From positions 96,001-160,000 of IMG/VR virus record IMGVR_UViG_3300009540_000001: DNA of 64,000 nucleotides, one strand, 5' to 3'. Below, piece after piece: positions 1 through 64,000 of this stretch. This DNA is from a virus (lineage: Duplodnaviria > Caudoviricetes). The position numbers were made by a program, and so were the translations under genes. The first letter of the stretch is position 1. Each line of letters opens with the position of its first letter. The notes below the pieces were generated by a model. That model saw nothing but the letters and a program-made list of their open reading frames with translations. It did no database searches and had not been told where the DNA came from.

Positions 1-2
1 TC

Positions 3-926
3 CCGCTCGATCCGAACAACTACAACCCCACGGCCTTCGACGGTCGCGTGCTCACCTACAAGGTGGCGTCGGTCCTCAACGAGAACCGCCTGTTGATCGC
101 CAACGGCGCGGACGACTCGGAGAGCCTGGCCAACGAGCTGCCGCACTACTTCGCGCGCGACCTCGCGGACCGGTTCATCGACAACACCACGCCCAACGCG
201 CAGAACTACAAGATCGTTCGTGCGCTCTCGAAGGACGAGATCGTCGTCAACCTGACGGCGACGGTGCAGTCGGCGAAGTCCAAGCGCCTCACGGTCATGT
301 GGCCGGACCGCATGACGGTCTCGGAGCTGCGCGACGGCTCGCTGCCGCGCACGTCGGAGACGGTCATCACCGCCGCCGCCAAGCAGCCCGGCTGGGCCCT
401 CGGCTGCGCCGTCGCGGGCGTCGTCACCTCGATCCCGCCGCAAGCGGGCTTGACCAACGGCACCTTCATCGGTCTCACGGACCTCGAGCACGCGCAGGGC
501 TACTTCAGCGAGACGCAACTGGCGCAGCTGTCGGACGGCGGCCTCTTCGTGTGCTTCCAGCGCGTCCCCGGCGCGCTGCCCGAGTGCATGCACCAGCTGA
601 CGACGGACACGACGGCGCTCGAGACCGGTGAGCTCTCGGTGGTGAAGAACGTGGACTTCGTGTCCAAGTTCTTCCAGACGCTGCTCGAGACCTTCCTCGG
701 CCAGTACAACGTGCTGCCGGAGACCCTGAACGAGATCAACCGCGCGGTCACCGACGGCGCGAGCGACCTGAAGTCCCGCAAGATCGCCCGCGTCGGCGCT
801 CCGCTGCTCGACGGCACGATCACCTCGCTCGCGGTGAGCGAGTTCTCGGCGGATCGCGTCGAGCTCTACTTCCGGGGCAAGATCGCGCGGCCCTTGAACA
901 CCATCGGGTTCCACCTCGTCGTATGA
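3..926 (+). CDS. Contractile tail sheath protein, C-terminal part (5'-truncated by window)
   Basis: Frame open from window start. C-terminus ELSVVKNVDFVSKFF..FLGQYN..IARPLNTIGFHLVV resembles sheath C-terminal domains. Followed by tube-like and spike-like genes. Confidence 0.75.
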   Translation, partial: PLDPNNYNPTAFDGRVLTYKVASVLNENRLLIANGADDSESLANELPHYFARDLADRFIDNTTPNAQNYKIVRALSKDEIVVNLTATVQSAKSKRLTVMWPDRMTVSELRDGSLPRTSETVITAAAKQPGWALGCAVAGVVTSIPPQAGLTNGTFIGLTDLEHAQGYFSETQLAQLSDGGLFVCFQRVPGALPECMHQLTTDTTALETGELSVVKNVDFVSKFFQTLLETFLGQYNVLPETLNEINRAVTDGASDLKSRKIARVGAPLLDGTITSLAVSEFSADRVELYFRGKIARPLNTIGFHLVV

Positions 927-1495
927 GTACGAAGCAGGCATTCGTCGGCGCCCTCGCCCCCGGGGCTCGGTCCCTGGCGGCGCCGGCCCTCGCAGCGGGC
1001 AAGAAACTCATCGGCCCCACGGCCTCGCGCGTCGTCGGCGGCGCGGTCAACGCCGCCAAGGGCTATACGGGCCTGGGTACGGCGAAAGGCTTCGCCGGCG
1101 CAGCCGGTAACGCCGCGAGCATGGCTCCGCAGATCACCGGCGCCCTCACCAGCGGCAACAAGGGCCCCTCGGTCATGGGCTTCAAGGTCGGCTCGGCCGC
1201 CGACTCCGCCATCCTCAAGCGCGCCGCGCTCCAGCTCGGCGCCCTCGGGCCCTCCGAACTCGCGGACATCGCAAGCTACGGAGCCTTCATCGGCGCCAAG
1301 CTCGTGGACCCCGTGAAGCACCCCGTGTTGCACAACGTGCTCGACGCGGGCGGCCTCCTCGGACTCGCGGGTACCACGGCGTACGGCATGACGCAGAACA
1401 AGGCCGAGCGCATGCCCGGCGCGAAAGACATCCTCGGCCTCGGGCTCATGGGCTCCGCGCTCTACGATCGGGCCACGTCCGGTCACGGCCACTAA
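923..1495 (+). CDS. Gly/Ala-rich hypothetical protein (KxA/glycine-zipper family)
   Basis: ATGA overlap with sheath stop; MSTKQAF start; GxxxG hydrophobic helices. Confidence 0.6.
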   Translation: MSTKQAFVGALAPGARSLAAPALAAGKKLIGPTASRVVGGAVNAAKGYTGLGTAKGFAGAAGNAASMAPQITGALTSGNKGPSVMGFKVGSAADSAILKRAALQLGALGPSELADIASYGAFIGAKLVDPVKHPVLHNVLDAGGLLGLAGTTAYGMTQNKAERMPGAKDILGLGLMGSALYDRATSGHGH

Positions 1496-1510
1496 CCTTC
1501 AGAAGAGACC

Positions 1511-2296
1511 ATGGCGAACTACCCGATCGGCGTCACCAAGAGCCTCGCTACCTGGAACGCACAGCGCAACCAGGTCGAGCGCATCACCGACAACAGCTCC
1601 TACGACGCCGCCCATCCGGACGACGCCGTGCTGCTCGCCGGACCCGCGCGTCGCGCCATCGCGCGCTCGGACCGCACGTCCCCGCGCACGCTGCGCGCCC
1701 TCGGCTTGTGCGCCAGCTTCGGCGTGCAGACCTCGGTGCCGCTCACTCCGATGATGGCGCTCGGCTCGGGCCGCAGCTTCTACCTACGCGGTAAAGCGCA
1801 GTCGAGCTGGAACGTGCAAAAGGTGCTCATGAACGGGCTCAACCTGCTGCGCGCGCTCTACCACAACGCGGTGGAAGTGGGCGGGCTCAACCCCGACCAG
1901 TTCGACGACCCCGCCACGTACGAGGGCACGCCGAACTCGAACGTGTTCCTGAACCTCGACTCGGAGCTCTTCTACATCCCGTTCGGCCTCGCCGTGATCA
2001 TGCGTTCGAAGTCCCGCACGATGGTCCTGTCGTGCTACCTCGAGCTCTGCATGATCAACAGCTGGGGCCTCCAGATGGGCGCCGGGCAGGCGATGATCAT
2101 GGAGTCCGTCTCGGGCTTCTGTGACCGCGTCCTCCCCTTCCAGGCCTCGGACGCGATGGAAGTCCCCACCGTCGGCCGCAACCTGATGGACGCCGTGCTC
2201 GGCCTCGCGCCGGACACCTTCCCGGCCCCGAGCTACACCAAGGTCGGCAGCTCGGCCGCCACCGGCCTCGGCGACTCGACCGTAGCCGCGCTGTAA
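1511..2296 (+). CDS. Putative tail tube protein
   Basis: Downstream of sheath; 261 aa, beta-rich; ALGSGRSFY..LLRALY and YLELCMI..MESVS..CDR pattern as in jumbo-phage tube proteins. Confidence 0.6.
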   Translation: MANYPIGVTKSLATWNAQRNQVERITDNSSYDAAHPDDAVLLAGPARRAIARSDRTSPRTLRALGLCASFGVQTSVPLTPMMALGSGRSFYLRGKAQSSWNVQKVLMNGLNLLRALYHNAVEVGGLNPDQFDDPATYEGTPNSNVFLNLDSELFYIPFGLAVIMRSKSRTMVLSCYLELCMINSWGLQMGAGQAMIMESVSGFCDRVLPFQASDAMEVPTVGRNLMDAVLGLAPDTFPAPSYTKVGSSAATGLGDSTVAAL

Positions 2297-2319
2297 GGTT
2301 CACCACCCTTACGCCGTAA

Positions 2320-2350
2320 AGCGGCGCCTGGCTCTGTCAGGCGCCGCTTC
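2320..2350 (+). terminator. GC-rich hairpin after tube gene
   Basis: agcggcgcctg-gctctgt-caggcgccgct, directly after palindrome copy at 2308-2320. Confidence 0.5.
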
Positions 2351-2381
2351 GCGTTCGGCCCCGTTGGGGTAGTCTTCGAGG

Positions 2382-3803
2382 ATGACTCGACCCCGCCGCC
2401 CCTCCGAGCGCGAGAACTCCACCCCGAACCCGCTGCCCCTTGGGCCCCTCGCAGGCGGCGGCAACGCACCCGACGAGCGCGGCACCATCCTCGCCGTGGA
2501 CGCCCGGCGCCACACCTACCGCGTCGCGACCAACACAGGGCGAGACCTACGCGTCGGGCGGCTCAAAGCGCACCCGAACGACAACGCGCTGTTGCCTGCG
2601 CGGACGCCCGTCATGATCTCCTGGTCTGCTGGCATCCCGTACATCGTCGGGTGCCTTCCGACCGAGGTCGAGACGGTCACGGACGACGAGCCGCACTCGG
2701 TCACGGACGTCGACGGGCACGGGGGCAACGACCCCGTGCTCACGAACTCCATGGGGATCGACGCGCGGGACCCGAGTCAGCCTCGAGACATCCTCCCGGG
2801 CGACAACGTCCTGCTCTCCCCCGACGGAGCTTCCGTCGGAGCGCTTCAGGGCAAGATCGCGCAGCTGCGCGGCGGACCGCTCGCGAAGGTGCAGGCCTTC
2901 GGCGAAGACGACGTCGTCAAGATCATCGCGGGGCTCCTGCACGTCGTGACGTGGATGGGCGAGTCCAAGGTCGTCAACAACGACGGCAAGACGTCGTTCA
3001 TCTGGCGCGGCGGTACCGACCAGCTCACGCAGACCGGTCCAGACGAGCAGAAGCACACGATCCGTCTCGACGTCGGGTACACCGGCGACGTGATTCGGCT
3101 CGAGGTGTGCGACCGCCTCGGGCACGCGCTCTTTCGCTTCCACGTGAGCTCGACGGGCGTGTGCGAGCTGTTCGCCGCTGGAGGGTTGAACCAGCAGAGC
3201 GGCGCGGCCGAGAGCCAGGAGCACCCCGTGCGGTTTCACGGCGCGCGCGTGACGGAGATCGCCGGGGCCGAGCGTTCCCAGGTGTCGGGGGCCGTGGAGC
3301 ACACGTACCAGTCGAGCCGCACGTACGTGGTCGACGGTGACGCCTCGGACACGATCGGAGGAACGGAGAGAAGGGCCATCGGAGGCAACGCCTCGCTCGA
3401 GGTCACCGGGGACTACGCCCAGCGTACAGGGGGGAAGATCACGACAACCACGGTGGGTGCGGTGACTCACTCCTCGAGTGGCGCTTACTCCGTAAAGACC
3501 TTGGGCGCGACGATCACCCTCGACCCAGGGCCCGGGCAGACCGTGATCGCTACGGCGGCGGGGGTCCCAGACCGGATCAAGCTCGGCAGCGGCGCGGTGA
3601 GTCACGCGGTGAAGTTCGAGGAGTTGTCCGCGACGGTGGCTACGCTGGCGGCCCGTCTCACAGTCGTCCACGGACTCGTCGCGGCGCACTTTCACACGGC
3701 CTTCGGCCCGGGCGCCGGTGTCTCGGTCCCGCTCGCACCGCTCACGCAGGCCGTGCTCATCGACATGTCCGCAGCGAAAGCGACGCAGACGCTGGTCGGC
3801 TGA
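2382..3803 (+). CDS. Putative baseplate central spike / gp5-VgrG-like protein
   Basis: N-terminal OB-like segment; ~8-residue beta-helix-like repeats (VSGAVEHT, VDGDASDT, IGGTERRA, IGGNASLE, VTGDYAQR); C-terminal HFH. Confidence 0.6.
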   Translation: MTRPRRPSERENSTPNPLPLGPLAGGGNAPDERGTILAVDARRHTYRVATNTGRDLRVGRLKAHPNDNALLPARTPVMISWSAGIPYIVGCLPTEVETVTDDEPHSVTDVDGHGGNDPVLTNSMGIDARDPSQPRDILPGDNVLLSPDGASVGALQGKIAQLRGGPLAKVQAFGEDDVVKIIAGLLHVVTWMGESKVVNNDGKTSFIWRGGTDQLTQTGPDEQKHTIRLDVGYTGDVIRLEVCDRLGHALFRFHVSSTGVCELFAAGGLNQQSGAAESQEHPVRFHGARVTEIAGAERSQVSGAVEHTYQSSRTYVVDGDASDTIGGTERRAIGGNASLEVTGDYAQRTGGKITTTTVGAVTHSSSGAYSVKTLGATITLDPGPGQTVIATAAGVPDRIKLGSGAVSHAVKFEELSATVATLAARLTVVHGLVAAHFHTAFGPGAGVSVPLAPLTQAVLIDMSAAKATQTLVG

Positions 3804-3865
3804 GTTCCGCGCGCCTATCCTTCCCCACGTCGCCAGGGCTATTTACAGCCCGGCCAGGAGCACTC

Positions 3866-5146
3866 ATGTACGCAGAAGTTACCGTCAACGCCCTCTCGCC
3901 CGTGGTCGCCTCGGACATTCTCGGCCTCGAGGCCGGGACCCCCGAAGCCAACTTCACCCGCATGTCGGCCGACGCTGGCCAGACCACGGTGATCCGCTGC
4001 TCGGGCGCGGTCTGGGATCGCATTCGTCCGCAGCTGCGCAAGCTGTCGCAGCGCCGCATTCCGGCGCTCGATGCGCTGGGTGTCGTGATCGCGGGCAAGA
4101 CCGCGCCGATCATGACCTACACCATGGTGTGGGTTCCCGGTGCGCGCCCGAAGATCAACCAGGTCGAGGGCGCCGTGAGCGTCGCGGGCGGCGCCGCGCT
4201 GACCGTGCGCGGTGAGGGCCTGATCCCCGGCCTGAAGTCGGTGCTGCGCGTCTACCGCCAGCGCCAGACCCAGGCCTTCGGCCCGGCCGGCATCACGCAG
4301 CAGTACGTGGCGCAAGAGCTCATCATGACCGTGACGGCGAAGGCCGTCGGCCCGATCGGCGACAAGATCGGCCTGCTGATCCTCGCCGCCTCCGGCGCGG
4401 GCTCGGTCACGACCCAAGAGTACGCGGACGGCAAGGTCCTCATCACGGTGGTCCCCGCCGCCGGTCTGAACACCGTCACCGCCATCAAGGCGCAGATCGA
4501 CGGCGACGCGCTCGCTTCGGTGTGGGTCTCGGTCACGGCCGACGTGGGCGCAGCGCTCGTCGCGGCGACGCAGTCGTCGGGCGAGATCCAGGGCCCGAAC
4601 GTCGCCGCTGGCTCGCTGCCGTTCCAGTACCTCGCGGGCGGCGACGGCTGCGGCCTCGCCTTCGCGGACATCATGGTCTCGGGCGTGGACCCGACCAACC
4701 GCCTGCGCATCACGGCGCAGCGCGCGGGCAACCAGGGCAACCTGGTTTCGCTCACGATCATCTTCGACGCGCTCGCCGTCAACGGCGTGGCCGTGACGGG
4801 CAACGACATCGTCGTGACGCGCACGGCGACCACGGCGATCGGTGCGCTGGTGACGGCGATCAACGCCAACGCCGCAGCGCTCGCCCTGGTGAAGGCCTCG
4901 GCCGTCGGCGCGGGCAACATCCTCTCCGCCACGAAGACCTACCTCGCGGGCGGTGCGGGCGAGCAGCCCACGGCGACCGTCGGTGGCGCACCGGGCGCCA
5001 TCACCGAGCAGAGCGACACGTCGATGCTCGTCGCGGCTTCGGCCGTCGACCTCGGCACCGCTGGCGTCGTGGCGGGCGAAGTCGCCGTGCTCTCGATCAC
5101 GTCGGACTACCAGCGCCTCGCAGCGGACATGGTCGCGGCGGCGTAA
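3866..5146 (+). CDS. Virion structural protein (Ala/Val/Thr-rich, sheath-insertion-like repeats)
   Basis: SD AGGAG; repeated 'TA..G..G..I.L' and 'LAGG' segments; strong codon bias. Confidence 0.5.
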   Translation: MYAEVTVNALSPVVASDILGLEAGTPEANFTRMSADAGQTTVIRCSGAVWDRIRPQLRKLSQRRIPALDALGVVIAGKTAPIMTYTMVWVPGARPKINQVEGAVSVAGGAALTVRGEGLIPGLKSVLRVYRQRQTQAFGPAGITQQYVAQELIMTVTAKAVGPIGDKIGLLILAASGAGSVTTQEYADGKVLITVVPAAGLNTVTAIKAQIDGDALASVWVSVTADVGAALVAATQSSGEIQGPNVAAGSLPFQYLAGGDGCGLAFADIMVSGVDPTNRLRITAQRAGNQGNLVSLTIIFDALAVNGVAVTGNDIVVTRTATTAIGALVTAINANAAALALVKASAVGAGNILSATKTYLAGGAGEQPTATVGGAPGAITEQSDTSMLVAASAVDLGTAGVVAGEVAVLSITSDYQRLAADMVAAA

Positions 5147-5167
5147 GCAGCCTCGGCAGACGCGCAA

Positions 5168-5197
5168 AGGCCCCGGAGCTTCGTGCTTCGGGGCCTT
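5168..5197. terminator. Hairpin between convergent genes
   Basis: aaggccccggag...cttcgggcctt between the 5146 stop and the 5205 stop. Confidence 0.6.
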
Positions 5198-5204
5198 CGT
5201 TCGT

Positions 5205-5906
5205 TCAGCGGTTGCGGCGGTTGCGGCGGTTGCCGCTCGAGCCCTCGGCGGGCGTCGTGGACGTCTCGACAGAGACCTCCTCGGCGACTTCTTCGACGAG
5301 CTCGACCTCGTCCGACACTTCGGCCTCGCCCTTGGGCTTCGCCGCCTCTTTCATCTCGGCGACCTCCTCCGGGCTCATGACGAACTGGTCGACGACGCTC
5401 GGGTCGATCTCGCCGTCCTCGACGCTCGGCAGACCGGGCTTGTCGAAGCTGTCCTTGGGGCGCTTCGCGGCGTCGAGGGCCTTGTGCGTCGCCGCGAGCT
5501 CCGCGTCGGTCATCTGGTAGTTCGGCTTCTCTTCGCCGCGCTCTGCGCGCTCTTCGTCTTCGGCGCGCTTCAGGCGCAGGGCCTCTTTCGCGGCGAGGGT
5601 CTCGTCCTTCGACGCGAGCACGGTCGCGGGGTGCGGCGCGGGCTTGCGCGCCTTCGTCTCGACGCCGTCCCCCATGTCGAAGATCGCCGCGTTCGCGATC
5701 AGACCGAACGCGAGGTCCTCCCCGTTGCCGGGGGCGTCGGGGCGCTGACGCAGCTCGGCTTGCACCGCGTACGTCTTCCCGTTCATCTCAACTTGGACCA
5801 TCTTCTTCATCTGCCCTGGGGCGAAGGTGAGGTTGATGGCCATGCCCGTCGTCGGGTCCCTGACGATGATGGTCGATCCCGACCCTTGGTGATTCGCGCT
5901 GTGCAT
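5205..5906 (-). CDS. Acidic hypothetical protein
   Basis: Good codon bias from MHSANHQG; acidic C-terminus. Confidence 0.6.
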   Translation of the reverse strand: MHSANHQGSGSTIIVRDPTTGMAINLTFAPGQMKKMVQVEMNGKTYAVQAELRQRPDAPGNGEDLAFGLIANAAIFDMGDGVETKARKPAPHPATVLASKDETLAAKEALRLKRAEDEERAERGEEKPNYQMTDAELAATHKALDAAKRPKDSFDKPGLPSVEDGEIDPSVVDQFVMSPEEVAEMKEAAKPKGEAEVSDEVELVEEVAEEVSVETSTTPAEGSSGNRRNRRNR

Positions 5907-6040
5907 CGTGTATGCTTCCGTTGTGAGTTGGACCCGAGCACCACGAGGCTTTCGCGCGCTCGAAGACCTAGCTTCGCTGTTGCTGAAATTACAGCGAATC
6001 GCCATCTATCACAAGATCCTCAAGGTTATGGAGGCGTCGA

Positions 6041-7846
6041 ATGCCTTGGCAAAGTTTGCACCTCAACCTCCCACCGGCGATCACGGCGCTGGGGACGGGG
6101 CTGTCGAGCAGCCTTGACGCCGTAAAGGCGGCGCTCGACGTCGTCCGCATTCAGTCCCGGGCCTTCTCAGCCTTCGTGCGTGCGCAAGAGGGCGTGCCCG
6201 TAAACGCGGGGATCGCGGCGATCTCCGCTGGCGTTACGGCGCTCGAGAGCCTGATCAACGGCTTCTCGGACAGCACGGGCGTCTACGTGCTTCTGATCCC
6301 CATTCCGAAGAAGGGCCTGCTCAGCGTGGTCTCGGAGCCCGACACGCCGTCCGAGCCCGGATCGAACTTCGTCCAGTTCCCGACGACGAGCCTGCTCGCA
6401 CGCCTTCCCGCCGCGCTCGCGGCCAAGCTCCGGGAGAGCCCGTCGTTCTCGGCGCTGTTCTCCGAAGGAAACGTCTCCGTCGGAGGCAATCCTTACGTCG
6501 TAAAGACGGTCGGAGAGTCGCTGCACGACGCCGGGGATCGTAACCGGCCTCGCTTCGCGAGCGACAGCTACTGGGCATACACGGCCCTGCTGACGGGGGC
6601 TTACGACCTCTCGATCATCCTGACCGCCGCCCAGTTCTTCGATCGCATGTTCAACAAGATCCCGGGCGCGATCGGCGCGGCGCGGCAGGTAGCGAACGTC
6701 GTGCCGTCCGGGCTGCGCGTGGGCCCGAGCGGGCGCGGCTACTACCCCATCCTCGAGTGGGACCGCGTACCCGCTTCCGCGATCCTCTCGAGCTTCGCGA
6801 GCGCGCGCGTCACGGCGACGGAATACGCGATCATCGCGTCGACGGACTTCCGCGCGAAGACGGTGTCGACGGTCGACGAGCTGTTCGGGACGACGACCCT
6901 CACCGCAGGCATGACCGGGGTCTACGGGTCGACGGTCGTGGCGGTGACGGCGTACGACGGCGTCGTCTCGAGATACCTCGACGAGCGAACGCTTCCCCTC
7001 GGAAAGACCATCTACTACCACATCGCGTTCAAGACCCGCGTCGAGAACGATCCGATGTTCGATCCGAAGCCCCCGCCCCCGCCTCTGAGCAGGCGCCCCG
7101 GAGTTCCCCGGCCCACGAGCAGCGAGCCCATCGACCTCCCCTACGGCCCGCTCTCCTCGTGCGCCGAGTACCCCGTGCGCGCGCAGGGCGACCCTCGGCT
7201 CTCCAAGGCCCCGGACTGGTTTCGAAGCCCGTCCTTGGTACAGCTCATCCCCGGGGTTGACCGACTCCTCGACCGCGCCTCCTTCTCTCTCGAGGAGCTA
7301 CGAGGCATCCTCGCGCGCGGCACAGAGACGAACAACGCGCTGCTCTCGTTGCTCAACCGCCTCGCCGACAAGCTCGGCGTGGAGACCGACGACATCTCCT
7401 TGTTCTTGCGCAGGCTTCAAAACGCGCTCGGGGCCCCCACAGCGGGGATCTACGCGACGGTGCGCACCGGGCAGGGCAACACCGGCGCGTTCCTCGCGGA
7501 CCTGGTCTCCGCCCTCGACGACGAGACCGACGAGAACCGACCTCCCTTCGACACGGGGGATGAGTTCGTCACGGGCGTGATCCTCCTGAGCGTCGGGCCC
7601 GACCCTTCGGCTATCGCCGCCGCGTTCGCGGCGTTCGGAGCTCTGTTCGGCGCACCCTCGAGCACCGACGCCCTCGCCGGTGTGAACTCGGTGACGGCCT
7701 CGACGCTTGCCTCACTCACAGAGGTCGAGCAAGCTCTACTCGAACAGATCCGAGGCGGCGGGACTTCTACAACCTTGTCCCCCATCGCCTTCGGCACCGA
7801 CATGACGTCTCGCCCCCTTGGAAGCTCCGACGCGAGCTGTGAGTGA
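6041..7846 (+). CDS. Hypothetical, possibly baseplate/structural protein
   Basis: 601-aa ORF with SD GGAGG; FN3-like beta segment ending TIYYHIAF. Confidence 0.55.
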   Translation: MPWQSLHLNLPPAITALGTGLSSSLDAVKAALDVVRIQSRAFSAFVRAQEGVPVNAGIAAISAGVTALESLINGFSDSTGVYVLLIPIPKKGLLSVVSEPDTPSEPGSNFVQFPTTSLLARLPAALAAKLRESPSFSALFSEGNVSVGGNPYVVKTVGESLHDAGDRNRPRFASDSYWAYTALLTGAYDLSIILTAAQFFDRMFNKIPGAIGAARQVANVVPSGLRVGPSGRGYYPILEWDRVPASAILSSFASARVTATEYAIIASTDFRAKTVSTVDELFGTTTLTAGMTGVYGSTVVAVTAYDGVVSRYLDERTLPLGKTIYYHIAFKTRVENDPMFDPKPPPPPLSRRPGVPRPTSSEPIDLPYGPLSSCAEYPVRAQGDPRLSKAPDWFRSPSLVQLIPGVDRLLDRASFSLEELRGILARGTETNNALLSLLNRLADKLGVETDDISLFLRRLQNALGAPTAGIYATVRTGQGNTGAFLADLVSALDDETDENRPPFDTGDEFVTGVILLSVGPDPSAIAAAFAAFGALFGAPSSTDALAGVNSVTASTLASLTEVEQALLEQIRGGGTSTTLSPIAFGTDMTSRPLGSSDASCE

Positions 7847-7852
7847 CGAACG

Positions 7853-8197
7853 ATGCCCACGTACGACTTCGGATGTGAAGACCAGCACGACTTCGAGCAC
7901 TTCTGCTCGATCTCCGCGAAGCCTGATTCTCTGCCTTGCCCCACGTGCGGCAAGCCGGCGAAGCAGATCTTCACCAGCGCGCCGCACCTGTGGAAGGGCC
8001 TCTACATCCTCGACTACCCCGGGTCGAAGGCGCTCAAGGCCGGCTTCGTGCACTCGCACGGCGACCACGGCGTGAAGAAGGTCTCGAGCGGGTACGGCGG
8101 CAGCTTGAACCCGTCAACGCGGGACCTTCACCCGTTGGCCGAGGCGTCGCAGCCCGAGCGCATGGCGCCGGGCTCGCAGCCGCAGTTCGAGGACTAG
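7853..8197 (+). CDS. FmdB-family zinc-ribbon protein
   Basis: MPTYDFGC..H..FE..CPTCG signature. Confidence 0.75.
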   Translation: MPTYDFGCEDQHDFEHFCSISAKPDSLPCPTCGKPAKQIFTSAPHLWKGLYILDYPGSKALKAGFVHSHGDHGVKKVSSGYGGSLNPSTRDLHPLAEASQPERMAPGSQPQFED

Positions 8198-8598
8198 ACG
8201 TCGCTGGAGGCGGGCGGTGCCTTGATCTCTGCGCCGCTCGCCGTCTGAATGACGTCCATGTTCTCGTCGAGTCCGTGCAGCTTCAGCACGTACGTCAAGA
8301 ATTTCTGCTTGCGTACGTCCCCTTCCGCCTCGGCGGCCTTCGCCGCGTACGCCGTAAAGGCGAGCCATCCGTCGAACAAAGCCCCGGCCCCGAGCGGCGA
8401 AGGTGCCCCTGCGTCGAGCGAGCCGCCGAGGGAGCTCGCGGAGACCTGCATCGTCTCTTCCGTCGCCGCGTAGCGCAGGACGACGAAGCCGTCGCCGGCG
8501 ATCTCGGTGGGGCCGCACTCGGCATCGGTGCGACCGCCTTCATCGCAGACGTCGCTGAGGGTGAGGGAGAGAACCAGGGGGCGTTTCTGAGAGCTCAT
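8194..8598 (-). CDS. Hypothetical protein
   Basis: ATGA overlap with 8595-9062; codon bias. Confidence 0.55.
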   Translation of the reverse strand: MSSQKRPLVLSLTLSDVCDEGGRTDAECGPTEIAGDGFVVLRYAATEETMQVSASSLGGSLDAGAPSPLGAGALFDGWLAFTAYAAKAAEAEGDVRKQKFLTYVLKLHGLDENMDVIQTASGAEIKAPPASSDV

Positions 8599-9062
8599 CG
8601 GAACAGTCTACCCGAGGCTGCACGGTCCAGTAAGGACAGCAGAGGCCTCCAGTACATCGGCTTGCCCGCGTACCGCTGCTCGATCGCCGCTGCGGCCAGG
8701 CAGGCGTCGTACGCGGCCTTGTACGATCCCTCGAGCGCGAGGTCCGTGGCGGCCCGCCCGTAGCCCTTGGCGCGGTGGGCGTCTTCGCGGACGATGAGCA
8801 ACAGCTGGACCGCCTGCTCCCACAGGTCCACGTAGGGCTCGGAGCGCTCGAGCGAGGGCATCAGCCCCGTAGCGATGGCGCGCGCGGCCTGCGGCGGCGT
8901 CAGGTCGCCCCGTTCGATCGCTTGGACGTACCGGGCGCTCACGCGCGCGACAAGCACGGCCAGGTCCCCTTGGCGGATCTCGGCGTGCCAGTACACCCAG
9001 TTCCAGGCGGCCCCCCGCGCGTACGCTCGTCGTAGGCGCCGCACGAAGTCGTCGCGGTCCAT
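8595..9062 (-). CDS. Hypothetical helical protein
   Basis: 155-aa ORF coupled to 8194-8598. Confidence 0.55.
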   Translation of the reverse strand: MDRDDFVRRLRRAYARGAAWNWVYWHAEIRQGDLAVLVARVSARYVQAIERGDLTPPQAARAIATGLMPSLERSEPYVDLWEQAVQLLLIVREDAHRAKGYGRAATDLALEGSYKAAYDACLAAAAIEQRYAGKPMYWRPLLSLLDRAASGRLFR

Positions 9063-9134
9063 GAAGAGAGCCTAGCCGGGCGAGGCTACCGCGTAAACAA
9101 GACCGCGCTCCACGAGCTTATACTTACGCTACCT

Positions 9135-9512
9135 ATGGCCACGATGAAGCTCACCGGGAACCTGCTGCTCCAACTACTCGAGGGCATCCTCCCGTCGACC
9201 GTACCGGTGGGGTTCGAAACGACCTACTCCGAGTCGGCGATGCACAACTTCGTGTACACGACGACGCAGACGAACATCGCCGTGCCGCAAGCGTCGGTCT
9301 CGGCGCCGCGCATCGTGCTCGTCTTCCTCACCGAGGGGTCGATCTCGCTGAGCTGGGACGTCGCCGGCCTCGCACCGACGGTGCTCACGGCGAACCCGCT
9401 GCCCGGCAACAACGACAAGCCGGTGATGGTGCTGTTCCGCTACACGGCGCCGGCGAGCCAGCTGTATCTGAGCTGCGCGGCGGCGAAGGGGTCGATCTGG
9501 GTCTTCGAGTGA
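9135..9512 (+). CDS. Hypothetical beta-rich protein
   Basis: Strong codon bias; divergent from the 9062 start. Confidence 0.6.
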   Translation: MATMKLTGNLLLQLLEGILPSTVPVGFETTYSESAMHNFVYTTTQTNIAVPQASVSAPRIVLVFLTEGSISLSWDVAGLAPTVLTANPLPGNNDKPVMVLFRYTAPASQLYLSCAAAKGSIWVFE

Positions 9513-9516
9513 GCCG

Positions 9517-10092
9517 CTAGGGCGCCTGGGCGCCCAGTCCCTCGTGCCAACAGGCGGCGCACCGCGCCTCGTAGTGCGCCTGGGCCCCGACGAGCACGAG
9601 GGACGTCTCCCCCGACGTCCGGAACGTGCGCGTGCCCTCCTGGCTCTTGCAGCGCTGGCACACCGCCGTCAGCTTCACGACCTCGTTCGCGTGCGCCATC
9701 AGCGCGGGCATGACCCCGAAGGGCATGCCGTCGAACGTCAGGTCGAGCCCGGCGGCGACGACCGTGATCCCCTGCTGCACCCAGTGCAGCACGTCGGAGA
9801 TCATGCGCGAGGGGAAGAACTGCGCCTCATCGAGCCCGATGAAGCGCACGCCGCTTTTGATGTCGTCGCGGTGCGACTGCTCCCAGTCGGTCGTGATCGT
9901 CTCCGAGTCGATCTGCGTGGCGTCGTGCGTCGTCACGAGGCCCGCGTACCGGGTGTCCGTCTTCGATCGGAAGATGACGGTCTTCAGATTCCCGAGCCGC
10001 GCGCGGCGTTGATGCCGCGCGAGCTCGGTGGTCTTGCCCGCGTACATCGGGCCGCAGACGACGGTGAGGTATCCGACGCGCTTGGGGAGCAT
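9517..10092 (-). CDS. tdk: Thymidine kinase
   Basis: GPMYAGKTTEL P-loop, DEAQF, AGLD..F, CxxC..YEARCxxC zinc motif. Confidence 0.95.
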   Translation of the reverse strand: MLPKRVGYLTVVCGPMYAGKTTELARHQRRARLGNLKTVIFRSKTDTRYAGLVTTHDATQIDSETITTDWEQSHRDDIKSGVRFIGLDEAQFFPSRMISDVLHWVQQGITVVAAGLDLTFDGMPFGVMPALMAHANEVVKLTAVCQRCKSQEGTRTFRTSGETSLVLVGAQAHYEARCAACWHEGLGAQAP

Positions 10093-10104
10093 GGGGGAAG
10101 CGTA

Positions 10105-10365
10105 TCACCCCATGTGCCGGTGGATAGTTCCTGGCTCTCCGATGTTCCCGGGCTTCGCCTGATCGAACGTCTCGGTCGCCTTGAAGGCGTCGCCGACGTC
10201 CGACTTCACGCGGATCGGCTCCATCTTCGGGTCCGTCGCGCGTTCCTTCACCGGGATCGTGATGGGCCAGGCGTCGTCAGCGATCTTCCCCAGGCCCAGG
10301 GCCCTCGCCATCTTCATCCTCCCCCTCAAGCGCGCGTTCGAGAGCCTCTCTTGTAGCGTCGTCAT
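10105..10365 (-). CDS. Hypothetical protein
   Basis: 86-aa ORF with SD-like AGGA. Confidence 0.5.
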   Translation of the reverse strand: MTTLQERLSNARLRGRMKMARALGLGKIADDAWPITIPVKERATDPKMEPIRVKSDVGDAFKATETFDQAKPGNIGEPGTIHRHMG

Positions 10366-10475
10366 CGGGGTCTTCCTGCGAGCACGTCAGGCAGTAGGGA
10401 ACTACGGGCGTAGGAGAGAAGTACAAGACCCAGAGGGTGCCCGGACAGTACGGACAGATCCCGAACCGGATCGGC

Positions 10476-10760
10476 TTATACGGCGTGATGTCGGTGGCGA
10501 CGATGGTGCACCGGGGGGCTCGAGGTGGAACCACTTGACGGCGTAAAGCCGCCCATGGCCATCTCGCGCATCATAGGCTGCGTCATGGTCATGCCGGGGT
10601 ACGCCTCTGCGTCGTGCTGACGCTGGACGGCGTTGTAGGTGTCCATCGCGGCGGAGAGGGCGGGGAAGGCGCTCTCGAGCAGCGCGCCCTTGAAGTACAG
10701 CCGAGCCACCTTCACGGCGGCACGACCCCGCCCGATGGCCTCGAGCTCCGCGCGCGTCAC
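10476..10760 (-). CDS. Hypothetical protein
   Basis: GTGA overlap with 10757 stop. Confidence 0.5.
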   Translation of the reverse strand: MTRAELEAIGRGRAAVKVARLYFKGALLESAFPALSAAMDTYNAVQRQHDAEAYPGMTMTQPMMREMAMGGFTPSSGSTSSPPVHHRRHRHHAV

Positions 10761-11350
10761 AGCGTCAGCCCGCCCTGACTCGGCAGCGCCTCGCCGCCCT
10801 CCGACCCCTGCGACGCCTTGGAGTCCGCATCGCGGAAGGTACGCATGAGGCGGTCCTCGTCGCTCGCGGCCTCGGCGGGGCCCTGGTTGTCCCCACCCTT
10901 CAGGCCGATGATGTTGCCTCGAATGAGCTTGTCGATGTCGGCGTGCTTCAGGTCGGAGAGCTTGTAGCGGGCGATGACGGTCTTGTAGGCGGCGGTCTTG
11001 GCGTCTTCGAGGAGGCCGCGTGTGGCGAGATGGGAGCCGATCTGGTTACCCGCCATACCACCAGCGAGACCACCCCCAATGCCACCCACGATCATCGAGA
11101 AGGCCCGGTGGTTCAAGGGAGCAAGGCGGCCCAAAGAGCCGCCGACCATCATACCCCCCAAGCTACCAACACTCCCGCCAAAGGTCCCGCCCGCGATCCC
11201 GCGAAGGGCGCCCTCTCCCTGTCGCCCCAAGGGCTTGCCGCGTTGATAGCCTTCCCACGTCGAGCCGAAGGGCAACGCGGTACGGAAGTGGGAGCGGTCT
11301 TCCAACGCCGAAGACCGCTCACCCTCTTGCTGCTCGTCCGCCGTCTTCAT
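10757..11350 (-). CDS. Glycine-zipper protein (KxA family)
   Basis: MKTA start (alternative start 11377); GALRGIAGGTFGGSVGSLGG..GGIGGGLAGGMAG zipper; internal AKTAAY. Confidence 0.6.
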   Translation of the reverse strand: MKTADEQQEGERSSALEDRSHFRTALPFGSTWEGYQRGKPLGRQGEGALRGIAGGTFGGSVGSLGGMMVGGSLGRLAPLNHRAFSMIVGGIGGGLAGGMAGNQIGSHLATRGLLEDAKTAAYKTVIARYKLSDLKHADIDKLIRGNIIGLKGGDNQGPAEAASDEDRLMRTFRDADSKASQGSEGGEALPSQGGLTL

Positions 11351-11369
11351 GTGCCAACCCTTCTTCATC

Positions 11370-11861
11370 TCACGCATGCCGATACCGCCCGACGTTCTTG
11401 TACCCGCTCGCGAACCCGCCGAACGCCTGGTTCATGTTCCACTCGTTCTTCAGGTTCCGCGCCATCTCCATGAACTGCCCGCGCAGGTACTGGGCCCAGT
11501 TCTGATAGAGCGCCTGCTTGTCGTCGATGCCGATGGGCTGGACGTTGCCGTCTTGCACCGTCGCCTGGTTTCTCAGCTGGCGCAGGCCTTCTGAGTTCAT
11601 CAGGTGCGCAACGGCGCCGTAGAGGATCACGATGCGCGGGAGGTACGCGAGGTCGAACGCCGTGCGCGGTGTCATGGCGTTGTAGAAGTCGATGGTGAAG
11701 AGGAGCGCCGCGTCGATGTCCTTGTCCGAGAACTCGACGCCGTCGAGCAGGATGTTCAGCACCCCGGTGTCCTGCACGGGACCGGGGGTGTCGCGCATGA
11801 AGCGGCGCACCTGATCGCGCGTGAGGGTCTCTTCTTCTACCGGGTAGCCGATGACAGGCAT
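11370..11861 (-). CDS. Putative head-tail adaptor/neck protein
   Basis: VRRFMRD..EFSDKDID.AL..N..TP..QLRNQ..DG pattern resembles large-phage neck proteins. Confidence 0.45.
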   Translation of the reverse strand: MPVIGYPVEEETLTRDQVRRFMRDTPGPVQDTGVLNILLDGVEFSDKDIDAALLFTIDFYNAMTPRTAFDLAYLPRIVILYGAVAHLMNSEGLRQLRNQATVQDGNVQPIGIDDKQALYQNWAQYLRGQFMEMARNLKNEWNMNQAFGGFASGYKNVGRYRHA

Positions 11862-11864
11862 GGC

Positions 11865-12326
11865 TCAGCCCCCTTCGAACGACTCGGCGTGATTCGTGTC
11901 CTCGAGCTCAGGGGCCGGCTGCGCCTGCTGCTTCTGCGCCATGTGGTTCGCGATCAGCTTGCCGATGCCGTAGACGCCCGCAGCTCCGGCGGCAGCGCCG
12001 CCACCATAGAGGGCAGCGCGACCTGCGACGGCGTTGCGGGCCTTCGCGTACCGATCCATGTACGCCTGGAGCGCCGCCGGGCTTGGAGCGTGTTCCTTCA
12101 AGTCAGGAATGCCGTTGCGTAGGTCCCGCGCCTTCCGATACAGATCTCCGATCCTCTCGTCGAACAGCGCCTCCTTCGACACAACCGTCGTCGCCGCCGG
12201 TGCGCTCGACGGCGCGAACGACAGCGGCTGCGCCCCCGAGTTCGGGGTCCCGGGCATGCCGGTGGGGGCCTTCGGCTTCGTGCCGATGGGGTGGGTCGTC
12301 GTGTAGCCGCTGCCGATGTCTGCCAT
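11865..12326 (-). CDS. Glycine-zipper protein (KxA family)
   Basis: VSKEALF; AALYGGGAAAGAAGVYGIG hydrophobic helix. Confidence 0.55.
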   Translation of the reverse strand: MADIGSGYTTTHPIGTKPKAPTGMPGTPNSGAQPLSFAPSSAPAATTVVSKEALFDERIGDLYRKARDLRNGIPDLKEHAPSPAALQAYMDRYAKARNAVAGRAALYGGGAAAGAAGVYGIGKLIANHMAQKQQAQPAPELEDTNHAESFEGG

Positions 12327-12359
12327 GGTGAAGTCCTTTACGGCGTGAAGGGAGAGGGC

Positions 12360-13154
12360 TCAAGCGTACGGGAACTCAGCCGCCCGCTGCACGTCGAATC
12401 CGATGTACCCCGTCGTCGCCGCGCTGATCGTCACGCGCATCGCCTGTCGCGGGTGCACCAGCTGCTTGATGTCGGTGTACGAGATCTTCCCGTCCGTCGG
12501 CGTGAGGCACGGGTACTTGAAGAACGAGTACTCCTCCCCCGCCGGCGTGAAGTCCTCGTTCAGCCGGATCCTCGAGACCTCGACGGTCAGGGGGCCGGCG
12601 AGTAGGACGTTGAAGTTCGCCGAGAACCCGAGCACCCACACGGGGTAGTCCTGCTCGAAGTGGAAGAACCCGCCGTTGCCGTTGACGGGGATATCCCAGA
12701 AGTACTGGGTGACGTCGACCGCCGGGTCCGCGCCGCCGGTGAACGCGAGCGCCGCTGTCGCCGCCACGATCGTGGCCCCGGTGCCCGGGACGTACGCGCG
12801 GATGGCGAAGGAGGGGGAGTTGCGCGACGCGAAGGCGTTGATCGCCGCTGCGACCTCGGTCGCGGTCGCCTGCAACGCGTTGGTCGTTCGGCGCAGGATC
12901 ACGGTGATCGCCGGGCCGATCTGCGTGACGGTCGTCGCGGGGATCGTGAGCCCCGCGCCCGCGTCGACGTACTGAATCGTCAGCGAATTCGCAGACGCGC
13001 CGTAGATGCGCGCGGCGTAGCGGACGATCCCGTCAACTCCGACCCCGGAGTCTACGGTGCGCCGCGCGCGACCGTACTCGGTGCCGTCAAAGGTCCCGGT
13101 GCCGGTGACCTTTTGCTGGACGAAGTACTTCTGGCCTACCGGTGTCGGGTACAT
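12360..13154 (-). CDS. Virion structural protein
   Basis: GASANSLTIQYVD..TATEVAAAINA..FTGG segment similar to the repeats in 3866-5146. Confidence 0.5.
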   Translation of the reverse strand: MYPTPVGQKYFVQQKVTGTGTFDGTEYGRARRTVDSGVGVDGIVRYAARIYGASANSLTIQYVDAGAGLTIPATTVTQIGPAITVILRRTTNALQATATEVAAAINAFASRNSPSFAIRAYVPGTGATIVAATAALAFTGGADPAVDVTQYFWDIPVNGNGGFFHFEQDYPVWVLGFSANFNVLLAGPLTVEVSRIRLNEDFTPAGEEYSFFKYPCLTPTDGKISYTDIKQLVHPRQAMRVTISAATTGYIGFDVQRAAEFPYA

Positions 13155-13230
13155 CGAGAGAAGTATACGCGCGCGAGCGTCTGCGCGTAGCTCGGACGCT
13201 CAGGCACGCATCTCTCACGCCGACCAGCCG

Positions 13231-13758
13231 TCAGTGCCCCTTCGTCTCCGGGCCCATGTGCGCCAGTAGCACTTCGATGCCGCCCTCGATCTTGTTGATC
13301 TTCTCGAGGTTCGAGGCTTGCGCGACGCGGTTCTCTGCCCCCTGGTCCGCTACGCTCTTCTGTACCTTGCGGATCTCGTCGCTGATCTTTTCGACCTGCT
13401 GCGCTACGGACGCGGACGCGACTTGAATCTTCGACGCCGTGTCCTTGTAGACGATGCCGTCCGTACGGACGACGGCGTCGTCCAGCACGCCCTCGATGAA
13501 CTTACGGCGCGAGCCGATCTGCTCGGGCGCGTTGTGCCAGTTGTCGACGATCTTCTTGATCTCCTTCTCACGCTCGGCTGCCGCATCCGGCGCCGCGTTG
13601 ATCGCGATGATCGTCTCCTTCACAGCGGGCTTGCCGGTCTTTTCCCAGAAGCCGCGCACGAGGAGCATGAGAAGGCCCCACAGGATGCCAGTTCCGATCA
13701 GGACGCTGGCGAGCCAGCCACCGACGGCTTCCACGGTAACGGCCATAAGGGTCTGCAT
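13231..13758 (-). CDS. Membrane-anchored coiled-coil protein (holin-like?)
   Basis: N-terminal TM segment WLASVLIGTGILWGLLMLLV plus coiled coil; follows tail-fibre genes. Confidence 0.45.
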   Translation of the reverse strand: MQTLMAVTVEAVGGWLASVLIGTGILWGLLMLLVRGFWEKTGKPAVKETIIAINAAPDAAAEREKEIKKIVDNWHNAPEQIGSRRKFIEGVLDDAVVRTDGIVYKDTASKIQVASASVAQQVEKISDEIRKVQKSVADQGAENRVAQASNLEKINKIEGGIEVLLAHMGPETKGH

Positions 13759-13783
13759 GGACGAAAGTTTACGGCGTAAGGAC

Positions 13784-13969
13784 TCAGCCCAGGAAGTACG
13801 CCGGCAGCGTCCCCGTCGGGGGCTCGCCCTGGCGGTACTCCTGCGTCCCGCCGTTGTTGGCGGTCCATAGGACGCCGAGCTCGACCTCGGAGCGCTGCCC
13901 GCCGTTGTCGATCTGCTCTTGCGCGGTCTGCACGAGGGCCGCGCGGGTGTCGATGCTGAAGGTTGCCAT
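13784..13969 (-). CDS. Small hypothetical protein
   Basis: SD GGAG; in the tail-fibre operon. Confidence 0.5.
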   Translation of the reverse strand: MATFSIDTRAALVQTAQEQIDNGGQRSEVELGVLWTANNGGTQEYRQGEPPTGTLPAYFLG

Positions 13970-13978
13970 GGGTTACTC

Positions 13979-15088
13979 CTACCGAGAGATCTTCACGCCG
14001 CCCGTCCCCGTCACGTCATCGAGGTTGACGCGCACGAGGATGTTGTCGAGCGCGACCCAGCTTACGCCGTCTCGGTCTACGCCCATGCGGCCGAGGTCCC
14101 AGTTCTCCGTGTTCCACCGCCACGCGTTCGAGCGCCCGTAGATGCCGCCGTCTGGCGCGGCCAAGACGTTGCGCCGCACGTACTCCCCAGCGATGCCGCG
14201 TATACGCCCGCCGAGAAGGTCGTGACCGAGGGCGCCAACGAGAGGGTACAGACCGTACCCTGCTTGGTTGTAAGTCGGCACCGTGGGAACCATTCGATGC
14301 GCTCCCGACGATCCCGGTTGCCCCGCGAATGTGTACCCCTCGGCCGGGGTGATGATCTTGTCCTCGTCCGCCAGTTCGGCCAGCGTAAACGAGGACCCTG
14401 CGAACACGACCCCGTTGTTCGGGGTGACGGCGACGCGGTTCCCGAGCATGGAGTCCCACATCAGGGACAAACCCCCTGCGGGCGGGGCGGCACCGGCTGT
14501 CCACAGCTTCATGTACAAGTACGGTGCAGTGGTGTCGCCGTTGACGCCGATGATCAACCGGGAGGACGTCGAGTACAGCGTGGGGACGGCCCAACCGATA
14601 GGGCTCACGTTCGAGCCGCTCCCCAACAGGATGATCTCCGTACTCCCAGGGAGCGGAGCGGGTTGTCTGTTTGCGGTGGCGGTTGTCCCGTCGAAGCCCC
14701 CCGAAGAGTACTTGATACGCAATTCGGGAGAGACGTTCGAGATGATCTGAATCGCGAGCTCTCCCGACAGCCCGCCGGGACGCTTGAGCGTGAAGTGCGG
14801 GCGGGCGTTGTAAAAACTTCGAGGTCTTGCTGGGGTGTTGTTCTGCTGGGGGTCGCCGTACGTCCCGAGAAGCGCGTACAGGCCGTCGAGGGTGTCCAAG
14901 TTGAACACATCCCCGGACGCCAAAACCTGTGCGTCCCCATCGCCACTGCACCCCACGGTGTAACCGTTTGAACATGCGATGCTCTTCAGCGCGAGGATCG
15001 CTTGCGCGACGTTGTACTTGGACCGCAGTACGTTGCCGACAAAGTTCGCCGGGGCTGTAAGCGTGGATCGGTGACTTAGAGCTGCCAT
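13979..15088 (-). CDS. Tail-fibre-associated protein (paralog of 15096-16280)
   Basis: Shares LRIKYSSGGF..TATA..PAPL and MWDS with the upstream gene. Confidence 0.55.
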   Translation of the reverse strand: MAALSHRSTLTAPANFVGNVLRSKYNVAQAILALKSIACSNGYTVGCSGDGDAQVLASGDVFNLDTLDGLYALLGTYGDPQQNNTPARPRSFYNARPHFTLKRPGGLSGELAIQIISNVSPELRIKYSSGGFDGTTATANRQPAPLPGSTEIILLGSGSNVSPIGWAVPTLYSTSSRLIIGVNGDTTAPYLYMKLWTAGAAPPAGGLSLMWDSMLGNRVAVTPNNGVVFAGSSFTLAELADEDKIITPAEGYTFAGQPGSSGAHRMVPTVPTYNQAGYGLYPLVGALGHDLLGGRIRGIAGEYVRRNVLAAPDGGIYGRSNAWRWNTENWDLGRMGVDRDGVSWVALDNILVRVNLDDVTGTGGVKISR

Positions 15089-15095
15089 GGTCTCC

Positions 15096-16280
15096 TCAGA
15101 CGATCAGGGCGACGTTGTTGAGGCCAGGGCTTGCGCCGTTGTTTACGGGCACCCAGACGTTGTTGCACAGGGCGTAGGCGACGCCCCCGCCAGGGTCCCC
15201 CATGCTCAAGTGCGCGCGCATCGGCTCGCCCGTCGCCCAGAGGAAGTTCTTCGAACGACCGATGTACCCGGACTTGCGGTCCACCGACGAATTGCCCGGG
15301 ACGCAGTAGTGGATCGGCAGCACGCTCTCCAAGCTGGAGTCGAGCGAGTCGTATCCGAGGCCTCCGACAGCGTTTGTGCGTTCGTAAATCAGAGGGACGT
15401 ACTGGCCCGTCTTGTAGACGCTCGGGATGTACGCGCACACCGCTTGAGCGCCATCTCCACACGAGCCGCCCAGGCCGTGTCCCGTGAACGTGCCCGCATC
15501 AAGTTCGGCAATGTCGTACTTCCCCAGGAACGCGGCGCTGCCGCCATAAAAGGCGCCGTTCGACGTGAAGTGACACACGGCGCCGTTGTCGAGCGGGTTC
15601 CCTGCGGCATCGTAGCCGAGATCATCGAGGGAGTCCCACATGGCGAACATGTCGGGATCTGCAACTCCGTCCTTGTGCCCTTCGAGCCAAAAGAACGGGT
15701 TGTTGGGATCGTCGTTGACGCCCATGTTGAACCGAACCTCAGTCGCGGACGCCAGTTGGTTGACCCATGTGTAGTAGGCGACAGGAGCCGCGTCCGTAGA
15801 CCCGGTATGAACCCCCGCGATCACGCGCTCATCCCCCGCAACCAGGGGTGCGGGGGCTGCCGTTGCGGTACCGTTCGCGAAGCCGCCCTTGCTGAACTTC
15901 ACGCGAAGGAAGATCGAATAGTTGCCATTCGCGTAGGCTTCTACGTGCTGAATGCAGAACTGCCCTTTGAACTTCGCAGGTGTACCTACGGGCGTCTCGA
16001 CGACGTAGTAGGCGTTGTAGTTGTTGATGCTGTTCACGATGTACGAGAGGTTCATCCCAAGTTGGTAAAAGTTGGGAGCGCCTGTGTTGTTGTTGTTCGA
16101 GGCGTTGAGCAGGATGTCGCTGGCGGACCAGAGCGACCCGTCCGCGCTCTGCTTCACGACCCACGAGGCGGTCTTGAGCAACGCCTTGAAACGCCAGATC
16201 ACTTCGCCTGGAGGGATCAGGGAGTTGAAGCACGCGCCTACAAACGTCGAGACGTCGTTCGCTACGTGATAGAGGGTCAT
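15096..16280 (-). CDS. Tail-fibre-associated protein (paralog of 13979-15088)
   Basis: LRVKFSKGGFANGTATAAPAPL, MWDSL; visibly lower GC. Confidence 0.55.
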   Translation of the reverse strand: MTLYHVANDVSTFVGACFNSLIPPGEVIWRFKALLKTASWVVKQSADGSLWSASDILLNASNNNNTGAPNFYQLGMNLSYIVNSINNYNAYYVVETPVGTPAKFKGQFCIQHVEAYANGNYSIFLRVKFSKGGFANGTATAAPAPLVAGDERVIAGVHTGSTDAAPVAYYTWVNQLASATEVRFNMGVNDDPNNPFFWLEGHKDGVADPDMFAMWDSLDDLGYDAAGNPLDNGAVCHFTSNGAFYGGSAAFLGKYDIAELDAGTFTGHGLGGSCGDGAQAVCAYIPSVYKTGQYVPLIYERTNAVGGLGYDSLDSSLESVLPIHYCVPGNSSVDRKSGYIGRSKNFLWATGEPMRAHLSMGDPGGGVAYALCNNVWVPVNNGASPGLNNVALIV

Positions 16281-16289
16281 GGGGTCTCT

Positions 16290-19200
16290 TTACGCCGTAA
16301 CGGCGAGGGTGCCACGGTACATGACGGCCTGGGTCGCTGCGTTCGTGGGGGTCACGCGGAGCTGGAGGACGTCGCCATCGGTGAGCTGTCCTGCGATGTC
16401 GTCTGAAGTCTTGTGCTCACCGTTCGCGTCGGTGATCGTCAAGAAGTTATTCACGCCGTTCAAGTTCGTGAACGCCGTCCATACGCCCGCGACGAGCTTG
16501 TAGAGGCGCACTTCCACGGCGTTCGCGCCGTCCGTGCTCGCGCCCGTCACACGGAGCTTGACGGTCGTACCCACGTGGTCCGACGCGTTCCAAGCTCCGC
16601 CGCCGATGACAGCTTCAGAGGTGTCCGCGAGGGTGGTGACCTTGAGACCGTGCAGGAGGGGTGCGTACGTCGGGGCGCCCGCAGTCACCGAGAAGCCGAA
16701 GCCTCCGACGACGAGGTTGTCTTGCACACCGCCGAAGTCGAACGCCTTGAACACGAAGGCATTGTCGGCTTGGAGCGTGAGTCCCGTGAGGGAACCCCTG
16801 ATCCGCTCGCCCGCAAACGGGGCAATGGTGATCGTCTGCTTGAACGAGGGCCCCGCGTGAACGACGGTGACTTTCCGCCCCGTCGTCTCGCTCACCACGC
16901 TCGCGAGCGTGACGGTGAACGAGGCTCCCGAGAGCGGAAGAACGACCGCGAGCGTCGTCTGACGGCTGAGCGTAGCCGCGCCGGTCACGATCTGAATGAC
17001 GTCGTCGTCGCTGACGCCGTAGCCTCCGTAGGCGATCAAGCCGAGGTTCGTACGGTGCCCGTTCGTCAAACCGTCGAGGATCGCCGGGCCAAACAGCATG
17101 ATGCCGCCGCCCGTCGTGGAGTCGAACCCGTACGTGGGCGAGGCGGTCTCAACGGTGTAGCGGCAACCGGGCTTGCGAAGGAACACGCCCAAGTTGGCCG
17201 CGTTCACGAACGCAACGCCGTTGACCGTTTGCTGGTGCCCCATGCTGTGCTCGATGGTCGAGCCCGCACCGTTTACAGTTTGCTTACCGTAGGAGTACCC
17301 GCCTTCAATAACGAGAATGCCCGCATTCTCGACCAGCACTACGTCGCGGTTCTTTGTCGTCGTGGCGCTCCCGAGAACGCAGTCACGCGCAAAGACGATG
17401 CCACTGCCAGCGCTCAACCCCACATACGTCGCCTGCGTGGGTACGAGCACGCACTGTTCCAGGGTCACACCGGCCGCCCCTGTGCCGCTGATCCGCAGGC
17501 AGTCACCCGCCGTCGCGTTGCCCGTGAACTTCACTCGGCGAAGCTGTGCGTTGCGGATGGTGTTCGAGGTGGCGATCGTGAGCCCGCGCGTGTTCGTCAC
17601 GCTCTGGTTGTCGATCGTCAGGTCTTGCCAGACGCACGCGAGGGTTGCATCGGCCGCGTCCATGGCGAGCCCGGTGACGGTCGTGATGATCGTCTCCTCC
17701 GCACGCCCCGCGTACCCCATCACCGTGAGACCCTGCTTGAGCAGGATGTTGTCCCAGGTGTACGCGCCCGGCGCGACCAACATGGCCTTCGGGTTCGAGA
17801 TCGAGATCCCGTCCGTGACCATCTGCGCGTACGCCGCAGCCGGGGTCGCGTACTGCGGGCTCGAGCCCGCAGGGCCCGAAGCTGCGGGGCCTACGAGGTA
17901 CACCGGCAGCGTGTACGAGGCCGGGGCCGCTGCTGTGGTCTTCGACGCGAGAATGATCCACTTGTCGTCGTGAGCTGCGAACTCGTACGCGTCGTTCCAC
18001 TTGAAGACCGTGGAGTTGAGCGTGGCGTCGTAGTCGATACCTGCGCTCGCGTGCGCCGCGAGCGTCAGGTTCTGCGTGTAGGTGCCCCCCGTGTACTTCA
18101 CCCGCAGGCGGCGCTCCTCGCGCCAGCTCGCCGGGTTCGGCATCGTCACCGTGAAGGTGGTGGGCGAAGACGGGACCACCAGCGCCAACGTCGTCGCGTC
18201 TGCGATCGTCGCCGTGCCGGTGATGGTCTGCACGCGCTCGGGGTGCGTGAGGTAGTACCCGTCGTAGGTGATGCCGGCAGCGGTCTGGTACCGGGTCGTA
18301 GCGTCTGCATCGAGGGCGTACGCGCCATGCGTGTACACCGAGCCCGAAGTTCCCGTGCTGAACAGGAAGTTCGAGTTGGCGTCCATTCGGAACTTGTGCC
18401 CGCCTTGCAAGGCGACGGTCGAGCCGTTCTCGATCTCGAACAAGCTCGTCTCGATGAAGACGGGCCCTACGAGGAAGTCGGAATAGCCGAAGACGTTGAC
18501 CCCAACCCCCAAGCTCAGGTTGGACGTGTTGGTCAACGTCATGGAGCCGATGATGTGGTCGGGCGGACCCGACTCAGCGTTTACCTCCGCAGGTACCGTG
18601 ACGACGACATCCACGCTGTCGTCCAGACGCATCGCACGGCCTGTCGAACCGGCGATGTTGCCCCCGGCGCGAACCAGCCCGCTCCACAGAATCTCGACGG
18701 GGCCGGTGGCATTCAGCCCGTCGCCGCTCACGCCGCCCGTTGTCGTGCAGTTTACCGCGTAGATAAAGCTGTCGTTCTGGAGCAGCGAGCCATCCACCGC
18801 GAAGCCGTGCGAGCCTGCGACGTTGCCGCCGTAGAAGTTGCAGTTTGTGAACCGCAGCGAGAAGCCGTCGATCGACTGGTTGTTGAACCCCCCTACGGTC
18901 GCTCCCGGAGGGTACACGCCGCAGTTCGACAAGCCCGCTGTCGTGGAAGTCGTGAGCGTTGTGACCGAACCGATGATCGACTGCGCGCTCGCGCTCGGGT
19001 TCACACCGACCAGAAAACAGCCGTCCAACAGAGTAACGTCTTCGACGAACTCACCGACGAAGAAGCCCACGCGCGGTGCGCCCGAATTCGCGCCGTCCGC
19101 GATCATCGCCGCCTGCATCGCCGTAAGCGTCGCGTACTGCGGGTTGGTGCCTCCCGGACCCATCCCGGCTGCGCCCGCGACGTACAGCGACATTCCGCCG

Positions 19201-20102
19201 TCGGTGATCGGCTTCCACGCCGAACCCGTGTAGTACTCGAAACGGGCCGTGGTGGTGTTGTAGATAAGCAGCGACGTCGCAGGGGCGGCAATCGCGTCGC
19301 GCTGCACCGTGGTCAGGCGGTTGACGAGCACGCCCGTCGTCGTCCCTTGCAGGTCGATCGACGCGCTCGCCGCGCGCGCTGTCGTGCCCTGCGCGAAGCC
19401 GGTGGCCGCGCCGACCTCTCCGTTCGAGCGCGAGACGACCGTCGTGCCGACGTGCAGGCCGCTGGCGAGCGTCATCTTCAGCCCGGTCGGCACGTACCAC
19501 GAGTGCGTCGACGTGGACTGCACATACCGGACGACGGTCCCGGTACGCATCTCCGAGGACGTTGTACCGACGATCATCATCGGAGCGGTGCCGTCGCCGA
19601 ATTCGTGTCCGCTCGAGTACTGGTAGACGTTGATGATCCCGCCGCCCGTGTCGACTTGCAGCGGAATCCCGACGTCCAGGACCGGCGCAGCGCCGAACGT
19701 CTTGATCCCGGTGATCGTCTCAGGACCGGCGATGTGGACGTAGTTCCCGTCCTGCGAGCCCTCGAGCGCCGTGCCCGCGACAATCCCGTAGTCGACGTTG
19801 AAGGTGTCGCCACCCGTGAGCGTGAGGCCCGTGCCAGCGAAGTACGGCGTGCCGCCTGTGGGGGCCGCCCAAGTCGGAATGCCCGCGACCACCGTGAGGA
19901 CGTCGCCGGGGGCCCCAATCGCCCTACGCACCCACCCCGACACGCCTCGGTACGCGAGGTCGCCCAGGGCCTCGCCTACGAACCCCCACGACAACGTGAA
20001 CGTCGTGTTGGTGTCCCCGCCTTGCAGGGGCGCAGTCGTGTTGATGGTGATGTTCGCGCCGCTGCTGCTGCCGGCGCACTTCAGGCGGCTGATCATGCTC
20101 AC
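16290..20102 (-). CDS. Long tail fibre / tailspike with two beta-helix-like modules
   Basis: 1270 aa, Gly/Thr-rich; GDLAYRG..G..GDVLTV fibre motif; ETITGIKTF; RLTTVQRDAI..P..LLIYNTT motif; duplicated PQYAT modules. Confidence 0.75.
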   Translation of the reverse strand: MSMISRLKCAGSSSGANITINTTAPLQGGDTNTTFTLSWGFVGEALGDLAYRGVSGWVRRAIGAPGDVLTVVAGIPTWAAPTGGTPYFAGTGLTLTGGDTFNVDYGIVAGTALEGSQDGNYVHIAGPETITGIKTFGAAPVLDVGIPLQVDTGGGIINVYQYSSGHEFGDGTAPMMIVGTTSSEMRTGTVVRYVQSTSTHSWYVPTGLKMTLASGLHVGTTVVSRSNGEVGAATGFAQGTTARAASASIDLQGTTTGVLVNRLTTVQRDAIAAPATSLLIYNTTTARFEYYTGSAWKPITDGGMSLYVAGAAGMGPGGTNPQYATLTAMQAAMIADGANSGAPRVGFFVGEFVEDVTLLDGCFLVGVNPSASAQSIIGSVTTLTTSTTAGLSNCGVYPPGATVGGFNNQSIDGFSLRFTNCNFYGGNVAGSHGFAVDGSLLQNDSFIYAVNCTTTGGVSGDGLNATGPVEILWSGLVRAGGNIAGSTGRAMRLDDSVDVVVTVPAEVNAESGPPDHIIGSMTLTNTSNLSLGVGVNVFGYSDFLVGPVFIETSLFEIENGSTVALQGGHKFRMDANSNFLFSTGTSGSVYTHGAYALDADATTRYQTAAGITYDGYYLTHPERVQTITGTATIADATTLALVVPSSPTTFTVTMPNPASWREERRLRVKYTGGTYTQNLTLAAHASAGIDYDATLNSTVFKWNDAYEFAAHDDKWIILASKTTAAAPASYTLPVYLVGPAASGPAGSSPQYATPAAAYAQMVTDGISISNPKAMLVAPGAYTWDNILLKQGLTVMGYAGRAEETIITTVTGLAMDAADATLACVWQDLTIDNQSVTNTRGLTIATSNTIRNAQLRRVKFTGNATAGDCLRISGTGAAGVTLEQCVLVPTQATYVGLSAGSGIVFARDCVLGSATTTKNRDVVLVENAGILVIEGGYSYGKQTVNGAGSTIEHSMGHQQTVNGVAFVNAANLGVFLRKPGCRYTVETASPTYGFDSTTGGGIMLFGPAILDGLTNGHRTNLGLIAYGGYGVSDDDVIQIVTGAATLSRQTTLAVVLPLSGASFTVTLASVVSETTGRKVTVVHAGPSFKQTITIAPFAGERIRGSLTGLTLQADNAFVFKAFDFGGVQDNLVVGGFGFSVTAGAPTYAPLLHGLKVTTLADTSEAVIGGGAWNASDHVGTTVKLRVTGASTDGANAVEVRLYKLVAGVWTAFTNLNGVNNFLTITDANGEHKTSDDIAGQLTDGDVLQLRVTPTNAATQAVMYRGTLAVTA

Positions 20103-20123
20103 GGGGGCAAGGGTAGGGGTCGG

Positions 20124-20435
20124 CTACCGGCGTCGGGTCCGCCTACGCTCCTGGCTCTCGAGCGGGGAACACACTCGGGCATGCTCCAGTTCGAGGTGGC
20201 AGTTCGCGCACACGACCTGGCACTTCGCGGCCTCGCGCAGCACGACCGACAAGGGTACGCGCCCGTTGCGGGCGTGGCTGACGTTGAAGTGCTTGCGCTT
20301 GCCGGGCAGGTGATCGAACTGCATCACGTACGGCGGGTACTCGACGCGGCAGCGCGCACAGGGGACGGCCTTCAGGCGATCGAGCGTCTGCCGAATGTGA
20401 AGGCGAACGTGCAGGGGGACGAAGGCGTGGGGCAC
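20124..20435 (-). CDS. HNH endonuclease-like protein
   Basis: PCxxC..MQFDH..K..KCxVVCANCH. Confidence 0.75.
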   Translation of the reverse strand: MPHAFVPLHVRLHIRQTLDRLKAVPCARCRVEYPPYVMQFDHLPGKRKHFNVSHARNGRVPLSVVLREAAKCQVVCANCHLELEHARVCSPLESQERRRTRRR

Positions 20436-20460
20436 CGAGGCAAGATTACGGGGTAAAGAA

Positions 20461-20491
20461 AACGGGACGGAGCCTCGCAGCCCGTCCCGTT
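20461..20491 (-). terminator. Intrinsic terminator after the RRWGT gene pair
   Basis: aacgggacgg...ccgtcccgtt; on the minus strand followed by TTCTTTAC. Confidence 0.65.
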
Positions 20492-20502
20492 CCCTTTACG
20501 AC

Positions 20503-20931
20503 TCAGGTGTCGTCGTCGTCCTGCTCGGTCTGCGCGTCGTCGTCCTCGTCGCGCTCCCCAGTCGGAGCCTCGACGAGGATGTTCGTCTGGCCACGCGCCG
20601 CCTGGAGCTCCTTGAGCTGCTCCGACAGGTCGGCGTCGATCGAGGATGGCCACGTGATCGACTTCCACTTGTCGGCGCTCATTGGGAAGCGGAACAGTAT
20701 CTGCTTCTCCTCGAACGCGACGCGCCCGGGGATCAGATCGAGAACGGTGGCCTCGGCAGGCCCTTCCTGGAGCGGACCGATGCCGCGCTCCGTGCCCCAG
20801 CGCTTCGCGACGCAGGGGTTCTCCATCACGCAGACAGTCGGGTCGGGGTCGTGCATCACGGCTCCCATGATGATCCACCCGTGCGTGAGCACGAGCAGGC
20901 GATAGTCGAAGTCCCGTGGGGCCTGGTTCAT
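20503..20931 (-). CDS. Small beta-barrel-like protein, 'GW..KRWGT' family (DUF6948-like?), paralog 2
   Basis: LVLTHGWIIMG..CVAKRWGTERGIG.L..GP...TVLDLIPG...FE; acidic tail. Confidence 0.6.
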   Translation of the reverse strand: MNQAPRDFDYRLLVLTHGWIIMGAVMHDPDPTVCVMENPCVAKRWGTERGIGPLQEGPAEATVLDLIPGRVAFEEKQILFRFPMSADKWKSITWPSSIDADLSEQLKELQAARGQTNILVEAPTGERDEDDDAQTEQDDDDT

Positions 20932-20933
20932 GG

Positions 20934-21236
20934 CTAGCTAGAACCCTTCTCGATCGGGCCGACGAGGGCCTTGTCGAGCATGGGGTTCCAGACAGCGGCG
21001 TCCCCCTCGAAGGTGAAGAGGATCCCCGCGCGCTCGAAGCGCGCCTCGCCGGGGATGGGGTCGAGAATCGTTTCCGGGTTCGGACCCTTCACGATTTCTC
21101 CGATCCCCCTCTTGGTGCCCCAGCGGCGCACGACGCACGCATCCGCAAGGATCACGGCCTCTTCGGTCTCGTCGACCAACCGGCCGACCATCACCCAGCC
21201 GTGTGCGAGAATCGCGAACTTGATCTTCTGCGCCAT
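20934..21236 (-). CDS. Small beta-barrel-like protein, 'GW..RRWGT' family (DUF6948-like?), paralog 1
   Basis: FAILAHGWVMVG..CVVRRWGTKRGIGE..GP..ETILDPIPG...FE. Confidence 0.6.
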   Translation of the reverse strand: MAQKIKFAILAHGWVMVGRLVDETEEAVILADACVVRRWGTKRGIGEIVKGPNPETILDPIPGEARFERAGILFTFEGDAAVWNPMLDKALVGPIEKGSS

Positions 21237-21363
21237 CTGAACTCTCCGTTTTCAAGGCGTGGTGAGAAACCATCAGGTCGCACGCAACATGCGGGCGCCA
21301 GACGTAGGTGCGCCCCGTCCCTGCGTTGCACAGGCTGACGGGGCGCGAGTCGCTGCGAGCGAC

Positions 21364-21693
21364 TGGTGGAGACGTCGGGAGTCGAACCCGAGTCCAACAG
21401 ATGTTTTCGAGAGAGATACTACGGGGCCTAGTCGTCGTACTTGGGGAACTTCCGAAGCGCCCGACGACGGGCTTCTCGGAAGCGGGTGACAGGTTGCCGG
21501 TCGTTGCGGACTCGGTTTACACCCTCAGCGCCAGTGTCCGCTGGCTAGTGCTGAAGATGGTCACGCAGCTGCGAGCAGCGGCGCGGCGAAGGCGTTGTAG
21601 TTCGCGATTCAGTTCGCCTGAGTTGGAAGGTTCAGGCAACCCTTGCCCCGCACTCTTTCGAGCGCGATCCATTGTCGAAACCGTGTCGTCCCC
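21364..21693 (-). ncRNA. ssrA: tmRNA (330 nt); tag (A)ANYNAFAAPLLAAA encoded at 21605-21561
   Basis: 5' GGGGACGACACGGTTTCGAC and 3' GGACTCGGGTTCGACTCCCGACGTCTCCACCA; 7-bp acceptor stem GGGGACG/CGTCTCC with G3.U; encoded CCA; internal tag ORF ending AAA-stop. Confidence 0.95.
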
Positions 21694-21725
21694 ATAAATT
21701 CGGATGCGCAAGCATCCTACATGTC

Positions 21726-21753
21726 CTCATACCCGAAGTCACGTCAGATTTCT
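21726..21753 (-). promoter_or_regulatory. Candidate phage promoter (AGAAA-N17-TATGAG) upstream of tmRNA
   Basis: Matches a motif seen 8 times. Confidence 0.5.
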
Positions 21754-21986
21754 CACGCGCTGTACGGCGTCACTTCCAGCGGCAACGCCTTGATCTTCTC
21801 GAGGTAAGACGTGCGCGCGGCCTCGGGCGTCGCCGACAACAGAGACGCCGCAATGCGGCGAGCGCTCGATGTTGCAGCTTGTCCGAGAACGATCAGAGAC
21901 CCGTCGGCGTAGAGCACGCCGTCGAGCTCAACCACCTCGAGCGCGCCGTTGCGCGTCACGCCATCACAGATGTACCGCTTCGTCAT
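21753..21986 (-). CDS. Hypothetical protein (paralog of 30477-30776)
   Basis: KRYICDGVTRNGALEVVEL; SD AGGAGG. Confidence 0.55.
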   Translation of the reverse strand: MTKRYICDGVTRNGALEVVELDGVLYADGSLIVLGQAATSSARRIAASLLSATPEAARTSYLEKIKALPLEVTPYSA

Positions 21987-22058
21987 CGCCGCCTCCTGGA
22001 ACACACACGGCCTCTGACATCGCACCGTGCGAGGTTAGAGGCCGTGTGCTCTCGGAAC

Positions 22059-22086
22059 CTTGTACCGCGTAAAGGCGGCGGTTTCG
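22059..22086 (-). promoter_or_regulatory. Candidate phage promoter (CGAAA-N17-TACAAG) followed by a long 5'-UTR hairpin
   Basis: Motif match; hairpin acacggcctct..agaggccgtgt at about 22004-22047. Confidence 0.55.
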
Positions 22087-22091
22087 CGAAG

Positions 22092-22292
22092 TCAGCTCGC
22101 GACGGCGGCGGTCATCTTCGCGTAGACCTTCTCGAGCTTCTTCAGCGTCGGGGCGTCTTGCACCTTCGACGCGATGAAGCGGCCGAGCTTCTTGCTCGGG
22201 GTGAGCGCCCAGTAGGTGGGCGTGCCGTTGACGAGAGAGATGGAGAAGTTGGACTTCTCCACCTTGAACTGGACCTTGAGGGAGGTGATCAT
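22092..22292 (-). CDS. Small basic hypothetical protein
   Basis: Start abuts the HNH stop (TAG-ATG); codon bias. Confidence 0.55.
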   Translation of the reverse strand: MITSLKVQFKVEKSNFSISLVNGTPTYWALTPSKKLGRFIASKVQDAPTLKKLEKVYAKMTAAVAS

Positions 22293-22604
22293 CTAGCAAG
22301 ACTCCCCCTCGACACAGGGGATGTCAAGCAGGACATCCTCAAGGAGGGCGGCATCTACGTGATGATCGAGGAGCCTGGCTTGCGTGCGTAGCCTATGGCA
22401 GTTCGCACACACGAGCTCGGTCAGCTCGAGCTCGGCCTCAACCGTCTCCCACGCCTCCCCCACGAGGTCAGAGATGTTCGCGGTCTTTACGCCGCGAACG
22501 TGGTCAAAGTCCATGGCGGCGGGAGGGAAGCACAGGCCGCAGTCCATACAGGGCGCGGACTTCAGCTGCGCGAGGCGCAGACGATGTCGCTCGCGGCGCG
22601 TCAC
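22293..22604 (-). CDS. HNH endonuclease-like protein
   Basis: PCMDC..MDFDHVRG.K..LVCANCHRLRT; GTGA overlap. Confidence 0.75.
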   Translation of the reverse strand: MTRRERHRLRLAQLKSAPCMDCGLCFPPAAMDFDHVRGVKTANISDLVGEAWETVEAELELTELVCANCHRLRTQARLLDHHVDAALLEDVLLDIPCVEGESC

Positions 22605-22903
22605 TTGACCCTTTCGAATCCTACTCCCGCGAGCGCGTCGGGGCCCTTCGCAGGGTGCGCCTGGAACACGACGACGTCGCACACGCCGAACGTCTCGGTG
22701 AACCACTCAGAGGTGGGGGATTCGCTCACGTAGAGCACATGCCATCTACCATGCTCGTAGAACGAACGCGTCGGGCTCGCGCCGTACAGCTCGAAGGCGA
22801 GCTCCTCGATCAGCTCTCGGCGCTCTTCGCTCTCAACGTCCGGTGTGAAGGGGAGAGGTGTGAAGTGCGCAGCGCCGTGGTGCCCGGGGCGGGAAGCAGA
22901 CAT
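22601..22903 (-). CDS. Hypothetical protein
   Basis: Coupled to the HNH gene. Confidence 0.45.
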   Translation of the reverse strand: MSASRPGHHGAAHFTPLPFTPDVESEERRELIEELAFELYGASPTRSFYEHGRWHVLYVSESPTSEWFTETFGVCDVVVFQAHPAKGPDALAGVGFERVK

Positions 22904-23103
22904 GCACCAAGGTTAGCGGTGACCTCAGCGTGAACACGCAGAGAGGAGCGCATGCCCCAGCAGGAACGAGAAATACAGCAAGGCCATGGGCGCTGTCACT
23001 TGCAGCGTGGCGCGTGTGGTGAACGACATACTTCGTTATCGCACAAAGAGCCTCGGCGAGATACGAGCGGTGCGCGCAAGCCAGAGGTGTCCGGATTCTT
23101 CCG

Positions 23104-23661
23104 TTACACCGTGACAGTGATGGGATCGCTCGAATACGTGCTCGGCTTCACGAAGAGCATCACGTACACAAGGCCGGGCTCGAGAAGTAGGGGGCGATCC
23201 CACCTCCCGTCCGCTCTCGTCTTTACGACGTACAGAGGCGTCTCGCGCGCGCCCTTCTCGTACTCCGACTGGAAGTACACGCGGATCTCAGCGTCCGGGA
23301 TGCCGATGCCCGCCTGGGTCACGAAGCGCAGCGCGTCGGGCTCCCCGAAGTCGTGGTCGACCTTCACGCGCGCGGCAGTGCCCGAGCCGAGGGGGCCGTC
23401 GGGTTTGAAGACGCCGGAGTCAGACAAGCAGACGCCGGAGGCGGCCACCGAGAGCACCTGGTACCAGGTGTCGGAGGTGCCGGTGACGTCGTCGAAGAAG
23501 AACCGCAGCGCCTTGGGCTGGTAGTTCGGCCCCGGGATCGCGTGCGGCACGGTCGCGAGCAGGAGCGGCGGGCCGTCCTTGTTCGTCGCCACGTAGATCT
23601 CGTAGTAGGCGACGTCGTCATCGACGGGGGCTTGCCAGTACAGACGGATGCCGACGCTCAT
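23104..23661 (-). CDS. FN3/Ig-like virion protein
   Basis: IRLYWQAP..DVAYYEIY..WYQVLSV FN3-like pattern. Confidence 0.55.
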   Translation of the reverse strand: MSVGIRLYWQAPVDDDVAYYEIYVATNKDGPPLLLATVPHAIPGPNYQPKALRFFFDDVTGTSDTWYQVLSVAASGVCLSDSGVFKPDGPLGSGTAARVKVDHDFGEPDALRFVTQAGIGIPDAEIRVYFQSEYEKGARETPLYVVKTRADGRWDRPLLLEPGLVYVMLFVKPSTYSSDPITVTV

Positions 23662-24482
23662 AGCTTTTCTTTCCGTCCTACGGCGTTCAAGCGCCCGCCT
23701 GCGCCCGTGGCGAGTGGGCCCTTCGTGACCGCGCGCAGCGCTTCACGAAGCTGAATGAGGTCCTCCTCGAGGAAGACGTCCATGGACTGAAGCGCGGCGA
23801 GGAGTTCCTCGAGGTCCACGGTCTCGTTGAGATTTACCCCAAAGAAGAGATCGCTGTCCAAGCTCTCGACGAGGCTTTGACCCTCGGAGAGCGCGACGAT
23901 GACGCGGCGAATCCCGGTGACGCTCTCGGCGAGGGAGACCGTCTCGTCGTTCGCGACGGTGGTCTCTGCGTAGCTCGCGAGCGCCTCGAGCAGCGGCAAC
24001 AAGACCGAGAGGCCGACGATCGAGACCCGCGCGGAGTCCAAGGACTCCGAGAGCGCGGACGACTCGGAGAGGAACACGCTCGGGGCCCGGCGATACGCCT
24101 CCACGGCCTCGAGCAGCGGCAGCAGCTCGTTCAGCGCCGCCGCCATCTCGGCGTACGTGCCGAGGCTGTCGAAGACCAGGATGAGGCCCTCTGCGACGGC
24201 GGCGAAGGCGCGCGCCTGGGCGCTCAAGCTCTCCGCGTACCCCACGCTCTCGTTGAGCGCGGAGGTGAAGCGCAGGAAGCGCGCGACGCTCTCGGTGATC
24301 GAGAGCGACTCCGCGACGAAGGGGCGCGCGCGGTACAACGACACCAAGACGGCGGCCAGCGCCACCGTCTCGGATACGTTCGGTCTCGCATGGTACTGCG
24401 CTGCCGACGCTTCAGAGAGCGCGGTACCGTCCATCACCGCGACGTTGAATCGTCGCGGCTGTACCGCGAGCAGGAGGCTCAC
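23658..24482 (-). CDS. Repeat protein (ExxxLxExL repeats), likely structural
   Basis: Periodic AESLSITESV / NESVGYAESL / SESSALSESL repeats. Confidence 0.55.
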   Translation of the reverse strand: MSLLLAVQPRRFNVAVMDGTALSEASAAQYHARPNVSETVALAAVLVSLYRARPFVAESLSITESVARFLRFTSALNESVGYAESLSAQARAFAAVAEGLILVFDSLGTYAEMAAALNELLPLLEAVEAYRRAPSVFLSESSALSESLDSARVSIVGLSVLLPLLEALASYAETTVANDETVSLAESVTGIRRVIVALSEGQSLVESLDSDLFFGVNLNETVDLEELLAALQSMDVFLEEDLIQLREALRAVTKGPLATGAGGRLNAVGRKEKL

Positions 24483-25915
24483 TCGTAGATGCCCTCGATC
24501 GTGATCAGGTGGCGCACGACGCCCGCGCTCGGGGCCGTTCCGACCTTGCGCTTCACCACCTGAATGAACTCACCCGGGCACACGGCGATGGGGACGTCGA
24601 AGCGCTCGATGATGTCCGACAACACCGTGCCGGCCGCCGCGTTCGCGGCCACCGCCTGGAAGCCCAGGGGCACACGGCGCGACGCCTTCGTCGTGGCGGA
24701 CTCCGCCGTCAAGAGGCTGACCGCCGTGTGGCCGAACGCGCAGCAGAGCTGCGCGACGTAGCCGCCGCCCGTGAGCGTCGTGCTGATCATCGACTTGACG
24801 CGGATCGACCGGACGAGGAGCGTACGCCCTGCGGCAGTACCGCTCCCGGCCGGTACCTGGAAGCTCATCAAGATGCCGTCGGTCTCGGCGACCAGCGTGT
24901 CCGTCTCCGCGAACTGTCCGCCCAGGGAGCTCGCGATGAGCGCGCTGGTCGTGTTCGTCGGGACCGCCGCGACCGGGGCCGTGTTGTTCACGTAGGAGAG
25001 CGCGGTGCCGACCGTCGCCGAGCCGGACTGGAGCAAGAGCGCCGTCCGGCCCATGGCCGCCATCGCGTTTTCGTGCGAGCGCGCGGTCGCGTACTCGCCG
25101 AGGTCGATGCTGGCGCGGGAGATCACGAGCTGCTGCGCCTGCGGCATGTTCGAGCCCGTGACGTACTGGCGGAACGTGATCGGAAGAGCGCCAGACGGGA
25201 CCAGCGTCGGAATCGACACGGGGCAGTCGAAGGCCGCCACCAGGATGTTGTTGATCCAGAACGTGACGCGGTCCTGGTGGATCCCTACGAGAAAGTCGCG
25301 CGCTTCGTTCGTCGGCCAGAGCCCCGGGTCGATGACCGCCGAGCACACGTCGTTGCTGCCGATCGCGACGATGGCCTGGAACGTGCCCGAGGAGGTCACG
25401 CGGAAGAACGCGCCGTCCGTGACGTCCGCCGTCCCAGTCGCGTACATCAACCCGAAGTCCATCACGCAGTTGGACACGAAGTCGGTGCGATGGATCGCCG
25501 CGAAAGAAAACCAGGTCGTGTACGAGCCCCAGATCGGAAAGGCGCGTTGGGACGTGACGCGCGACACACCTGCGGCGGCGACCGAGCCCGCGCTGTTGAG
25601 CGTGAGGAGGTTACCCGCGACGGCCACGGCCTGCGTCGTCACAGGCGCCGTCCACACGGATGAGTTCAACACCGTGCCGAGGAAGGGCTCCTCAAACATG
25701 ATGCTGTCCGTACCCACGCGCGAGCGGTAGTCGTTCGAAACTTCGGGCGACAGGAGGAGGGGCGCCCCCGTCACCTCGCCTGCGTCGAGCTCCGAGAGCG
25801 CGCGAACGTACCCCGACTGGTCCTCGACCTTCGGCAGGTTGACCTTGAGGTTCTTGTCGCTATCGACCTCGGCGACGTTGGCGCTGAGTTCCCCTTGGAT
25901 ACGAATGCCGCTCAT
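24479..25915 (-). CDS. Virion structural / lectin-like protein
   Basis: 478 aa, beta-rich; GAFFR..VTFWINN LamG-like strands. Confidence 0.5.
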   Translation of the reverse strand: MSGIRIQGELSANVAEVDSDKNLKVNLPKVEDQSGYVRALSELDAGEVTGAPLLLSPEVSNDYRSRVGTDSIMFEEPFLGTVLNSSVWTAPVTTQAVAVAGNLLTLNSAGSVAAAGVSRVTSQRAFPIWGSYTTWFSFAAIHRTDFVSNCVMDFGLMYATGTADVTDGAFFRVTSSGTFQAIVAIGSNDVCSAVIDPGLWPTNEARDFLVGIHQDRVTFWINNILVAAFDCPVSIPTLVPSGALPITFRQYVTGSNMPQAQQLVISRASIDLGEYATARSHENAMAAMGRTALLLQSGSATVGTALSYVNNTAPVAAVPTNTTSALIASSLGGQFAETDTLVAETDGILMSFQVPAGSGTAAGRTLLVRSIRVKSMISTTLTGGGYVAQLCCAFGHTAVSLLTAESATTKASRRVPLGFQAVAANAAAGTVLSDIIERFDVPIAVCPGEFIQVVKRKVGTAPSAGVVRHLITIEGIYE

Positions 25916-25927
25916 GGTTGCTCCCTA

Positions 25928-26206
25928 TCAGGCCCAGACCCAACGCACTTTGAAGGTGCCGTTGAGGCTCAATTCACTAAGCGCGTGGATCGTGAAGCCG
26001 ACGCCGGGGACGATGTCGCCGCAGGCGAGGCGGATCAAGGACACGAGATGCTCCGCAGCCGTGTGATCCGCCGAGTCTTCGTACATCAGGAACGCTTCGG
26101 CGTTAGACCCCGCGACGATGTCGATCTGGCCCGTGATGACCGTCTCGGTCATCATCGAGCCCGTCGAAGAGGCCCCGAAGTCGAGTGTGTCGAACCCGAC
26201 AGGCAT
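25928..26206 (-). CDS. Small structural protein
   Basis: In operon; ends GTFKVRWVWA. Confidence 0.5.
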   Translation of the reverse strand: MPVGFDTLDFGASSTGSMMTETVITGQIDIVAGSNAEAFLMYEDSADHTAAEHLVSLIRLACGDIVPGVGFTIHALSELSLNGTFKVRWVWA

Positions 26207-26209
26207 CGC

Positions 26210-26746
26210 TCAGCCCAGCGTGATCGTGTACGTGAGCGTCAGCTTGTCGCCGTTGGCCAACGTGCGCTGCGTGAAGCCCAGCACGTGGTTCATGGTGCCG
26301 CTCGAGATGGCGGTGAAGAGCGCCGCCTTCTGCGCGGACTGCCCGCCGGTCGCGGTGAACTCGTTCAGCACCGTGGTGGTGTTCGTGCCGATGGTGTGTG
26401 CCACCGCGCCCTGAACGCGCCCGAGGCCGTTCGTCGTGATCTCGTTCGAGAGCACGGTCGACGCGCTGGTCTCCGTCACCGTGTCGTTCGACAGGGCGAT
26501 GAAGTTCAGGCCGCAAGCCGACGGTACGCTCGTCCCGTATCCCTGGTAGTGCAGGAAGTCCCGCCCGGCCAGGGTGATCAGGTTCCACACGCGCTCGACG
26601 GGCGCCACGTCTTCGTAGACGTAGAGCTCGCCTTTACGGCGTAGACGACGGTGGACGACGTCCAAAGAGGCCCGCCCGATCGGCACGTGGACCGCCAGGG
26701 CCTTGGACTTCAGGAGTAGGTTGACGAGGGACGCCGCGACGCTCAT
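26210..26746 (-). CDS. Phage tail/structural protein
   Basis: NLITLAGRD..IALSND..E..GLGR..KAALF..SSGTM..GDKLTLTYTITLG, a common phage structural pattern. Confidence 0.6.
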   Translation of the reverse strand: MSVAASLVNLLLKSKALAVHVPIGRASLDVVHRRLRRKGELYVYEDVAPVERVWNLITLAGRDFLHYQGYGTSVPSACGLNFIALSNDTVTETSASTVLSNEITTNGLGRVQGAVAHTIGTNTTTVLNEFTATGGQSAQKAALFTAISSGTMNHVLGFTQRTLANGDKLTLTYTITLG

Positions 26747-26796
26747 GGCCACAAGCATAAGCGAGGGCCAAAAGAAAAGAGCGTATCGTTGGAGGG

Positions 26797-26991
26797 GTGA
26801 GCGCCTCGCAACAACTGCGCGCGAAGGGAGGCCCAATCGGCGTCCTGAACGACGCGATGCAGGGCGTGGAGAAGGTTCTTGCGGAGCACGTCGCGGCCGA
26901 CGGGCAACACGAGGCGCGCGTCGCGCTCCGCAAGATCCTGGTGGACGCCGTGATCGCCGCGTACACCCATGGGCAGGCGAAGGGGGCGTAG
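26797..26991 (+). CDS. Small hypothetical protein
   Basis: SD GGAGG before GTG. Confidence 0.4.
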   Translation: MSASQQLRAKGGPIGVLNDAMQGVEKVLAEHVAADGQHEARVALRKILVDAVIAAYTHGQAKGA

Positions 26992-27246
26992 TCAGTCGAA
27001 GACGTCGCGGGCGTAGTTGTACCCGTCGATGAAAGCCTCGTTCTCCTCCTCGTAAATCTCCGCGTCGAGATCCCAAGGAACGCCCGGGCCGTCGCCCTTC
27101 CAGTGGCCGTAGCCCCAGCCGTCGGTCAGCAGCTGTGTTCCTCCGCCCCCGCTCGGGCCCTGGCCCTCGTACACGGTCTTCGGGTCGGTGGCATACCCCC
27201 AGGCCCCGGCCCCCGTTCCCCCGCCGCGCTCATCCCACGCGGGCAT
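26992..27246 (-). CDS. GDG-YEE family microprotein
   Basis: DGWGYG..GDGPG..IYEEE. Confidence 0.6.
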   Translation of the reverse strand: MPAWDERGGGTGAGAWGYATDPKTVYEGQGPSGGGGTQLLTDGWGYGHWKGDGPGVPWDLDAEIYEEENEAFIDGYNYARDVFD

Positions 27247-28027
27247 ACTTCTCGCGCAACTTCTTTTCCACAGCCTCCTTCTGTACCATCAGCTCGCTCT
27301 TCGCCTCCTCTGCCTGCTCCTTCATCGTCTCGTAGAAGTACGTGTCGTCCCCGTCCGAGTCGATGCCCCAGACGCTCGACTCCCCGCGCACCGTCACGCC
27401 CTCGACGAGCTCGAGCGTCGCGACGACCTCAACCCCGTAGTACCACCAGGACTCCCCGTAGCTCTCGATGCGCGCGACGTCGCGGGCGATGTACTCCCGG
27501 GCCTTCAGGTCAGCGGCGGACTTCGAGTAGCCGCGCTCCCAGAGGCCTCCGAAGTAGTCGGAGAAGTTCTGCTGAAGCTTGACGTACTTGTACTCGTTCC
27601 TCCCAGGGTTGACCCGCTTGATGCACGTGTCCTCTCGGTTCCTCTCGCCCTCCCTACGCTCACGCTCTTGCGTCGCCTTGTCCGCCCAAGGCCGTACCCG
27701 GTACTTCCCGACGTGCATGACGTCCGAGTCGTCGGTCATCACGCCCGGGTAATCCCGGTCCGTGTCGTTGTCGGGCGTCACCCGGATGATGTACTGGATC
27801 TTCGGCTGCTCCCCCGTGTCTCCGAGGTCGGGGGCATCGCCGAGCGGCTCCTCCCACGTCTGGCGCTCATTCTTTGGCTCGAGCCTCCGCGCCTCCGCCC
27901 ACTCCACGGCGGGGCTCTTCTTCAGGACGCTGAAAGCGGCGCGCGCGCCGTACGTCTCGCGCGCGGCCTGGACCTTGCGCAGTCGGCGAATGTCGATCGT
28001 CGGCGCCTTGTAGATGTTTCCTTGCAT
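27230..28027 (-). CDS. Hypothetical protein
   Basis: SD AAGGAG; MQGNIYKAP start; W.YYGVEV..SVWGIDSD motif. Confidence 0.65.
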   Translation of the reverse strand: MQGNIYKAPTIDIRRLRKVQAARETYGARAAFSVLKKSPAVEWAEARRLEPKNERQTWEEPLGDAPDLGDTGEQPKIQYIIRVTPDNDTDRDYPGVMTDDSDVMHVGKYRVRPWADKATQERERREGERNREDTCIKRVNPGRNEYKYVKLQQNFSDYFGGLWERGYSKSAADLKAREYIARDVARIESYGESWWYYGVEVVATLELVEGVTVRGESSVWGIDSDGDDTYFYETMKEQAEEAKSELMVQKEAVEKKLREKYARVG

Positions 28028-28037
28028 TGCGGTCTCC

Positions 28038-28250
28038 TTAGTACATGTCGTTTCGTAGCCACTTCTCTTCGTACGCGTGGCGCACGGGCGTCCAGCGGTC
28101 GTTGGGACTTCCGCCCCACGCCTCGCCGTACCCTCGGCCATTGCCGTTGCCGTCCCACCCCCGGACGAGAGGCGGCACACCGTCGCCCGAGCCGTTGGGA
28201 AATACGGGGCTTTGCCCAAGGAGGTAGGAGCCTTGGTCGTACTCCGGCAT
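28038..28250 (-). CDS. GDG-YEE family microprotein
   Basis: GSGDG..DGNGNGRGYG..AYEEK; TGATG coupling. Confidence 0.65.
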   Translation of the reverse strand: MPEYDQGSYLLGQSPVFPNGSGDGVPPLVRGWDGNGNGRGYGEAWGGSPNDRWTPVRHAYEEKWLRNDMY

Positions 28251-28498
28251 CAGTACCTCTCCCAGTCGTACCCCGCCCGATACGCGTACGGCGGCGCCGG
28301 CAGCACGCGCGAACGATCCCAGCCTGCGGAGAAGTCCACGACGCACGCGCCGCCGTCGCCGCGACGGAGCTCGTTGTCGTATGCGAATGGGAGGCCAAGG
28401 CCGTCCCCATCCCCTTTCAAATACCACCCTAGCTGTACATCCCCGTTGCCGTCGGAGTCGTACCCCGGCGGCAACTGGGGTTTATTCTCTCGAGACAT
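28250..28498 (-). CDS. GDG-YEE family microprotein
   Basis: DGNGD..GDGDG..GDGG..YDWERY; SD GGAGG. Confidence 0.65.
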   Translation of the reverse strand: MSRENKPQLPPGYDSDGNGDVQLGWYLKGDGDGLGLPFAYDNELRRGDGGACVVDFSAGWDRSRVLPAPPYAYRAGYDWERY

Positions 28499-28513
28499 GT
28501 GCACCTCCGAGGG

Positions 28514-28541
28514 CTTGTACCCGGAAGTGCGCGGCGTTTAC
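28514..28541 (-). promoter_or_regulatory. Candidate phage promoter (GTAAA-N17-TACAAG)
   Basis: Motif match directly upstream of the SD and ATG at 28498. Confidence 0.6.
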
Positions 28542-28574
28542 GGAGTAAAGAGAGCCCCCCGGCTCTCTCGTCTC

Positions 28575-30203
28575 TTACAGCTTGTAGCTCGGCACGTTCA
28601 CCCGCACCGGGCCGCCCTCGATCTCCGTGCTGTGCGCTCCGTAGCGCACGTCGATCTGTGCAACCTGCATGGGCTGCACGTACTTGTACGACTCCGGAAG
28701 CGCGTTGAAGTCATCCTGCACGAAGCGCAAGAGGACGGCCTCGAGCTCCTTCATGCTCTTGCCCTTCGTGCCCTCGAGCCGCACGTTGACCTCCGCGCGA
28801 TAGGCCTTGGTCACGATGAGCAAGAGCTCGTGCGTGTCCTCTTCCTCGAACGGGCGCGGCATCGGGAAGGCCAGGCCCAGGCACGTCAGCGCGCTCTCGA
28901 ACGCCTCCCCATACCAGAGGGCGTCGAGATGCGCGGCGATCTGCTCGGCGACCTTTGCCGGCAGGGCCGGCGCGCGGACGCGCAGGTCGAAGATCACGCC
29001 CTTGAGGTTGCACAGGGTGTGATCGACCCCGGAGTACCACACGCGGCGTGTGGGCTCCGGCGGGACGGGGACGCCGGCGATGCGCGCGACCGCCGTTTGA
29101 AAGGTCTCGCCGCCCGGGGCGAACGAGACGCCGTCGCCGACGATCGCGTCGCCGCCGGCCTTGAGCGCTGCGGTACGGTGTAGCCCCTGCTTGACGCCCC
29201 CCTCGTCGACGAAGTCCCCCTCCGTCGTCGGGGGCTGCCTCGGCGTGTGGTGGTAGCGCGTCATGGTGTCATCCTCTGCGGCTTTCGCCGCAGCCGTGTC
29301 GGCGTCATTGAATAGGGTGTACCCAGGCTCTGCCTCCTCCACGAGCTCGACGCCTGCTCCCGCCTTCAACTGCTCCGCCCGCGTAGCGCGCTTGAACTTC
29401 ACGGTGTACCCGAGCGCCGCAGCGTGCGCGGCCCACGCGCGCTGGTCGTCGAGCGGAGTCGCAGAGAAACGCGGCAGCGCGTCGAAGCGGTGCGCGATGT
29501 TCTCGCCGGTCGTCTGATTGAACACCTTGCCGTTGGGCGCTCCGTTCTTCTCGAGCTCGATCACGGCCACGCGCGGCTCCTTGGTCGGCAGCGTCGTGTA
29601 CTTCGACCGCTCGATCATGGCCTGGTGCTCGCGCTGCTCCTCGTCCGTGAGCGGCGTCACCGGCACGAGGAAGCGCTCGACGGGGGACGTGGCCGGCATG
29701 CCCACCTCTTGGTTCGCGTTGCCGAGCACGAGGCTGACGGCGCCCTGCGACGTCGGGCTGAACGTCGTCACGCCCGGGCGGTGTACGGCGTTCAGCAGCT
29801 GGTGGTTCGCCCGGACCCAGGTGCGCGTCATGTGCCACTGCGCGTGAGCGAGCTGCGTCAGGTCGTAGAGGACGTTCCGGTGCTGGTCGACGATGCGCCC
29901 GGTCCAGGTGTCCGTAGCTTCGTGGGCGATGCGGTCGGAGCCGCATTCGAAGAACAGCTCGCGCGGCGGGGGCGGCGCGACACCCCCGCCCACGGCGATC
30001 GGCTGCTCGAGGTCGTACTTCGTCGCGTTCACGACGCTCACCTGGTACCCGTCGTTCTGGTACTTCGTCCACCAGTACGCGGTTCCTTTCGACGTGTCGC
30101 AGCGGTCGTACTTGGCGCCGAGGGCTTCGTGGCGCCGTACGACGCCCGTCCAGTCGCCGCTATCGGGGCCATAGAGGAAGTGCGCGGAAGGCTTGATGCT
30201 CAT
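28575..30203 (-). CDS. Large multidomain hypothetical protein
   Basis: 542-aa ORF from MSIKPSAHF; good codon bias. Confidence 0.65.
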   Translation of the reverse strand: MSIKPSAHFLYGPDSGDWTGVVRRHEALGAKYDRCDTSKGTAYWWTKYQNDGYQVSVVNATKYDLEQPIAVGGGVAPPPPRELFFECGSDRIAHEATDTWTGRIVDQHRNVLYDLTQLAHAQWHMTRTWVRANHQLLNAVHRPGVTTFSPTSQGAVSLVLGNANQEVGMPATSPVERFLVPVTPLTDEEQREHQAMIERSKYTTLPTKEPRVAVIELEKNGAPNGKVFNQTTGENIAHRFDALPRFSATPLDDQRAWAAHAAALGYTVKFKRATRAEQLKAGAGVELVEEAEPGYTLFNDADTAAAKAAEDDTMTRYHHTPRQPPTTEGDFVDEGGVKQGLHRTAALKAGGDAIVGDGVSFAPGGETFQTAVARIAGVPVPPEPTRRVWYSGVDHTLCNLKGVIFDLRVRAPALPAKVAEQIAAHLDALWYGEAFESALTCLGLAFPMPRPFEEEDTHELLLIVTKAYRAEVNVRLEGTKGKSMKELEAVLLRFVQDDFNALPESYKYVQPMQVAQIDVRYGAHSTEIEGGPVRVNVPSYKL

Positions 30204-30476
30204 GTGTTTGTCTCTTTCTTTACGGCGTACGCTTGTGTGTGCCGTGGTATGAATGGGCTGCGTCCGCACCAGGCTATCTTGCCTCTGGTAAGGACGTCGA
30301 ACCTGTGGATGTTCTCCACCGCACGGGATGTGCAGTCCTCAAGGGCGGGGAGAAGGCACAGGGCGTGATCCTGCGAGATGGCAGGGCGTGGCGGACGTTG
30401 AAGTACCTGGATGCGACGCGGGTGACGGTCGTGAAGCTTGACGGGACGGAGGTCGAAATGACGCCTTACGAGGCGA

Positions 30477-30776
30477 TCAGCACCTCTCCTTGACCCACAC
30501 CCGCTCGAGCTCCACCAGCGGCGCCTGCGTCTTCGCCGCCTCGTACTTTTCTCGGGCGGTCTTCGCCTTCTGCTCGAGCTCTTGAAGGTTCAGGAGCTCC
30601 TTCTTCAGGAACACGTCTCTGGCGTCCTCTGCGCTGTCCGACAGCGTGCACTCATGGAAGATGCGCCCGTGACTGCTCACGACGAGACGCTCGTCGAGCG
30701 TGTCTCCGGTGTTGAGCTCTTGCACGATGAGCTTGCCGTCATGTGTTGTGCGGCCATCTGTGATGTACTTCTTCAT
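30477..30776 (-). CDS. Hypothetical protein (paralog of 21753-21986)
   Basis: KKYITDGRTTHDGKLIVQEL; ATGA coupling. Confidence 0.6.
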   Translation of the reverse strand: MKKYITDGRTTHDGKLIVQELNTGDTLDERLVVSSHGRIFHECTLSDSAEDARDVFLKKELLNLQELEQKAKTAREKYEAAKTQAPLVELERVWVKERC

Positions 30777-31027
30777 TCGTCTATCTCCCAGTCGCTTGCC
30801 CAGCTCTCGTACTGCGCGCGGAGCTTGCTGATCTCGTAGTCGTCTTCGTCGAGGGCGAAACGTATCCCGCCGCCCCCGGTCGTGTTCCCGCACTGGATCT
30901 GCGTGTGCGTCGCGGAGCTCGTTCCATCCCCCCAGCCACCCCCATCGGCCGTGTCGTACTGCGCCCCGAAACGCCATATGTACTCGTCGTAGGCGTAGAC
31001 GCTGCGAGGGTTTTCTTCGTAGCTCAC
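30773..31027 (-). CDS. GDG-YEE family microprotein
   Basis: GGGWGDG..QYES; N-terminal SYEE. Confidence 0.65.
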   Translation of the reverse strand: MSYEENPRSVYAYDEYIWRFGAQYDTADGGGWGDGTSSATHTQIQCGNTTGGGGIRFALDEDDYEISKLRAQYESWASDWEIDE

Positions 31028-31227
31028 GGATCTACGCCTTCCTCGTAGCGTTTCTGGACGCGGTATCCGAACGTGAAGTCGCTGCTGCTCCCTCCCTGCG
31101 TGTCACCGTTCTGAACCATGCCCCACCCGTCGCCCCAGCCATCGCCTCCCGACGTGTTGTACTGCGGGCCGACGCATCCCAGCTGGTCAGGGTCTACGCG
31201 GTAAAGGTCGCGCGCGTTGTGCCTCAT
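31024..31227 (-). CDS. GDG-YEE family microprotein
   Basis: MRH..GGDGWGDGWG..RYEEG. Confidence 0.7.
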   Translation of the reverse strand: MRHNARDLYRVDPDQLGCVGPQYNTSGGDGWGDGWGMVQNGDTQGGSSSDFTFGYRVQKRYEEGVDP

Positions 31228-31448
31228 CCTCTCCTCGGCCCTTCTCGGTATTCGGGATACGGGTCACGAACCTGGCGTCGGTACGCTTCGCCGTTGGCGC
31301 CCATTCCGTCCCCCATGCCGTAGATGTGCCACCCGTCTCCGTACCCGTCTCCGGGAGCTTGGTACGGCGTCGCGTGAACGCCCCCTAGAGCCCCCGCGCT
31401 CCCGCCCCCAAGGGGGTACTCCCGGCCGGCGTCGTGCTCGTAGCTCAT
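31224..31448 (-). CDS. GDG-YEE family microprotein
   Basis: PGDGYGDGW..GDGMG..EYREG. Confidence 0.65.
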   Translation of the reverse strand: MSYEHDAGREYPLGGGSAGALGGVHATPYQAPGDGYGDGWHIYGMGDGMGANGEAYRRQVRDPYPEYREGPRRG

Positions 31449-31624
31449 GCGTTGTACTCCCTTGGTTCGTCGTACTCGAACGCGCTCGCGTCGAAGTACC
31501 CGTTGCCGCTCGGAAGGGCGCACCACGGCTGAGCCATGCGACCCTCGTAGAAGTCGTAGCCTTCGTAGGGGCAGACCCCGTGGCCATCGCCGTCGCGTTC
31601 GACCGCGTCGGAGACGCGCTTCAC
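31445..31624 (-). CDS. GDG-YEE family microprotein
   Basis: GTG start; DGDGHG..GNG..EYDE. Confidence 0.65.
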   Translation of the reverse strand: MKRVSDAVERDGDGHGVCPYEGYDFYEGRMAQPWCALPSGNGYFDASAFEYDEPREYNA

Positions 31625-31917
31625 GCCGTCAGCTTCTTGCGGATCTGCACGAGCCCTTGCTCCCCCGGCTCCTCCGGGTGCGGATGCGGGTGCGAGTGCC
31701 CAGGGCTCTTGAGCTTCACGACGACGCCCATCGCCTCGATCTCCGCCATGGGCACGCCCAGCAGCTCCTCGGCCTGCTCGCGCAAGCTCAGGCGATGCTC
31801 GTGCGGCATGTCGTCCTCGGGGACCTCGACGTCGATGGTGATGACGGTGCGCTGCGTCGCCGCGTCGTGCAGGTACGTCAGGGTGGTTTTCTTTAGGTCT
31901 TCTCGTCCTTGTTTCAT
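31621..31917 (-). CDS. FtsH ternary system domain X3-like protein
   Basis: D..T....ITID....EDDMPHEH...LR signature (recalled from the family, not searched). Confidence 0.6.
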   Translation of the reverse strand: MKQGREDLKKTTLTYLHDAATQRTVITIDVEVPEDDMPHEHRLSLREQAEELLGVPMAEIEAMGVVVKLKSPGHSHPHPHPEEPGEQGLVQIRKKLTA

Positions 31918-32165
31918 CGCGTGATCTCCTCGTAGGCGTTTTGAATCGCGGCGCCTTGATACGGCTGTCCAACCGCGTAGGCGTCATCGTCGTATCCGGC
32001 GGGCGGCCACTCGACGTCCCCGTCCATCCCGCCCTGCTGCGCGGTGCCGTACCCGTCGCCGTGGCCGTTGCCGCTTTCGGTGTTGAACTGCGTCTCGAGG
32101 CGTGCGGCGTCGTAGAAGGCCTCGTTCACGCCGTAAAGGTTGCCTGGGTGGCGCTTGAAGCTCAC
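31914..32165 (-). CDS. GDG-YEE family microprotein
   Basis: GNGHGDGYG..AYEEITR. Confidence 0.7.
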   Translation of the reverse strand: MSFKRHPGNLYGVNEAFYDAARLETQFNTESGNGHGDGYGTAQQGGMDGDVEWPPAGYDDDAYAVGQPYQGAAIQNAYEEITR

Positions 32166-32734
32166 GCCTTCACCACCACCCGCACCTCATACGTCCCGCC
32201 CACGTCGCCCCGCTCGTTCAACGACTCGAGCGTCCCCATCTCTCGCGCGCGCTGCTCGATGGCCTCGCGGTACGTTCGGTTCAGCAGGACTTGCAGCTCC
32301 TGCCTCGCTTGCGGCTCGAGCGCTGTCAGACGCGCCAGGTTCTCGCGCTCGGTCTTCTCTTTGGCCTTCACCTTCTCGGCCTCGTAGATGCGGTCGCGGG
32401 CCTGCTCCTCCGTCTCGTCCTGCCGTACGACGCCCTTCACCTCGATCGCGGTGACCGTGGTCGTCCGCGTCACCGTGATCTCCTTGCCGTCGGGCGAGAG
32501 GCGCATCTCGGCCTCCTCGAGCGCGCGCGTCAACGAGCCGTCCGGGTGCTCCGTCCAGCCCGCCTCGCGCATGCGGGCCTTGAGCGCTTCGACCATCCCC
32601 GAGTTCGGCAGGATCGGAAGCATCTTCACGTGCAGTGTCACGACGTCTTTGCTGTTGACGTCTTCTCCGTCTTTCTTGGTGAGGATGATGCTGATGGGCT
32701 CGAGTTCCAGTTCCAAGTTCATTCCGCAGGGCAT
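32162..32734 (-). CDS. FtsH ternary system domain X5-like protein
   Basis: D..TL..KMLPILP..M.EAL...M...GW..and EL...LNR.YREAI.QRA..MG.L signature (recalled, not searched). Confidence 0.6.
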   Translation of the reverse strand: MPCGMNLELELEPISIILTKKDGEDVNSKDVVTLHVKMLPILPNSGMVEALKARMREAGWTEHPDGSLTRALEEAEMRLSPDGKEITVTRTTTVTAIEVKGVVRQDETEEQARDRIYEAEKVKAKEKTERENLARLTALEPQARQELQVLLNRTYREAIEQRAREMGTLESLNERGDVGGTYEVRVVVKA

Positions 32735-32737
32735 GGG

Positions 32738-32983
32738 TCAGTCCTCCAGGTCCAAGGCTGCCAAGTTGATCATGTAGGTCGCCGGGTTCGAGTCCTCTGA
32801 CTCGTCCGAGTCGTACTCGTTGTGGATGTCTTCGTACGCCGCCTGGCCGACGCCGCCGTCGCCCTCGGAGGTGCAGTTGTCTGCGAGGGTCTCGAGGACC
32901 GACCACACGTCGCCGTTCGTGAGAAGCGTGTCGGAGCCGTAGCCGTTGCCGTCTTCGCACATGACGTAGGACATCCGAATCAC
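32738..32983 (-). CDS. GDG-YEE family microprotein
   Basis: DGNGYG..EGDGG..AYED; GTGA coupling. Confidence 0.55.
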   Translation of the reverse strand: MIRMSYVMCEDGNGYGSDTLLTNGDVWSVLETLADNCTSEGDGGVGQAAYEDIHNEYDSDESEDSNPATYMINLAALDLED

Positions 32984-33453
32984 GGCGCCCACCACGCAGG
33001 CGGCTTCCGATGATGCGCCCACCGCGCGAACGCACTCTTGTCCTTCAGATAGAAGGTTCGATACGCCGCGACGGCGTCAGGTCCGCGATAGGCCTCGGGC
33101 ATCGTCTGCACGAACGGCGTGCGCCGTACTTGTGTAAACACGAGTTCGGGCGCCCGGACCTTTACGGCGTGAAGAACCTGGCGCGCCGCATGAACACCCA
33201 AGAAGCGCAGGGTGTACTCGTCACACAGCGCGAAGCCGTGGGCGAGCGCCCACTCGAAGTTGCCTCGCGACGCGCCTACCCACTTGGTAGCGGGATGGCC
33301 GGTGTGCGAAGGCTTGTAGCCGACGTCGAGCCCCTGGGAGCGTACGACCGTCGAGAGCATCTGCGCCGTCTCCGTGGGCATCTTTACGACGTGTTGGTCG
33401 CAGGCCATGCGGGCGGCGGTGACGGGATGTACGTGAAGTACGAAGAGGTTCAT
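32980..33453 (-). CDS. DenV-like pyrimidine-dimer DNA glycosylase family protein
   Basis: MNLF.L..P..AA...CDQHVVKM..E.AQMLST..HP..W..EY..RF..H..AYR.FY..K..P.WW. Confidence 0.8.
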   Translation of the reverse strand: MNLFVLHVHPVTAARMACDQHVVKMPTETAQMLSTVVRSQGLDVGYKPSHTGHPATKWVGASRGNFEWALAHGFALCDEYTLRFLGVHAARQVLHAVKVRAPELVFTQVRRTPFVQTMPEAYRGPDAVAAYRTFYLKDKSAFARWAHHRKPPAWWAP

Positions 33454-33668
33454 CGCCCGACGTTCCCCGCGTTCTGCTCGTACTGAAAGCTCGCGTGGCA
33501 CTTCACCTGCCGATCGAGCGCGACGTCCCCGCCGTCCCCACCGGAGAAACCCCAGACGCCGTCTGCGTAGCCCGCGCCCCAGCCGTCGCCGGTGATGCCG
33601 GCTTGATCAAAGCCGTACACGCCGGACAGGGCGCCATCGCCGTCCGGGCTTCGTCCCTGTTCGTTCAT
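33450..33668 (-). CDS. GDG-YEE family microprotein
   Basis: DGDG..GDGWG..GGDGG..QYEQ. Confidence 0.7.
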   Translation of the reverse strand: MNEQGRSPDGDGALSGVYGFDQAGITGDGWGAGYADGVWGFSGGDGGDVALDRQVKCHASFQYEQNAGNVGR

Positions 33669-33850
33669 CGCGGTCTCTCCCTCTCGTACTCCTGCTGCAC
33701 GTTGCTGCACTCGTGCTCCGCAAACCCGTCCCCGTCCGACATCCCCCAAGCGTCGTCCGTGAAGCCCGAACCCCAGCCGTCGCCGGACTTTTCGAGGTGG
33801 CCGTAGGTGCTGGAGAGGAAGCCGTCGCCGGTCCAGTGCGGGGCGCTCAT
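33665..33850 (-). CDS. GDG-YEE family microprotein
   Basis: GDGF..GDGWG..DGDG..EYER. Confidence 0.7.
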   Translation of the reverse strand: MSAPHWTGDGFLSSTYGHLEKSGDGWGSGFTDDAWGMSDGDGFAEHECSNVQQEYERERPR

Positions 33851-34089
33851 GCCTCGTCCACATACGTGAGCCCGTACCAGTAGTACGGAAGCCACTCGTT
33901 CTGCCCGCAGCCGTCGCCAGGGCCGTAGTTGAAGCACCCGTCGCCGAAGCAATCGCCGGCTTCGTTCTCGCGCTCCACGAACTCGCCTGTGATGTCGTTG
34001 AAGCCGAGCCATGTCTCGCCTTCCGAGCCTGTGCTGTCGCCGTCGCCGCTCGCGTGCGCGCGGCCACACTTGACGTTGTCTCGGTCCAT
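33847..34089 (-). CDS. GDG-YEE family microprotein
   Basis: GDGD..GDGC..PGDGCG..YVDEA; TGATG coupling. Confidence 0.65.
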   Translation of the reverse strand: MDRDNVKCGRAHASGDGDSTGSEGETWLGFNDITGEFVERENEAGDCFGDGCFNYGPGDGCGQNEWLPYYWYGLTYVDEA

Positions 34090-34115
34090 CAGTAGTCGTC
34101 CTCCTCGTAGCTCAT
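34089..34115 (-). CDS. Mini-ORF MSYEEDDY (linker / empty cassette)
   Basis: ATGAGCTACGAGGAGGACGACTACTGA overlaps both neighbours. Confidence 0.45.
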   Translation of the reverse strand: MSYEEDDY

Positions 34116-34303
34116 CGCCGCTCACGCCCCGCGCGTTGGTAGATGCGGTACACGGTTCCCATCACGACGAAGAGCCACTCGGGCAGGCGACTGCCGCCGT
34201 CTTCGTTGTATGGCGGGCTCGCCGATCCGCTCATCGGGTACCCGTCCCCGTCTCCGAACGCCCCCGCGTTCGGTGCGTAGTAACTCGTCGTCAATCCGGC
34301 CAT
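34112..34303 (-). CDS. GDG family microprotein
   Basis: FGDGDGY..; SD GAGGAG from upstream HEES codons. Confidence 0.6.
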   Translation of the reverse strand: MAGLTTSYYAPNAGAFGDGDGYPMSGSASPPYNEDGGSRLPEWLFVVMGTVYRIYQRAGRERR

Positions 34304-34500
34304 ACGCTCTCCTCGTGGGGCCCGTACGCCCACATCCCGTACTCGTCTCGGTGCTCGTAGGTGTCGCGGTAGAACGCGCCGTCCGCGCGCGTCTCGATGA
34401 CGCCAATCGGCGTACCGAATCCGTCGTCGTCGCTCGTCAGGCACGGCGCGCCGCGCCCGTCGCCGGAGAAGTGCACGCGTTCGCCACGCTCTTGCGTCAC
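34291..34500 (-). CDS. GDG-YEE family microprotein
   Basis: SGDGRG..DDGFG..TYEH..HEES. Confidence 0.65.
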   Translation of the reverse strand: MTQERGERVHFSGDGRGAPCLTSDDDGFGTPIGVIETRADGAFYRDTYEHRDEYGMWAYGPHEESVWPD

Positions 34501-34700
34501 AGCTCCAACCTCCTCCGCGTCGCTTCCATCGCCTTCACGTCGTCCCCTGCGTCTTGGTAGTCACTTCGTATGAACGAGCCTCGGTAGTACGTGTTCGGCG
34601 CGCGATAGGGGTTCTCGCCCCAGTTGATGTAGATGAGGTACGCGCCGCCGTCGCCGTCTTGGCCGAAGGCGGCGGAGTCTTCCCGGGGTGTGCGTCTCAT
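34497..34700 (-). CDS. GDG-YEE family microprotein
   Basis: MRRTP..DGDGG..DYQD. Confidence 0.65.
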   Translation of the reverse strand: MRRTPREDSAAFGQDGDGGAYLIYINWGENPYRAPNTYYRGSFIRSDYQDAGDDVKAMEATRRRLEL

Positions 34701-34966
34701 GTGTCTCCCTTGACGGAGTTACTCGCGAGGATCGTGCGGATGTCGTTCTGGTACGTCATCAGCGTGAACTTCGTCTTGAGTATCCTCGGCGCTGCGAAGT
34801 TCACCTCGGGTGCGTTGTCTTCGTATGACGGGCGCGGGGAGCCGCCGTCGTCGTAGACGTACGCGTCGAGCGCGAAAGCGCCCCCGTACTTTCGGTACGC
34901 GTACTGGGCGCTCCCGTCGCCGTCATCGAAGCGCGAGGTGTGATACGGCGTCGGTGTTCTTCTCAT
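34697..34966 (-). CDS. GDG-YEE family microprotein
   Basis: MRRTP..DGDGS..DDGG..SYED. Confidence 0.65.
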   Translation of the reverse strand: MRRTPTPYHTSRFDDGDGSAQYAYRKYGGAFALDAYVYDDGGSPRPSYEDNAPEVNFAAPRILKTKFTLMTYQNDIRTILASNSVKGDT

Positions 34967-35169
34967 CGTGTCTCCTCGTATCGCCATCGAATCCACGTAG
35001 GCCGAATCTCGTAGTTGATGAGCACGTCCTTCCCGTCGTTCCCCTCGAACCACCCGATATTCAGGGCTCGAGCGCCGTTGCCGATGCCGTCGCCGTCGGC
35101 CCAGGGGAACGCGCTCTTTGCGCCCCGCCCGTCGCCGTCCTGCTCACACGCCATGGGTCGGTATTTCAT
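34963..35169 (-). CDS. GDG-YEE family microprotein
   Basis: DGDGRG..DGDGIGNG..RWRYEETR. Confidence 0.7.
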   Translation of the reverse strand: MKYRPMACEQDGDGRGAKSAFPWADGDGIGNGARALNIGWFEGNDGKDVLINYEIRPTWIRWRYEETR

Positions 35170-35354
35170 CGACCCTCCTCATACCGTCGCTGCGTCCACC
35201 CGCCCTGCGTCTCGTGGTCCGCCTCGTCGTCGGCGTCGTCCCACAAGATGCTCTTGCCCCACGTCCCTACGCCGCGTCCGCTCCCCTGAACGTCAGCAGG
35301 AAAAGGGACGAGCCCTTCGCCCCCGTTCGAGGCCACGGTTGGTCGTTGTTTCAT
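35166..35354 (-). CDS. GDG-YEE family microprotein (probably leaderless first gene)
   Basis: GGEG..GSGRG..RRYEEGR; ATG 5 nt after TATAAG. Confidence 0.65.
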   Translation of the reverse strand: MKQRPTVASNGGEGLVPFPADVQGSGRGVGTWGKSILWDDADDEADHETQGGWTQRRYEEGR

Positions 35355-35359
35355 ACGGT

Positions 35360-35386
35360 CTTATACCAAGTACGAACGGCGTTTAC
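35360..35386 (-). promoter_or_regulatory. Candidate phage promoter (GTAAA-N16-TATAAG)
   Basis: At the head of the 30.5-35.4 kb array. Confidence 0.65.
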
Positions 35387-35426
35387 GCCTCTCGTGCCCT
35401 CGCGTCGGATGGCTTAGCCTTCCTGC

Positions 35427-36125
35427 ATGAGAGTCGACTACGTCCCCGGCGCCTTGCTCACCGTCCTGCACGAGTCCGCCGTTGCCTTCGACGGCACCGA
35501 CCCGGAGCGCGCCGTCGCGACGCTCGGCGGCCTGGCGCTGAAAGCAGCGCAGCCCGGCGTCGACCTGAACGCCTTCGTCGTCGAGACCCTGGCGACCGGG
35601 CAGGCCTACCTGCGCAACGCCGCAGGGAAGCAGATCGCGTCGCTCACGGCGCTCGCGCTCACCTGGGACGCGATGGCGTCGCGCATCAACTCGGACCGAA
35701 CCTTCTCGCAGTACGTGCGAGCATCGGTGACGACGCCGGGAGCGCTGACGGCGCAGACAGCGCTCTTCGCGGGTGGCGTCGACCCGACGCTCACGGCGGG
35801 GGCGGCCCGGTTCAAGTACGTGGCGGCGGGCAACGCGGGGCTGTTCTTCTTCGACCAGAAGACCGCCATCGACGTCTTCGCCATTCAGGGCAAGTTCCCC
35901 GGCGGCGCAGCCCTCACCTGCACCATCGAGCTCGTGAACCTCGACGACGGCGCCCAGCCGATCGACAGCGAGGCGGCGACGCTGGTGTCGGTGACGCTGC
36001 CCGCCTCCGAGGACTTCAGCGTCCTCGACGCGATCCGGCTTCAGAAGTCGCAAGCGATCCGCGTGACGTGCGCCAACGCGGGCAAGGCGTGGGTTTCGTT
36101 CCGACAAGCGCCGGCGAGCCCGTAA
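35427..36125 (+). CDS. Hypothetical (structural?) protein
   Basis: 232 aa, strong codon bias. Confidence 0.6.
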   Translation: MRVDYVPGALLTVLHESAVAFDGTDPERAVATLGGLALKAAQPGVDLNAFVVETLATGQAYLRNAAGKQIASLTALALTWDAMASRINSDRTFSQYVRASVTTPGALTAQTALFAGGVDPTLTAGAARFKYVAAGNAGLFFFDQKTAIDVFAIQGKFPGGAALTCTIELVNLDDGAQPIDSEAATLVSVTLPASEDFSVLDAIRLQKSQAIRVTCANAGKAWVSFRQAPASP

Positions 36126-36161
36126 GCTTGCGGGGCGTACGCCGTAAAGAAGAGGGGCCCC

Positions 36162-36749
36162 ATGGGCGTGGTAATCCGTCTGCTCGCCGTCCTTCTCGTC
36201 CTGCTGCTCAGCGCCTGCGAACCGCCCCCTTCGCTCCCCTCGACGGGGCGCACCATCCGCGTCGCCCTCGGCCCTGACCCCTCCGGTCTCACCGGGTGGC
36301 GTCCCGAGCATCGCGCCGCGTTCCTTCGTGCCCTCGCGTCGCTGCGCGCCACGGGCGACACCTGGCTCGAGAGCGCTGTCGGCGACGCCGACGTCGTGGT
36401 CGAACCCTTCGACGCGGGGGCCCGCTGCTCGCACGCAGGGGAGTACTCGCCGGGCGAGCGCCGCGTGCGCATCGACTACGCATGCGTCCCGGGCGACGAG
36501 AGGCTCGCGTACGCCATGGTGCACGAGCTGCTGCACTACCTGACGTGGATCAACGCGCGCTGGGTGGGGCACATCTGCGTGCAGCCCGGCGACGCGACGG
36601 ACTGCACAGCGCTCGTACGTGGCGAGGCGGTGCTCAACCCTGTGATGCCGGGGCAGTTCGACGCGAACGGGGAGCCGCTCGGGCCGCCCGACGCGACGCT
36701 GCGCCGCGCAGACGTCGAGTTGGTGCGGGCACTAGGGCGTACGCCGTAA
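36162..36749 (+). CDS. Lipoprotein zinc metallopeptidase (HExxH)
   Basis: Signal peptide with LSAC lipobox; VHELLH..H..NPVM. Confidence 0.65.
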   Translation: MGVVIRLLAVLLVLLLSACEPPPSLPSTGRTIRVALGPDPSGLTGWRPEHRAAFLRALASLRATGDTWLESAVGDADVVVEPFDAGARCSHAGEYSPGERRVRIDYACVPGDERLAYAMVHELLHYLTWINARWVGHICVQPGDATDCTALVRGEAVLNPVMPGQFDANGEPLGPPDATLRRADVELVRALGRTP

Positions 36750-36758
36750 ACTTCTCGC

Positions 36759-37991
36759 ATGATCATTTTCCCGGCTACAGGCGGCGGTGGCGGTCCTGGG
36801 CCGCCTGGACCGGCCGGTGTTGGTGCCCGACTCACGTTCGATCCTGCGCAGGCGACGGACGCGGCGATCGGGCGCTACCAGACGTTCCCGGCGCTGTACA
36901 CCAAGTACCTGACCAACCCCCTCGTCGACATCTGCATGGCGAACGGGGGGCAGATCCCCGCGAAACCTGGGGGCGGGAACTACCTCATCAACAAGGTGAC
37001 GAGGCTGCTCTCGGACGCCGAGGGGCAGATCACCATCGACATGCTCGAAGGCGCGGCGTTCGAGGGGGAGTGTCTCTACTGGGAGAACTTCCGACTCTGC
37101 AACCGCTCGTCCACCGTGTGCCTCGTGCCAACGGGCGACTACCCGTACATCGGGCTCGGGCCGAAGGCGTGGATGGCGCGCGGATACACCACCGACGTCG
37201 TGCCGGTGATCGCGGCGCCGTGCTTCATCTGGACGACGGAGGACGGCGGCGTAGGGAAAGGCGTCTCCCTGAAGTTGGGGGAGCAAGCGAAGTTGAACAA
37301 CAACATGTTCAACCCCGAGCCGAACGCAGGGCCGGTGTTCGAGGCAAACGGCACGGGCCCGAGCCCGAACGCCGCCCAGGTGTATCTGGAGGCAGGCAAG
37401 CGCTCGGTCATCCCCGTAGACTCCTACGCAGGCAACGCCAACAGCAACATCAGCATCAACACGATCGACGGCACCGCCTCCGTCTCGTTCGATCAGCCGA
37501 ACTACCTGGGGCAGAACTCTCCGCTCGACGCAACCGCGCACCCGGACTTGCAGTTCAACACCGGTCTCATCGTGCCCGGGTTCACGATCGCCAACGCAAG
37601 CGGCGGAGGCGCCCCGCAGTGGCTCCAACTCGTGCAGTCGGTGAATACCACCGACGCTACGCCCACCACGGTGTTCCCGGTCCAGGCTCCGCCCCCGGTG
37701 ATCTCCGCAGGCATCGACTTGCGCATGACCGCGCGTGACGCCGCGACGGGCGACACCGCGACGTGGATCATCAAGGGGTTCGTCCACTTCGGCTTTGTGG
37801 GCGCGGCCTTCGGCCCGCTCGGGCTCGTCAAAGACTTCTACGACGCAGACCCGGGCGCAGCCGCGTGGACGTGGAACTTCCTGCTCAACTCCCCCGACCC
37901 GAACAACGTGCAGTTGCTCGTGATCGGCGAAGCGGGGAAGAACATCAAGTGGAGCATCTCCCTGGTCGAGATGCTGGTACTGGCGTTCTGA
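36759..37991 (+). CDS. Virion fibre/decoration-like protein
   Basis: Short GPPGPAG collagen-like motif; C-terminal domain shared with 38641-39129. Confidence 0.55.
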   Translation: MIIFPATGGGGGPGPPGPAGVGARLTFDPAQATDAAIGRYQTFPALYTKYLTNPLVDICMANGGQIPAKPGGGNYLINKVTRLLSDAEGQITIDMLEGAAFEGECLYWENFRLCNRSSTVCLVPTGDYPYIGLGPKAWMARGYTTDVVPVIAAPCFIWTTEDGGVGKGVSLKLGEQAKLNNNMFNPEPNAGPVFEANGTGPSPNAAQVYLEAGKRSVIPVDSYAGNANSNISINTIDGTASVSFDQPNYLGQNSPLDATAHPDLQFNTGLIVPGFTIANASGGGAPQWLQLVQSVNTTDATPTTVFPVQAPPPVISAGIDLRMTARDAATGDTATWIIKGFVHFGFVGAAFGPLGLVKDFYDADPGAAAWTWNFLLNSPDPNNVQLLVIGEAGKNIKWSISLVEMLVLAF

Positions 37992-37992
37992 A

Positions 37993-38400
37993 ATGCCAGA
38001 CACACTCATCCGACTTCCGGTACCGCTCAAGGGATCGGGGGTTCACTACCTCGAAACCGCACAGAGCTACCTGATCGCACCCTCCGGGTCGGGGATGATT
38101 CTCATCCCTTGCCCGGAGAACGCGTCGCTCATCGTGAGCGGGAGCGTCACGTTTCGTTCGGCGGCGCCCGAGCGGGGCGGGTCTATTCGGCTCCACACGT
38201 ACGCAGCGCACGGGCGCTTCAACGGACCCCCCGTAGAGGACATCCTGAAGTTCGACGCCTACGGGGATGCCGACATCCTGCTCACGTCGCTCCTCTACGA
38301 TGACGTCCCCGCGCTGCTGTTCGACAACCCGACCAGCGACAACGTGCAAGTCAGCGTCGCACTCGTCGTCCTTCTCTCGTACGCCGTTCTAGGAGTCTGA
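37993..38400 (+). CDS. Hypothetical protein
   Basis: Tightly packed in operon. Confidence 0.5.
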   Translation: MPDTLIRLPVPLKGSGVHYLETAQSYLIAPSGSGMILIPCPENASLIVSGSVTFRSAAPERGGSIRLHTYAAHGRFNGPPVEDILKFDAYGDADILLTSLLYDDVPALLFDNPTSDNVQVSVALVVLLSYAVLGV

Positions 38401-38401
38401 C

Positions 38402-38623
38402 GTGGAACACCCGAGACGCATTCGTCTGCTCGAAGCCGCCTCCTGCGCGCCTAACGGCGTCGACCTGATGACCAAGGCGGGCCAGGAGTACGACGTCCTC
38501 CCAGATCCCGAACCGAACTTGTTCCCCCTCAAGGGCTGGGTGCGTATCGAAGTGCCCGTCGAGTGGGAGCCCGCGCCCGTGCTCGTGTGGCTCAAGCCCG
38601 GGTCGTTCGCGGTGATCGGCTAG
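38402..38623 (+). CDS. Hypothetical protein
   Basis: SD AGGAG; in operon. Confidence 0.5.
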   Translation: MEHPRRIRLLEAASCAPNGVDLMTKAGQEYDVLPDPEPNLFPLKGWVRIEVPVEWEPAPVLVWLKPGSFAVIG

Positions 38624-38640
38624 CCGACTATCCTGTCGGC

Positions 38641-39129
38641 ATGTTCAAAGTAGACAACGACAACGTCGAGTGCGAATCCGCCAAGATCAACCAGGGCCTC
38701 GAAGTGGGCCAGCAGGTCACCGTCGGGGGCTGCTCGCTCTCGCTCGGGTTCAAGGGCACGAGCGTCGACGCCGAGTGGGCCGACGTCCTCTCGCAAGAAG
38801 TCCCCGCTGGGCTCGCCGAGAACCTGCTCCTTCAGGTCGTCGCGTACGAGCCCGCCACGGGCGACGCCGCCGCCATGACCTTCAACGGCCTCGTCATCAG
38901 CCACCCGAGCGGGCTCTCGATCATGCCCTCGGACATGATGAACTCGCTCGACAAGCGCATCAACACCCCGGGCGCCGCTGACTGGGCGTTCCGCGCGGTG
39001 ATCGCGCCGGACGTGACGCCGGACACCACGCCCCCGACCCGGAACATCAAGCTCCAGGTCAAGGGCGAGCTGAACAAGACCATCAAGTGGGCGATCTCGG
39101 TCCGCGCGTCGCTGGCGCTGAACGAGTAA
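38641..39129 (+). CDS. Protein homologous to the C-terminal domain of 36759-37991
   Basis: ATGD.A...G..PGAA.W..V.GE..K.IKW.IS in both. Confidence 0.6.
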   Translation: MFKVDNDNVECESAKINQGLEVGQQVTVGGCSLSLGFKGTSVDAEWADVLSQEVPAGLAENLLLQVVAYEPATGDAAAMTFNGLVISHPSGLSIMPSDMMNSLDKRINTPGAADWAFRAVIAPDVTPDTTPPTRNIKLQVKGELNKTIKWAISVRASLALNE

Positions 39130-39145
39130 CTTACGGCGTAAAGAA

Positions 39146-39171
39146 AGCGGGGCGGTTCGCCGCCCCTGCTC
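39146..39171 (-). terminator. Terminator between convergent blocks
   Basis: agcggggcgg-ttcg-ccgcccctgct; minus strand continues TTCTTTACG. Confidence 0.6.
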
Positions 39172-39462
39172 TCATCGCGGCGCCTGGCGCCGCAGGATGC
39201 GCAAGATGGCGCGGTCCTCTGCCTCCTGGATGGCGCGAACGGAAGCGGCACGGAGGATGGAGCTCACATCCGGCGACTGAACCAAGAACCGCTTGATGTC
39301 GAACGCGTACCTCAATTTATCAGCCTCCTCGTACTGCGATTGAAGCGTCCACGCGGGGGCATACGTGAGCGGGTCGCCGCCGCCGTCGCCAGAGATGCGT
39401 ATGCTCCTGGATTCGAGGGGCTCTGAAAGACCGTCGCCGTTGACGTAGTAGTTGCGGCTCAT
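39172..39462 (-). CDS. GDG-YEE family protein with C-terminal extension
   Basis: NGDGL..SGDGGG..QYEEA + helical tail. Confidence 0.65.
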   Translation of the reverse strand: MSRNYYVNGDGLSEPLESRSIRISGDGGGDPLTYAPAWTLQSQYEEADKLRYAFDIKRFLVQSPDVSSILRAASVRAIQEAEDRAILRILRRQAPR

Positions 39463-39722
39463 TCTTTTACCTCCGCGCGACGCATCACATCCATGAAGTC
39501 CTCGAGCGCCGCGCGGCTGATGATCGAGATGCCCGGCAGCGCCTGGACCGTCCAGATCACCGGTTCTTCGTACGTGTACTGAACCTTGCTCTCGAAGACG
39601 GCTATGCCGCCCTCGCGCCAGCTGGTGTGTGAGTCGTACCCGTCGCCGCCAGAGGCGTGAGGGTTCACATGCGCGCTCAGTCCGTCCCCGTCATCTCGGG
39701 CGCAGTCAGGCTTCGTTTTCAT
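39459..39722 (-). CDS. GDG-YEE family protein with C-terminal extension
   Basis: DGDGL..GGDGY..TYEEP + tail. Confidence 0.65.
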   Translation of the reverse strand: MKTKPDCARDDGDGLSAHVNPHASGGDGYDSHTSWREGGIAVFESKVQYTYEEPVIWTVQALPGISIISRAALEDFMDVMRRAEVKE

Positions 39723-39729
39723 GCGCGCC

Positions 39730-39954
39730 TCACTCCTGCACCAGCTTCCGAATCCGCTTCGAGAGCAGCTCGTTCCCGATCTCGCGATTGAACCGGCTGA
39801 GGATCTCGTTCACGTCCTCGTACGCCTCTTCGTGCTGCCATCGCACCCAGTAGCTCACCTCCGCTTTATCGTCTTCAAGGTCGCACGCGGCCTCGTACCC
39901 CAAGGCGCTGTACCCGTCCCCGGAGTAGCGCGCGTTGTCGGCGCGGCGCCTCAC
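39730..39954 (-). CDS. GDG-YEE family microprotein
   Basis: GTG start, RRR..SGDGY..HEEAYED. Confidence 0.6.
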   Translation of the reverse strand: MRRRADNARYSGDGYSALGYEAACDLEDDKAEVSYWVRWQHEEAYEDVNEILSRFNREIGNELLSKRIRKLVQE

Positions 39955-40118
39955 GTCCAGCCCTCCCAGCTCTTGCACCAGCCCTCGGGGTCCGTGTAGC
40001 TGCTCTCGACGTAGTACGACATCGAGTCCCCCTCCCAATTCCCGATGGTGCCGTCGCCGTTCTCGTACGCAACGCCGCCGTCGCCGCTCAACTCACACGA
40101 CTCGCTTCGGTTTCTCAT
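39951..40118 (-). CDS. GDG family microprotein
   Basis: MRNR..SGDGG..NGDG..SWEG. Confidence 0.6.
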   Translation of the reverse strand: MRNRSESCELSGDGGVAYENGDGTIGNWEGDSMSYYVESSYTDPEGWCKSWEGWT

Positions 40119-40300
40119 GCGTACGCAGACTCCTCGTAGTGCATATCGAGCTGCCATGTGCGGTTCTCCCCCTCGCGCCACAACACGTGCGCGTCGCCCG
40201 ACGCCAAGACCTCGAACGGCACGCCGTAAACGCTCGCACAGCTGTCGTCGCCGTCGCCTTGGCCGTCGCCTTCGTAGCTGTACAGCACGTTATGACGCAC
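40115..40300 (-). CDS. GDG-YEE family microprotein
   Basis: MRH..EGDGQGDGD..HYEES. Confidence 0.7.
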   Translation of the reverse strand: MRHNVLYSYEGDGQGDGDDSCASVYGVPFEVLASGDAHVLWREGENRTWQLDMHYEESAYA

Positions 40301-40334
40301 GTTCTTCGAGCTCCTCGTACGAGGTTCGCCTCAT
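40290..40334 (-). CDS. Mini-ORF MRRTSYEELEERAS (empty cassette)
   Basis: SD GGAGG; ATGA overlap; family N-terminus joined directly to YEE. Confidence 0.5.
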   Translation of the reverse strand: MRRTSYEELEERAS

Positions 40335-40609
40335 CCCTCCCTCCCCTTCGCTCTTTCTTTCGCCCTCGCCTTCCACGCCCTCTGCGCCACTCGCTGCATC
40401 TCGAGGTGCGCCTCGCAGCGCGTCTTACCCGGTAAAGGCGGCGCAGCGCAGTCCAGGCAGCTGTTCGCTAACCTCCTGTTATCTCTGTACTTTTTACAGT
40501 TCGCCGCGTGGATCGGCTTGCATGCCGTGCAGTACGCAGCGGCGTCGGCGTGCGGCGTCGCGCAACGCACGCAGGGTTTCATGTCTTCGGCTCGAGACGC
40601 AGGTTGCAT
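40331..40609 (-). CDS. Zinc-finger protein
   Basis: CxxC..CxxC..CxxC..CxxH; basic tail; SD GGAGG. Confidence 0.6.
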   Translation of the reverse strand: MQPASRAEDMKPCVRCATPHADAAAYCTACKPIHAANCKKYRDNRRLANSCLDCAAPPLPGKTRCEAHLEMQRVAQRAWKARAKERAKGREG

Positions 40610-40625
40610 AAGGAACCTCCACGAT

Positions 40626-40652
40626 CTTATACCAAGATCGAGGGTTCTTTAC
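40626..40652 (-). promoter_or_regulatory. Candidate phage promoter (GTAAA-N16-TATAAG)
   Basis: At the head of the 39.2-40.6 kb array. Confidence 0.65.
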
Positions 40653-40828
40653 GGCGTGTACTCCTCCTCGTAGGCCCACTGCACGGTGTACGTGTACACC
40701 TCGGCTTCGTCCGAGTGCCCGCCGTCGCCGTTGTACCAGCCGACGTGGCCGGGACCGATCCCAACGTGGTGCTCGGCCACACCGCCATCGCCGTTGCGCG
40801 TCGTCACCGACGCATCGCGTCGCTCCAT
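40649..40828 (-). CDS. GDG-YEE family microprotein
   Basis: NGDGG..NGDGG..AYEEEY. Confidence 0.7.
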   Translation of the reverse strand: MERRDASVTTRNGDGGVAEHHVGIGPGHVGWYNGDGGHSDEAEVYTYTVQWAYEEEYTP

Positions 40829-40933
40829 AACGCACGCCGTCTTTCTGACGCGCTGCGGCGTCTTTGCTGTCGGGAAATGTAGGCAACGCGCACGGACCAA
40901 AGGGCGAGCCCGAGAGCCCGCCCTATCGGCGAA

Positions 40934-41239
40934 TCAGGCCGAGACGGACGTCGCCCCGCGCCGCCTTCGGGCCGCTTCCTTCTCGGCCCGGGTGCCGTGC
41001 TTCGGGCGCGGCCCCTGGACGGCGAAGTACGCCTTGTGGTCGCGGTTGGCGACCCGGGCAGCCTGCCGGTTCGGAACGCGCTCCTGGCGGAAGCCTTGCG
41101 CGAGCAACCGGGTCTTCTCCTCGGGGGTGATGCGGACCATCGCCGCCCGCCCATGGACGTCGCGGAAGTGCAGGACGTTGGCGACGATGTAGGACGAGGT
41201 GGGATTGAGGGTTGGAAGCGTGGAATCGTTGGGGTTCAT
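40934..41239 (-). CDS. Basic hypothetical protein
   Basis: 101 aa from MNPNDS. Confidence 0.5.
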   Translation of the reverse strand: MNPNDSTLPTLNPTSSYIVANVLHFRDVHGRAAMVRITPEEKTRLLAQGFRQERVPNRQAARVANRDHKAYFAVQGPRPKHGTRAEKEAARRRRGATSVSA

Positions 41240-41305
41240 GGCCGGGGACGGTAGCGAGGTTGGGGGATGTTTGTCAAGGCTGAGGAACCGCCACAAGAAC
41301 GACGA

Positions 41306-41831
41306 GAGAATTATAATTCGTCGGCTACCTCTAGGACACATTGCAAGACCCCATCCCCTCCTGCGTGTGTATGGGGAAACCGAGGGTTCGCCCCGGCAGT
41401 TTCAAGAAGGCACATCCACCTACATCCCTGAAAGACCCTCGAAGCAGACCGGACGTAAGTAGCCCTACCGAAGGAGGGAGGGCGAAGGTTCAGCGAGGAG
41501 AAGACGATAACCTACCGAAACCATTGATGAATATAGGTGGTATGTATATTGCAACGCACGCGCAATAGATAGACATATACATGTACGTGTACGTGTATGT
41601 ATATGAAGGGCTTCGTCGCGCGCGGTCACTTTATCCTACATCTACTCCAAGGTAGGAGCATGTAGGCAAGTGTCGGTCTCGCCGCCGGCCGACGGGCCTT
41701 CGCGCGAGACCGTGTAGGGAAAGGTGCTTTTTTGAAACCGCTCCGCCGAACCCCTGGTTTCCCCGTACACACGCAGGAGGGGATGGGGTCTTGCAATGTG
41801 TCCTAGAGGCAACAGAGGGATTATAATTCTC
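41306..41831. repeat. Inverted-repeat pair (~120-bp arms, 44-bp identical core) around an AT-rich spacer
   Basis: 41328-41371 is the exact reverse complement of 41766-41809; arms ~41306-41424 and ~41713-41831. Confidence 0.9.
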
Positions 41832-41870
41832 CCCTTGCCTTTAGAACCTCGCGGCCCTAGTCTCCCGGGC

Positions 41871-42737
41871 ATGGCCCTCCCCCTGCAAGACAGTGCGATC
41901 CCCATGTCCGTCTCGATCCGCCAGAGCATTCACGCACGGCTCACCGCCGTCGTGAACCGCGAGATCGAAGCCGGAAACATCCGCGCGACGAAACTCACGC
42001 GAGCCGTCGTCGAGATCCTCGAGAACTACGTGTACGAACGCGAAGCGTCGTACAAAACCGGCACGCAAGCGCAGCTGGCCGCCGCGCAGGCTGAGTTCTT
42101 TGCGGCGAATCCGCACCTCGTGACGCTGCCTCCGGCGCCCCCGCCCCCGCCGTCCGCGTACGCCCCGCCAGGGGCGCCGCACCCGGCGTACGCCCCCGTC
42201 CCCCCGGTCTACCCCCAAACGCGCCCTGGCGTGGCGCCTGCGCAGCCCACGGCCCCTCCCGCCCGTGCCGACCAGACCAACCCCGCGAACTTGACCGATC
42301 GCCCGGAGCTGATCCTCGGCTACACCTCACGAAATGGCGGACAGTGGCCGACAATGGCGGAGATGTGGGCGCCGCTCGGGACGCCGGGGGCCGAGATGCA
42401 CCAGTGGGAGCGAACGCAAGAGAATCTCGCCCGAAACTCCAGACTCGCGGCAGCGGAGGTCCAAGCGCGGAAAATGATGTTTTCAGCGAACGTCGTGCCC
42501 CCGCAGATCAAGGACGAAGACATCGACCGCGCGATGCGCGTCGGCGCCGCCAAGCAACACCTGGGGCAGCACCTGGGGTCGCAAGGCGCGGCGCGCCCCG
42601 CCGCCGAGGAGGACGACGCCACCGAGAACGCGCGGCGCGCCGCCGCCCTCCAAGCCGAGTTCGACGCGGACCCCGCGCTCGACGCCCTCTTCCCCAAGGA
42701 CGGCGTGTTCGACGGGTTCGGCAACCGGGTCGGCTGA
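41871..42737 (+). CDS. Hypothetical protein with proline-rich linker
   Basis: 288 aa; PPAPPPPP/PAYAP low-complexity middle. Confidence 0.55.
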   Translation: MALPLQDSAIPMSVSIRQSIHARLTAVVNREIEAGNIRATKLTRAVVEILENYVYEREASYKTGTQAQLAAAQAEFFAANPHLVTLPPAPPPPPSAYAPPGAPHPAYAPVPPVYPQTRPGVAPAQPTAPPARADQTNPANLTDRPELILGYTSRNGGQWPTMAEMWAPLGTPGAEMHQWERTQENLARNSRLAAAEVQARKMMFSANVVPPQIKDEDIDRAMRVGAAKQHLGQHLGSQGAARPAAEEDDATENARRAAALQAEFDADPALDALFPKDGVFDGFGNRVG

Positions 42738-42880
42738 CGAGGCCCGCGTCGCTCGCTCAAAAGGGGTTGCGGGGCTTCGCCCCGCGCACCCCGGAGCGTC
42801 GTCCGCCTTAGTGTCACGCACCGGGGGTGCGGGGGCGACGCTCGCGGCGCTCAGCGAACTCGCCTACGCTTGGCAGCATC

Positions 42881-43996
42881 ATGCCGCTCTCTTCGTTCAG
42901 CTTGCCCTTCGGCCAAGGGCTCGGCCATGCCGCGACCGAGCTCGCGCACCTCGGGCCTGCGGCGAAGACAGCGCCGGCGTTCGCCCACATGGCAGGGGGA
43001 CACAACATCGCACGCGACGCGGCGACGGGGGCAGGGCACTTGAAGGCGAGGCCGCAGGCAGCAGCGCCTGCGGCTCCCCAGCGAATTCCCACGCAGATCA
43101 CGCCGGCCTGGCCGCGCCCCGCGATCGACCGCAACCAGCTCGCGGCGCATCCCGACGCTGGCGAGGTCAACAGCCTCATCCCCAACTACCTCGAGACGCA
43201 GCGCCGGTTGGGGGGTGTTGAGCGCGGGTACGAGAAGCGCCTCTCGCTCACCCCGGATCAAGCCAACCGACTTGACGCCGTAAAGCAACATAGCAAGTCC
43301 CTCGAGAACGAGCTGATGCAGCGCTCCCCCGATCCGGAGGGAACCCTGAACCAGATCGCGGTGCGGGACAAGGTCCACGTCGGACGCGACGGGCTCAGCC
43401 CCAAGGCCCGGCAAACGCTGCTGGCGCAAGCCGCAGCGCCCCGCCGCACCCCGAGCATCAACGCGCCGCCGACGTCGTTCAGCCTCGATGCGTACAAACG
43501 CCGCGCAGCGATTCACGGGGAGCACGAAGCGACGCGCAGCATCGCTGAGCTGATCGGGACGGAGACCGCGAGGAATCTGAACATCCCCCCACCCATTATG
43601 CCCCACGTTCCTGCGGGAGCTAAAAAAGTCGGAGCCTATATGCCCACCTTCCGTAAGTACGCCAACCCCCAACCTCTGTCCGGCGTCCTTCGGCACCTGG
43701 CCGAATCCGCCCACAGCAACCCCGGCCGCGCCGACGCCATGATCGCCGGTGGCAACAAGGCCATCATTCACGGCATCATCGGCGCGCTTCTCGGCACCGC
43801 CGGCGGCGCCATCGCCGCGCGCCCCGGGGACGAAGACCACGGCGCTTTACGCGGTGCACTCTACGGCGGCGCGACCGGCGCCGCGCTCGGCGGGTTGACG
43901 GGGTACAACCAGGCGATGAAGACCCCGGTGAACCCGTACCGCTACAACGCTCTTCGGGCCTCGGGCGACGCCCTGCGCGGGGCGCTTGCAGCGTGA
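42881..43996 (+). CDS. Glycine-zipper protein (KxA family)
   Basis: FRKYANP; HGIIGALLGTAGGAIA..GALRGALYGGATGAALGG. Confidence 0.6.
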   Translation: MPLSSFSLPFGQGLGHAATELAHLGPAAKTAPAFAHMAGGHNIARDAATGAGHLKARPQAAAPAAPQRIPTQITPAWPRPAIDRNQLAAHPDAGEVNSLIPNYLETQRRLGGVERGYEKRLSLTPDQANRLDAVKQHSKSLENELMQRSPDPEGTLNQIAVRDKVHVGRDGLSPKARQTLLAQAAAPRRTPSINAPPTSFSLDAYKRRAAIHGEHEATRSIAELIGTETARNLNIPPPIMPHVPAGAKKVGAYMPTFRKYANPQPLSGVLRHLAESAHSNPGRADAMIAGGNKAIIHGIIGALLGTAGGAIAARPGDEDHGALRGALYGGATGAALGGLTGYNQAMKTPVNPYRYNALRASGDALRGALAA

Positions 43997-45324
43997 ACCG
44001 CCCACATCTTCGTGACTGCGCTCCGCGCGAGAAGCGTGCCGTTCTCGGCCTGCTTGCGCACGGGGGCATTGCTGCGGCCATGACCGCCGGCGGGCACCTG
44101 GGGACGAACCGGGCGGGGCTCGTCGCGCATCACGCGAGCAACATCGCGGAGGTCCTGGCCCACAAGGGATGGAACACCGGGTTGCTCGAGCAGGGGCTGA
44201 ACCCCGACCGCGCGCAGGCGTTGAAGGCGATGTTCGGTCCGGAGGCGCTGATCCCGTACGAGTTGGCGAACACGGCGGCCAAAAAATTGGTCGCGAAGTT
44301 TCCGAACCCCGTCGAGCGGGCCACGGCAATCCGCGAGGCGCTGCGCCAGTACCAGGAGACGGGGCTGACGAATCACGCCCCCGGCGTCGGCCACCTCATG
44401 TCCGCCATGGAGCACGATCTCAAGGGCACGGCCCCGAAGCTCTCGGCCAAGGGACGCCTCGCGAACTGGTACTCCAAGGCCGTCGACAAGCTGACGAACC
44501 ACGTACGGACCGGTTTCGAGACCCCCAGTCAGAGCGTGGGAAACGCTTTCCTCGGTGCGGCCCCCCTCGCGCCGATGCTCGCCGCTGACGCTGCGGTGAC
44601 CGGTTCTCCGCTCGGAGCGCTGGGGCACTTCGGGTGGAACGCGACGCGCAACGTCGTGGGCAACACCTCGATGGGGGAGAAGTTCGTCGCCGACCAGCTC
44701 GCGAAGGGTTTGCGCGGCGACGTGCCCGGAAAGTTTCAGACGGCGCTATTCAACTACGGCTTCTCCCCGGCCGTGCTCGAGCCGCGCATGCTCGGCAAGG
44801 CCATTCATGATCTTCCCAAGGGTCAAGAGTACATCGCGCGTGCGCGGGCGGCCCCCGGGGCGCTCGCGCAGTCCCTCCCCGCGCAATCGGCGCGCATACG
44901 CGACGCCGAGCAGCACGCAGCCTTCGAGCTCGCAGGGAAGCAGCACCAGCTGGACGACGCGCACAACGCGGTGAAAGCGCAGTACGCCAACCTGCGCGGC
45001 AAGGCCCACGAGATCGGGGTTTTGCCGGGGTCGCCCGCGTCGCGGTTGGCGGATACGGAAGACTTGGCCAGGGCCCCACTGCTCGCCAGTCAGGTCGCCA
45101 CGCGCGACGCACAAGAACGACTCCGCGCCTCGGCCGGTAAGGCTCAGCAAGGCCTCGCCACCGCCGCCAACGAAGTCACCGCCTTCGGCAACTCGATGCC
45201 CGGCCGCGTGTTGAAACACACCGAGCAGGCCCTGGCGAAGGCCGAGCAAGACCACGCGAACAAGTTCAAGGTTCGTGTGCTGACGGGCCAGCCCGCAGCA
45301 CACGCCCCTGACGGTTCGTTCTAG
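43993..45324 (+). CDS. Ala/Gly-rich protein (KxA family)
   Basis: EKRAVLGLL; GTGA overlap. Confidence 0.6.
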   Translation: MNRPHLRDCAPREKRAVLGLLAHGGIAAAMTAGGHLGTNRAGLVAHHASNIAEVLAHKGWNTGLLEQGLNPDRAQALKAMFGPEALIPYELANTAAKKLVAKFPNPVERATAIREALRQYQETGLTNHAPGVGHLMSAMEHDLKGTAPKLSAKGRLANWYSKAVDKLTNHVRTGFETPSQSVGNAFLGAAPLAPMLAADAAVTGSPLGALGHFGWNATRNVVGNTSMGEKFVADQLAKGLRGDVPGKFQTALFNYGFSPAVLEPRMLGKAIHDLPKGQEYIARARAAPGALAQSLPAQSARIRDAEQHAAFELAGKQHQLDDAHNAVKAQYANLRGKAHEIGVLPGSPASRLADTEDLARAPLLASQVATRDAQERLRASAGKAQQGLATAANEVTAFGNSMPGRVLKHTEQALAKAEQDHANKFKVRVLTGQPAAHAPDGSF

Positions 45325-45440
45325 TTCTTCGTCTCCCAGCGACCCCAGACCCACAGGATGGCTGCGATCACGCCTGAGAGCGCCGCCATCCCAAGGATGA
45401 TGAGCCCGATCACGAGTGCTCCGTCGAGTAGCGTGTTCAT
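45321..45440 (-). CDS. Small single-TM membrane protein (39 aa)
   Basis: MNTLLDGALVIGLIILGMAALSGVIAAILWVWGRWETKN; coupled to upstream YEETP. Confidence 0.55.
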   Translation of the reverse strand: MNTLLDGALVIGLIILGMAALSGVIAAILWVWGRWETKN

Positions 45441-45637
45441 GGTGTCTCCTCATACCTCCAACGCACGTCCATCCGCCAGGTCTGCGATTCGAGCCCCCCG
45501 TCTCCCCCCCAGCTCCCGCCGCCCGCGCCATCGCCCTTCCCCTCCTCGAGTCCGTTCGACTTGCTGCCCTCGCCGCCGGAGCCGCGCCCGTCGCCCGGGG
45601 AGATGGCGTCGTACGCGTTGGTGGGCTTCTCTTTCAT
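45437..45637 (-). CDS. GDG-YEE family microprotein
   Basis: PGDGRG..GDGAG..GGDGG..RWRYEETP. Confidence 0.7.
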   Translation of the reverse strand: MKEKPTNAYDAISPGDGRGSGGEGSKSNGLEEGKGDGAGGGSWGGDGGLESQTWRMDVRWRYEETP

Positions 45638-45837
45638 GTCCTCTCCTGGTACGTCCGCCTCACGGAAGGCAGCCCCTCCCACGACCCGTACCCGTCGCCC
45701 GCGTCTTCCCCGCCCCACGAGTTGTCGTAGTAGATGTTGCGGAAGCCGTTGCACTCCTCCACCGTGTAGCCGCTGTCGCCGCCGTCTTCGTAGTCTTCGC
45801 CAGGGTCGTCGGCACAGGCTTGCGACTTCTGCCTCAC
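45634..45837 (-). CDS. GDG-YEE family microprotein
   Basis: DGGD..AGDGYG..TYQERT. Confidence 0.65.
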   Translation of the reverse strand: MRQKSQACADDPGEDYEDGGDSGYTVEECNGFRNIYYDNSWGGEDAGDGYGSWEGLPSVRRTYQERT

Positions 45838-46058
45838 CCCGTCGCGCTCCGGTTGAACTTCCCCATCGCCTCCACGAGCTCGGGGTCCACGCCCAGGCGC
45901 TTCACGATCTCCCGCGCCTCTTCGCGCGAGACGGTGTCGTGCGCCACCCACGCCTCCCACGCCTCGGTGATCTGACCCCGGTGCTTTACGCCGTGAAGAA
46001 GCTGAAGCTGCCCGATGCGCCGCTTCAAGTCGTTGAATTCCTTAACGTATTCGCTCAT
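45834..46058 (-). CDS. Small helical hypothetical protein
   Basis: Coupled on both sides. Confidence 0.6.
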   Translation of the reverse strand: MSEYVKEFNDLKRRIGQLQLLHGVKHRGQITEAWEAWVAHDTVSREEAREIVKRLGVDPELVEAMGKFNRSATG

Positions 46059-46219
46059 GTCTCCTCGTACTCCTCTCGTAGCGCTCTGGCCGAGAGCGCG
46101 GGGAACCCCCAGCCATCGCCAGTCTGGTCGTCCCCGTCCGGCTCGTAGCCCCAGGCGTAGTACTCGTTGTTCTCGCCGCAGGCGAGCTCAACATCGTAGG
46201 GGTTGAAGTTACGTCGCAC
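46055..46219 (-). CDS. GDG-YEE family microprotein (54 aa, not in ORF track)
   Basis: MRRNFNPY..DGDD.TGDGWG..EEYEET. Confidence 0.65.
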   Translation of the reverse strand: MRRNFNPYDVELACGENNEYYAWGYEPDGDDQTGDGWGFPALSARALREEYEET

Positions 46220-46388
46220 GCGTGTCCTCTGTGTACTCGTACTCGAGGTCCCGCTCGCCTACCGGCCCGCCCTTGTAGTTCTCGCCACCCCCGCACCCGT
46301 CGCCGGGCCCGTCTCCGAAGTGCCCATTCACAACGCCGACGCCGTCGCCGCCTCGGTAGTTGAAGAGGTTGTCGGAGGTGTGTCTCAT
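46209..46388 (-). CDS. GDG-YEE family microprotein
   Basis: MRH..GGDG..GDGPGDGCG..YEYTED. Confidence 0.7.
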   Translation of the reverse strand: MRHTSDNLFNYRGGDGVGVVNGHFGDGPGDGCGGGENYKGGPVGERDLEYEYTEDTRAT

Positions 46389-46657
46389 TCGCTCTCTTTC
46401 TCCTCTGTGTACTCCCACGTCACGAGCGACACCTTCTCGTTCGGGCTGTACACGCCCGCGTCGCCGTCGGAAGTGTCGTACCCGCCGTATCCGATGCCGC
46501 CGCCGTCCCCGGAGATCTTGAAGGTGCGGTTGAGGCTGACGTTGAGGATGCCGCCCCCGCCTGTGTTGACCCGTGCGTTTTCGTACTCGTACGTCCAGGT
46601 ATACGCCAGGTGAAAGCCGTTGCCGAAGCCGTCGGCGCCCCAAGGTCGGCGCCTCAT
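46385..46657 (-). CDS. GDG-YEE family microprotein
   Basis: MRRR..DGFGNG..SGDGGG..EYTEE. Confidence 0.65.
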   Translation of the reverse strand: MRRRPWGADGFGNGFHLAYTWTYEYENARVNTGGGGILNVSLNRTFKISGDGGGIGYGGYDTSDGDAGVYSPNEKVSLVTWEYTEEKESE

Positions 46658-46689
46658 CCCTCGTAGATCTCCTGCACCCGCTCGCACAT
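46654..46689 (-). CDS. Mini-ORF MCERVQEIYEG (linker)
   Basis: SD GAGG; ATGA overlap with the next gene. Confidence 0.4.
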   Translation of the reverse strand: MCERVQEIYEG

Positions 46690-46693
46690 CACC

Positions 46694-47164
46694 TCAAGCG
46701 CCCCTCCGCGTCCCCTTCGGCGGTCTCCGGAAGATCAAGAACCCTCCCGAAGACCCGACGAGCACCCAGTCGTACTCCGACACGTAGTTGAGCAACTCGA
46801 TGCGCACGTCGGCGTACTCCTCGTCGGGCAGCTGCGCGTAGAGCCAGCCGTGGGACTTCGCAGCGTCGTACTGCGACGCCAGCGCAGCCTGCGCCGCGCG
46901 CAGCCTGGGCTTGATCGACGTCGAGCGCGCGTCGACGGTCAGGTCGATGCGCAGATACGACCCGCAGCGATTGAGCGCTTGCACGTAGGATTCGAGCTCG
47001 AGGGCGCTCGCGTCTTGCGCAGTCGTACGGTCGATGCGGAACTCGTTCACGAGCTGCGAGAGCGCGTTCCGAATCCGGTAGTTGTCTCCGTGCACCTCGA
47101 GCCGGTAGTCCGGATCGTCGGTGCTAGTGATGCGTGCAATGTACTGGATGCTGTTGTTGTTCAT
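46694..47164 (-). CDS. Hypothetical protein
   Basis: 156 aa, ATGA coupled. Confidence 0.6.
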   Translation of the reverse strand: MNNNSIQYIARITSTDDPDYRLEVHGDNYRIRNALSQLVNEFRIDRTTAQDASALELESYVQALNRCGSYLRIDLTVDARSTSIKPRLRAAQAALASQYDAAKSHGWLYAQLPDEEYADVRIELLNYVSEYDWVLVGSSGGFLIFRRPPKGTRRGA

Positions 47165-47346
47165 TTTACTTCTGACTCCTCTTCCTCTTCCTCGTCGTAC
47201 AGGATTCTCGCGTAGTCATCCGACCCGTCGCCGCCCTGGACCCCGGACCCCCCATCCCCCCACCCATCCCCGTACGGATTCGCGTAAGAGATGACCGGCG
47301 ACCACCCATCCCCGAACCGATCTACGCCTTCGCCGCGTTTGTACAT
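47161..47346 (-). CDS. GDG-YEE family microprotein
   Basis: FGDGW..YGDGWGDGG..GGDG..LYDEEE. Confidence 0.7.
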   Translation of the reverse strand: MYKRGEGVDRFGDGWSPVISYANPYGDGWGDGGSGVQGGDGSDDYARILYDEEEEEESEVK

Positions 47347-47359
47347 GGCGCACACACCT

Positions 47360-47581
47360 TCACCACGCCCAGCCCTCTTCGTACTGCATCTTCACGCGGT
47401 GGTAGGACACGCTGTCCCCGTTCTCCCCGAACGTCCGCGTCTGTCCCTCGCACGCGTAGTCCGAAGGATTCGCACCGCCGTCGCCGGCATACCTGGTGCG
47501 CCACCCCGCTTCGGCGGCCTCCGGCATGCTGCCTCCATCCCCCCACTGGCGAACGCTGTTCTCGACTCTCGAGTGCCTCAT
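47360..47581 (-). CDS. GDG-YEE family microprotein
   Basis: MRH..WGDGG..AGDGG..QYEEG. Confidence 0.7.
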   Translation of the reverse strand: MRHSRVENSVRQWGDGGSMPEAAEAGWRTRYAGDGGANPSDYACEGQTRTFGENGDSVSYHRVKMQYEEGWAW

Positions 47582-47748
47582 GTGTCCTCGTCATACTCGT
47601 ACCTCGGCACGCGCTCGTAGTTGTCCCCGTAGCCATCCCCGACTTTCCCGTCCCCCGTGCCGCCCCCGAGGCCGTTTACGAAGTGCCACTGTCCGAGCTC
47701 GGTGGGCTCGAGATACTGGCGGCCCTCCCAGTACATCTTCGTCTTCAT
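47578..47748 (-). CDS. GDG-YEE family microprotein
   Basis: TGDGKVGDGYGD..EYDEDT. Confidence 0.7.
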   Translation of the reverse strand: MKTKMYWEGRQYLEPTELGQWHFVNGLGGGTGDGKVGDGYGDNYERVPRYEYDEDT

Positions 47749-47954
47749 GTCTGATACTCCTCGCGCACGTCCTCGTCGTCCCCGTCGCCGTCCCCGTACC
47801 CAGGGCCGTCTCCGAACGCGGGCCCGAGAATGCCGTCGCCGTACGCCGTAAAGCTCCACCAAGGGTCGAGGCCTGTGCCGTCGCCGGGGGCGACGTATGA
47901 GCCGTACTCGTTGAGATATTGGACTTCGTCGAGGATGAGGCGAACAACGCTCAC
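47745..47954 (-). CDS. GDG-YEE family microprotein
   Basis: PGDG..YGDG..FGDGPGYGDGDG..REEY. Confidence 0.7.
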   Translation of the reverse strand: MSVVRLILDEVQYLNEYGSYVAPGDGTGLDPWWSFTAYGDGILGPAFGDGPGYGDGDGDDEDVREEYQT

Positions 47955-48133
47955 GTCACACCTTCTGCTTCCTCATACCCCCCAAGAAACGCCCCACCAT
48001 CCCCGCTCCACTTCGCGAGGTGCATCTCTTCCCGCGCCCACCCATCCCCGCGAAGATCCCCCGTGTAGCTGTCGCCCCAGCCGTCGCCGGGGTCGGAGGG
48101 CCAGGTCCGGTAGACGTCCGGCGTATGTCTCAT
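47951..48133 (-). CDS. GDG-YEE family microprotein
   Basis: MRH..PGDGWG..RGDGW..SGDGG..GYEEA. Confidence 0.7.
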   Translation of the reverse strand: MRHTPDVYRTWPSDPGDGWGDSYTGDLRGDGWAREEMHLAKWSGDGGAFLGGYEEAEGVT

Positions 48134-48330
48134 TCGACCTCCTCCTCGTACGCCCAAGGCTGCCCCATACCGTCCGCCCCGAACGCCTCGTCCCTGCGGA
48201 CGAAGACGCCGCGCGGGTCGAGCATGAAGTAGTGGTCCCCGTCGCCGTACGTGTTCCCGTGCGGCGATTGCCCCCACCCGTCGCCGTAGCGTATCCGCCC
48301 GTCGAAGTAGTTCCGGGGCATGCGCTTCAC
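48130..48330 (-). CDS. GDG-YEE family microprotein
   Basis: YGDGWG..YGDGD..AYEEEVE. Confidence 0.7.
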   Translation of the reverse strand: MKRMPRNYFDGRIRYGDGWGQSPHGNTYGDGDHYFMLDPRGVFVRRDEAFGADGMGQPWAYEEEVE

Positions 48331-48530
48331 GCGTCTCTCCACTCCTGCGAGTACCGCAGCGTCATGACGCTGTAGTCGCTGCCACCGCGACAGCGCCCGA
48401 GCGTCTCCGGGTCATACCCGCTGCCGCCCATGAACGCGTACTGCGTATCCCCGTAGCCGTCCCCCGGGGCGCCGCCGAGGTCGAGCTCCAGGTCCTCCTG
48501 GTAGCTCTCTGCGCACTCTTGGTAGCTCAC
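48327..48530 (-). CDS. GDG-YEE family microprotein
   Basis: PGDGYGD..RYSQE. Confidence 0.65.
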   Translation of the reverse strand: MSYQECAESYQEDLELDLGGAPGDGYGDTQYAFMGGSGYDPETLGRCRGGSDYSVMTLRYSQEWRDA

Positions 48531-48715
48531 TCCCCGACCTCCTCGTACCAAACCCTCACGTCTTCTTCCCAGGACCTGCGCTGCCCTCGCCCATCACCCC
48601 CGGAGCCGAGCTTCGCGTTCCCGTACCCATCCCCGGGGGCGTACTGCGGGGAGTAGTACCCATGCGGCAGAAAGTTGTCTCCTGTGTACGAGACGTTCCC
48701 TTGTACCCGCTTCAC
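48527..48715 (-). CDS. GDG-YEE family microprotein
   Basis: PGDGYG..GGDGRG..WYEEV. Confidence 0.7.
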   Translation of the reverse strand: MKRVQGNVSYTGDNFLPHGYYSPQYAPGDGYGNAKLGSGGDGRGQRRSWEEDVRVWYEEVGE

Positions 48716-48888
48716 TCCTCCTCCTCATACCTGCGTTGCAGCGTCACGCACGCCTCCTGCTGCGGCTCCCACGGGAGGGAGTCCTGCGTCACGCCATACC
48801 CCTCTCCATCGCCGGCCCAGTGGCCCCAGCGCATCGGCGCGCCGAACCCGTACCCCCGGTACCCCATGTTGTTCGGGCGCTCTCTCAC
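48712..48888 (-). CDS. GDG-YEE family microprotein
   Basis: GYGFG..AGDGEGYG..RRYEEEE. Confidence 0.7.
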   Translation of the reverse strand: MRERPNNMGYRGYGFGAPMRWGHWAGDGEGYGVTQDSLPWEPQQEACVTLQRRYEEEE

Positions 48889-49085
48889 CGCCACTCCGTG
48901 TCGGCATACCGTTCGATCGCGTCGTTGAAGTTATCCCCCACCGGGAAGTTCCCCAGCACGCCTTCCCCGTCCCCGTCCATCCAGCCGTTAGGGCCGTCGC
49001 CGCCCCCGTCGCCGCTGCTGAATCCTTCGTGACCGAGGCCGTACCCGCCTCCGTCCGCGAGGGAGTTCCATGCGCGATGTCTCAC
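48885..49085 (-). CDS. GDG-YEE family microprotein
   Basis: MRHRAW..SGDGGGDG..DGDGEG..RYAD. Confidence 0.7.
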   Translation of the reverse strand: MRHRAWNSLADGGGYGLGHEGFSSGDGGGDGPNGWMDGDGEGVLGNFPVGDNFNDAIERYADTEWR

Positions 49086-49243
49086 GTGAAAGTCTCCCCG
49101 TACACCCACGCCAAGTCGACGTCTTCGTACTCCTCTTGAATGTCCAAGAACGCATCCAGCATCGCGCCGTCCCCCAGGTACCCTCGGCCCCCATCCCCCC
49201 ACCCGTCGCCCCCGACCAAGGCGTTGCTCGCGCCGTCTTTCAT
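49082..49243 (-). CDS. GDG-YEE family microprotein
   Basis: GGDGWGDGG..LGDG..EYED. Confidence 0.7.
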   Translation of the reverse strand: MKDGASNALVGGDGWGDGGRGYLGDGAMLDAFLDIQEEYEDVDLAWVYGETFT

Positions 49244-49257
49244 CTCTGTCTTCCCCT

Positions 49258-49461
49258 TCAGCGCCCGAGCCCGCTGTTGCCGCCGTACCTTCCATAGACG
49301 TCGATGAAGTAGCCCCCGCTGATCCACGCAGGCTCGCCGGGGCCGTTGCCGTCGGCGTAGCCGAGGGGGTTGAGCCCGTCACCACTCAGGCTCACGCGCC
49401 GCTCAGTACCCCGGCGCTCATCCCCGCGATCGAACGGAACGTCGTAGTTGCTGTCTGGCAT
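49258..49461 (-). CDS. GDG family microprotein
   Basis: SGDGL..DGNGPG. Confidence 0.6.
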   Translation of the reverse strand: MPDSNYDVPFDRGDERRGTERRVSLSGDGLNPLGYADGNGPGEPAWISGGYFIDVYGRYGGNSGLGR

Positions 49462-49480
49462 CTTTTACCTCGTAAAGGCC

Positions 49481-49690
49481 TCACGGCGCCGCTTGATAGT
49501 CCGTCCTCATCCAGTCGTAGACGAAGCTGTCCCCCGTCCCACTTCCGACCGGACCGTCTGCGAAGCCGTCTGCACCCAGGCCTCCGCGCTGCCGCAGGGT
49601 GTCATTGAAGTACGTCCCGTAGGGCCCGCAGCCCGCGCCATCGCCCGAGGCCTGCAACGTCCCTGGAGCCTGCACGCCTGTTTCTTTCAT
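49481..49690 (-). CDS. GDG family microprotein
   Basis: SGDGAG..DGF.DG..DYQ. Confidence 0.6.
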   Translation of the reverse strand: MKETGVQAPGTLQASGDGAGCGPYGTYFNDTLRQRGGLGADGFADGPVGSGTGDSFVYDWMRTDYQAAP

Positions 49691-49857
49691 CCGCCAAACC
49701 TCTCCTGCCACCAGTACCCCCCGTAGCCGTCCCTCACGTCGTACGTGCTGTCTCCTCCGCGCTCGTAGTTCGAGTCGCCGACGTTGTCTCCTGCGTACCC
49801 GTCGCACGTGTCCCCGTAGCCGTCCCCGTCTTGAAGGAGGCCGGTGTCGTCGATCAT
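49687..49857 (-). CDS. GDG family microprotein (56 aa, not in ORF track)
   Basis: MIDDTGLLQDGDGYGDTCDGY..DGYGG..WQER. Confidence 0.65.
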   Translation of the reverse strand: MIDDTGLLQDGDGYGDTCDGYAGDNVGDSNYERGGDSTYDVRDGYGGYWWQERFGG

Positions 49858-49858
49858 G

Positions 49859-50053
49859 TCAGTCCGGATCCTCCTCGTACGTATCGCCCCAGTACGACCG
49901 CAGAAGGCTCGTGCCGTTGCCCGCGCCGACGTTGCCGTCCCCGTACCCGCCGCCGCCCAGGTCGTTGACGCGGTCAGCTACCACGCACTCGATGTTCCCG
50001 TCGCCGTCGACGCGGTCGGAGTAGTTGTAAGATCGAGGCTTCAGCGTTCCCAT
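49859..50053 (-). CDS. GDG-YEE family microprotein
   Basis: DGDGN..GYGDG..GNG..TYEEDPD; SD GGAGGAG. Confidence 0.7.
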   Translation of the reverse strand: MGTLKPRSYNYSDRVDGDGNIECVVADRVNDLGGGGYGDGNVGAGNGTSLLRSYWGDTYEEDPD

Positions 50054-50127
50054 GCAGGGCACTCCTCCGTACGCCGTAAAGAGAACACCCCCGAGGGCCA
50101 CCACGGCCCTCGGAGGCGTTCTACGTT

Positions 50128-50155
50128 CTTGTACCTGTTTCAGTCCTGTCTTTCG
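50128..50155 (-). promoter_or_regulatory. Candidate phage promoter (CGAAA-N17-TACAAG) followed by a hairpin
   Basis: At the head of the 45.3-50.1 kb array; hairpin ccgagggcc..ggccctcgg at about 50091-50113. Confidence 0.6.
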
Positions 50156-50156
50156 G

Positions 50157-51044
50157 CTACTCGGCCCACTCCCGCACGAGCGACCCTTCCGGGTACGCCT
50201 TGAGGAAGTGCGGCACCGCCCCCGCGTGGTTCCCGATCTTCATGAGCTTGCGTCCCTCGACGTACGCGAACAACGCCGACGTCGCTCGCTTCGCGATCTC
50301 GAGCCGACCCTCCGTGCTCTTCTCGCCCTGATGCGTGGCGACGTGATTGCGCAAGGCGAGCACCGGGTCGCCTGCGACGAGGCCTTCCCCGGTGCAGTAC
50401 GCGTCGACGAAGGCCGCGACCTTCTCCGGCGAAGTCCGGTACGCGAACAAGGCCGGACCGGCGATGTACCCGACCTTCATCATGGTCCGGTCGGCTTGCG
50501 CCTGGAACCACTCCAGGGCCGCAGGGTTCTCGGCCGCGAAGTGGAGCACCTGCTCCGCTTTCAGGCCAGGAGTGCGGTCGTTCATCACAACCGCCGCAAG
50601 CATGTTCACGGCAGCCGACGTGCGCGTCGGCTTCGCGAGACCCATGAGCCCCGCGTTCTGCGCAACGGTACGCGGGCGTCCGTCGTCGAAGAACATGAGC
50701 GCGTTCTCGGCGACGCCGAACGAGACGTTCATGATGATGGGCATGTCCAGCGCCGTGATGGCGAGCAGCCGGTGCTGCCCGTTGAGAAGGTGCCCGGAGA
50801 CGGACGTGCAGATGGGCGTCCCGATGTCGGGCTGCCACTTGCTGTCGGCCATCAAGGCCCTGTACTTCTCGACGGTCTTCATCGAGATGGGCCGGTTCTT
50901 GGCATTGGTCTTCAAGAGCCCGTCCGCGATCTCCGGCGAGATCTCGAGGAGGCCCGACCACGAAGCCGTGATGGGGAGCGACTTGAAGTCGCCAGACGCC
51001 ACCAGGAGTGTGCGGCCTTTGTGCAAGCGCGATTCGAGTTTCAT
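50157..51044 (-). CDS. ParB-like N-terminal domain protein
   Basis: ISPEIA..LL..N..NRPI..V..Y...M...W..LLNGQHRLLA..DDGRPRT. Confidence 0.7.
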   Translation of the reverse strand: MKLESRLHKGRTLLVASGDFKSLPITASWSGLLEISPEIADGLLKTNAKNRPISMKTVEKYRALMADSKWQPDIGTPICTSVSGHLLNGQHRLLAITALDMPIIMNVSFGVAENALMFFDDGRPRTVAQNAGLMGLAKPTRTSAAVNMLAAVVMNDRTPGLKAEQVLHFAAENPAALEWFQAQADRTMMKVGYIAGPALFAYRTSPEKVAAFVDAYCTGEGLVAGDPVLALRNHVATHQGEKSTEGRLEIAKRATSALFAYVEGRKLMKIGNHAGAVPHFLKAYPEGSLVREWAE

Positions 51045-51067
51045 GTTCGTTGTCCTTTCCCAGTCAG

Positions 51068-51253
51068 TCAGTTGTCGTCTTCGTACTCTTGCGTGACGCC
51101 GTACAGCGCCACGTCGATCCACTCGTCGATCTCGTCGAGATCAGCGTCTCCGACATAGCCCGGGCCGAGGCCATCCCCGTAGCCGTTGCCCGAGGAGTAC
51201 AGCCCGTACCCGCCTCCGAATCCCCCGGTGTAGTTCCACGCCGTCCGCCTCAC
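51068..51253 (-). CDS. GDG-YEE family microprotein
   Basis: MRRTAW..GNGYGDG..EYEDD. Confidence 0.7.
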   Translation of the reverse strand: MRRTAWNYTGGFGGGYGLYSSGNGYGDGLGPGYVGDADLDEIDEWIDVALYGVTQEYEDDN

Positions 51254-51369
51254 GGCCCGCCGCACTCGGCGAGCGCGTTGCCCGCGACGCCCGCGACGAG
51301 GAACAGCGCGAGCAGCCAGAGGCCCCAGTAGGACGGGGCGTGCGGATCTCCCTCTATCTCAGGGCGCAT
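51250..51369 (-). CDS. Small TM protein (39 aa)
   Basis: WGLWLLALFLVAGVAG hydrophobic helix; GTGA coupling. Confidence 0.45.
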   Translation of the reverse strand: MRPEIEGDPHAPSYWGLWLLALFLVAGVAGNALAECGGP

Positions 51370-51444
51370 GCGTTGAACCGCCCCTCGTGCGTGAGCGTGC
51401 ACTGAACAAACCCCGGCTCCGAGGAGCTGACCCGCCGGGATCGC

Positions 51445-51801
51445 TCACGCCACCCTCCTCGACCCGCCGTCCCCCAGCACGCCGCGCTCGGCGTCGTCCA
51501 CGGCCGGGAGCTTGAGCCGCTCCGGCACGCGCCGACGGACGAAGGTGTCGGCCACCGAGAGCTTCACGGTGACCTCCTTCGAGAAGAACGCGCGCGCCAT
51601 GCGCGTCGCGAGCAGCTCGTCGTCGCCCTCCTCGAGCAGGGCGCGCAGCTCGACCCGTAACGGGGGCGGGATCGACGGCCAGCACGCGACGACCTCGTTG
51701 CGGAGGTAGACGAGGGCGATCTCCCTGCTCAGGCAGGGAACGACGTACGAGTGGCTGTACGCCGACTTCGAGAAGTAGTGCGCGCCATTGGGATCTCTCA
51801 T
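51445..51801 (-). CDS. Hypothetical protein
   Basis: 118 aa downstream of the promoter motif and hairpin. Confidence 0.55.
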   Translation of the reverse strand: MRDPNGAHYFSKSAYSHSYVVPCLSREIALVYLRNEVVACWPSIPPPLRVELRALLEEGDDELLATRMARAFFSKEVTVKLSVADTFVRRRVPERLKLPAVDDAERGVLGDGGSRRVA

Positions 51802-51865
51802 GACTGTACCTTTGTCCTTTCAAGAAACGACACGAGCCGCAGAGAGACTCTCTGCGGCTCGTGAT

Positions 51866-51893
51866 CTTATACCTTGTTTCTAGGGCTGTTTAC
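51866..51893 (-). promoter_or_regulatory. Candidate phage promoter (GTAAA-N17-TATAAG) followed by a perfect 15-bp hairpin
   Basis: cacgagccgcagaga-gac-tctctgcggctcgtg at 51831-51863. Confidence 0.6.
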
Positions 51894-52084
51894 TCACCGT
51901 AGTCCGTGCGATCCCTCTCCCTCCTTTGCCGCGCGCCCCACCGCCATGCGTACATCCACATGTCTCCTCTGACGCCTTGCAGGCCGTCCGGACAGAAGTA
52001 GCCGTTGCCGTCCCGCCCACCGTTGTAGAACCCTGCGCTGTCACCGTTGCCGTCGTCGCCGACGCCCTCGCCGACGTGCCTCAT
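51890..52084 (-). CDS. GDG-YEE family microprotein
   Basis: MRH..DDGNGD..DGNGY..DYGE. Confidence 0.65.
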   Translation of the reverse strand: MRHVGEGVGDDGNGDSAGFYNGGRDGNGYFCPDGLQGVRGDMWMYAWRWGARQRRERDRTDYGE

Positions 52085-52266
52085 GTCCCGCTGTCCTCGT
52101 ACGCCAGCTGCTGCGAAGGCACCAGCCACAACAGCTCCCCGGGACGCTGCCGATTCTGGTCCCCATTCGGGGCGCAGGCGACGTAGCCGTCGCCCTGCCA
52201 GTTCGCCCAGAAGCCGGTGCCCCGGCCGTCGCCGTTGCTGTCGGCTCCTTCGCCCTGTGTGTTCAT
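52081..52266 (-). CDS. GDG-YEE family microprotein
   Basis: NGDGRG..QGDGY..AYED. Confidence 0.7.
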   Translation of the reverse strand: MNTQGEGADSNGDGRGTGFWANWQGDGYVACAPNGDQNRQRPGELLWLVPSQQLAYEDSGT

Positions 52267-52457
52267 GCCCCGCTCCACTCGTAGGACCACCGCAGGATCG
52301 GCAGCGGGTAGTTCCCTAGAACGGCCGCGTTCAGCGCATGGCCGGAGTCGGAACGAAACCCACCGTCGCCGTCTTCATCCCCAAGACGAAGGGCCCCGAG
52401 AATGCACGAGCCGTCGCCGTCGCCTTCGGGATCTACGCAGTCTGCACGTTGCTTCAC
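52263..52457 (-). CDS. GDG-YEE family microprotein
   Basis: EGDGDG..DGDGG..SYEW. Confidence 0.7.
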   Translation of the reverse strand: MKQRADCVDPEGDGDGSCILGALRLGDEDGDGGFRSDSGHALNAAVLGNYPLPILRWSYEWSGA

Positions 52458-52636
52458 ACATCACTCGCCGCTTCGATCTTCTCGTGGATCAGCGCCTTCT
52501 GCGTCACCGACAAGATCTTCAGCTTCTCCGTGAAGCTCTTCTCGAGCTTCTTCTTCTCCTTCGCATCGTTCTCTTTCGCGAACGCCTCCCACACTCCGAA
52601 CACGTGATCGACCATCAAGGCGTCGTTGTCAGGCAT
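52454..52636 (-). CDS. Small helical hypothetical protein
   Basis: SD GGAGG; coupled to the next gene. Confidence 0.55.
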   Translation of the reverse strand: MPDNDALMVDHVFGVWEAFAKENDAKEKKKLEKSFTEKLKILSVTQKALIHEKIEAASDV

Positions 52637-52653
52637 GGCTCATCCCTCCGTTG

Positions 52654-53328
52654 TTACAGACTCTCGAGTCTCTCCGCCGTGTTGTACCGAGTCTGGTACC
52701 GATCCTCGACGCGGTCGCCCCCGTCGCCCCATCCGCCGCCCGTGTCCGCGCACGTCGGCGGCGTGCCGTACCCATCGCCCGCAGGTGCGCTGGTCCAGCG
52801 CACGACCTTGAGGCGTTCCTTCGTGCTGTCCACGAGCTCTTTCCACGCTTCCTCCATCGCGGCGTTGTGCTCGGCGTACGCCACCTCGATCGCGACGCAG
52901 AGCGCCTCGAACGTCTCCCCCGACACAAGCTTCTCGGACGTGTACCCGGGTTCGCCATTGTCGGTGAGCGAGAGAACCGACTCGATCTCCTCCACGGCGT
53001 CGTCTTCGCTGTCGTCGTCGACGCGTACGTTGAGCGAGCTGAGCAGATCGCGCGGCTCGTCCCATGCGTCTGTGAAGCTCGCGTCGGCTTGGTACTCCCC
53101 GGTGTCGATGCGCTCGAGTCTGAAGTACCCGTACGAGCACTCCTTGCGCGGCGCGGACGAGATCGTGACGCGCACGCCTTGCTCGACCTGGGCCTTGATG
53201 GCGTCGTACATGCCAGGTTCTCGATCCTCCCAGCCCTCGCGCTCCGATTCCCAGACGGCGTACTTGAGGTCGAGTTCGTAGTGTGTGCGCTCCTCGGCGT
53301 CGGCGTCCACGCCCCTCATGCCGCTCAC
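52654..53328 (-). CDS. Acidic protein with a C-terminally fused GDG module
   Basis: Ends VRWTSAPAGDGYG..GGGWGDGG..RYQTRY. Confidence 0.6.
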   Translation of the reverse strand: MSGMRGVDADAEERTHYELDLKYAVWESEREGWEDREPGMYDAIKAQVEQGVRVTISSAPRKECSYGYFRLERIDTGEYQADASFTDAWDEPRDLLSSLNVRVDDDSEDDAVEEIESVLSLTDNGEPGYTSEKLVSGETFEALCVAIEVAYAEHNAAMEEAWKELVDSTKERLKVVRWTSAPAGDGYGTPPTCADTGGGWGDGGDRVEDRYQTRYNTAERLESL

Positions 53329-53945
53329 GTCCTCGCCTGGTATCGCACCAGCTCCACACTCGCAGCCGAGAACGCCCCCGACACCCTCGGGTCGTTGAAG
53401 TAGTCGGCGTCGTAGACGACGCGCTTGACCCGCGCGGCGAGGAGCACCTTCGCGCAGTTCCAGCAGGGGTAGGTGTTCGTGTAGCAGACGGAGTCTTTCG
53501 AGCTCACGCCGTAAAGCCCCGCCTGAAGCACCGAGTTCTGCTCGGCGTGAATGGTGCGCAGGCACGTCTCCCGCCCGTCGAGTACGCCGATGTCGTGCCC
53601 GACGTCGTCGCAGTGCGGCGCCCCCGGCGCCGAACCGTTGTAGCCGGTGGCGATGATGCGGGAGTCGTGCACGAGGATGGCTCCGACGTGCTTGCGGTCG
53701 CACGTAGAGCGACTTGAAGTCTCTCGGACGATCGCCATGAAGTAGTCGACCCAGGCCTTGCGGGTGGGAGGGGCGAGGTGCGTGGCGCTATGCCGAAACT
53801 CCGCCATCGACATGCCCTGGATACCCGGGGCGTCATCGTACTTGAGCAAGACGATGACGGCGGCGTTGTAGGTCGCGTAGTCGACGGCCACAGCCCGTCG
53901 ACCGTCGTTGAATGCGTACGTGTGATTGAGCAGCGGTTCGGTCAC
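53325..53945 (-). CDS. dCMP deaminase (ComEB-like) with N-terminal extension
   Basis: W.DYFM..RSTC.RK.VGA..TGYNG..HAEQN..PCWNCAK. Confidence 0.9.
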   Translation of the reverse strand: MTEPLLNHTYAFNDGRRAVAVDYATYNAAVIVLLKYDDAPGIQGMSMAEFRHSATHLAPPTRKAWVDYFMAIVRETSSRSTCDRKHVGAILVHDSRIIATGYNGSAPGAPHCDDVGHDIGVLDGRETCLRTIHAEQNSVLQAGLYGVSSKDSVCYTNTYPCWNCAKVLLAARVKRVVYDADYFNDPRVSGAFSAASVELVRYQART

Positions 53946-54172
53946 TGGGGGTCTCCAAGGAAGCGGATGTGTTCAACCGAGAGCCCCGCAGTTTTCGGCA
54001 GATCGTAGGTCTCGATCTTCTCGAGGACTTTGTACAACCCGTTCTTGTCCGGGGCTGCGTGAACCTGGGGGTCGTAGCCCTTGGGGGCGGTCGACGTCCA
54101 CACGTAGCGGCAGCGCGTGCCGAGGCCGTCGTCGACGGTCAGGGTCATGCCGTCGTAGGGCTTGATATTCAT
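53942..54172 (-). CDS. Hypothetical protein
   Basis: Coupled on both sides. Confidence 0.55.
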   Translation of the reverse strand: MNIKPYDGMTLTVDDGLGTRCRYVWTSTAPKGYDPQVHAAPDKNGLYKVLEKIETYDLPKTAGLSVEHIRFLGDPQ

Positions 54173-62173: not shown

Positions 62174-62761
62174 TTACACCCCCTCCGTCTCCCGCTTCTT
62201 CCCCAGGGCCTTCGCACCGAGCATCCCACCGACCAGCCCGAGGCCCACGCCGCCCGCGACGCCAGCGGCGAGGTGCCCTGCGCCGTAGCCCTTGGGGGCG
62301 GGGGCGGGCGCCGGGAGCGGCGCGGGCGTCGGCACCGGGTCCTTGGCGACTTGCTGCATGATGCCGTCTGCTTCGCCCTTCGCCGCGCGGATCTTCTGCT
62401 TCAGCCCCGCCTGCTCTTGGATCACTTGCGCGAGGGCTTTGCGGTCGATGTCGGCGACGTTCTCGCGCAGCTTCGCTTTGCGGAGGGCGTCGAGGTGTTG
62501 CGGGGTGATCTCGCTGAAGACTTGAGAGTCGCGAATATCGCTCGCGGCATTCGCAGCTGTTCGGCGACGGATCGAGGAGCGGTCTTGGAGAAAGGACCTA
62601 CTGCCTTGCCCGTCTGCCAGGAAGTTTCGGGCGCGCGACTCCGCTAGTTCAGCTTTCATGCGCATCCGCGCCGCGAACTGCGCCAACCTCTCCGGCGACG
62701 CATGCGACGCGGCGACGCGCCTTTCGATGTCTGCGGGGGTCAGTGCTACTTTGATGCTCAT
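62174..62761 (-). CDS. Glycine-zipper protein (KxA family)
   Basis: MSIKVAL; C-terminal AAGVAGGVGLGLVGGMLG. Confidence 0.6.
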   Translation of the reverse strand: MSIKVALTPADIERRVAASHASPERLAQFAARMRMKAELAESRARNFLADGQGSRSFLQDRSSIRRRTAANAASDIRDSQVFSEITPQHLDALRKAKLRENVADIDRKALAQVIQEQAGLKQKIRAAKGEADGIMQQVAKDPVPTPAPLPAPAPAPKGYGAGHLAAGVAGGVGLGLVGGMLGAKALGKKRETEGV

Positions 62762-63999
62762 CGCTCGTCTTTCTTCCTCAACGGCCCTCGATCACTCGCC
62801 TCCTGCATCGCCCCCATCAACTCCTCTCCGAGCCGACCCTTCTCCCGGGCCGTCTGCGCCATGTAGCGCTCGATGCCCAGGTTCGAGTCGCCCAAGAGTC
62901 GCCCCAGCAGCGACGTCGGCGGCTTCGAATAGTACTTCATCACGCGCACGTTTCTCTGGTCTTCCGGGAGGTGCGCGTGGCTGAGGTAGCGAATTCCTCG
63001 CCCCTCAACCTGCCCCGTCCGCCCTTCGTTCCAGTGCGGTTCGACCTCATGGATGGCGCGCGTGCCCTTCAGGTCGAGGCCTTCCGCGCCCGACGCCGAG
63101 ATCAGCAAGTTCGGGATCTTCCCCTCGTTGTACGCCGCAACCATGCGGGCCTTCTCGGCCTTCGACACCCCACCGTGAAACACGGAGTGGGGGATGCCGC
63201 GTTCCGTGAGGCCGCGCGCGATCGGCTCGAGCCCGCCTTCGAGGTAGTTCGAATAGATGACGGCCCGGTGTGCGGCGTTGGCCTCGCGCGCCTTCACCAG
63301 ATCCTCGACGACACGCTTCAGCTTCGGCGAGTGCTCGAGCTCGGTCGACAGCGCCACTCGGTGGTCGTACGGCCTCGGCGTGTTCGACACCTGGCGCAGC
63401 CCGGCCTCGAAGGAGTTCAGGCTTTTCGACTCCGCCTTCGACAGCGGTAGCCCTGCCTGGACTTTACGCTGTAAAAGCCACGGCATCTTCCCTTCGAGGA
63501 ACCGGTACGTGTCCCACTGCTTGGGGGACATCTCGACGTCGATCTCCTCGTCGATGCGGCTGGGGAAGTCAGGGCCCCCGCTCTTGTGGACGTCGACGTA
63601 GCCTGCCGCAGCGTTGACCAGCTCCCCGCGATTGATAACCTTTGCCCGCTCCGTCGCCTTCGCGCCGAGGAGCCGGTTCAGAAGCCCCGGCTGAATCTTC
63701 TCCTTGCCGATGTACCGGTGGATGAACGCATCGGGGTTGCCCGGCACGATCTCCTTCCCGGCCGCGTAGTTCAGCAGCGCCCCGAGGTCTCGAGGGTGGT
63801 TGTACACGGGCGTCCCGGTGAGCAGCAGCCGCGCCTTCGCCTGCGAGGCAGGGAGCGCGACGTTCGAGGCGATGCCCGTCCCGGCGTTGCGCGCGCGCTG
63901 CGCCTCGTCGAGAACGACGAGCCCGTCCTTGCGCACGTCGTTGTCCCGCACCGCCCTTTCGTACGACCGAATCCGGATGCCCTTGGGCCGCTTGTCGAG
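62758..63999 (-). CDS. SNF2-family (SF2) helicase, 5'-truncated by window
   Basis: LVVLDEAQR, LLLTGTP..N, SPKL, GAEGLDLK, HWN...QVEGRG.R; frame open to window end. Confidence 0.9.
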   Translation of the reverse strand, partial: LDKRPKGIRIRSYERAVRDNDVRKDGLVVLDEAQRARNAGTGIASNVALPASQAKARLLLTGTPVYNHPRDLGALLNYAAGKEIVPGNPDAFIHRYIGKEKIQPGLLNRLLGAKATERAKVINRGELVNAAAGYVDVHKSGGPDFPSRIDEEIDVEMSPKQWDTYRFLEGKMPWLLQRKVQAGLPLSKAESKSLNSFEAGLRQVSNTPRPYDHRVALSTELEHSPKLKRVVEDLVKAREANAAHRAVIYSNYLEGGLEPIARGLTERGIPHSVFHGGVSKAEKARMVAAYNEGKIPNLLISASGAEGLDLKGTRAIHEVEPHWNEGRTGQVEGRGIRYLSHAHLPEDQRNVRVMKYYSKPPTSLLGRLLGDSNLGIERYMAQTAREKGRLGEELMGAMQEASDRGPLRKKDER

Positions 64000-64000
64000 G

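Follow-up and report, generated by a model that had tools for sequence, protein, structure and literature searches.

A phage-borne X5 and X3-analog gene pair resembling the bare pair of Myxococcota

The locus and its genes

The stretch of DNA analysed here (64,000 nucleotides, hereafter the window) corresponds to bases 96,001-160,000 of a 172,374-bp virus record, which has direct terminal repeats and is rated complete. The sequencing runs that cover the whole stretch are activated-sludge metagenomes, and the GC content of the phage is about 66%. This 172-kb phage is counted as very novel because PHROGs recognises few of its proteins (a thymidine kinase, a helicase and phrog_624).

The locus comprises the genes of two small proteins, X5 and X3a (X3-analog), which are interspersed with genes of the small peptides designated GDG (Table 1). 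The original prediction had placed X3- and X5-like genes here on the strength of short motifs, and both ORFs are present on the minus strand, together with PEDDMPHEH in X3a and the MLPILPNSGMVEALKARMREAGW and ELQVLLNRTYREAIEQRAREMG motifs in the 190-residue X5 protein.

Table 1. Coordinates (in the window) of the X5 and X3a genes and of the neighbouring GDG peptide genes
Feature	Position	Strand	Basis
X5 gene, bare-pair type, 190 aa	32162..32734	(-)	Pfam PF20003, pair-type profile, AF2 model, invariant residues, signature columns
X3-analog (X3a) gene, 98 aa	31621..31917	(-)	PF20002 (below cut-off); profile of bacterial pair X3a; PHEH motif
GDG peptide gene between X5 and X3a, 83 aa	31914..32165	(-)	GTGA and ATGA junctions
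GDG-type peptide gene upstream of X5	32738..33022	(-)	sequence
GDG peptide gene downstream of X3a, 59 aa	31445..31624	(-)	GTG start overlapping the X3a stop codon

Read along the minus strand, the upstream GDG-type gene is followed by the GGAGGA ribosome-binding site of X5, which lies inside the final codons of that gene, then by X5 itself, a GTGA overlap, the interposed GDG gene, an ATGA overlap, X3a, a second GTGA overlap and the downstream GDG gene. X3a is thereby located 252 nt downstream of X5, with a single GDG gene between them, in the same translationally coupled chain. The X5 and X3a ORFs have the composition of coding frames on the minus strand (GC3 of 0.89-0.90, GC1 higher than GC2), and their GC3 is in line with that of the rest of the phage. 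The interposed GDG gene has a GC3 of 0.84 and 4-nt start/stop overlaps on both sides; it matches nothing in Pfam, NCBIfam or PADLOC and has no counterpart in the bacterial X5/X3a loci described below. The phage encodes about 50 small GDG peptides, the genes of which are scattered genome-wide, versus the single X5/X3a pair.

Identity of X5 and X3a

The FtsH ternary system (FtsH-type AAA+, MoxR and vWA) was predicted in 2020 to operate in Myxococcota and other multicellular bacteria as an immune or apoptosis-like machine (Kaur, Burroughs, Iyer and Aravind, eLife 9:e52696, PMC7159879). The literature that we found on this system consists of that computational prediction, with no experimental characterisation, the defence role included, and the supplement text of the paper (PMC7159879) does not mention X5 or X3.

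The Pfam profile of fvmX5 (PF20003) matched the longer phage ORF with 72.1 bits (E 7e-20; cut-off 24.2) over positions 12-180 of its 187 positions, and with 71.4 bits in a six-frame search of the phage, while a profile of bacterial pair-type X5 proteins gave 182 bits. An alignment of 23 sequences covering three genomic context types has 10 invariant columns, every one of which is kept in the phage protein; this protein begins with the N-terminal extension MPCGMNLE. On these comparisons the ORF is firmly assigned as a full-length fvmX5 protein.

The case of X3a is less direct. The PF20002 profile (fvmX3-analog) gave the 98-residue ORF 22.9 bits (E 1e-4) and, in the six-frame search, 22.2 bits, i.e. 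values just short of the 27 bits that the profile requires. A second profile, built only from the genes following X5 in bacteria (16 pair-type X3a proteins) and containing no phage sequence, matched the ORF with 88.6 bits (E 5e-26), as the sole match in six frames. Pfam scans of two of these 16 bacterial proteins gave 31.3 and 29.7 bits, i.e. scores above the cut-off, and a phmmer search in which the query was an operon-type X3a (itself 95 bits to Pfam) retrieved the phage protein at E 5.8e-8. Because the profile of the bacterial genes that follow X5 detects it so clearly, we regard the phage ORF as a true homologue of the fvmX3-analog family. The family assignment originally proposed is thus firm for X5, whereas its "X3" should be narrowed to the X3-analog family; the HMM comparison suggested at that time did find similarity for both proteins, above the cut-off for X5 and just under it for X3a (PF20002).

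The PEDDMPHEH motif occupies residues 33-41 of X3a, P-H-E-H being residues 38-41. The residues P38, H39, E40, H41, L53 and G54, which are invariant across all context types, are all present in the phage protein, which ends with a His/Pro-rich tail (HSHPHPHP). Position 14 is a threonine in the phage lineage only, versus an arginine in 24/24 other aligned sequences from three context types, and most of the N-terminal arginines are also gone from the phage-lineage proteins. From the invariant PHEH motif and the His-rich tail, X3a is probably a small metal-binding protein, and the threonine at position 14, a single site, is a possible mark of a mimic.

The AF2 model of X5 (pLDDT 78, pTM 0.66) has a disordered N-terminus and a C-terminal hairpin, besides a beta-sheet that carries one helix and a further helix about 58 residues long. 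X5 is probably the structural partner of X3a, and its long helix would suit oligomerisation. A Foldseek search of the PDB with the X5 model gave no match at E <= 0.001; the VIA-wide search gave a best Z of 7.5 for generic alpha+beta folds (KA1-like and BamC-like domains), which is within the background range; and nothing was found in BFVD. In the ESM Atlas, X5 has structural links to fvmX2 (TM 0.61) and to further X5 clusters, and to nothing else. The X3a model is weak (pLDDT 61) and comprises a disordered tail and a small beta-beta-alpha-alpha-beta unit; the fold search with this low-confidence model reached a best Z of 4.4 and gave no lead. Neither protein had a match in NCBIfam, PHROGs or PADLOC (which has no model for either), or against the PDB sequence profiles.

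The phage lacks the motors of the system

The prediction that no AAA+ ATPase or effector accompanies the two genes in the window can be extended to the whole 172,374-bp genome, as judged by Pfam and phmmer searches. The AAA profile PF00004, which was positive in 14/14 control genomes, had no match at E <= 0.01 in the complete phage, and phmmer searches with two FtsH proteins of the system found nothing. For MoxR, the one match of PF07728 (AAA_5) was to a P-loop in an unrelated phage ORF, at 14 bits, and two bpMoxR proteins used as phmmer queries against the complete phage retrieved nothing. The ivWA, X6, X7 and radical-SAM (rSAM) proteins of two operons had no phmmer match below E 0.01, and PF13353 (Fer4_12) found no radical-SAM gene in the complete phage. 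Altogether, the phmmer searches used 18 component proteins from three bacterial loci, which covered rSAM, X6, X5, FtsH, X3a, X7, bpMoxR and ivWA, and only X5 and X3a were matched in the phage.

Thus, as judged by these searches, the phage carries two of the eight system genes and none of the motors. In agreement with the orphan status proposed for the two subunits, the search of the rest of the genome for the other components revealed no complete system elsewhere in the phage. In comparison with the "simple" radical-SAM subtype of the FtsH ternary system, the phage shares the two named accessory domains, X5 and X3-analog, but lacks the FtsH-type AAA+, MoxR, vWA, X6, X7 and the radical-SAM enzyme. 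The comparisons identify the two ORFs as an intact and probably co-transcribed copy of the X5 and X3-analog pair, i.e. a predicted accessory sub-module of the FtsH ternary system.

Relatives of the pair and their arrangements

A word-indexed search found only 8 relatives of X5; with an exhaustive profile search the number rose to 531 representatives, of which almost all are stand-alone proteins of 170-200 residues. When 185,579 species genomes were scanned by pattern, 16 loci were obtained, with 36-46% identity to the phage X5. All of them lie in metagenome-assembled genomes (MAGs) of the Myxococcota lineage, some of which carry the submitters' label Deltaproteobacteria or Proteobacteria. The start of X3a lies 3 nt ahead of the X5 stop codon in all 16 loci, as it does in four Myxococcota-like metagenome contigs (three long and one short); the ORF that follows X5 in the 16 loci is of about 100 residues. 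The metagenome contigs with this bacterial synteny have a GC content of 71-73%. A first metagenome scan, performed with poor N-terminal patterns, returned nothing, and a second scan returned only bacterial contigs with the usual synteny.

Three types of arrangement were observed. In type A, the full operon, the gene order is rSAM-X6-X5-FtsH(AAA+M41)-X3a-X7-bpMoxR-ivWA (L029 and L028), so that FtsH is flanked by X5 and X3a, the latter overlapping the FtsH stop codon. This full operon was seen in two Myxococcota genomes that additionally hold the bare pair. Type B consists of rSAM-X5-X3a alone (L030). Type C, the bare pair, consists of X5 and X3a with a 4-nt overlap and no system gene within 10 kb; its neighbourhood is conserved (an ABC transporter, DUF4340, Vut_1 and an AlaDH-like gene), and it occurs in Polyangiales and Myxococcaceae MAGs (L002-L017, L031, L032, L034 and L045, among others).

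No other phage with the pair was found among GenBank phages by tblastn, nor in IMG/VR by pattern scans derived from the phage protein and from pair-type, nearest-relative and operon-type alignments, which depend on short patterns.

The phage pair resembles the bare pair

Several lines of evidence bear on the origin of the phage pair. First, the X5 tree, built from 85 sequences, has a split with a support of 99 that separates the phage and all 14 type C rows from types A and B. The subclade of the phage X5 (support 96) also contains a variant of this protein (P0001, 92% identity) and its nearest relatives P0002, P0009, P0003 and P0004, which are 47-54% identical to it. Since an AU test did not reject a position of this subclade at the base of the bacterial pair clade (p 0.165), we claim no donor within that clade. 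Second, the phage X5 shares the signatures of pair-type X5 (N-terminal MxCGxNLE, NRTYR, RAR and the VVVKA end), whereas the operon types have QRVY, KAA and TIKVR where pair-type X5 has NRTYR, RAR and VVVKA. Third, the phage X5 is 35-46% identical to type C, versus 30-34% to type A and 18% to type B, and X3a is 43-48% identical to type C, versus 25-32% to types A and B; with respect to the operon copies of the FtsH ternary system, the identity is 30-34% for X5 and 29-32% for X3a. Fourth, the His-rich tail of X3a is confined to type C and the phage, whereas the operon-type X3a proteins lack such a tail; the closer metagenomic X3a proteins (51-63% identity) have the HPHPHP tail of the phage too.

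By these sequence features, the phage pair resembles the bare-pair lineage of Myxococcota, not the operon-embedded copies. Both have the same families, gene order and signatures, the PEDxMPHEH motif with the His-rich tail, and no adjacent FtsH, MoxR or vWA gene. They differ in that a GDG gene lies between X5 and X3a in the phage, whereas the two bacterial genes share a 4-nt overlap; in that the bacteria hold the remaining system elsewhere in their genome, whereas the phage has none of it; and in their sequences, which are 35-48% identical, the phage X3a lacking Arg14 and most of the N-terminal arginines. We infer that a Myxococcota host was the source of the pair, both genes having been acquired together. 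As the identity to the sampled bacterial pairs is only 35-46% (X5) and 43-48% (X3a), this capture would be old or from an unsampled donor, so that docking on a present-day host machine is not guaranteed.

The bare pair co-occurs with a dispersed system

Among 201 sampled Myxococcota species, fvmX5 was found in 13 genomes and ivWA in the identical 13, a coincidence for which any statistic is inflated by relatedness. Long-form fvmX7 was present in the same 13/201 genomes, and 10 weak matches were found in addition in ORFs of about 500 residues. Three genomes (G001, G002 and G125) have no X5 copy other than that of the bare pair, and X7 and ivWA are on other contigs in 3/3. Two of them (G001 and G002) have an X7-MoxR two-gene operon with ivWA at a third locus, and in G001 ivWA adjoins a double-AAA protein. 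In another genome (G005), the FtsH-X7-MoxR-ivWA cluster lacks an X3a between FtsH and X7, and X5/X3a occur at type B and type C loci.

From these distributions, the bare pair is probably not autonomous; the system is modular and often dispersed, and the pair is best read as a relocated part that would act in trans. Because the bare pair co-occurs genome-wide with the other system genes, the idea of an interaction between the phage pair and the host system stays viable.

The pair is constant in the phage population

The phage or close variants of it were assembled repeatedly (172,374, 172,354, 64,344 and 9,228 bp). When contigs from sludge and aquatic metagenomes were aligned to positions 30,700-33,600 of the window, X5 and X3a proved to be kept with about 90-93% nucleotide identity. 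These same related contigs lack the downstream GDG gene, which is cleanly absent (176-nt skip) in three of the related contigs, and another GDG gene (31024-31227). The related contigs also have the middle of the interposed GDG gene replaced, about 620-640 extra nt between X5 and this gene, and about 200 other letters in place of the upstream GDG gene. Because the GDG genes are gained, lost or replaced in contigs where X5 and X3a stay intact, the pair is regarded as the constant element and the GDG genes as turnover filler, and the embedding of the pair in the peptide array looks incidental.

At least five X5 and at least five X3a alleles, all intact, were found in the phage lineage, from at least four studies spanning 2017-2025. 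In one related contig, 40 nt changes in 585 nt of X5 lead to only 10, mostly conservative, residue changes. From a rough count, the dN/dS of this X5 is well under 0.3, a rough sign of purifying selection.

Two 151-nt contigs from an RNA library match portions of X5 and the interposed GDG gene with full identity, which is weak evidence of transcription, DNA carry-over being possible.

The GDG peptides were also considered as candidates for the "FtsH-associated peptide" of the system. This candidate was rejected, as the GDG profile matches nothing in any bacterial X5/X3a locus.

Proposed function of the phage pair

We tentatively propose, with a probability of about 0.4, that the phage pair is a host-derived pair of subunits that plugs into the dispersed FtsH machine of the host and probably blocks it. 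In this proposed mechanism, the pair would have been acquired as a unit from a Myxococcota host, and the phage X5 and X3a would be produced together during infection. They would then dock onto the X7-MoxR, ivWA or FtsH-type components of the host, thereby displacing the host X5 and X3a. Because the phage pair brings no motor or effector, the most likely outcome would be a host machine that is blunted or stalled, the phage proteins acting as subunit mimics (decoys or dominant negatives). The conservation of the invariant residues and the signs of purifying selection would fit a working pair just as well as a poison.

Small phage inhibitors of host proteases are represented by lambda CIII, which acts against FtsH, and by T4 PinA, which acts against Lon, and there are anti-CRISPRs and orphan antitoxins that derive from parts of host systems. 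Similarly to lambda CIII, T4 PinA and anti-CRISPRs, the phage pair consists of small phage proteins or homologues of host subunits without catalytic parts; it differs from them in having no sequence or fold relation to them and in that the activity ascribed to X5 and X3a is purely inferred. A wider reading, which we hold to be doubtful, is that the pair is a portable adaptor or regulator of FtsH/MoxR/vWA, the diverged phage copy of which would be the first known viral inhibitor of a ternary-NTPase "conflict" system.

A working X5/X3a pair could alternatively keep or redirect the host FtsH/MoxR/vWA chaperone-protease for the benefit of the phage, for example in the remodelling or degradation of host proteins or in the assembly of a phage complex. 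All of the family-invariant residues are indeed kept and the alleles look purified; the strict co-occurrence with ivWA and X7 indicates that the pair normally works with that machine; and MoxR-vWA pairs act elsewhere as assembly chaperones, the tail assembly of an archaeal virus included (reviewed in PMC7159879). However, a host endowed with the machine already owns X5 and X3a, so that a second working copy would bring no obvious gain, and the phage-specific loss of the otherwise invariant Arg14 of X3a hints at an altered function; we therefore view such a substitution or hijacking as rather unlikely. The genetic coupling of the chain, in which 4-nt overlaps join X5, a GDG gene, X3a and a second GDG gene, might suggest another role, namely that X5 and X3a were co-opted for the roughly 50 GDG peptides, e.g. 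as a chaperone or metal-loading partner; the full bacterial systems are predicted to include a radical-SAM enzyme and a small peptide as partners. This is hard to reconcile with the deletion, replacement or supplementation of the flanking and interposed GDG genes in close relatives where X5 and X3a stay, with the genome-wide scattering of the GDG genes versus a single X5/X3a pair, with the failure of the GDG profile to match any bacterial X5/X3a locus and with the lack of a radical-SAM gene in the phage, and such a role appears distinctly unlikely.

The invariant PHEH motif, the HxHxH or HPHPHP tails of the pair-type and phage X3a, and the physical separation of the pair from the system in many genomes would also be compatible with an autonomous two-protein module, i.e. 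an ordinary auxiliary function such as metal buffering by the His-rich X3a with X5, independent of FtsH/MoxR/vWA. Yet the presence or absence of X5 equals that of ivWA in the 201 genomes, the pair being never seen without the system, and the operon-type X3a lacks the His-rich tail, all of which makes this independence improbable. Finally, the presence of merely two of the eight system genes might be taken as the sign of a neutral passenger or of a decaying remnant of a larger captured system. We judge this to be very improbable, given that every allele seen, whatever its year and site, has intact X5 and X3a ORFs and differs mostly by silent changes, while the neighbouring genes turn over, that the GC3 of the two ORFs matches that of the phage, and that the bare pair is a natural unit in bacteria.

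Significance and host of the phage

With respect to the 2020 description of the system, what is new is the bare-pair lineage, its perfect co-occurrence with unlinked system genes, and the presence in a phage of an X5/X3a pair without motors. That X5 and X3a may sit far from the system and yet co-occur perfectly with it points to a dispersed regulon in some Myxococcota, and the pair appears as a mobile unit, able to enter a virus. A phage that keeps two accessory subunits under selection, with no motors, is a natural experiment on which parts of the machine matter in the contest between virus and host. Both proteins are small (190 and 98 residues) and can be expressed against a host system as a candidate viral subunit mimic. 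Should the inhibitor proposal be true, the pair would provide the first experimental handle on the antiviral role of ternary systems and would designate X5/X3a as a control point.

As regards the host, the expectation that the two genes would indicate the host group was borne out, the 16/16 related genome loci being from Myxococcota. On sequence relationship, the pair indicates a host among the Myxococcota, for which few phages are known, and it is the only host clue for this 172-kb sludge phage.

Phage gene run and turnover of its small peptide genes

Between close variants of the phage, the GDG genes (the small phage peptide genes around the fvmX5 gene X5 and the fvmX3-analog gene X3a) behave as presence/absence cassettes, as judged by comparing positions 30700-33600 of the window with related contigs from three metagenome runs (X3, X4 and X11). 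In these contigs, two of the GDG genes (see the table) are cleanly absent, further ones are replaced, and about 620-640 extra nucleotides follow X5; the non-GDG genes lying between the GDG genes remain collinear. The ribosome-binding site of X3a, GAGGAG, comes from the YEE codons (TAC GAG GAG) at the 3' end of the interposed GDG gene; this junction lies at 31960-31917 on the minus strand. The minus-strand gene run of X5 and X3a also includes the gene of a protein with a glycosylase-like N-terminus, which strongly matches phrog_624 ('DNA binding protein'; E 2e-51).

Features of the phage gene run (window positions)
Feature	Position	Strand	Evidence
173-aa protein, pyrimidine-dimer DNA glycosylase-like N-terminus	32980-33501	-	Pfam Pyr_excise, 28 bits
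GDG gene	31024-31227		
GDG gene	31445-31624		

Relatives of X5, X3a and the FtsH ternary system

The exhaustive X5 profile search returned a 1345-aa protein (P0040) with 19 repeated stretches, each matching X5 residues 48-92, i.e., the helix and beta-hairpin of the X5 N-terminal domain. P0040 is a repeat protein made of an X5 sub-domain.

In Myxococcaceae-like genomes, the bare X5-X3a pair is followed by a gene whose product, of about 440 aa, is a relative of alanine dehydrogenase/transhydrogenase (L016:10929-12284; same position in seven loci). This gene shares a 4-nt overlap with the stop of X3a, so X5, X3a and the AlaDH-like gene may form a single operon there.

Operon-type X5 (start MSRGYR...) is solitary in two loci, L043 (genome G116) and L044 (G151), with no FtsH, rSAM or X3a gene within about 2 kb; in both genomes, X7 and ivWA lie on other contigs. 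This solitary X5 is an additional kind of dispersal of the system.

In the full ternary-system operon of a Myxococcota MAG (G004, L028:6412-9918, minus strand), an intein with a LAGLIDADG endonuclease lies inside the AAA domain of FtsH, which is 1168 aa long versus 702 aa in the L029 operon. Another locus, L040 (G005:C27:45000-64999), is an FtsH-X7-MoxR-ivWA cluster without X3a in the FtsH-X7 interval. Its X7 is broken into three ORFs, which may reflect frameshifts or assembly errors, and a Ser/Thr kinase-Sel1 repeat gene lies on the opposite strand between MoxR and ivWA.

Follow-up and report, generated by a model that had tools for sequence, protein, structure and literature searches.

The codons of a conserved C-terminal Tyr-Glu-Glu (YEE) motif, found in arrays of small paralogous genes in a phage genome, appear to double as the ribosome-binding site of the next gene wherever they lie in front of its start, a use that is supported by the choice between GAG and GAA at these positions. 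Such a nine-base word, serving both as a conserved protein motif and as a Shine-Dalgarno (SD) sequence, would be a clear natural case of one word with two uses, whose pressures are separable since YEE is also present where no start follows. The arrays are a clean example of ordinary translational coupling and call for no new mechanism. We consider it probable, from the sequence, that this coupling, YEE doubling as SD and the modularity of the units together account for the arrays, with three mini-ORFs as scars. The observation made in a preliminary description of this DNA is confirmed, while its interpretation of each unit as a self-coupling cassette is partly supported. Unless another contig is named, coordinates below refer to the window, the whole stretch of 64,000 nucleotides that was analysed.

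Small-gene arrays of an orphan family

The phage genome, from activated sludge, is 172,374 bp long with ~65% GC, and about 50 of its small genes (45-100 aa) are paralogs whose acidic products have GDG repeats and an aromatic-acidic C-terminal motif, as recognised by our own gene models and a family HMM. Public gene calls for the same phage match our models across the small-gene span, whose clusters are interrupted by plus-strand blocks at 35427-39129 and 41871-45324.

26992..56365, minus strand: small-gene span, in several clusters (own gene models, family HMM)

When 10 family members were compared with Pfam-A, nothing was found at E<=0.01, the sole match being HalOD2 (E=0.046, 14 bits vs a 27-bit cut-off), and the same 10 members had no match in PHROGs. 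No match was found in the INPHARED phage collection by megablast and tblastn, nor a usable one for the family in the ESM Atlas, and a family profile searched against 1.84 billion representatives returned 14 proteins, all of them from this phage or close relatives. AlphaFold2 on the 26-sequence family alignment predicted no secondary structure (mean pLDDT 47).

The genes are tightly joined, with a -4 overlap at the start of 31 of 53 family members. Junctions involving the family number 37 at -4 and 2 at -1; genome-wide, 32 non-family junctions are at -4, and non-family genes within the same arrays are joined in the same manner as family genes. The second codon of family members, set by the ATGA overlap, is AGA, AGG, AGC, AAG, AAA, AAC or ACx, which for annotation means that the apparent family consensus at the N-terminus, Met and then Arg, Lys or Ser, is for the most part a product of the overlap. 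The score used for start prediction included an SD term that could inflate SD statistics; public gene calls and family N-termini agree with the predicted starts.

From this layout we infer SD use and coupled translation in the arrays, which would be long co-directional runs of small genes under ordinary translational coupling, in which most starts share an (A/G)TGA with the stop before them and the SD of the next gene probably lies in the last 2-5 upstream codons. The family C-terminal motif, hydrophobic-x-Tyr-Glu-Glu followed by a tail of 1-6 residues, would in itself be a protein feature. As Glu-Glu can be written GAGGAG, YEE may also supply the SD when the tail has 2-4 residues, which places it 5-11 nt from the start. 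Selection would then keep both Glu codons as GAG where YEE precedes a start, and would keep the residues while the codons drift where it does not; junctions that have no well-placed YEE would rely on other purine-rich tails.

A terminal motif with two uses

The word TACGAGGAG occurs 14 times genome-wide, 0 times on the forward and 14 times on the reverse strand, always inside the arrays within window positions 27046-56242, while the reversed control pattern has 1 and 2 occurrences. There are 24 minus-strand YEE motifs, of which 20 lie no more than 8 residues from a stop. Among the 22 YEE of called small genes, 12 end 2-13 nt ahead of the next start, and at 11 junctions at least 5 nt of the YEE codons fall within the anti-SD duplex that is predicted to be the best. 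The junction given as an example in the preliminary description, the first below, was found exactly as described.

34963..34980, minus strand: TAC GAG GAG ACA CG ATG A, the YEE of gene 34963-35169, a 5-nt spacer and an ATGA overlap with gene 34697-34966; predicted duplex -8.7 kcal/mol, overlapping YEE by 7 nt
35175..35183, minus strand: YEE TATGAGGAG, 5 nt before ATG 35169; predicted duplex -12.0 kcal/mol
31926..31934, minus strand: YEE TACGAGGAG, 8 nt before ATG 31917 of a non-family gene
31039..31047, minus strand: YEE TACGAGGAA, 11 nt before GTG 31027; the sole GAA among YEE in SD range
40130..40138, minus strand: YEE TACGAGGAG, 11 nt before ATG 40118
45446..45454, minus strand: YEE TATGAGGAG, 5 nt before ATG 45440
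46061..46069, minus strand: YEE TACGAGGAG, only 2 nt before ATG 46058; best duplex on GAGAGGAG just upstream
48142..48150, minus strand: YEE TACGAGGAG followed by GAGG, 8 nt before ATG 48133; predicted duplex -13.4 kcal/mol
48539..48547, minus strand: YEE TACGAGGAG, 8 nt before GTG 48530; predicted duplex -12.8 kcal/mol
48721..48729, minus strand: YEE TATGAGGAG, 5 nt before GTG 48715
49871..49879, minus strand: YEE TACGAGGAG, 13 nt before ATG 49857
56234..56242, minus strand: YEE TACGAGGAG, 8 nt before GTG 56225

The YEE at 46069 and 45454, despite good spacing, are not the site of the best predicted duplex. The claim that many units use YEE as SD stands for about a dozen; the remainder of the ~50 junctions have other purine-rich SD-like tails, built from AGG/AGA Arg, GGG/GGA Gly, Trp-Glu and similar codons.

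The motif also occurs away from starts, in the three extended members for which this had been noted and at two gene ends:

39564..39572, minus strand: internal YEE TACGAAGAA, 34 residues before the stop of member 39459-39722; TACGAGGAG in the ortholog on contig L011
39325..39333, minus strand: internal YEE, 50 residues before the stop of member 39172-39462
27046..27054, minus strand: internal YEE, 17 residues before the stop of member 26992-27246
40664..40672, minus strand: terminal YEE with no start within 39 nt
55354..55362, minus strand: terminal YEE followed by a 119-nt gap

In the 26-member family alignment the Tyr never varies, YEE recurs across many highly divergent units of relatives, and family dN/dS values lie mostly within 0.13-0.8. 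The invariant Tyr, and the persistence of YEE far from starts with relaxed codons, indicate that YEE is a protein motif as well, in line with the earlier suggestion of protein-level selection.

Codon choice depends on position. In YEE located 2-13 nt before a start, 39 Glu codons are GAG and 1 is GAA, against 23 and 15 elsewhere (97.5% vs 60.5% GAG; Fisher p=4e-5), with the 13-nt cut-off chosen after the data had been seen and with some entries being orthologs and therefore not independent; the window by itself gives 23/1 near starts and 12/8 elsewhere. The proposed comparison of GAG with GAA thus came out in favour of YEE codons acting as the SD once position was counted. A pooled comparison of the GAG share in the last 8 codons with that in gene bodies had shown no difference (82% vs 81%), because GAG is already the default codon (81% genome-wide; TAC 94%), and is superseded by the position-aware test. 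The Glu codons of family genes are 51 GAG and 3 GAA in the SD window, while gene bodies have 73% GAG (p=4e-4); AGG/AGA make up 18 of the 34 Arg codons there (7% in bodies), and GGG/GGA 43 of the 59 Gly codons (37% in bodies).

Synonymous recoding of the last 8 codons weakened the mean predicted duplex at 36 family junctions from -9.08 to -7.48 kcal/mol (p=9e-5), with a similar effect at non-family junctions, while random intragenic 18-mers average -3.85 kcal/mol. Upstream of 113 long non-family genes, GGAG/GAGG motifs end for the most part 5-8 nt from the start, which suggests that the SD is used at that spacing in this phage. Synonymous change between orthologs shows no deficit in the SD window (10/82) relative to gene bodies (135/1174), a comparison of low power.

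Mini-ORFs in array gaps

Three very short ORFs had been described between array members, and all are present as described:

34089..34115, minus strand: mini-ORF 1, MSYEEDDY; ATGA at the 5' end, TGATG at the 3' end
40290..40334, minus strand: mini-ORF 2, MRRTSYEELEERAS, with ATGA at its 5' end and an 11-nt overlap with a downstream GTG start
46654..46689, minus strand: mini-ORF 3, MCERVQEIYEG, starting 4 nt after the upstream stop, with ATGA at its 3' end

A relative that is 97% identical, L003, has an intact 65-aa family member at 1139-1336. Mini-ORF 3 is identical to the 3' end of that gene, corresponding to its last 11 codons, and is what remains of the full member. Its ATG is an internal Met of that member, whose 5' part is replaced here by gene 46694-47164.

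Mini-ORF 1 probably represents a 5' end cut off from an MSY-type unit and more likely holds the N-terminal MSYE of such a unit than a C-terminal YEE; the view of the mini-ORFs as minimal units reduced to a start and YEE fails for mini-ORF 3 and is disfavoured for mini-ORF 1. Within mini-ORF 1, GAGGAGGA is the best predicted SD for ATG 34089, with a spacer of 9. The ORF is conserved as MSYEENDY in four related contigs, which proves little since the surrounding region is only 5% diverged. For gene 33847-34089, an alternative GTG start at 34125 was rejected, the GTG being lost in all four relatives.

Mini-ORF 2, whose GAGGAG lies 10 nt before GTG 40300, is located in a 348-nt stretch (40301-40648) with weak coding signal, and its frame has a negative coding score. 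A 44-codon frame that includes it scored 7.4 bits with the family HMM, ranking 1/201 against composition-matched shuffles and barely above them, and tblastn of the region to family C-termini gave E 0.001-0.008 before correction for ~110 queries, a likeness to the family that is suggestive only. For the Cys-rich ORF 40331-40609, the coding score per codon is 0.025 vs 0.2-0.47 in real genes, no Pfam family matches, and public records do not include it as a gene.

Tiny ORFs do fill gaps in the arrays, as had been claimed, but not in numbers beyond chance: genome-wide, 4 of 44 short gaps are bridged by an ORF, compared with 2.9 +/- 1.2 in shuffled gaps (P=0.29), and at least 8 other array gaps have no bridging ORF, each with its own SD. 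The mini-ORFs would be scars, the leftover ends of units (for mini-ORFs 1 and 2 by inference), and we propose that such ends may be kept because they contain the ribosome-binding region of the next gene. For annotation, very short ORFs between array members would then be scars of former units and not genes of their own.

Unit turnover among related phages

Relatives differ by gains, losses and replacements of whole units and by shuffling across clusters, with cross-cluster joints found in relatives, and this turnover is dense: in phages that are 77-97% identical over their shared blocks, many events fall in a stretch of 20 kb. Contigs L007-L010, at 99.98% identity, come from the same phage and are uninformative for the comparison. 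The sequencing runs found were all DNA metagenomes, and of these X3 and X4 gave short, near-identical pieces only. Five whole-unit indels are clean, with edges at the (A/G)TGA stop/start overlap or in a short stop-start spacer. Units absent in relatives include:

31445..31620, minus strand: whole unit, 176 nt, equal to the start-to-start distance; both edges at (A/G)TGA
31027..31232, minus strand: whole unit (gene 31024-31227); 13 nt in its place
47348..47584, minus strand: whole unit (47360-47581), absent in L003 and run X5; 5 nt in its place
49085..49269, minus strand: whole unit (49082-49243), absent in L001; 9 nt in its place

The clean breakpoints thus lie at the overlap or spacer instead of at TACGAGGAG, and the sequence common to both of their sides is only 3-4 nt (TGA). 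In the replaced cassette 34963-35169 similarity is kept through the YEE codons at both sides, and breakpoints also occur within units, as in a chimera (L001, 2733-2942), in mini-ORF 3 and in an 81-nt internal skip (31950-32032). Of the earlier idea of self-coupling, shuffled cassettes, the modular behaviour of units holds, while the coupling is not special to them, as non-family array genes are joined alike. Since each unit begins directly with its start codon and ends in a 3' tail resembling an SD, it could be removed, added or swapped to leave a working junction, and the array of tiny genes may tolerate constant gain and loss of units because every unit brings the initiation signal for the next gene.

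Alternative explanations

It could be argued that YEE is only a protein motif, that TACGAGGAG is how a 65%-GC genome spells it, and that it precedes starts simply through the tight packing of genes, playing no part in initiation. The genome-wide preference for GAG and TAC, the flat pooled test, the undiminished synonymous change between orthologs in the SD window, and YEE kept inside extended members and where no start follows (55362, 40672) all agree with this, yet the GAG share varies with how far away the next start lies, Arg and Gly codons at the corresponding positions are strongly SD-like, and recoding weakens the predicted duplexes, so that we regard it as quite unlikely. Mini-ORFs might alternatively be functional relays, in which reinitiating ribosomes translate 8-14 codons and hand over to the next start, carrying coupling across the scar. 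While the ATGA that opens mini-ORFs 1 and 2 lies on the upstream stop, the next start overlaps the 3' ends of mini-ORFs 1 and 3 (and mini-ORF 2 by 11 nt) and mini-ORF 1 is intact in four related contigs, bridging ORFs are no commoner than in shuffled gaps, other gaps have their own SD, the region of mini-ORF 1 is little diverged, the frame of mini-ORF 2 scores negative, and mini-ORF 3 has as its ATG what was an internal Met codon in the ancestral gene; relays therefore seem rather improbable.

The junction as a whole (YEE codons, short spacer, (A/G)TGA and an A-initial second codon) might instead be a recombination linker that drives cassette turnover by homologous or microhomology exchange, for which a model of phage mosaicism through short conserved boundary sequences exists (PMC3233612). 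All clean unit indels break at the junction, and cassette 34963-35169 is similar through its YEE codons on both sides; against this, the clean breakpoints share only TGA, breaks occur inside units too, and random breaks with selection for intact genes would produce the same pattern (PMC3233612), which leaves the linker doubtful. The furthest-reaching proposal is that YEE/GAGGAG-spacer-(A/G)TGA has been selected as a universal adaptor, serving a library of acidic microproteins with fast turnover, which guides unit exchange and whose mini-ORF scars are kept as translated relays. We hold this to be quite improbable; if it were true, any unit could follow any other with no loss of translation, and the arrays would be the translation-level counterpart of a cassette system, beyond tight packing. 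Ordinary coupling with YEE doubling as SD is the reading retained below.

Comparison with known systems

To our knowledge, every tightly packed operon keeps the downstream SD within the upstream gene, and SD motifs within upstream genes, like phage mosaicism at gene boundaries, are already established. Translational coupling has been documented for overlapping pairs (ATGA or TGATG) in which the upstream gene contains the SD (Huber et al. 2019, PMC6728339; reviewed in PMC12548453), and intragenic SDs at such pairs affect codon use (PMC6728339, PMC8410138, PMC2784483). The phage arrays resemble these pairs (PMC6728339) in their co-directional genes, -4 or -1 overlaps and TGA as the favoured stop; their overlaps are of the same 4-nt (ATGA/GTGA) or 1-nt (TGATG) kind, and the predicted SD lies in the 3' part of the upstream gene, within ~12 nt of the downstream start, with the mean duplex strength given above for the 36 family junctions. 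They differ in that the arrangement is repeated ~40 times in arrays of one orphan paralog family and in that the SD often coincides with the family's conserved C-terminal protein motif, the coupling here being predicted.

Codon choice at gene ends is described as departing from the genome norm where the same bases form the ribosome-binding site (Eyre-Walker 1996, via PMC8410138; Palleja et al. 2009, PMC2784483). Synonymous choice in the last codons of the phage genes is likewise off the genome norm, with stop and last-codon choices set by the overlap; in this case the constraint is visible on a single motif (GAGGAG vs GAA-containing forms), is separable by distance to the start, and is accompanied by an overlap that also dictates the second residue of the family N-terminus. 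Phage mosaicism with module edges at gene boundaries (summarised in Cresawn et al. 2011, PMC3233612) is similar in its whole-gene insertion, loss and replacement with joints at gene boundaries, while the modules here belong to one tandem family, are ~200 nt each and turn over densely. The five whole-unit indels have such gene-boundary edges, with exceptions inside units. Integron cassettes also form arrays of small, exchangeable, co-expressed units, which move by integrase-mediated attC x attI recombination; by analogy, the phage arrays may be seen as small exchangeable units expressed together, whose modularity would lie at the translation signals.

An acidic protein family in minus-strand arrays

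The viral record comprises 172,374 bp with direct terminal repeats at its ends, and the window, with a G+C content of 65%, covers its bases 96001-160000. Activated-sludge assemblies contain the same phage at 99.98% identity, and the INPHARED phage collection gave no nucleotide match and no capsid-region protein match. Gene models made for this analysis from codon log-odds and a start score agree near-completely with public gene calls on identical contigs. ARAGORN predicts a tmRNA gene at 21364-21693 and a tRNA-Glu(CTC) of 93 nt at 42552-42644, antisense within plus-strand gene 41871-42737; given its unusual length and antisense position the latter may be spurious, and if real it would decode GAG, the codon that fills the tails of the family described here.

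Between 26992 and 56365 the minus strand holds some 50 small genes, all belonging to a single family, and their products average 70 aa with a net charge of -6.5. The layout runs from Met and a basic or Ser residue through three GDG-type motifs to a C-terminus of hydrophobic-x-Tyr-Glu-Glu (YEE) followed by 1-6 residues. For ten members, Pfam gave nothing at or below E=0.01 and PHROG no match; a search of 1.84 billion representative proteins with a family profile yielded 14, of which 11 belong to this phage and 3 are 80-97% variants in relatives, and structure prediction was uninformative (pLDDT 47). Since ortholog dN/dS is mostly 0.13-0.8, the family genes are coding and constrained. The ratio is at or below 1.0 in every ortholog pair except 47578-47748 and its counterpart at 794-961 of the related contig L003, where 7.5 differences are non-synonymous and 0.5 synonymous (dN/dS about 4, on small numbers). 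An extra member, with YEE and then five acidic residues at its end, lies away from the arrays at genome positions 2901-3092, near the record start and 93 kb upstream, outside the window. This orphan family is itself a more interesting object than the double use of its YEE codons.

The majority of junctions between genes are 4-nt overlaps, ATGA or GTGA. In the 31 family genes that begin in such a -4 overlap the second codon is necessarily A-initial (AGA/AGG in 12, AGC in 7, AAG/AAA in 8, AAC in 2 and ACx in 2), and the Met-Arg/Lys/Ser N-terminus is therefore largely imposed by ATGA. Three non-family genes in the arrays share such ATGA/GTGA overlaps with family units, and all three match conflict-system or repair domains:

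31621-31917, fvmX3-analog (E 1e-4, under the curated cut-off)
32162-32734, fvmX5 (PF20003, E 7e-20)
32980-33453, pyrimidine dimer DNA glycosylase (PF03013, E 2e-6)

YEE codons as probable Shine-Dalgarno sites

The preliminary description held that the YEE codons of one gene double as the Shine-Dalgarno (SD) site of the next; its observation is confirmed, including the exact junction at 34963-34980, and its interpretation, in which each unit is a self-coupling cassette, is partly supported. Of the minus-strand YEE, 20/24 are no more than 8 residues away from a stop, and TACGAGGAG occurs in 14 copies genome-wide, all on the minus strand and all within family arrays, against 1 and 2 copies for its reversed control. 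GGAG/GAGG motifs end mostly 5-8 nt upstream of the starts of 113 long non-family genes, which indicates that the phage uses normally spaced SD sites; in the arrays, a 4-nt overlap with a tail of 2, 3 or 4 residues past YEE places GAGGAG 5, 8 or 11 nt from the next start. The best predicted anti-SD duplex covers at least 5 nt of the YEE codons at 11 junctions; the remaining junctions carry other purine-rich tails, and a few YEE are without a nearby start.

GAG and GAA in YEE of the window and of the related contigs L011, L001 and L003
YEE ending 2-13 nt before next start: 39 GAG, 1 GAA
All other YEE: 23 GAG, 15 GAA

The proposed comparison of GAG with GAA was negative when tails were pooled, with a GAG share among Glu codons of 82% over the final eight positions and 81% genome-wide, but it was positive by position (39/1 versus 23/15; Fisher p=4e-5), where the 2-13 nt cut-off was fixed after data inspection, starts were chosen by a score with an SD term, and part of the entries are orthologs and thus not independent. 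The window by itself gives 23/1 near a start and 12/8 elsewhere.

Codon choice in codons ending 2-13 nt upstream of a start (SD window) and in gene bodies
Family Glu as GAG: SD window 51/54 (94%), gene bodies 73%
Arg as AGG or AGA: SD window 18/34, gene bodies 7%
Gly as GGG or GGA: SD window 43/59, gene bodies 37%

This shift is general across the genome, and the predicted duplex becomes weaker at family and non-family junctions alike when the last eight codons are recoded synonymously. Synonymous divergence between orthologs was no lower in the SD window, in a test of low power. YEE at distances above 13 nt from a start (such as 39564-39572, 31013-31021 and 28065-28073) use GAG in 23/38 cases (60%), versus a genome norm of 81% (p=0.003), possibly because SD-like words are avoided at sites where a start is unwanted.

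Selection on YEE as a protein motif, also raised in the preliminary description, is supported. The Tyr is one of just two invariant alignment columns, and YEE is present again in dozens of highly divergent units of relatives. It is retained 17-50 residues from the stop in extended members and, when terminal, also where no start follows; one internal YEE is encoded by TACGAAGAA in the window and TACGAGGAG in its ortholog. Taken together, the invariant Tyr, the YEE kept away from starts and the GAG bias near them argue that protein-level and SD pressures both act.

Mini-ORFs

Three mini-ORFs described as filling array gaps while preserving coupling are located as reported:

34089-34115, minus strand, mini-ORF 1 (MSYEEDDY)
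40290-40334, minus strand, mini-ORF 2
46654-46689, minus strand, mini-ORF 3 (MCERVQEIYEG)

Gap-bridging ORFs as a class show no enrichment, and most array gaps have none. Both YEE found in the mini-ORFs are encoded by GAGGAG, 10 and 11 nt before starts.

The history of mini-ORF 3 can be read from L003, which is 96-98% identical to 48529-45424 and has an intact family gene of 65 aa ending in 11 residues that equal mini-ORF 3 exactly. The window has the 156-aa gene 46694-47164 in place of the 5' portion of this gene, and homology picks up again at the mini-ORF 3 ATG, which encodes an internal Met in the ancestral gene. Mini-ORF 1 is shared with four related contigs, where a single Asp has become Asn in a region just 5% diverged, and its GAGGAGGA is the best predicted SD for ATG 34089. 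The closest paralog of the gene downstream begins MSYQ, only those first residues are missing from the downstream gene, and at least seven units begin MSY(E/Q/A); judged from these sequences, the simplest reading is that mini-ORF 1 would be the 5' end of an MSY-type unit, cut off from its remainder. Mini-ORF 2 sits in a 348-nt stretch (40301-40648) of an otherwise tightly packed array, with weak coding signal in all frames and no nucleotide counterpart in relatives; the in-frame residues ahead of its Met bear a possible, marginal resemblance to a third GDG-type motif. A Cys-rich ORF of 92 codons with several CxxC pairs (40331-40609), absent from public gene calls, lies within this stretch.

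Modularity of the arrays

Contigs of two sludge runs placed on 30001-50000, together with L001, L003 and L011, reveal many unit-scale differences between the window and its relatives. The lineage seen in sludge runs X5 and X6 and in the runs behind L003 and L011 is 77-97% identical over shared blocks. In five clean whole-unit indels every break coincides with either the (A/G)TGA overlap or a stop-start spacer; one whole-unit skip, at 176 nt, is as long as the start-to-start distance, and L011 has three additional units inserted precisely between stop 32162 and start 32165. Cassette 34963-35169 is swapped for a 34%-identical unit between flanking units 75-78% identical, with similarity running through the YEE codons at both sides. 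Breaks within units are also seen: one unit is chimeric, mini-ORF 3 is a scar of this kind, one internal skip spans 81 nt, and relatives carry a frameshifted unit. The chimeric unit (L001:2733-2942) has its last 29 residues 97% identical to gene 46385-46657 and an unrelated N-terminal part, and contig L001 links window position 46486 to about 32936. The frameshifted family unit is L011:11977-12201, a homolog of 31224-31448, whose reading frame is shifted by 1 nt in the relatives and which is uncalled as a gene. The deletion, at 31381, is present in contigs of two runs, with depths of 27 and 14.

Between the arrays, the plus-strand proteins of 36759-37991 and 38641-39129 have similar ends, a KW-x-IS motif then a hydrophobic tail, and the larger has a Gly/Pro-rich N-terminal stretch; they may be paralogous fibre-like proteins. 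An inverted repeat of 108 nt with 86% identity (41306-41413 and 41724-41831) occupies the region in which the minus-strand cluster ending 40934-41239 and the plus-strand block from 41871 diverge.

Relation to known arrangements

The unit-scale differences fit what is already familiar from phage mosaicism, in which joints fall at gene boundaries. Two models of it have been described: either exchange is targeted to short sequences at the boundaries, or breaks arise at random and selection then acts on them (PMC3233612). Gene pairs that overlap as ATGA/TGATG, with an SD located within the upstream gene, are widespread, and their coupling has been shown experimentally (PMC6728339); the constraint that such an SD places on codon use at gene ends is likewise established (PMC8410138, PMC2784483). 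The double use of YEE codons is of modest novelty, a dense and unusually legible instance of a known arrangement and no new mechanism.
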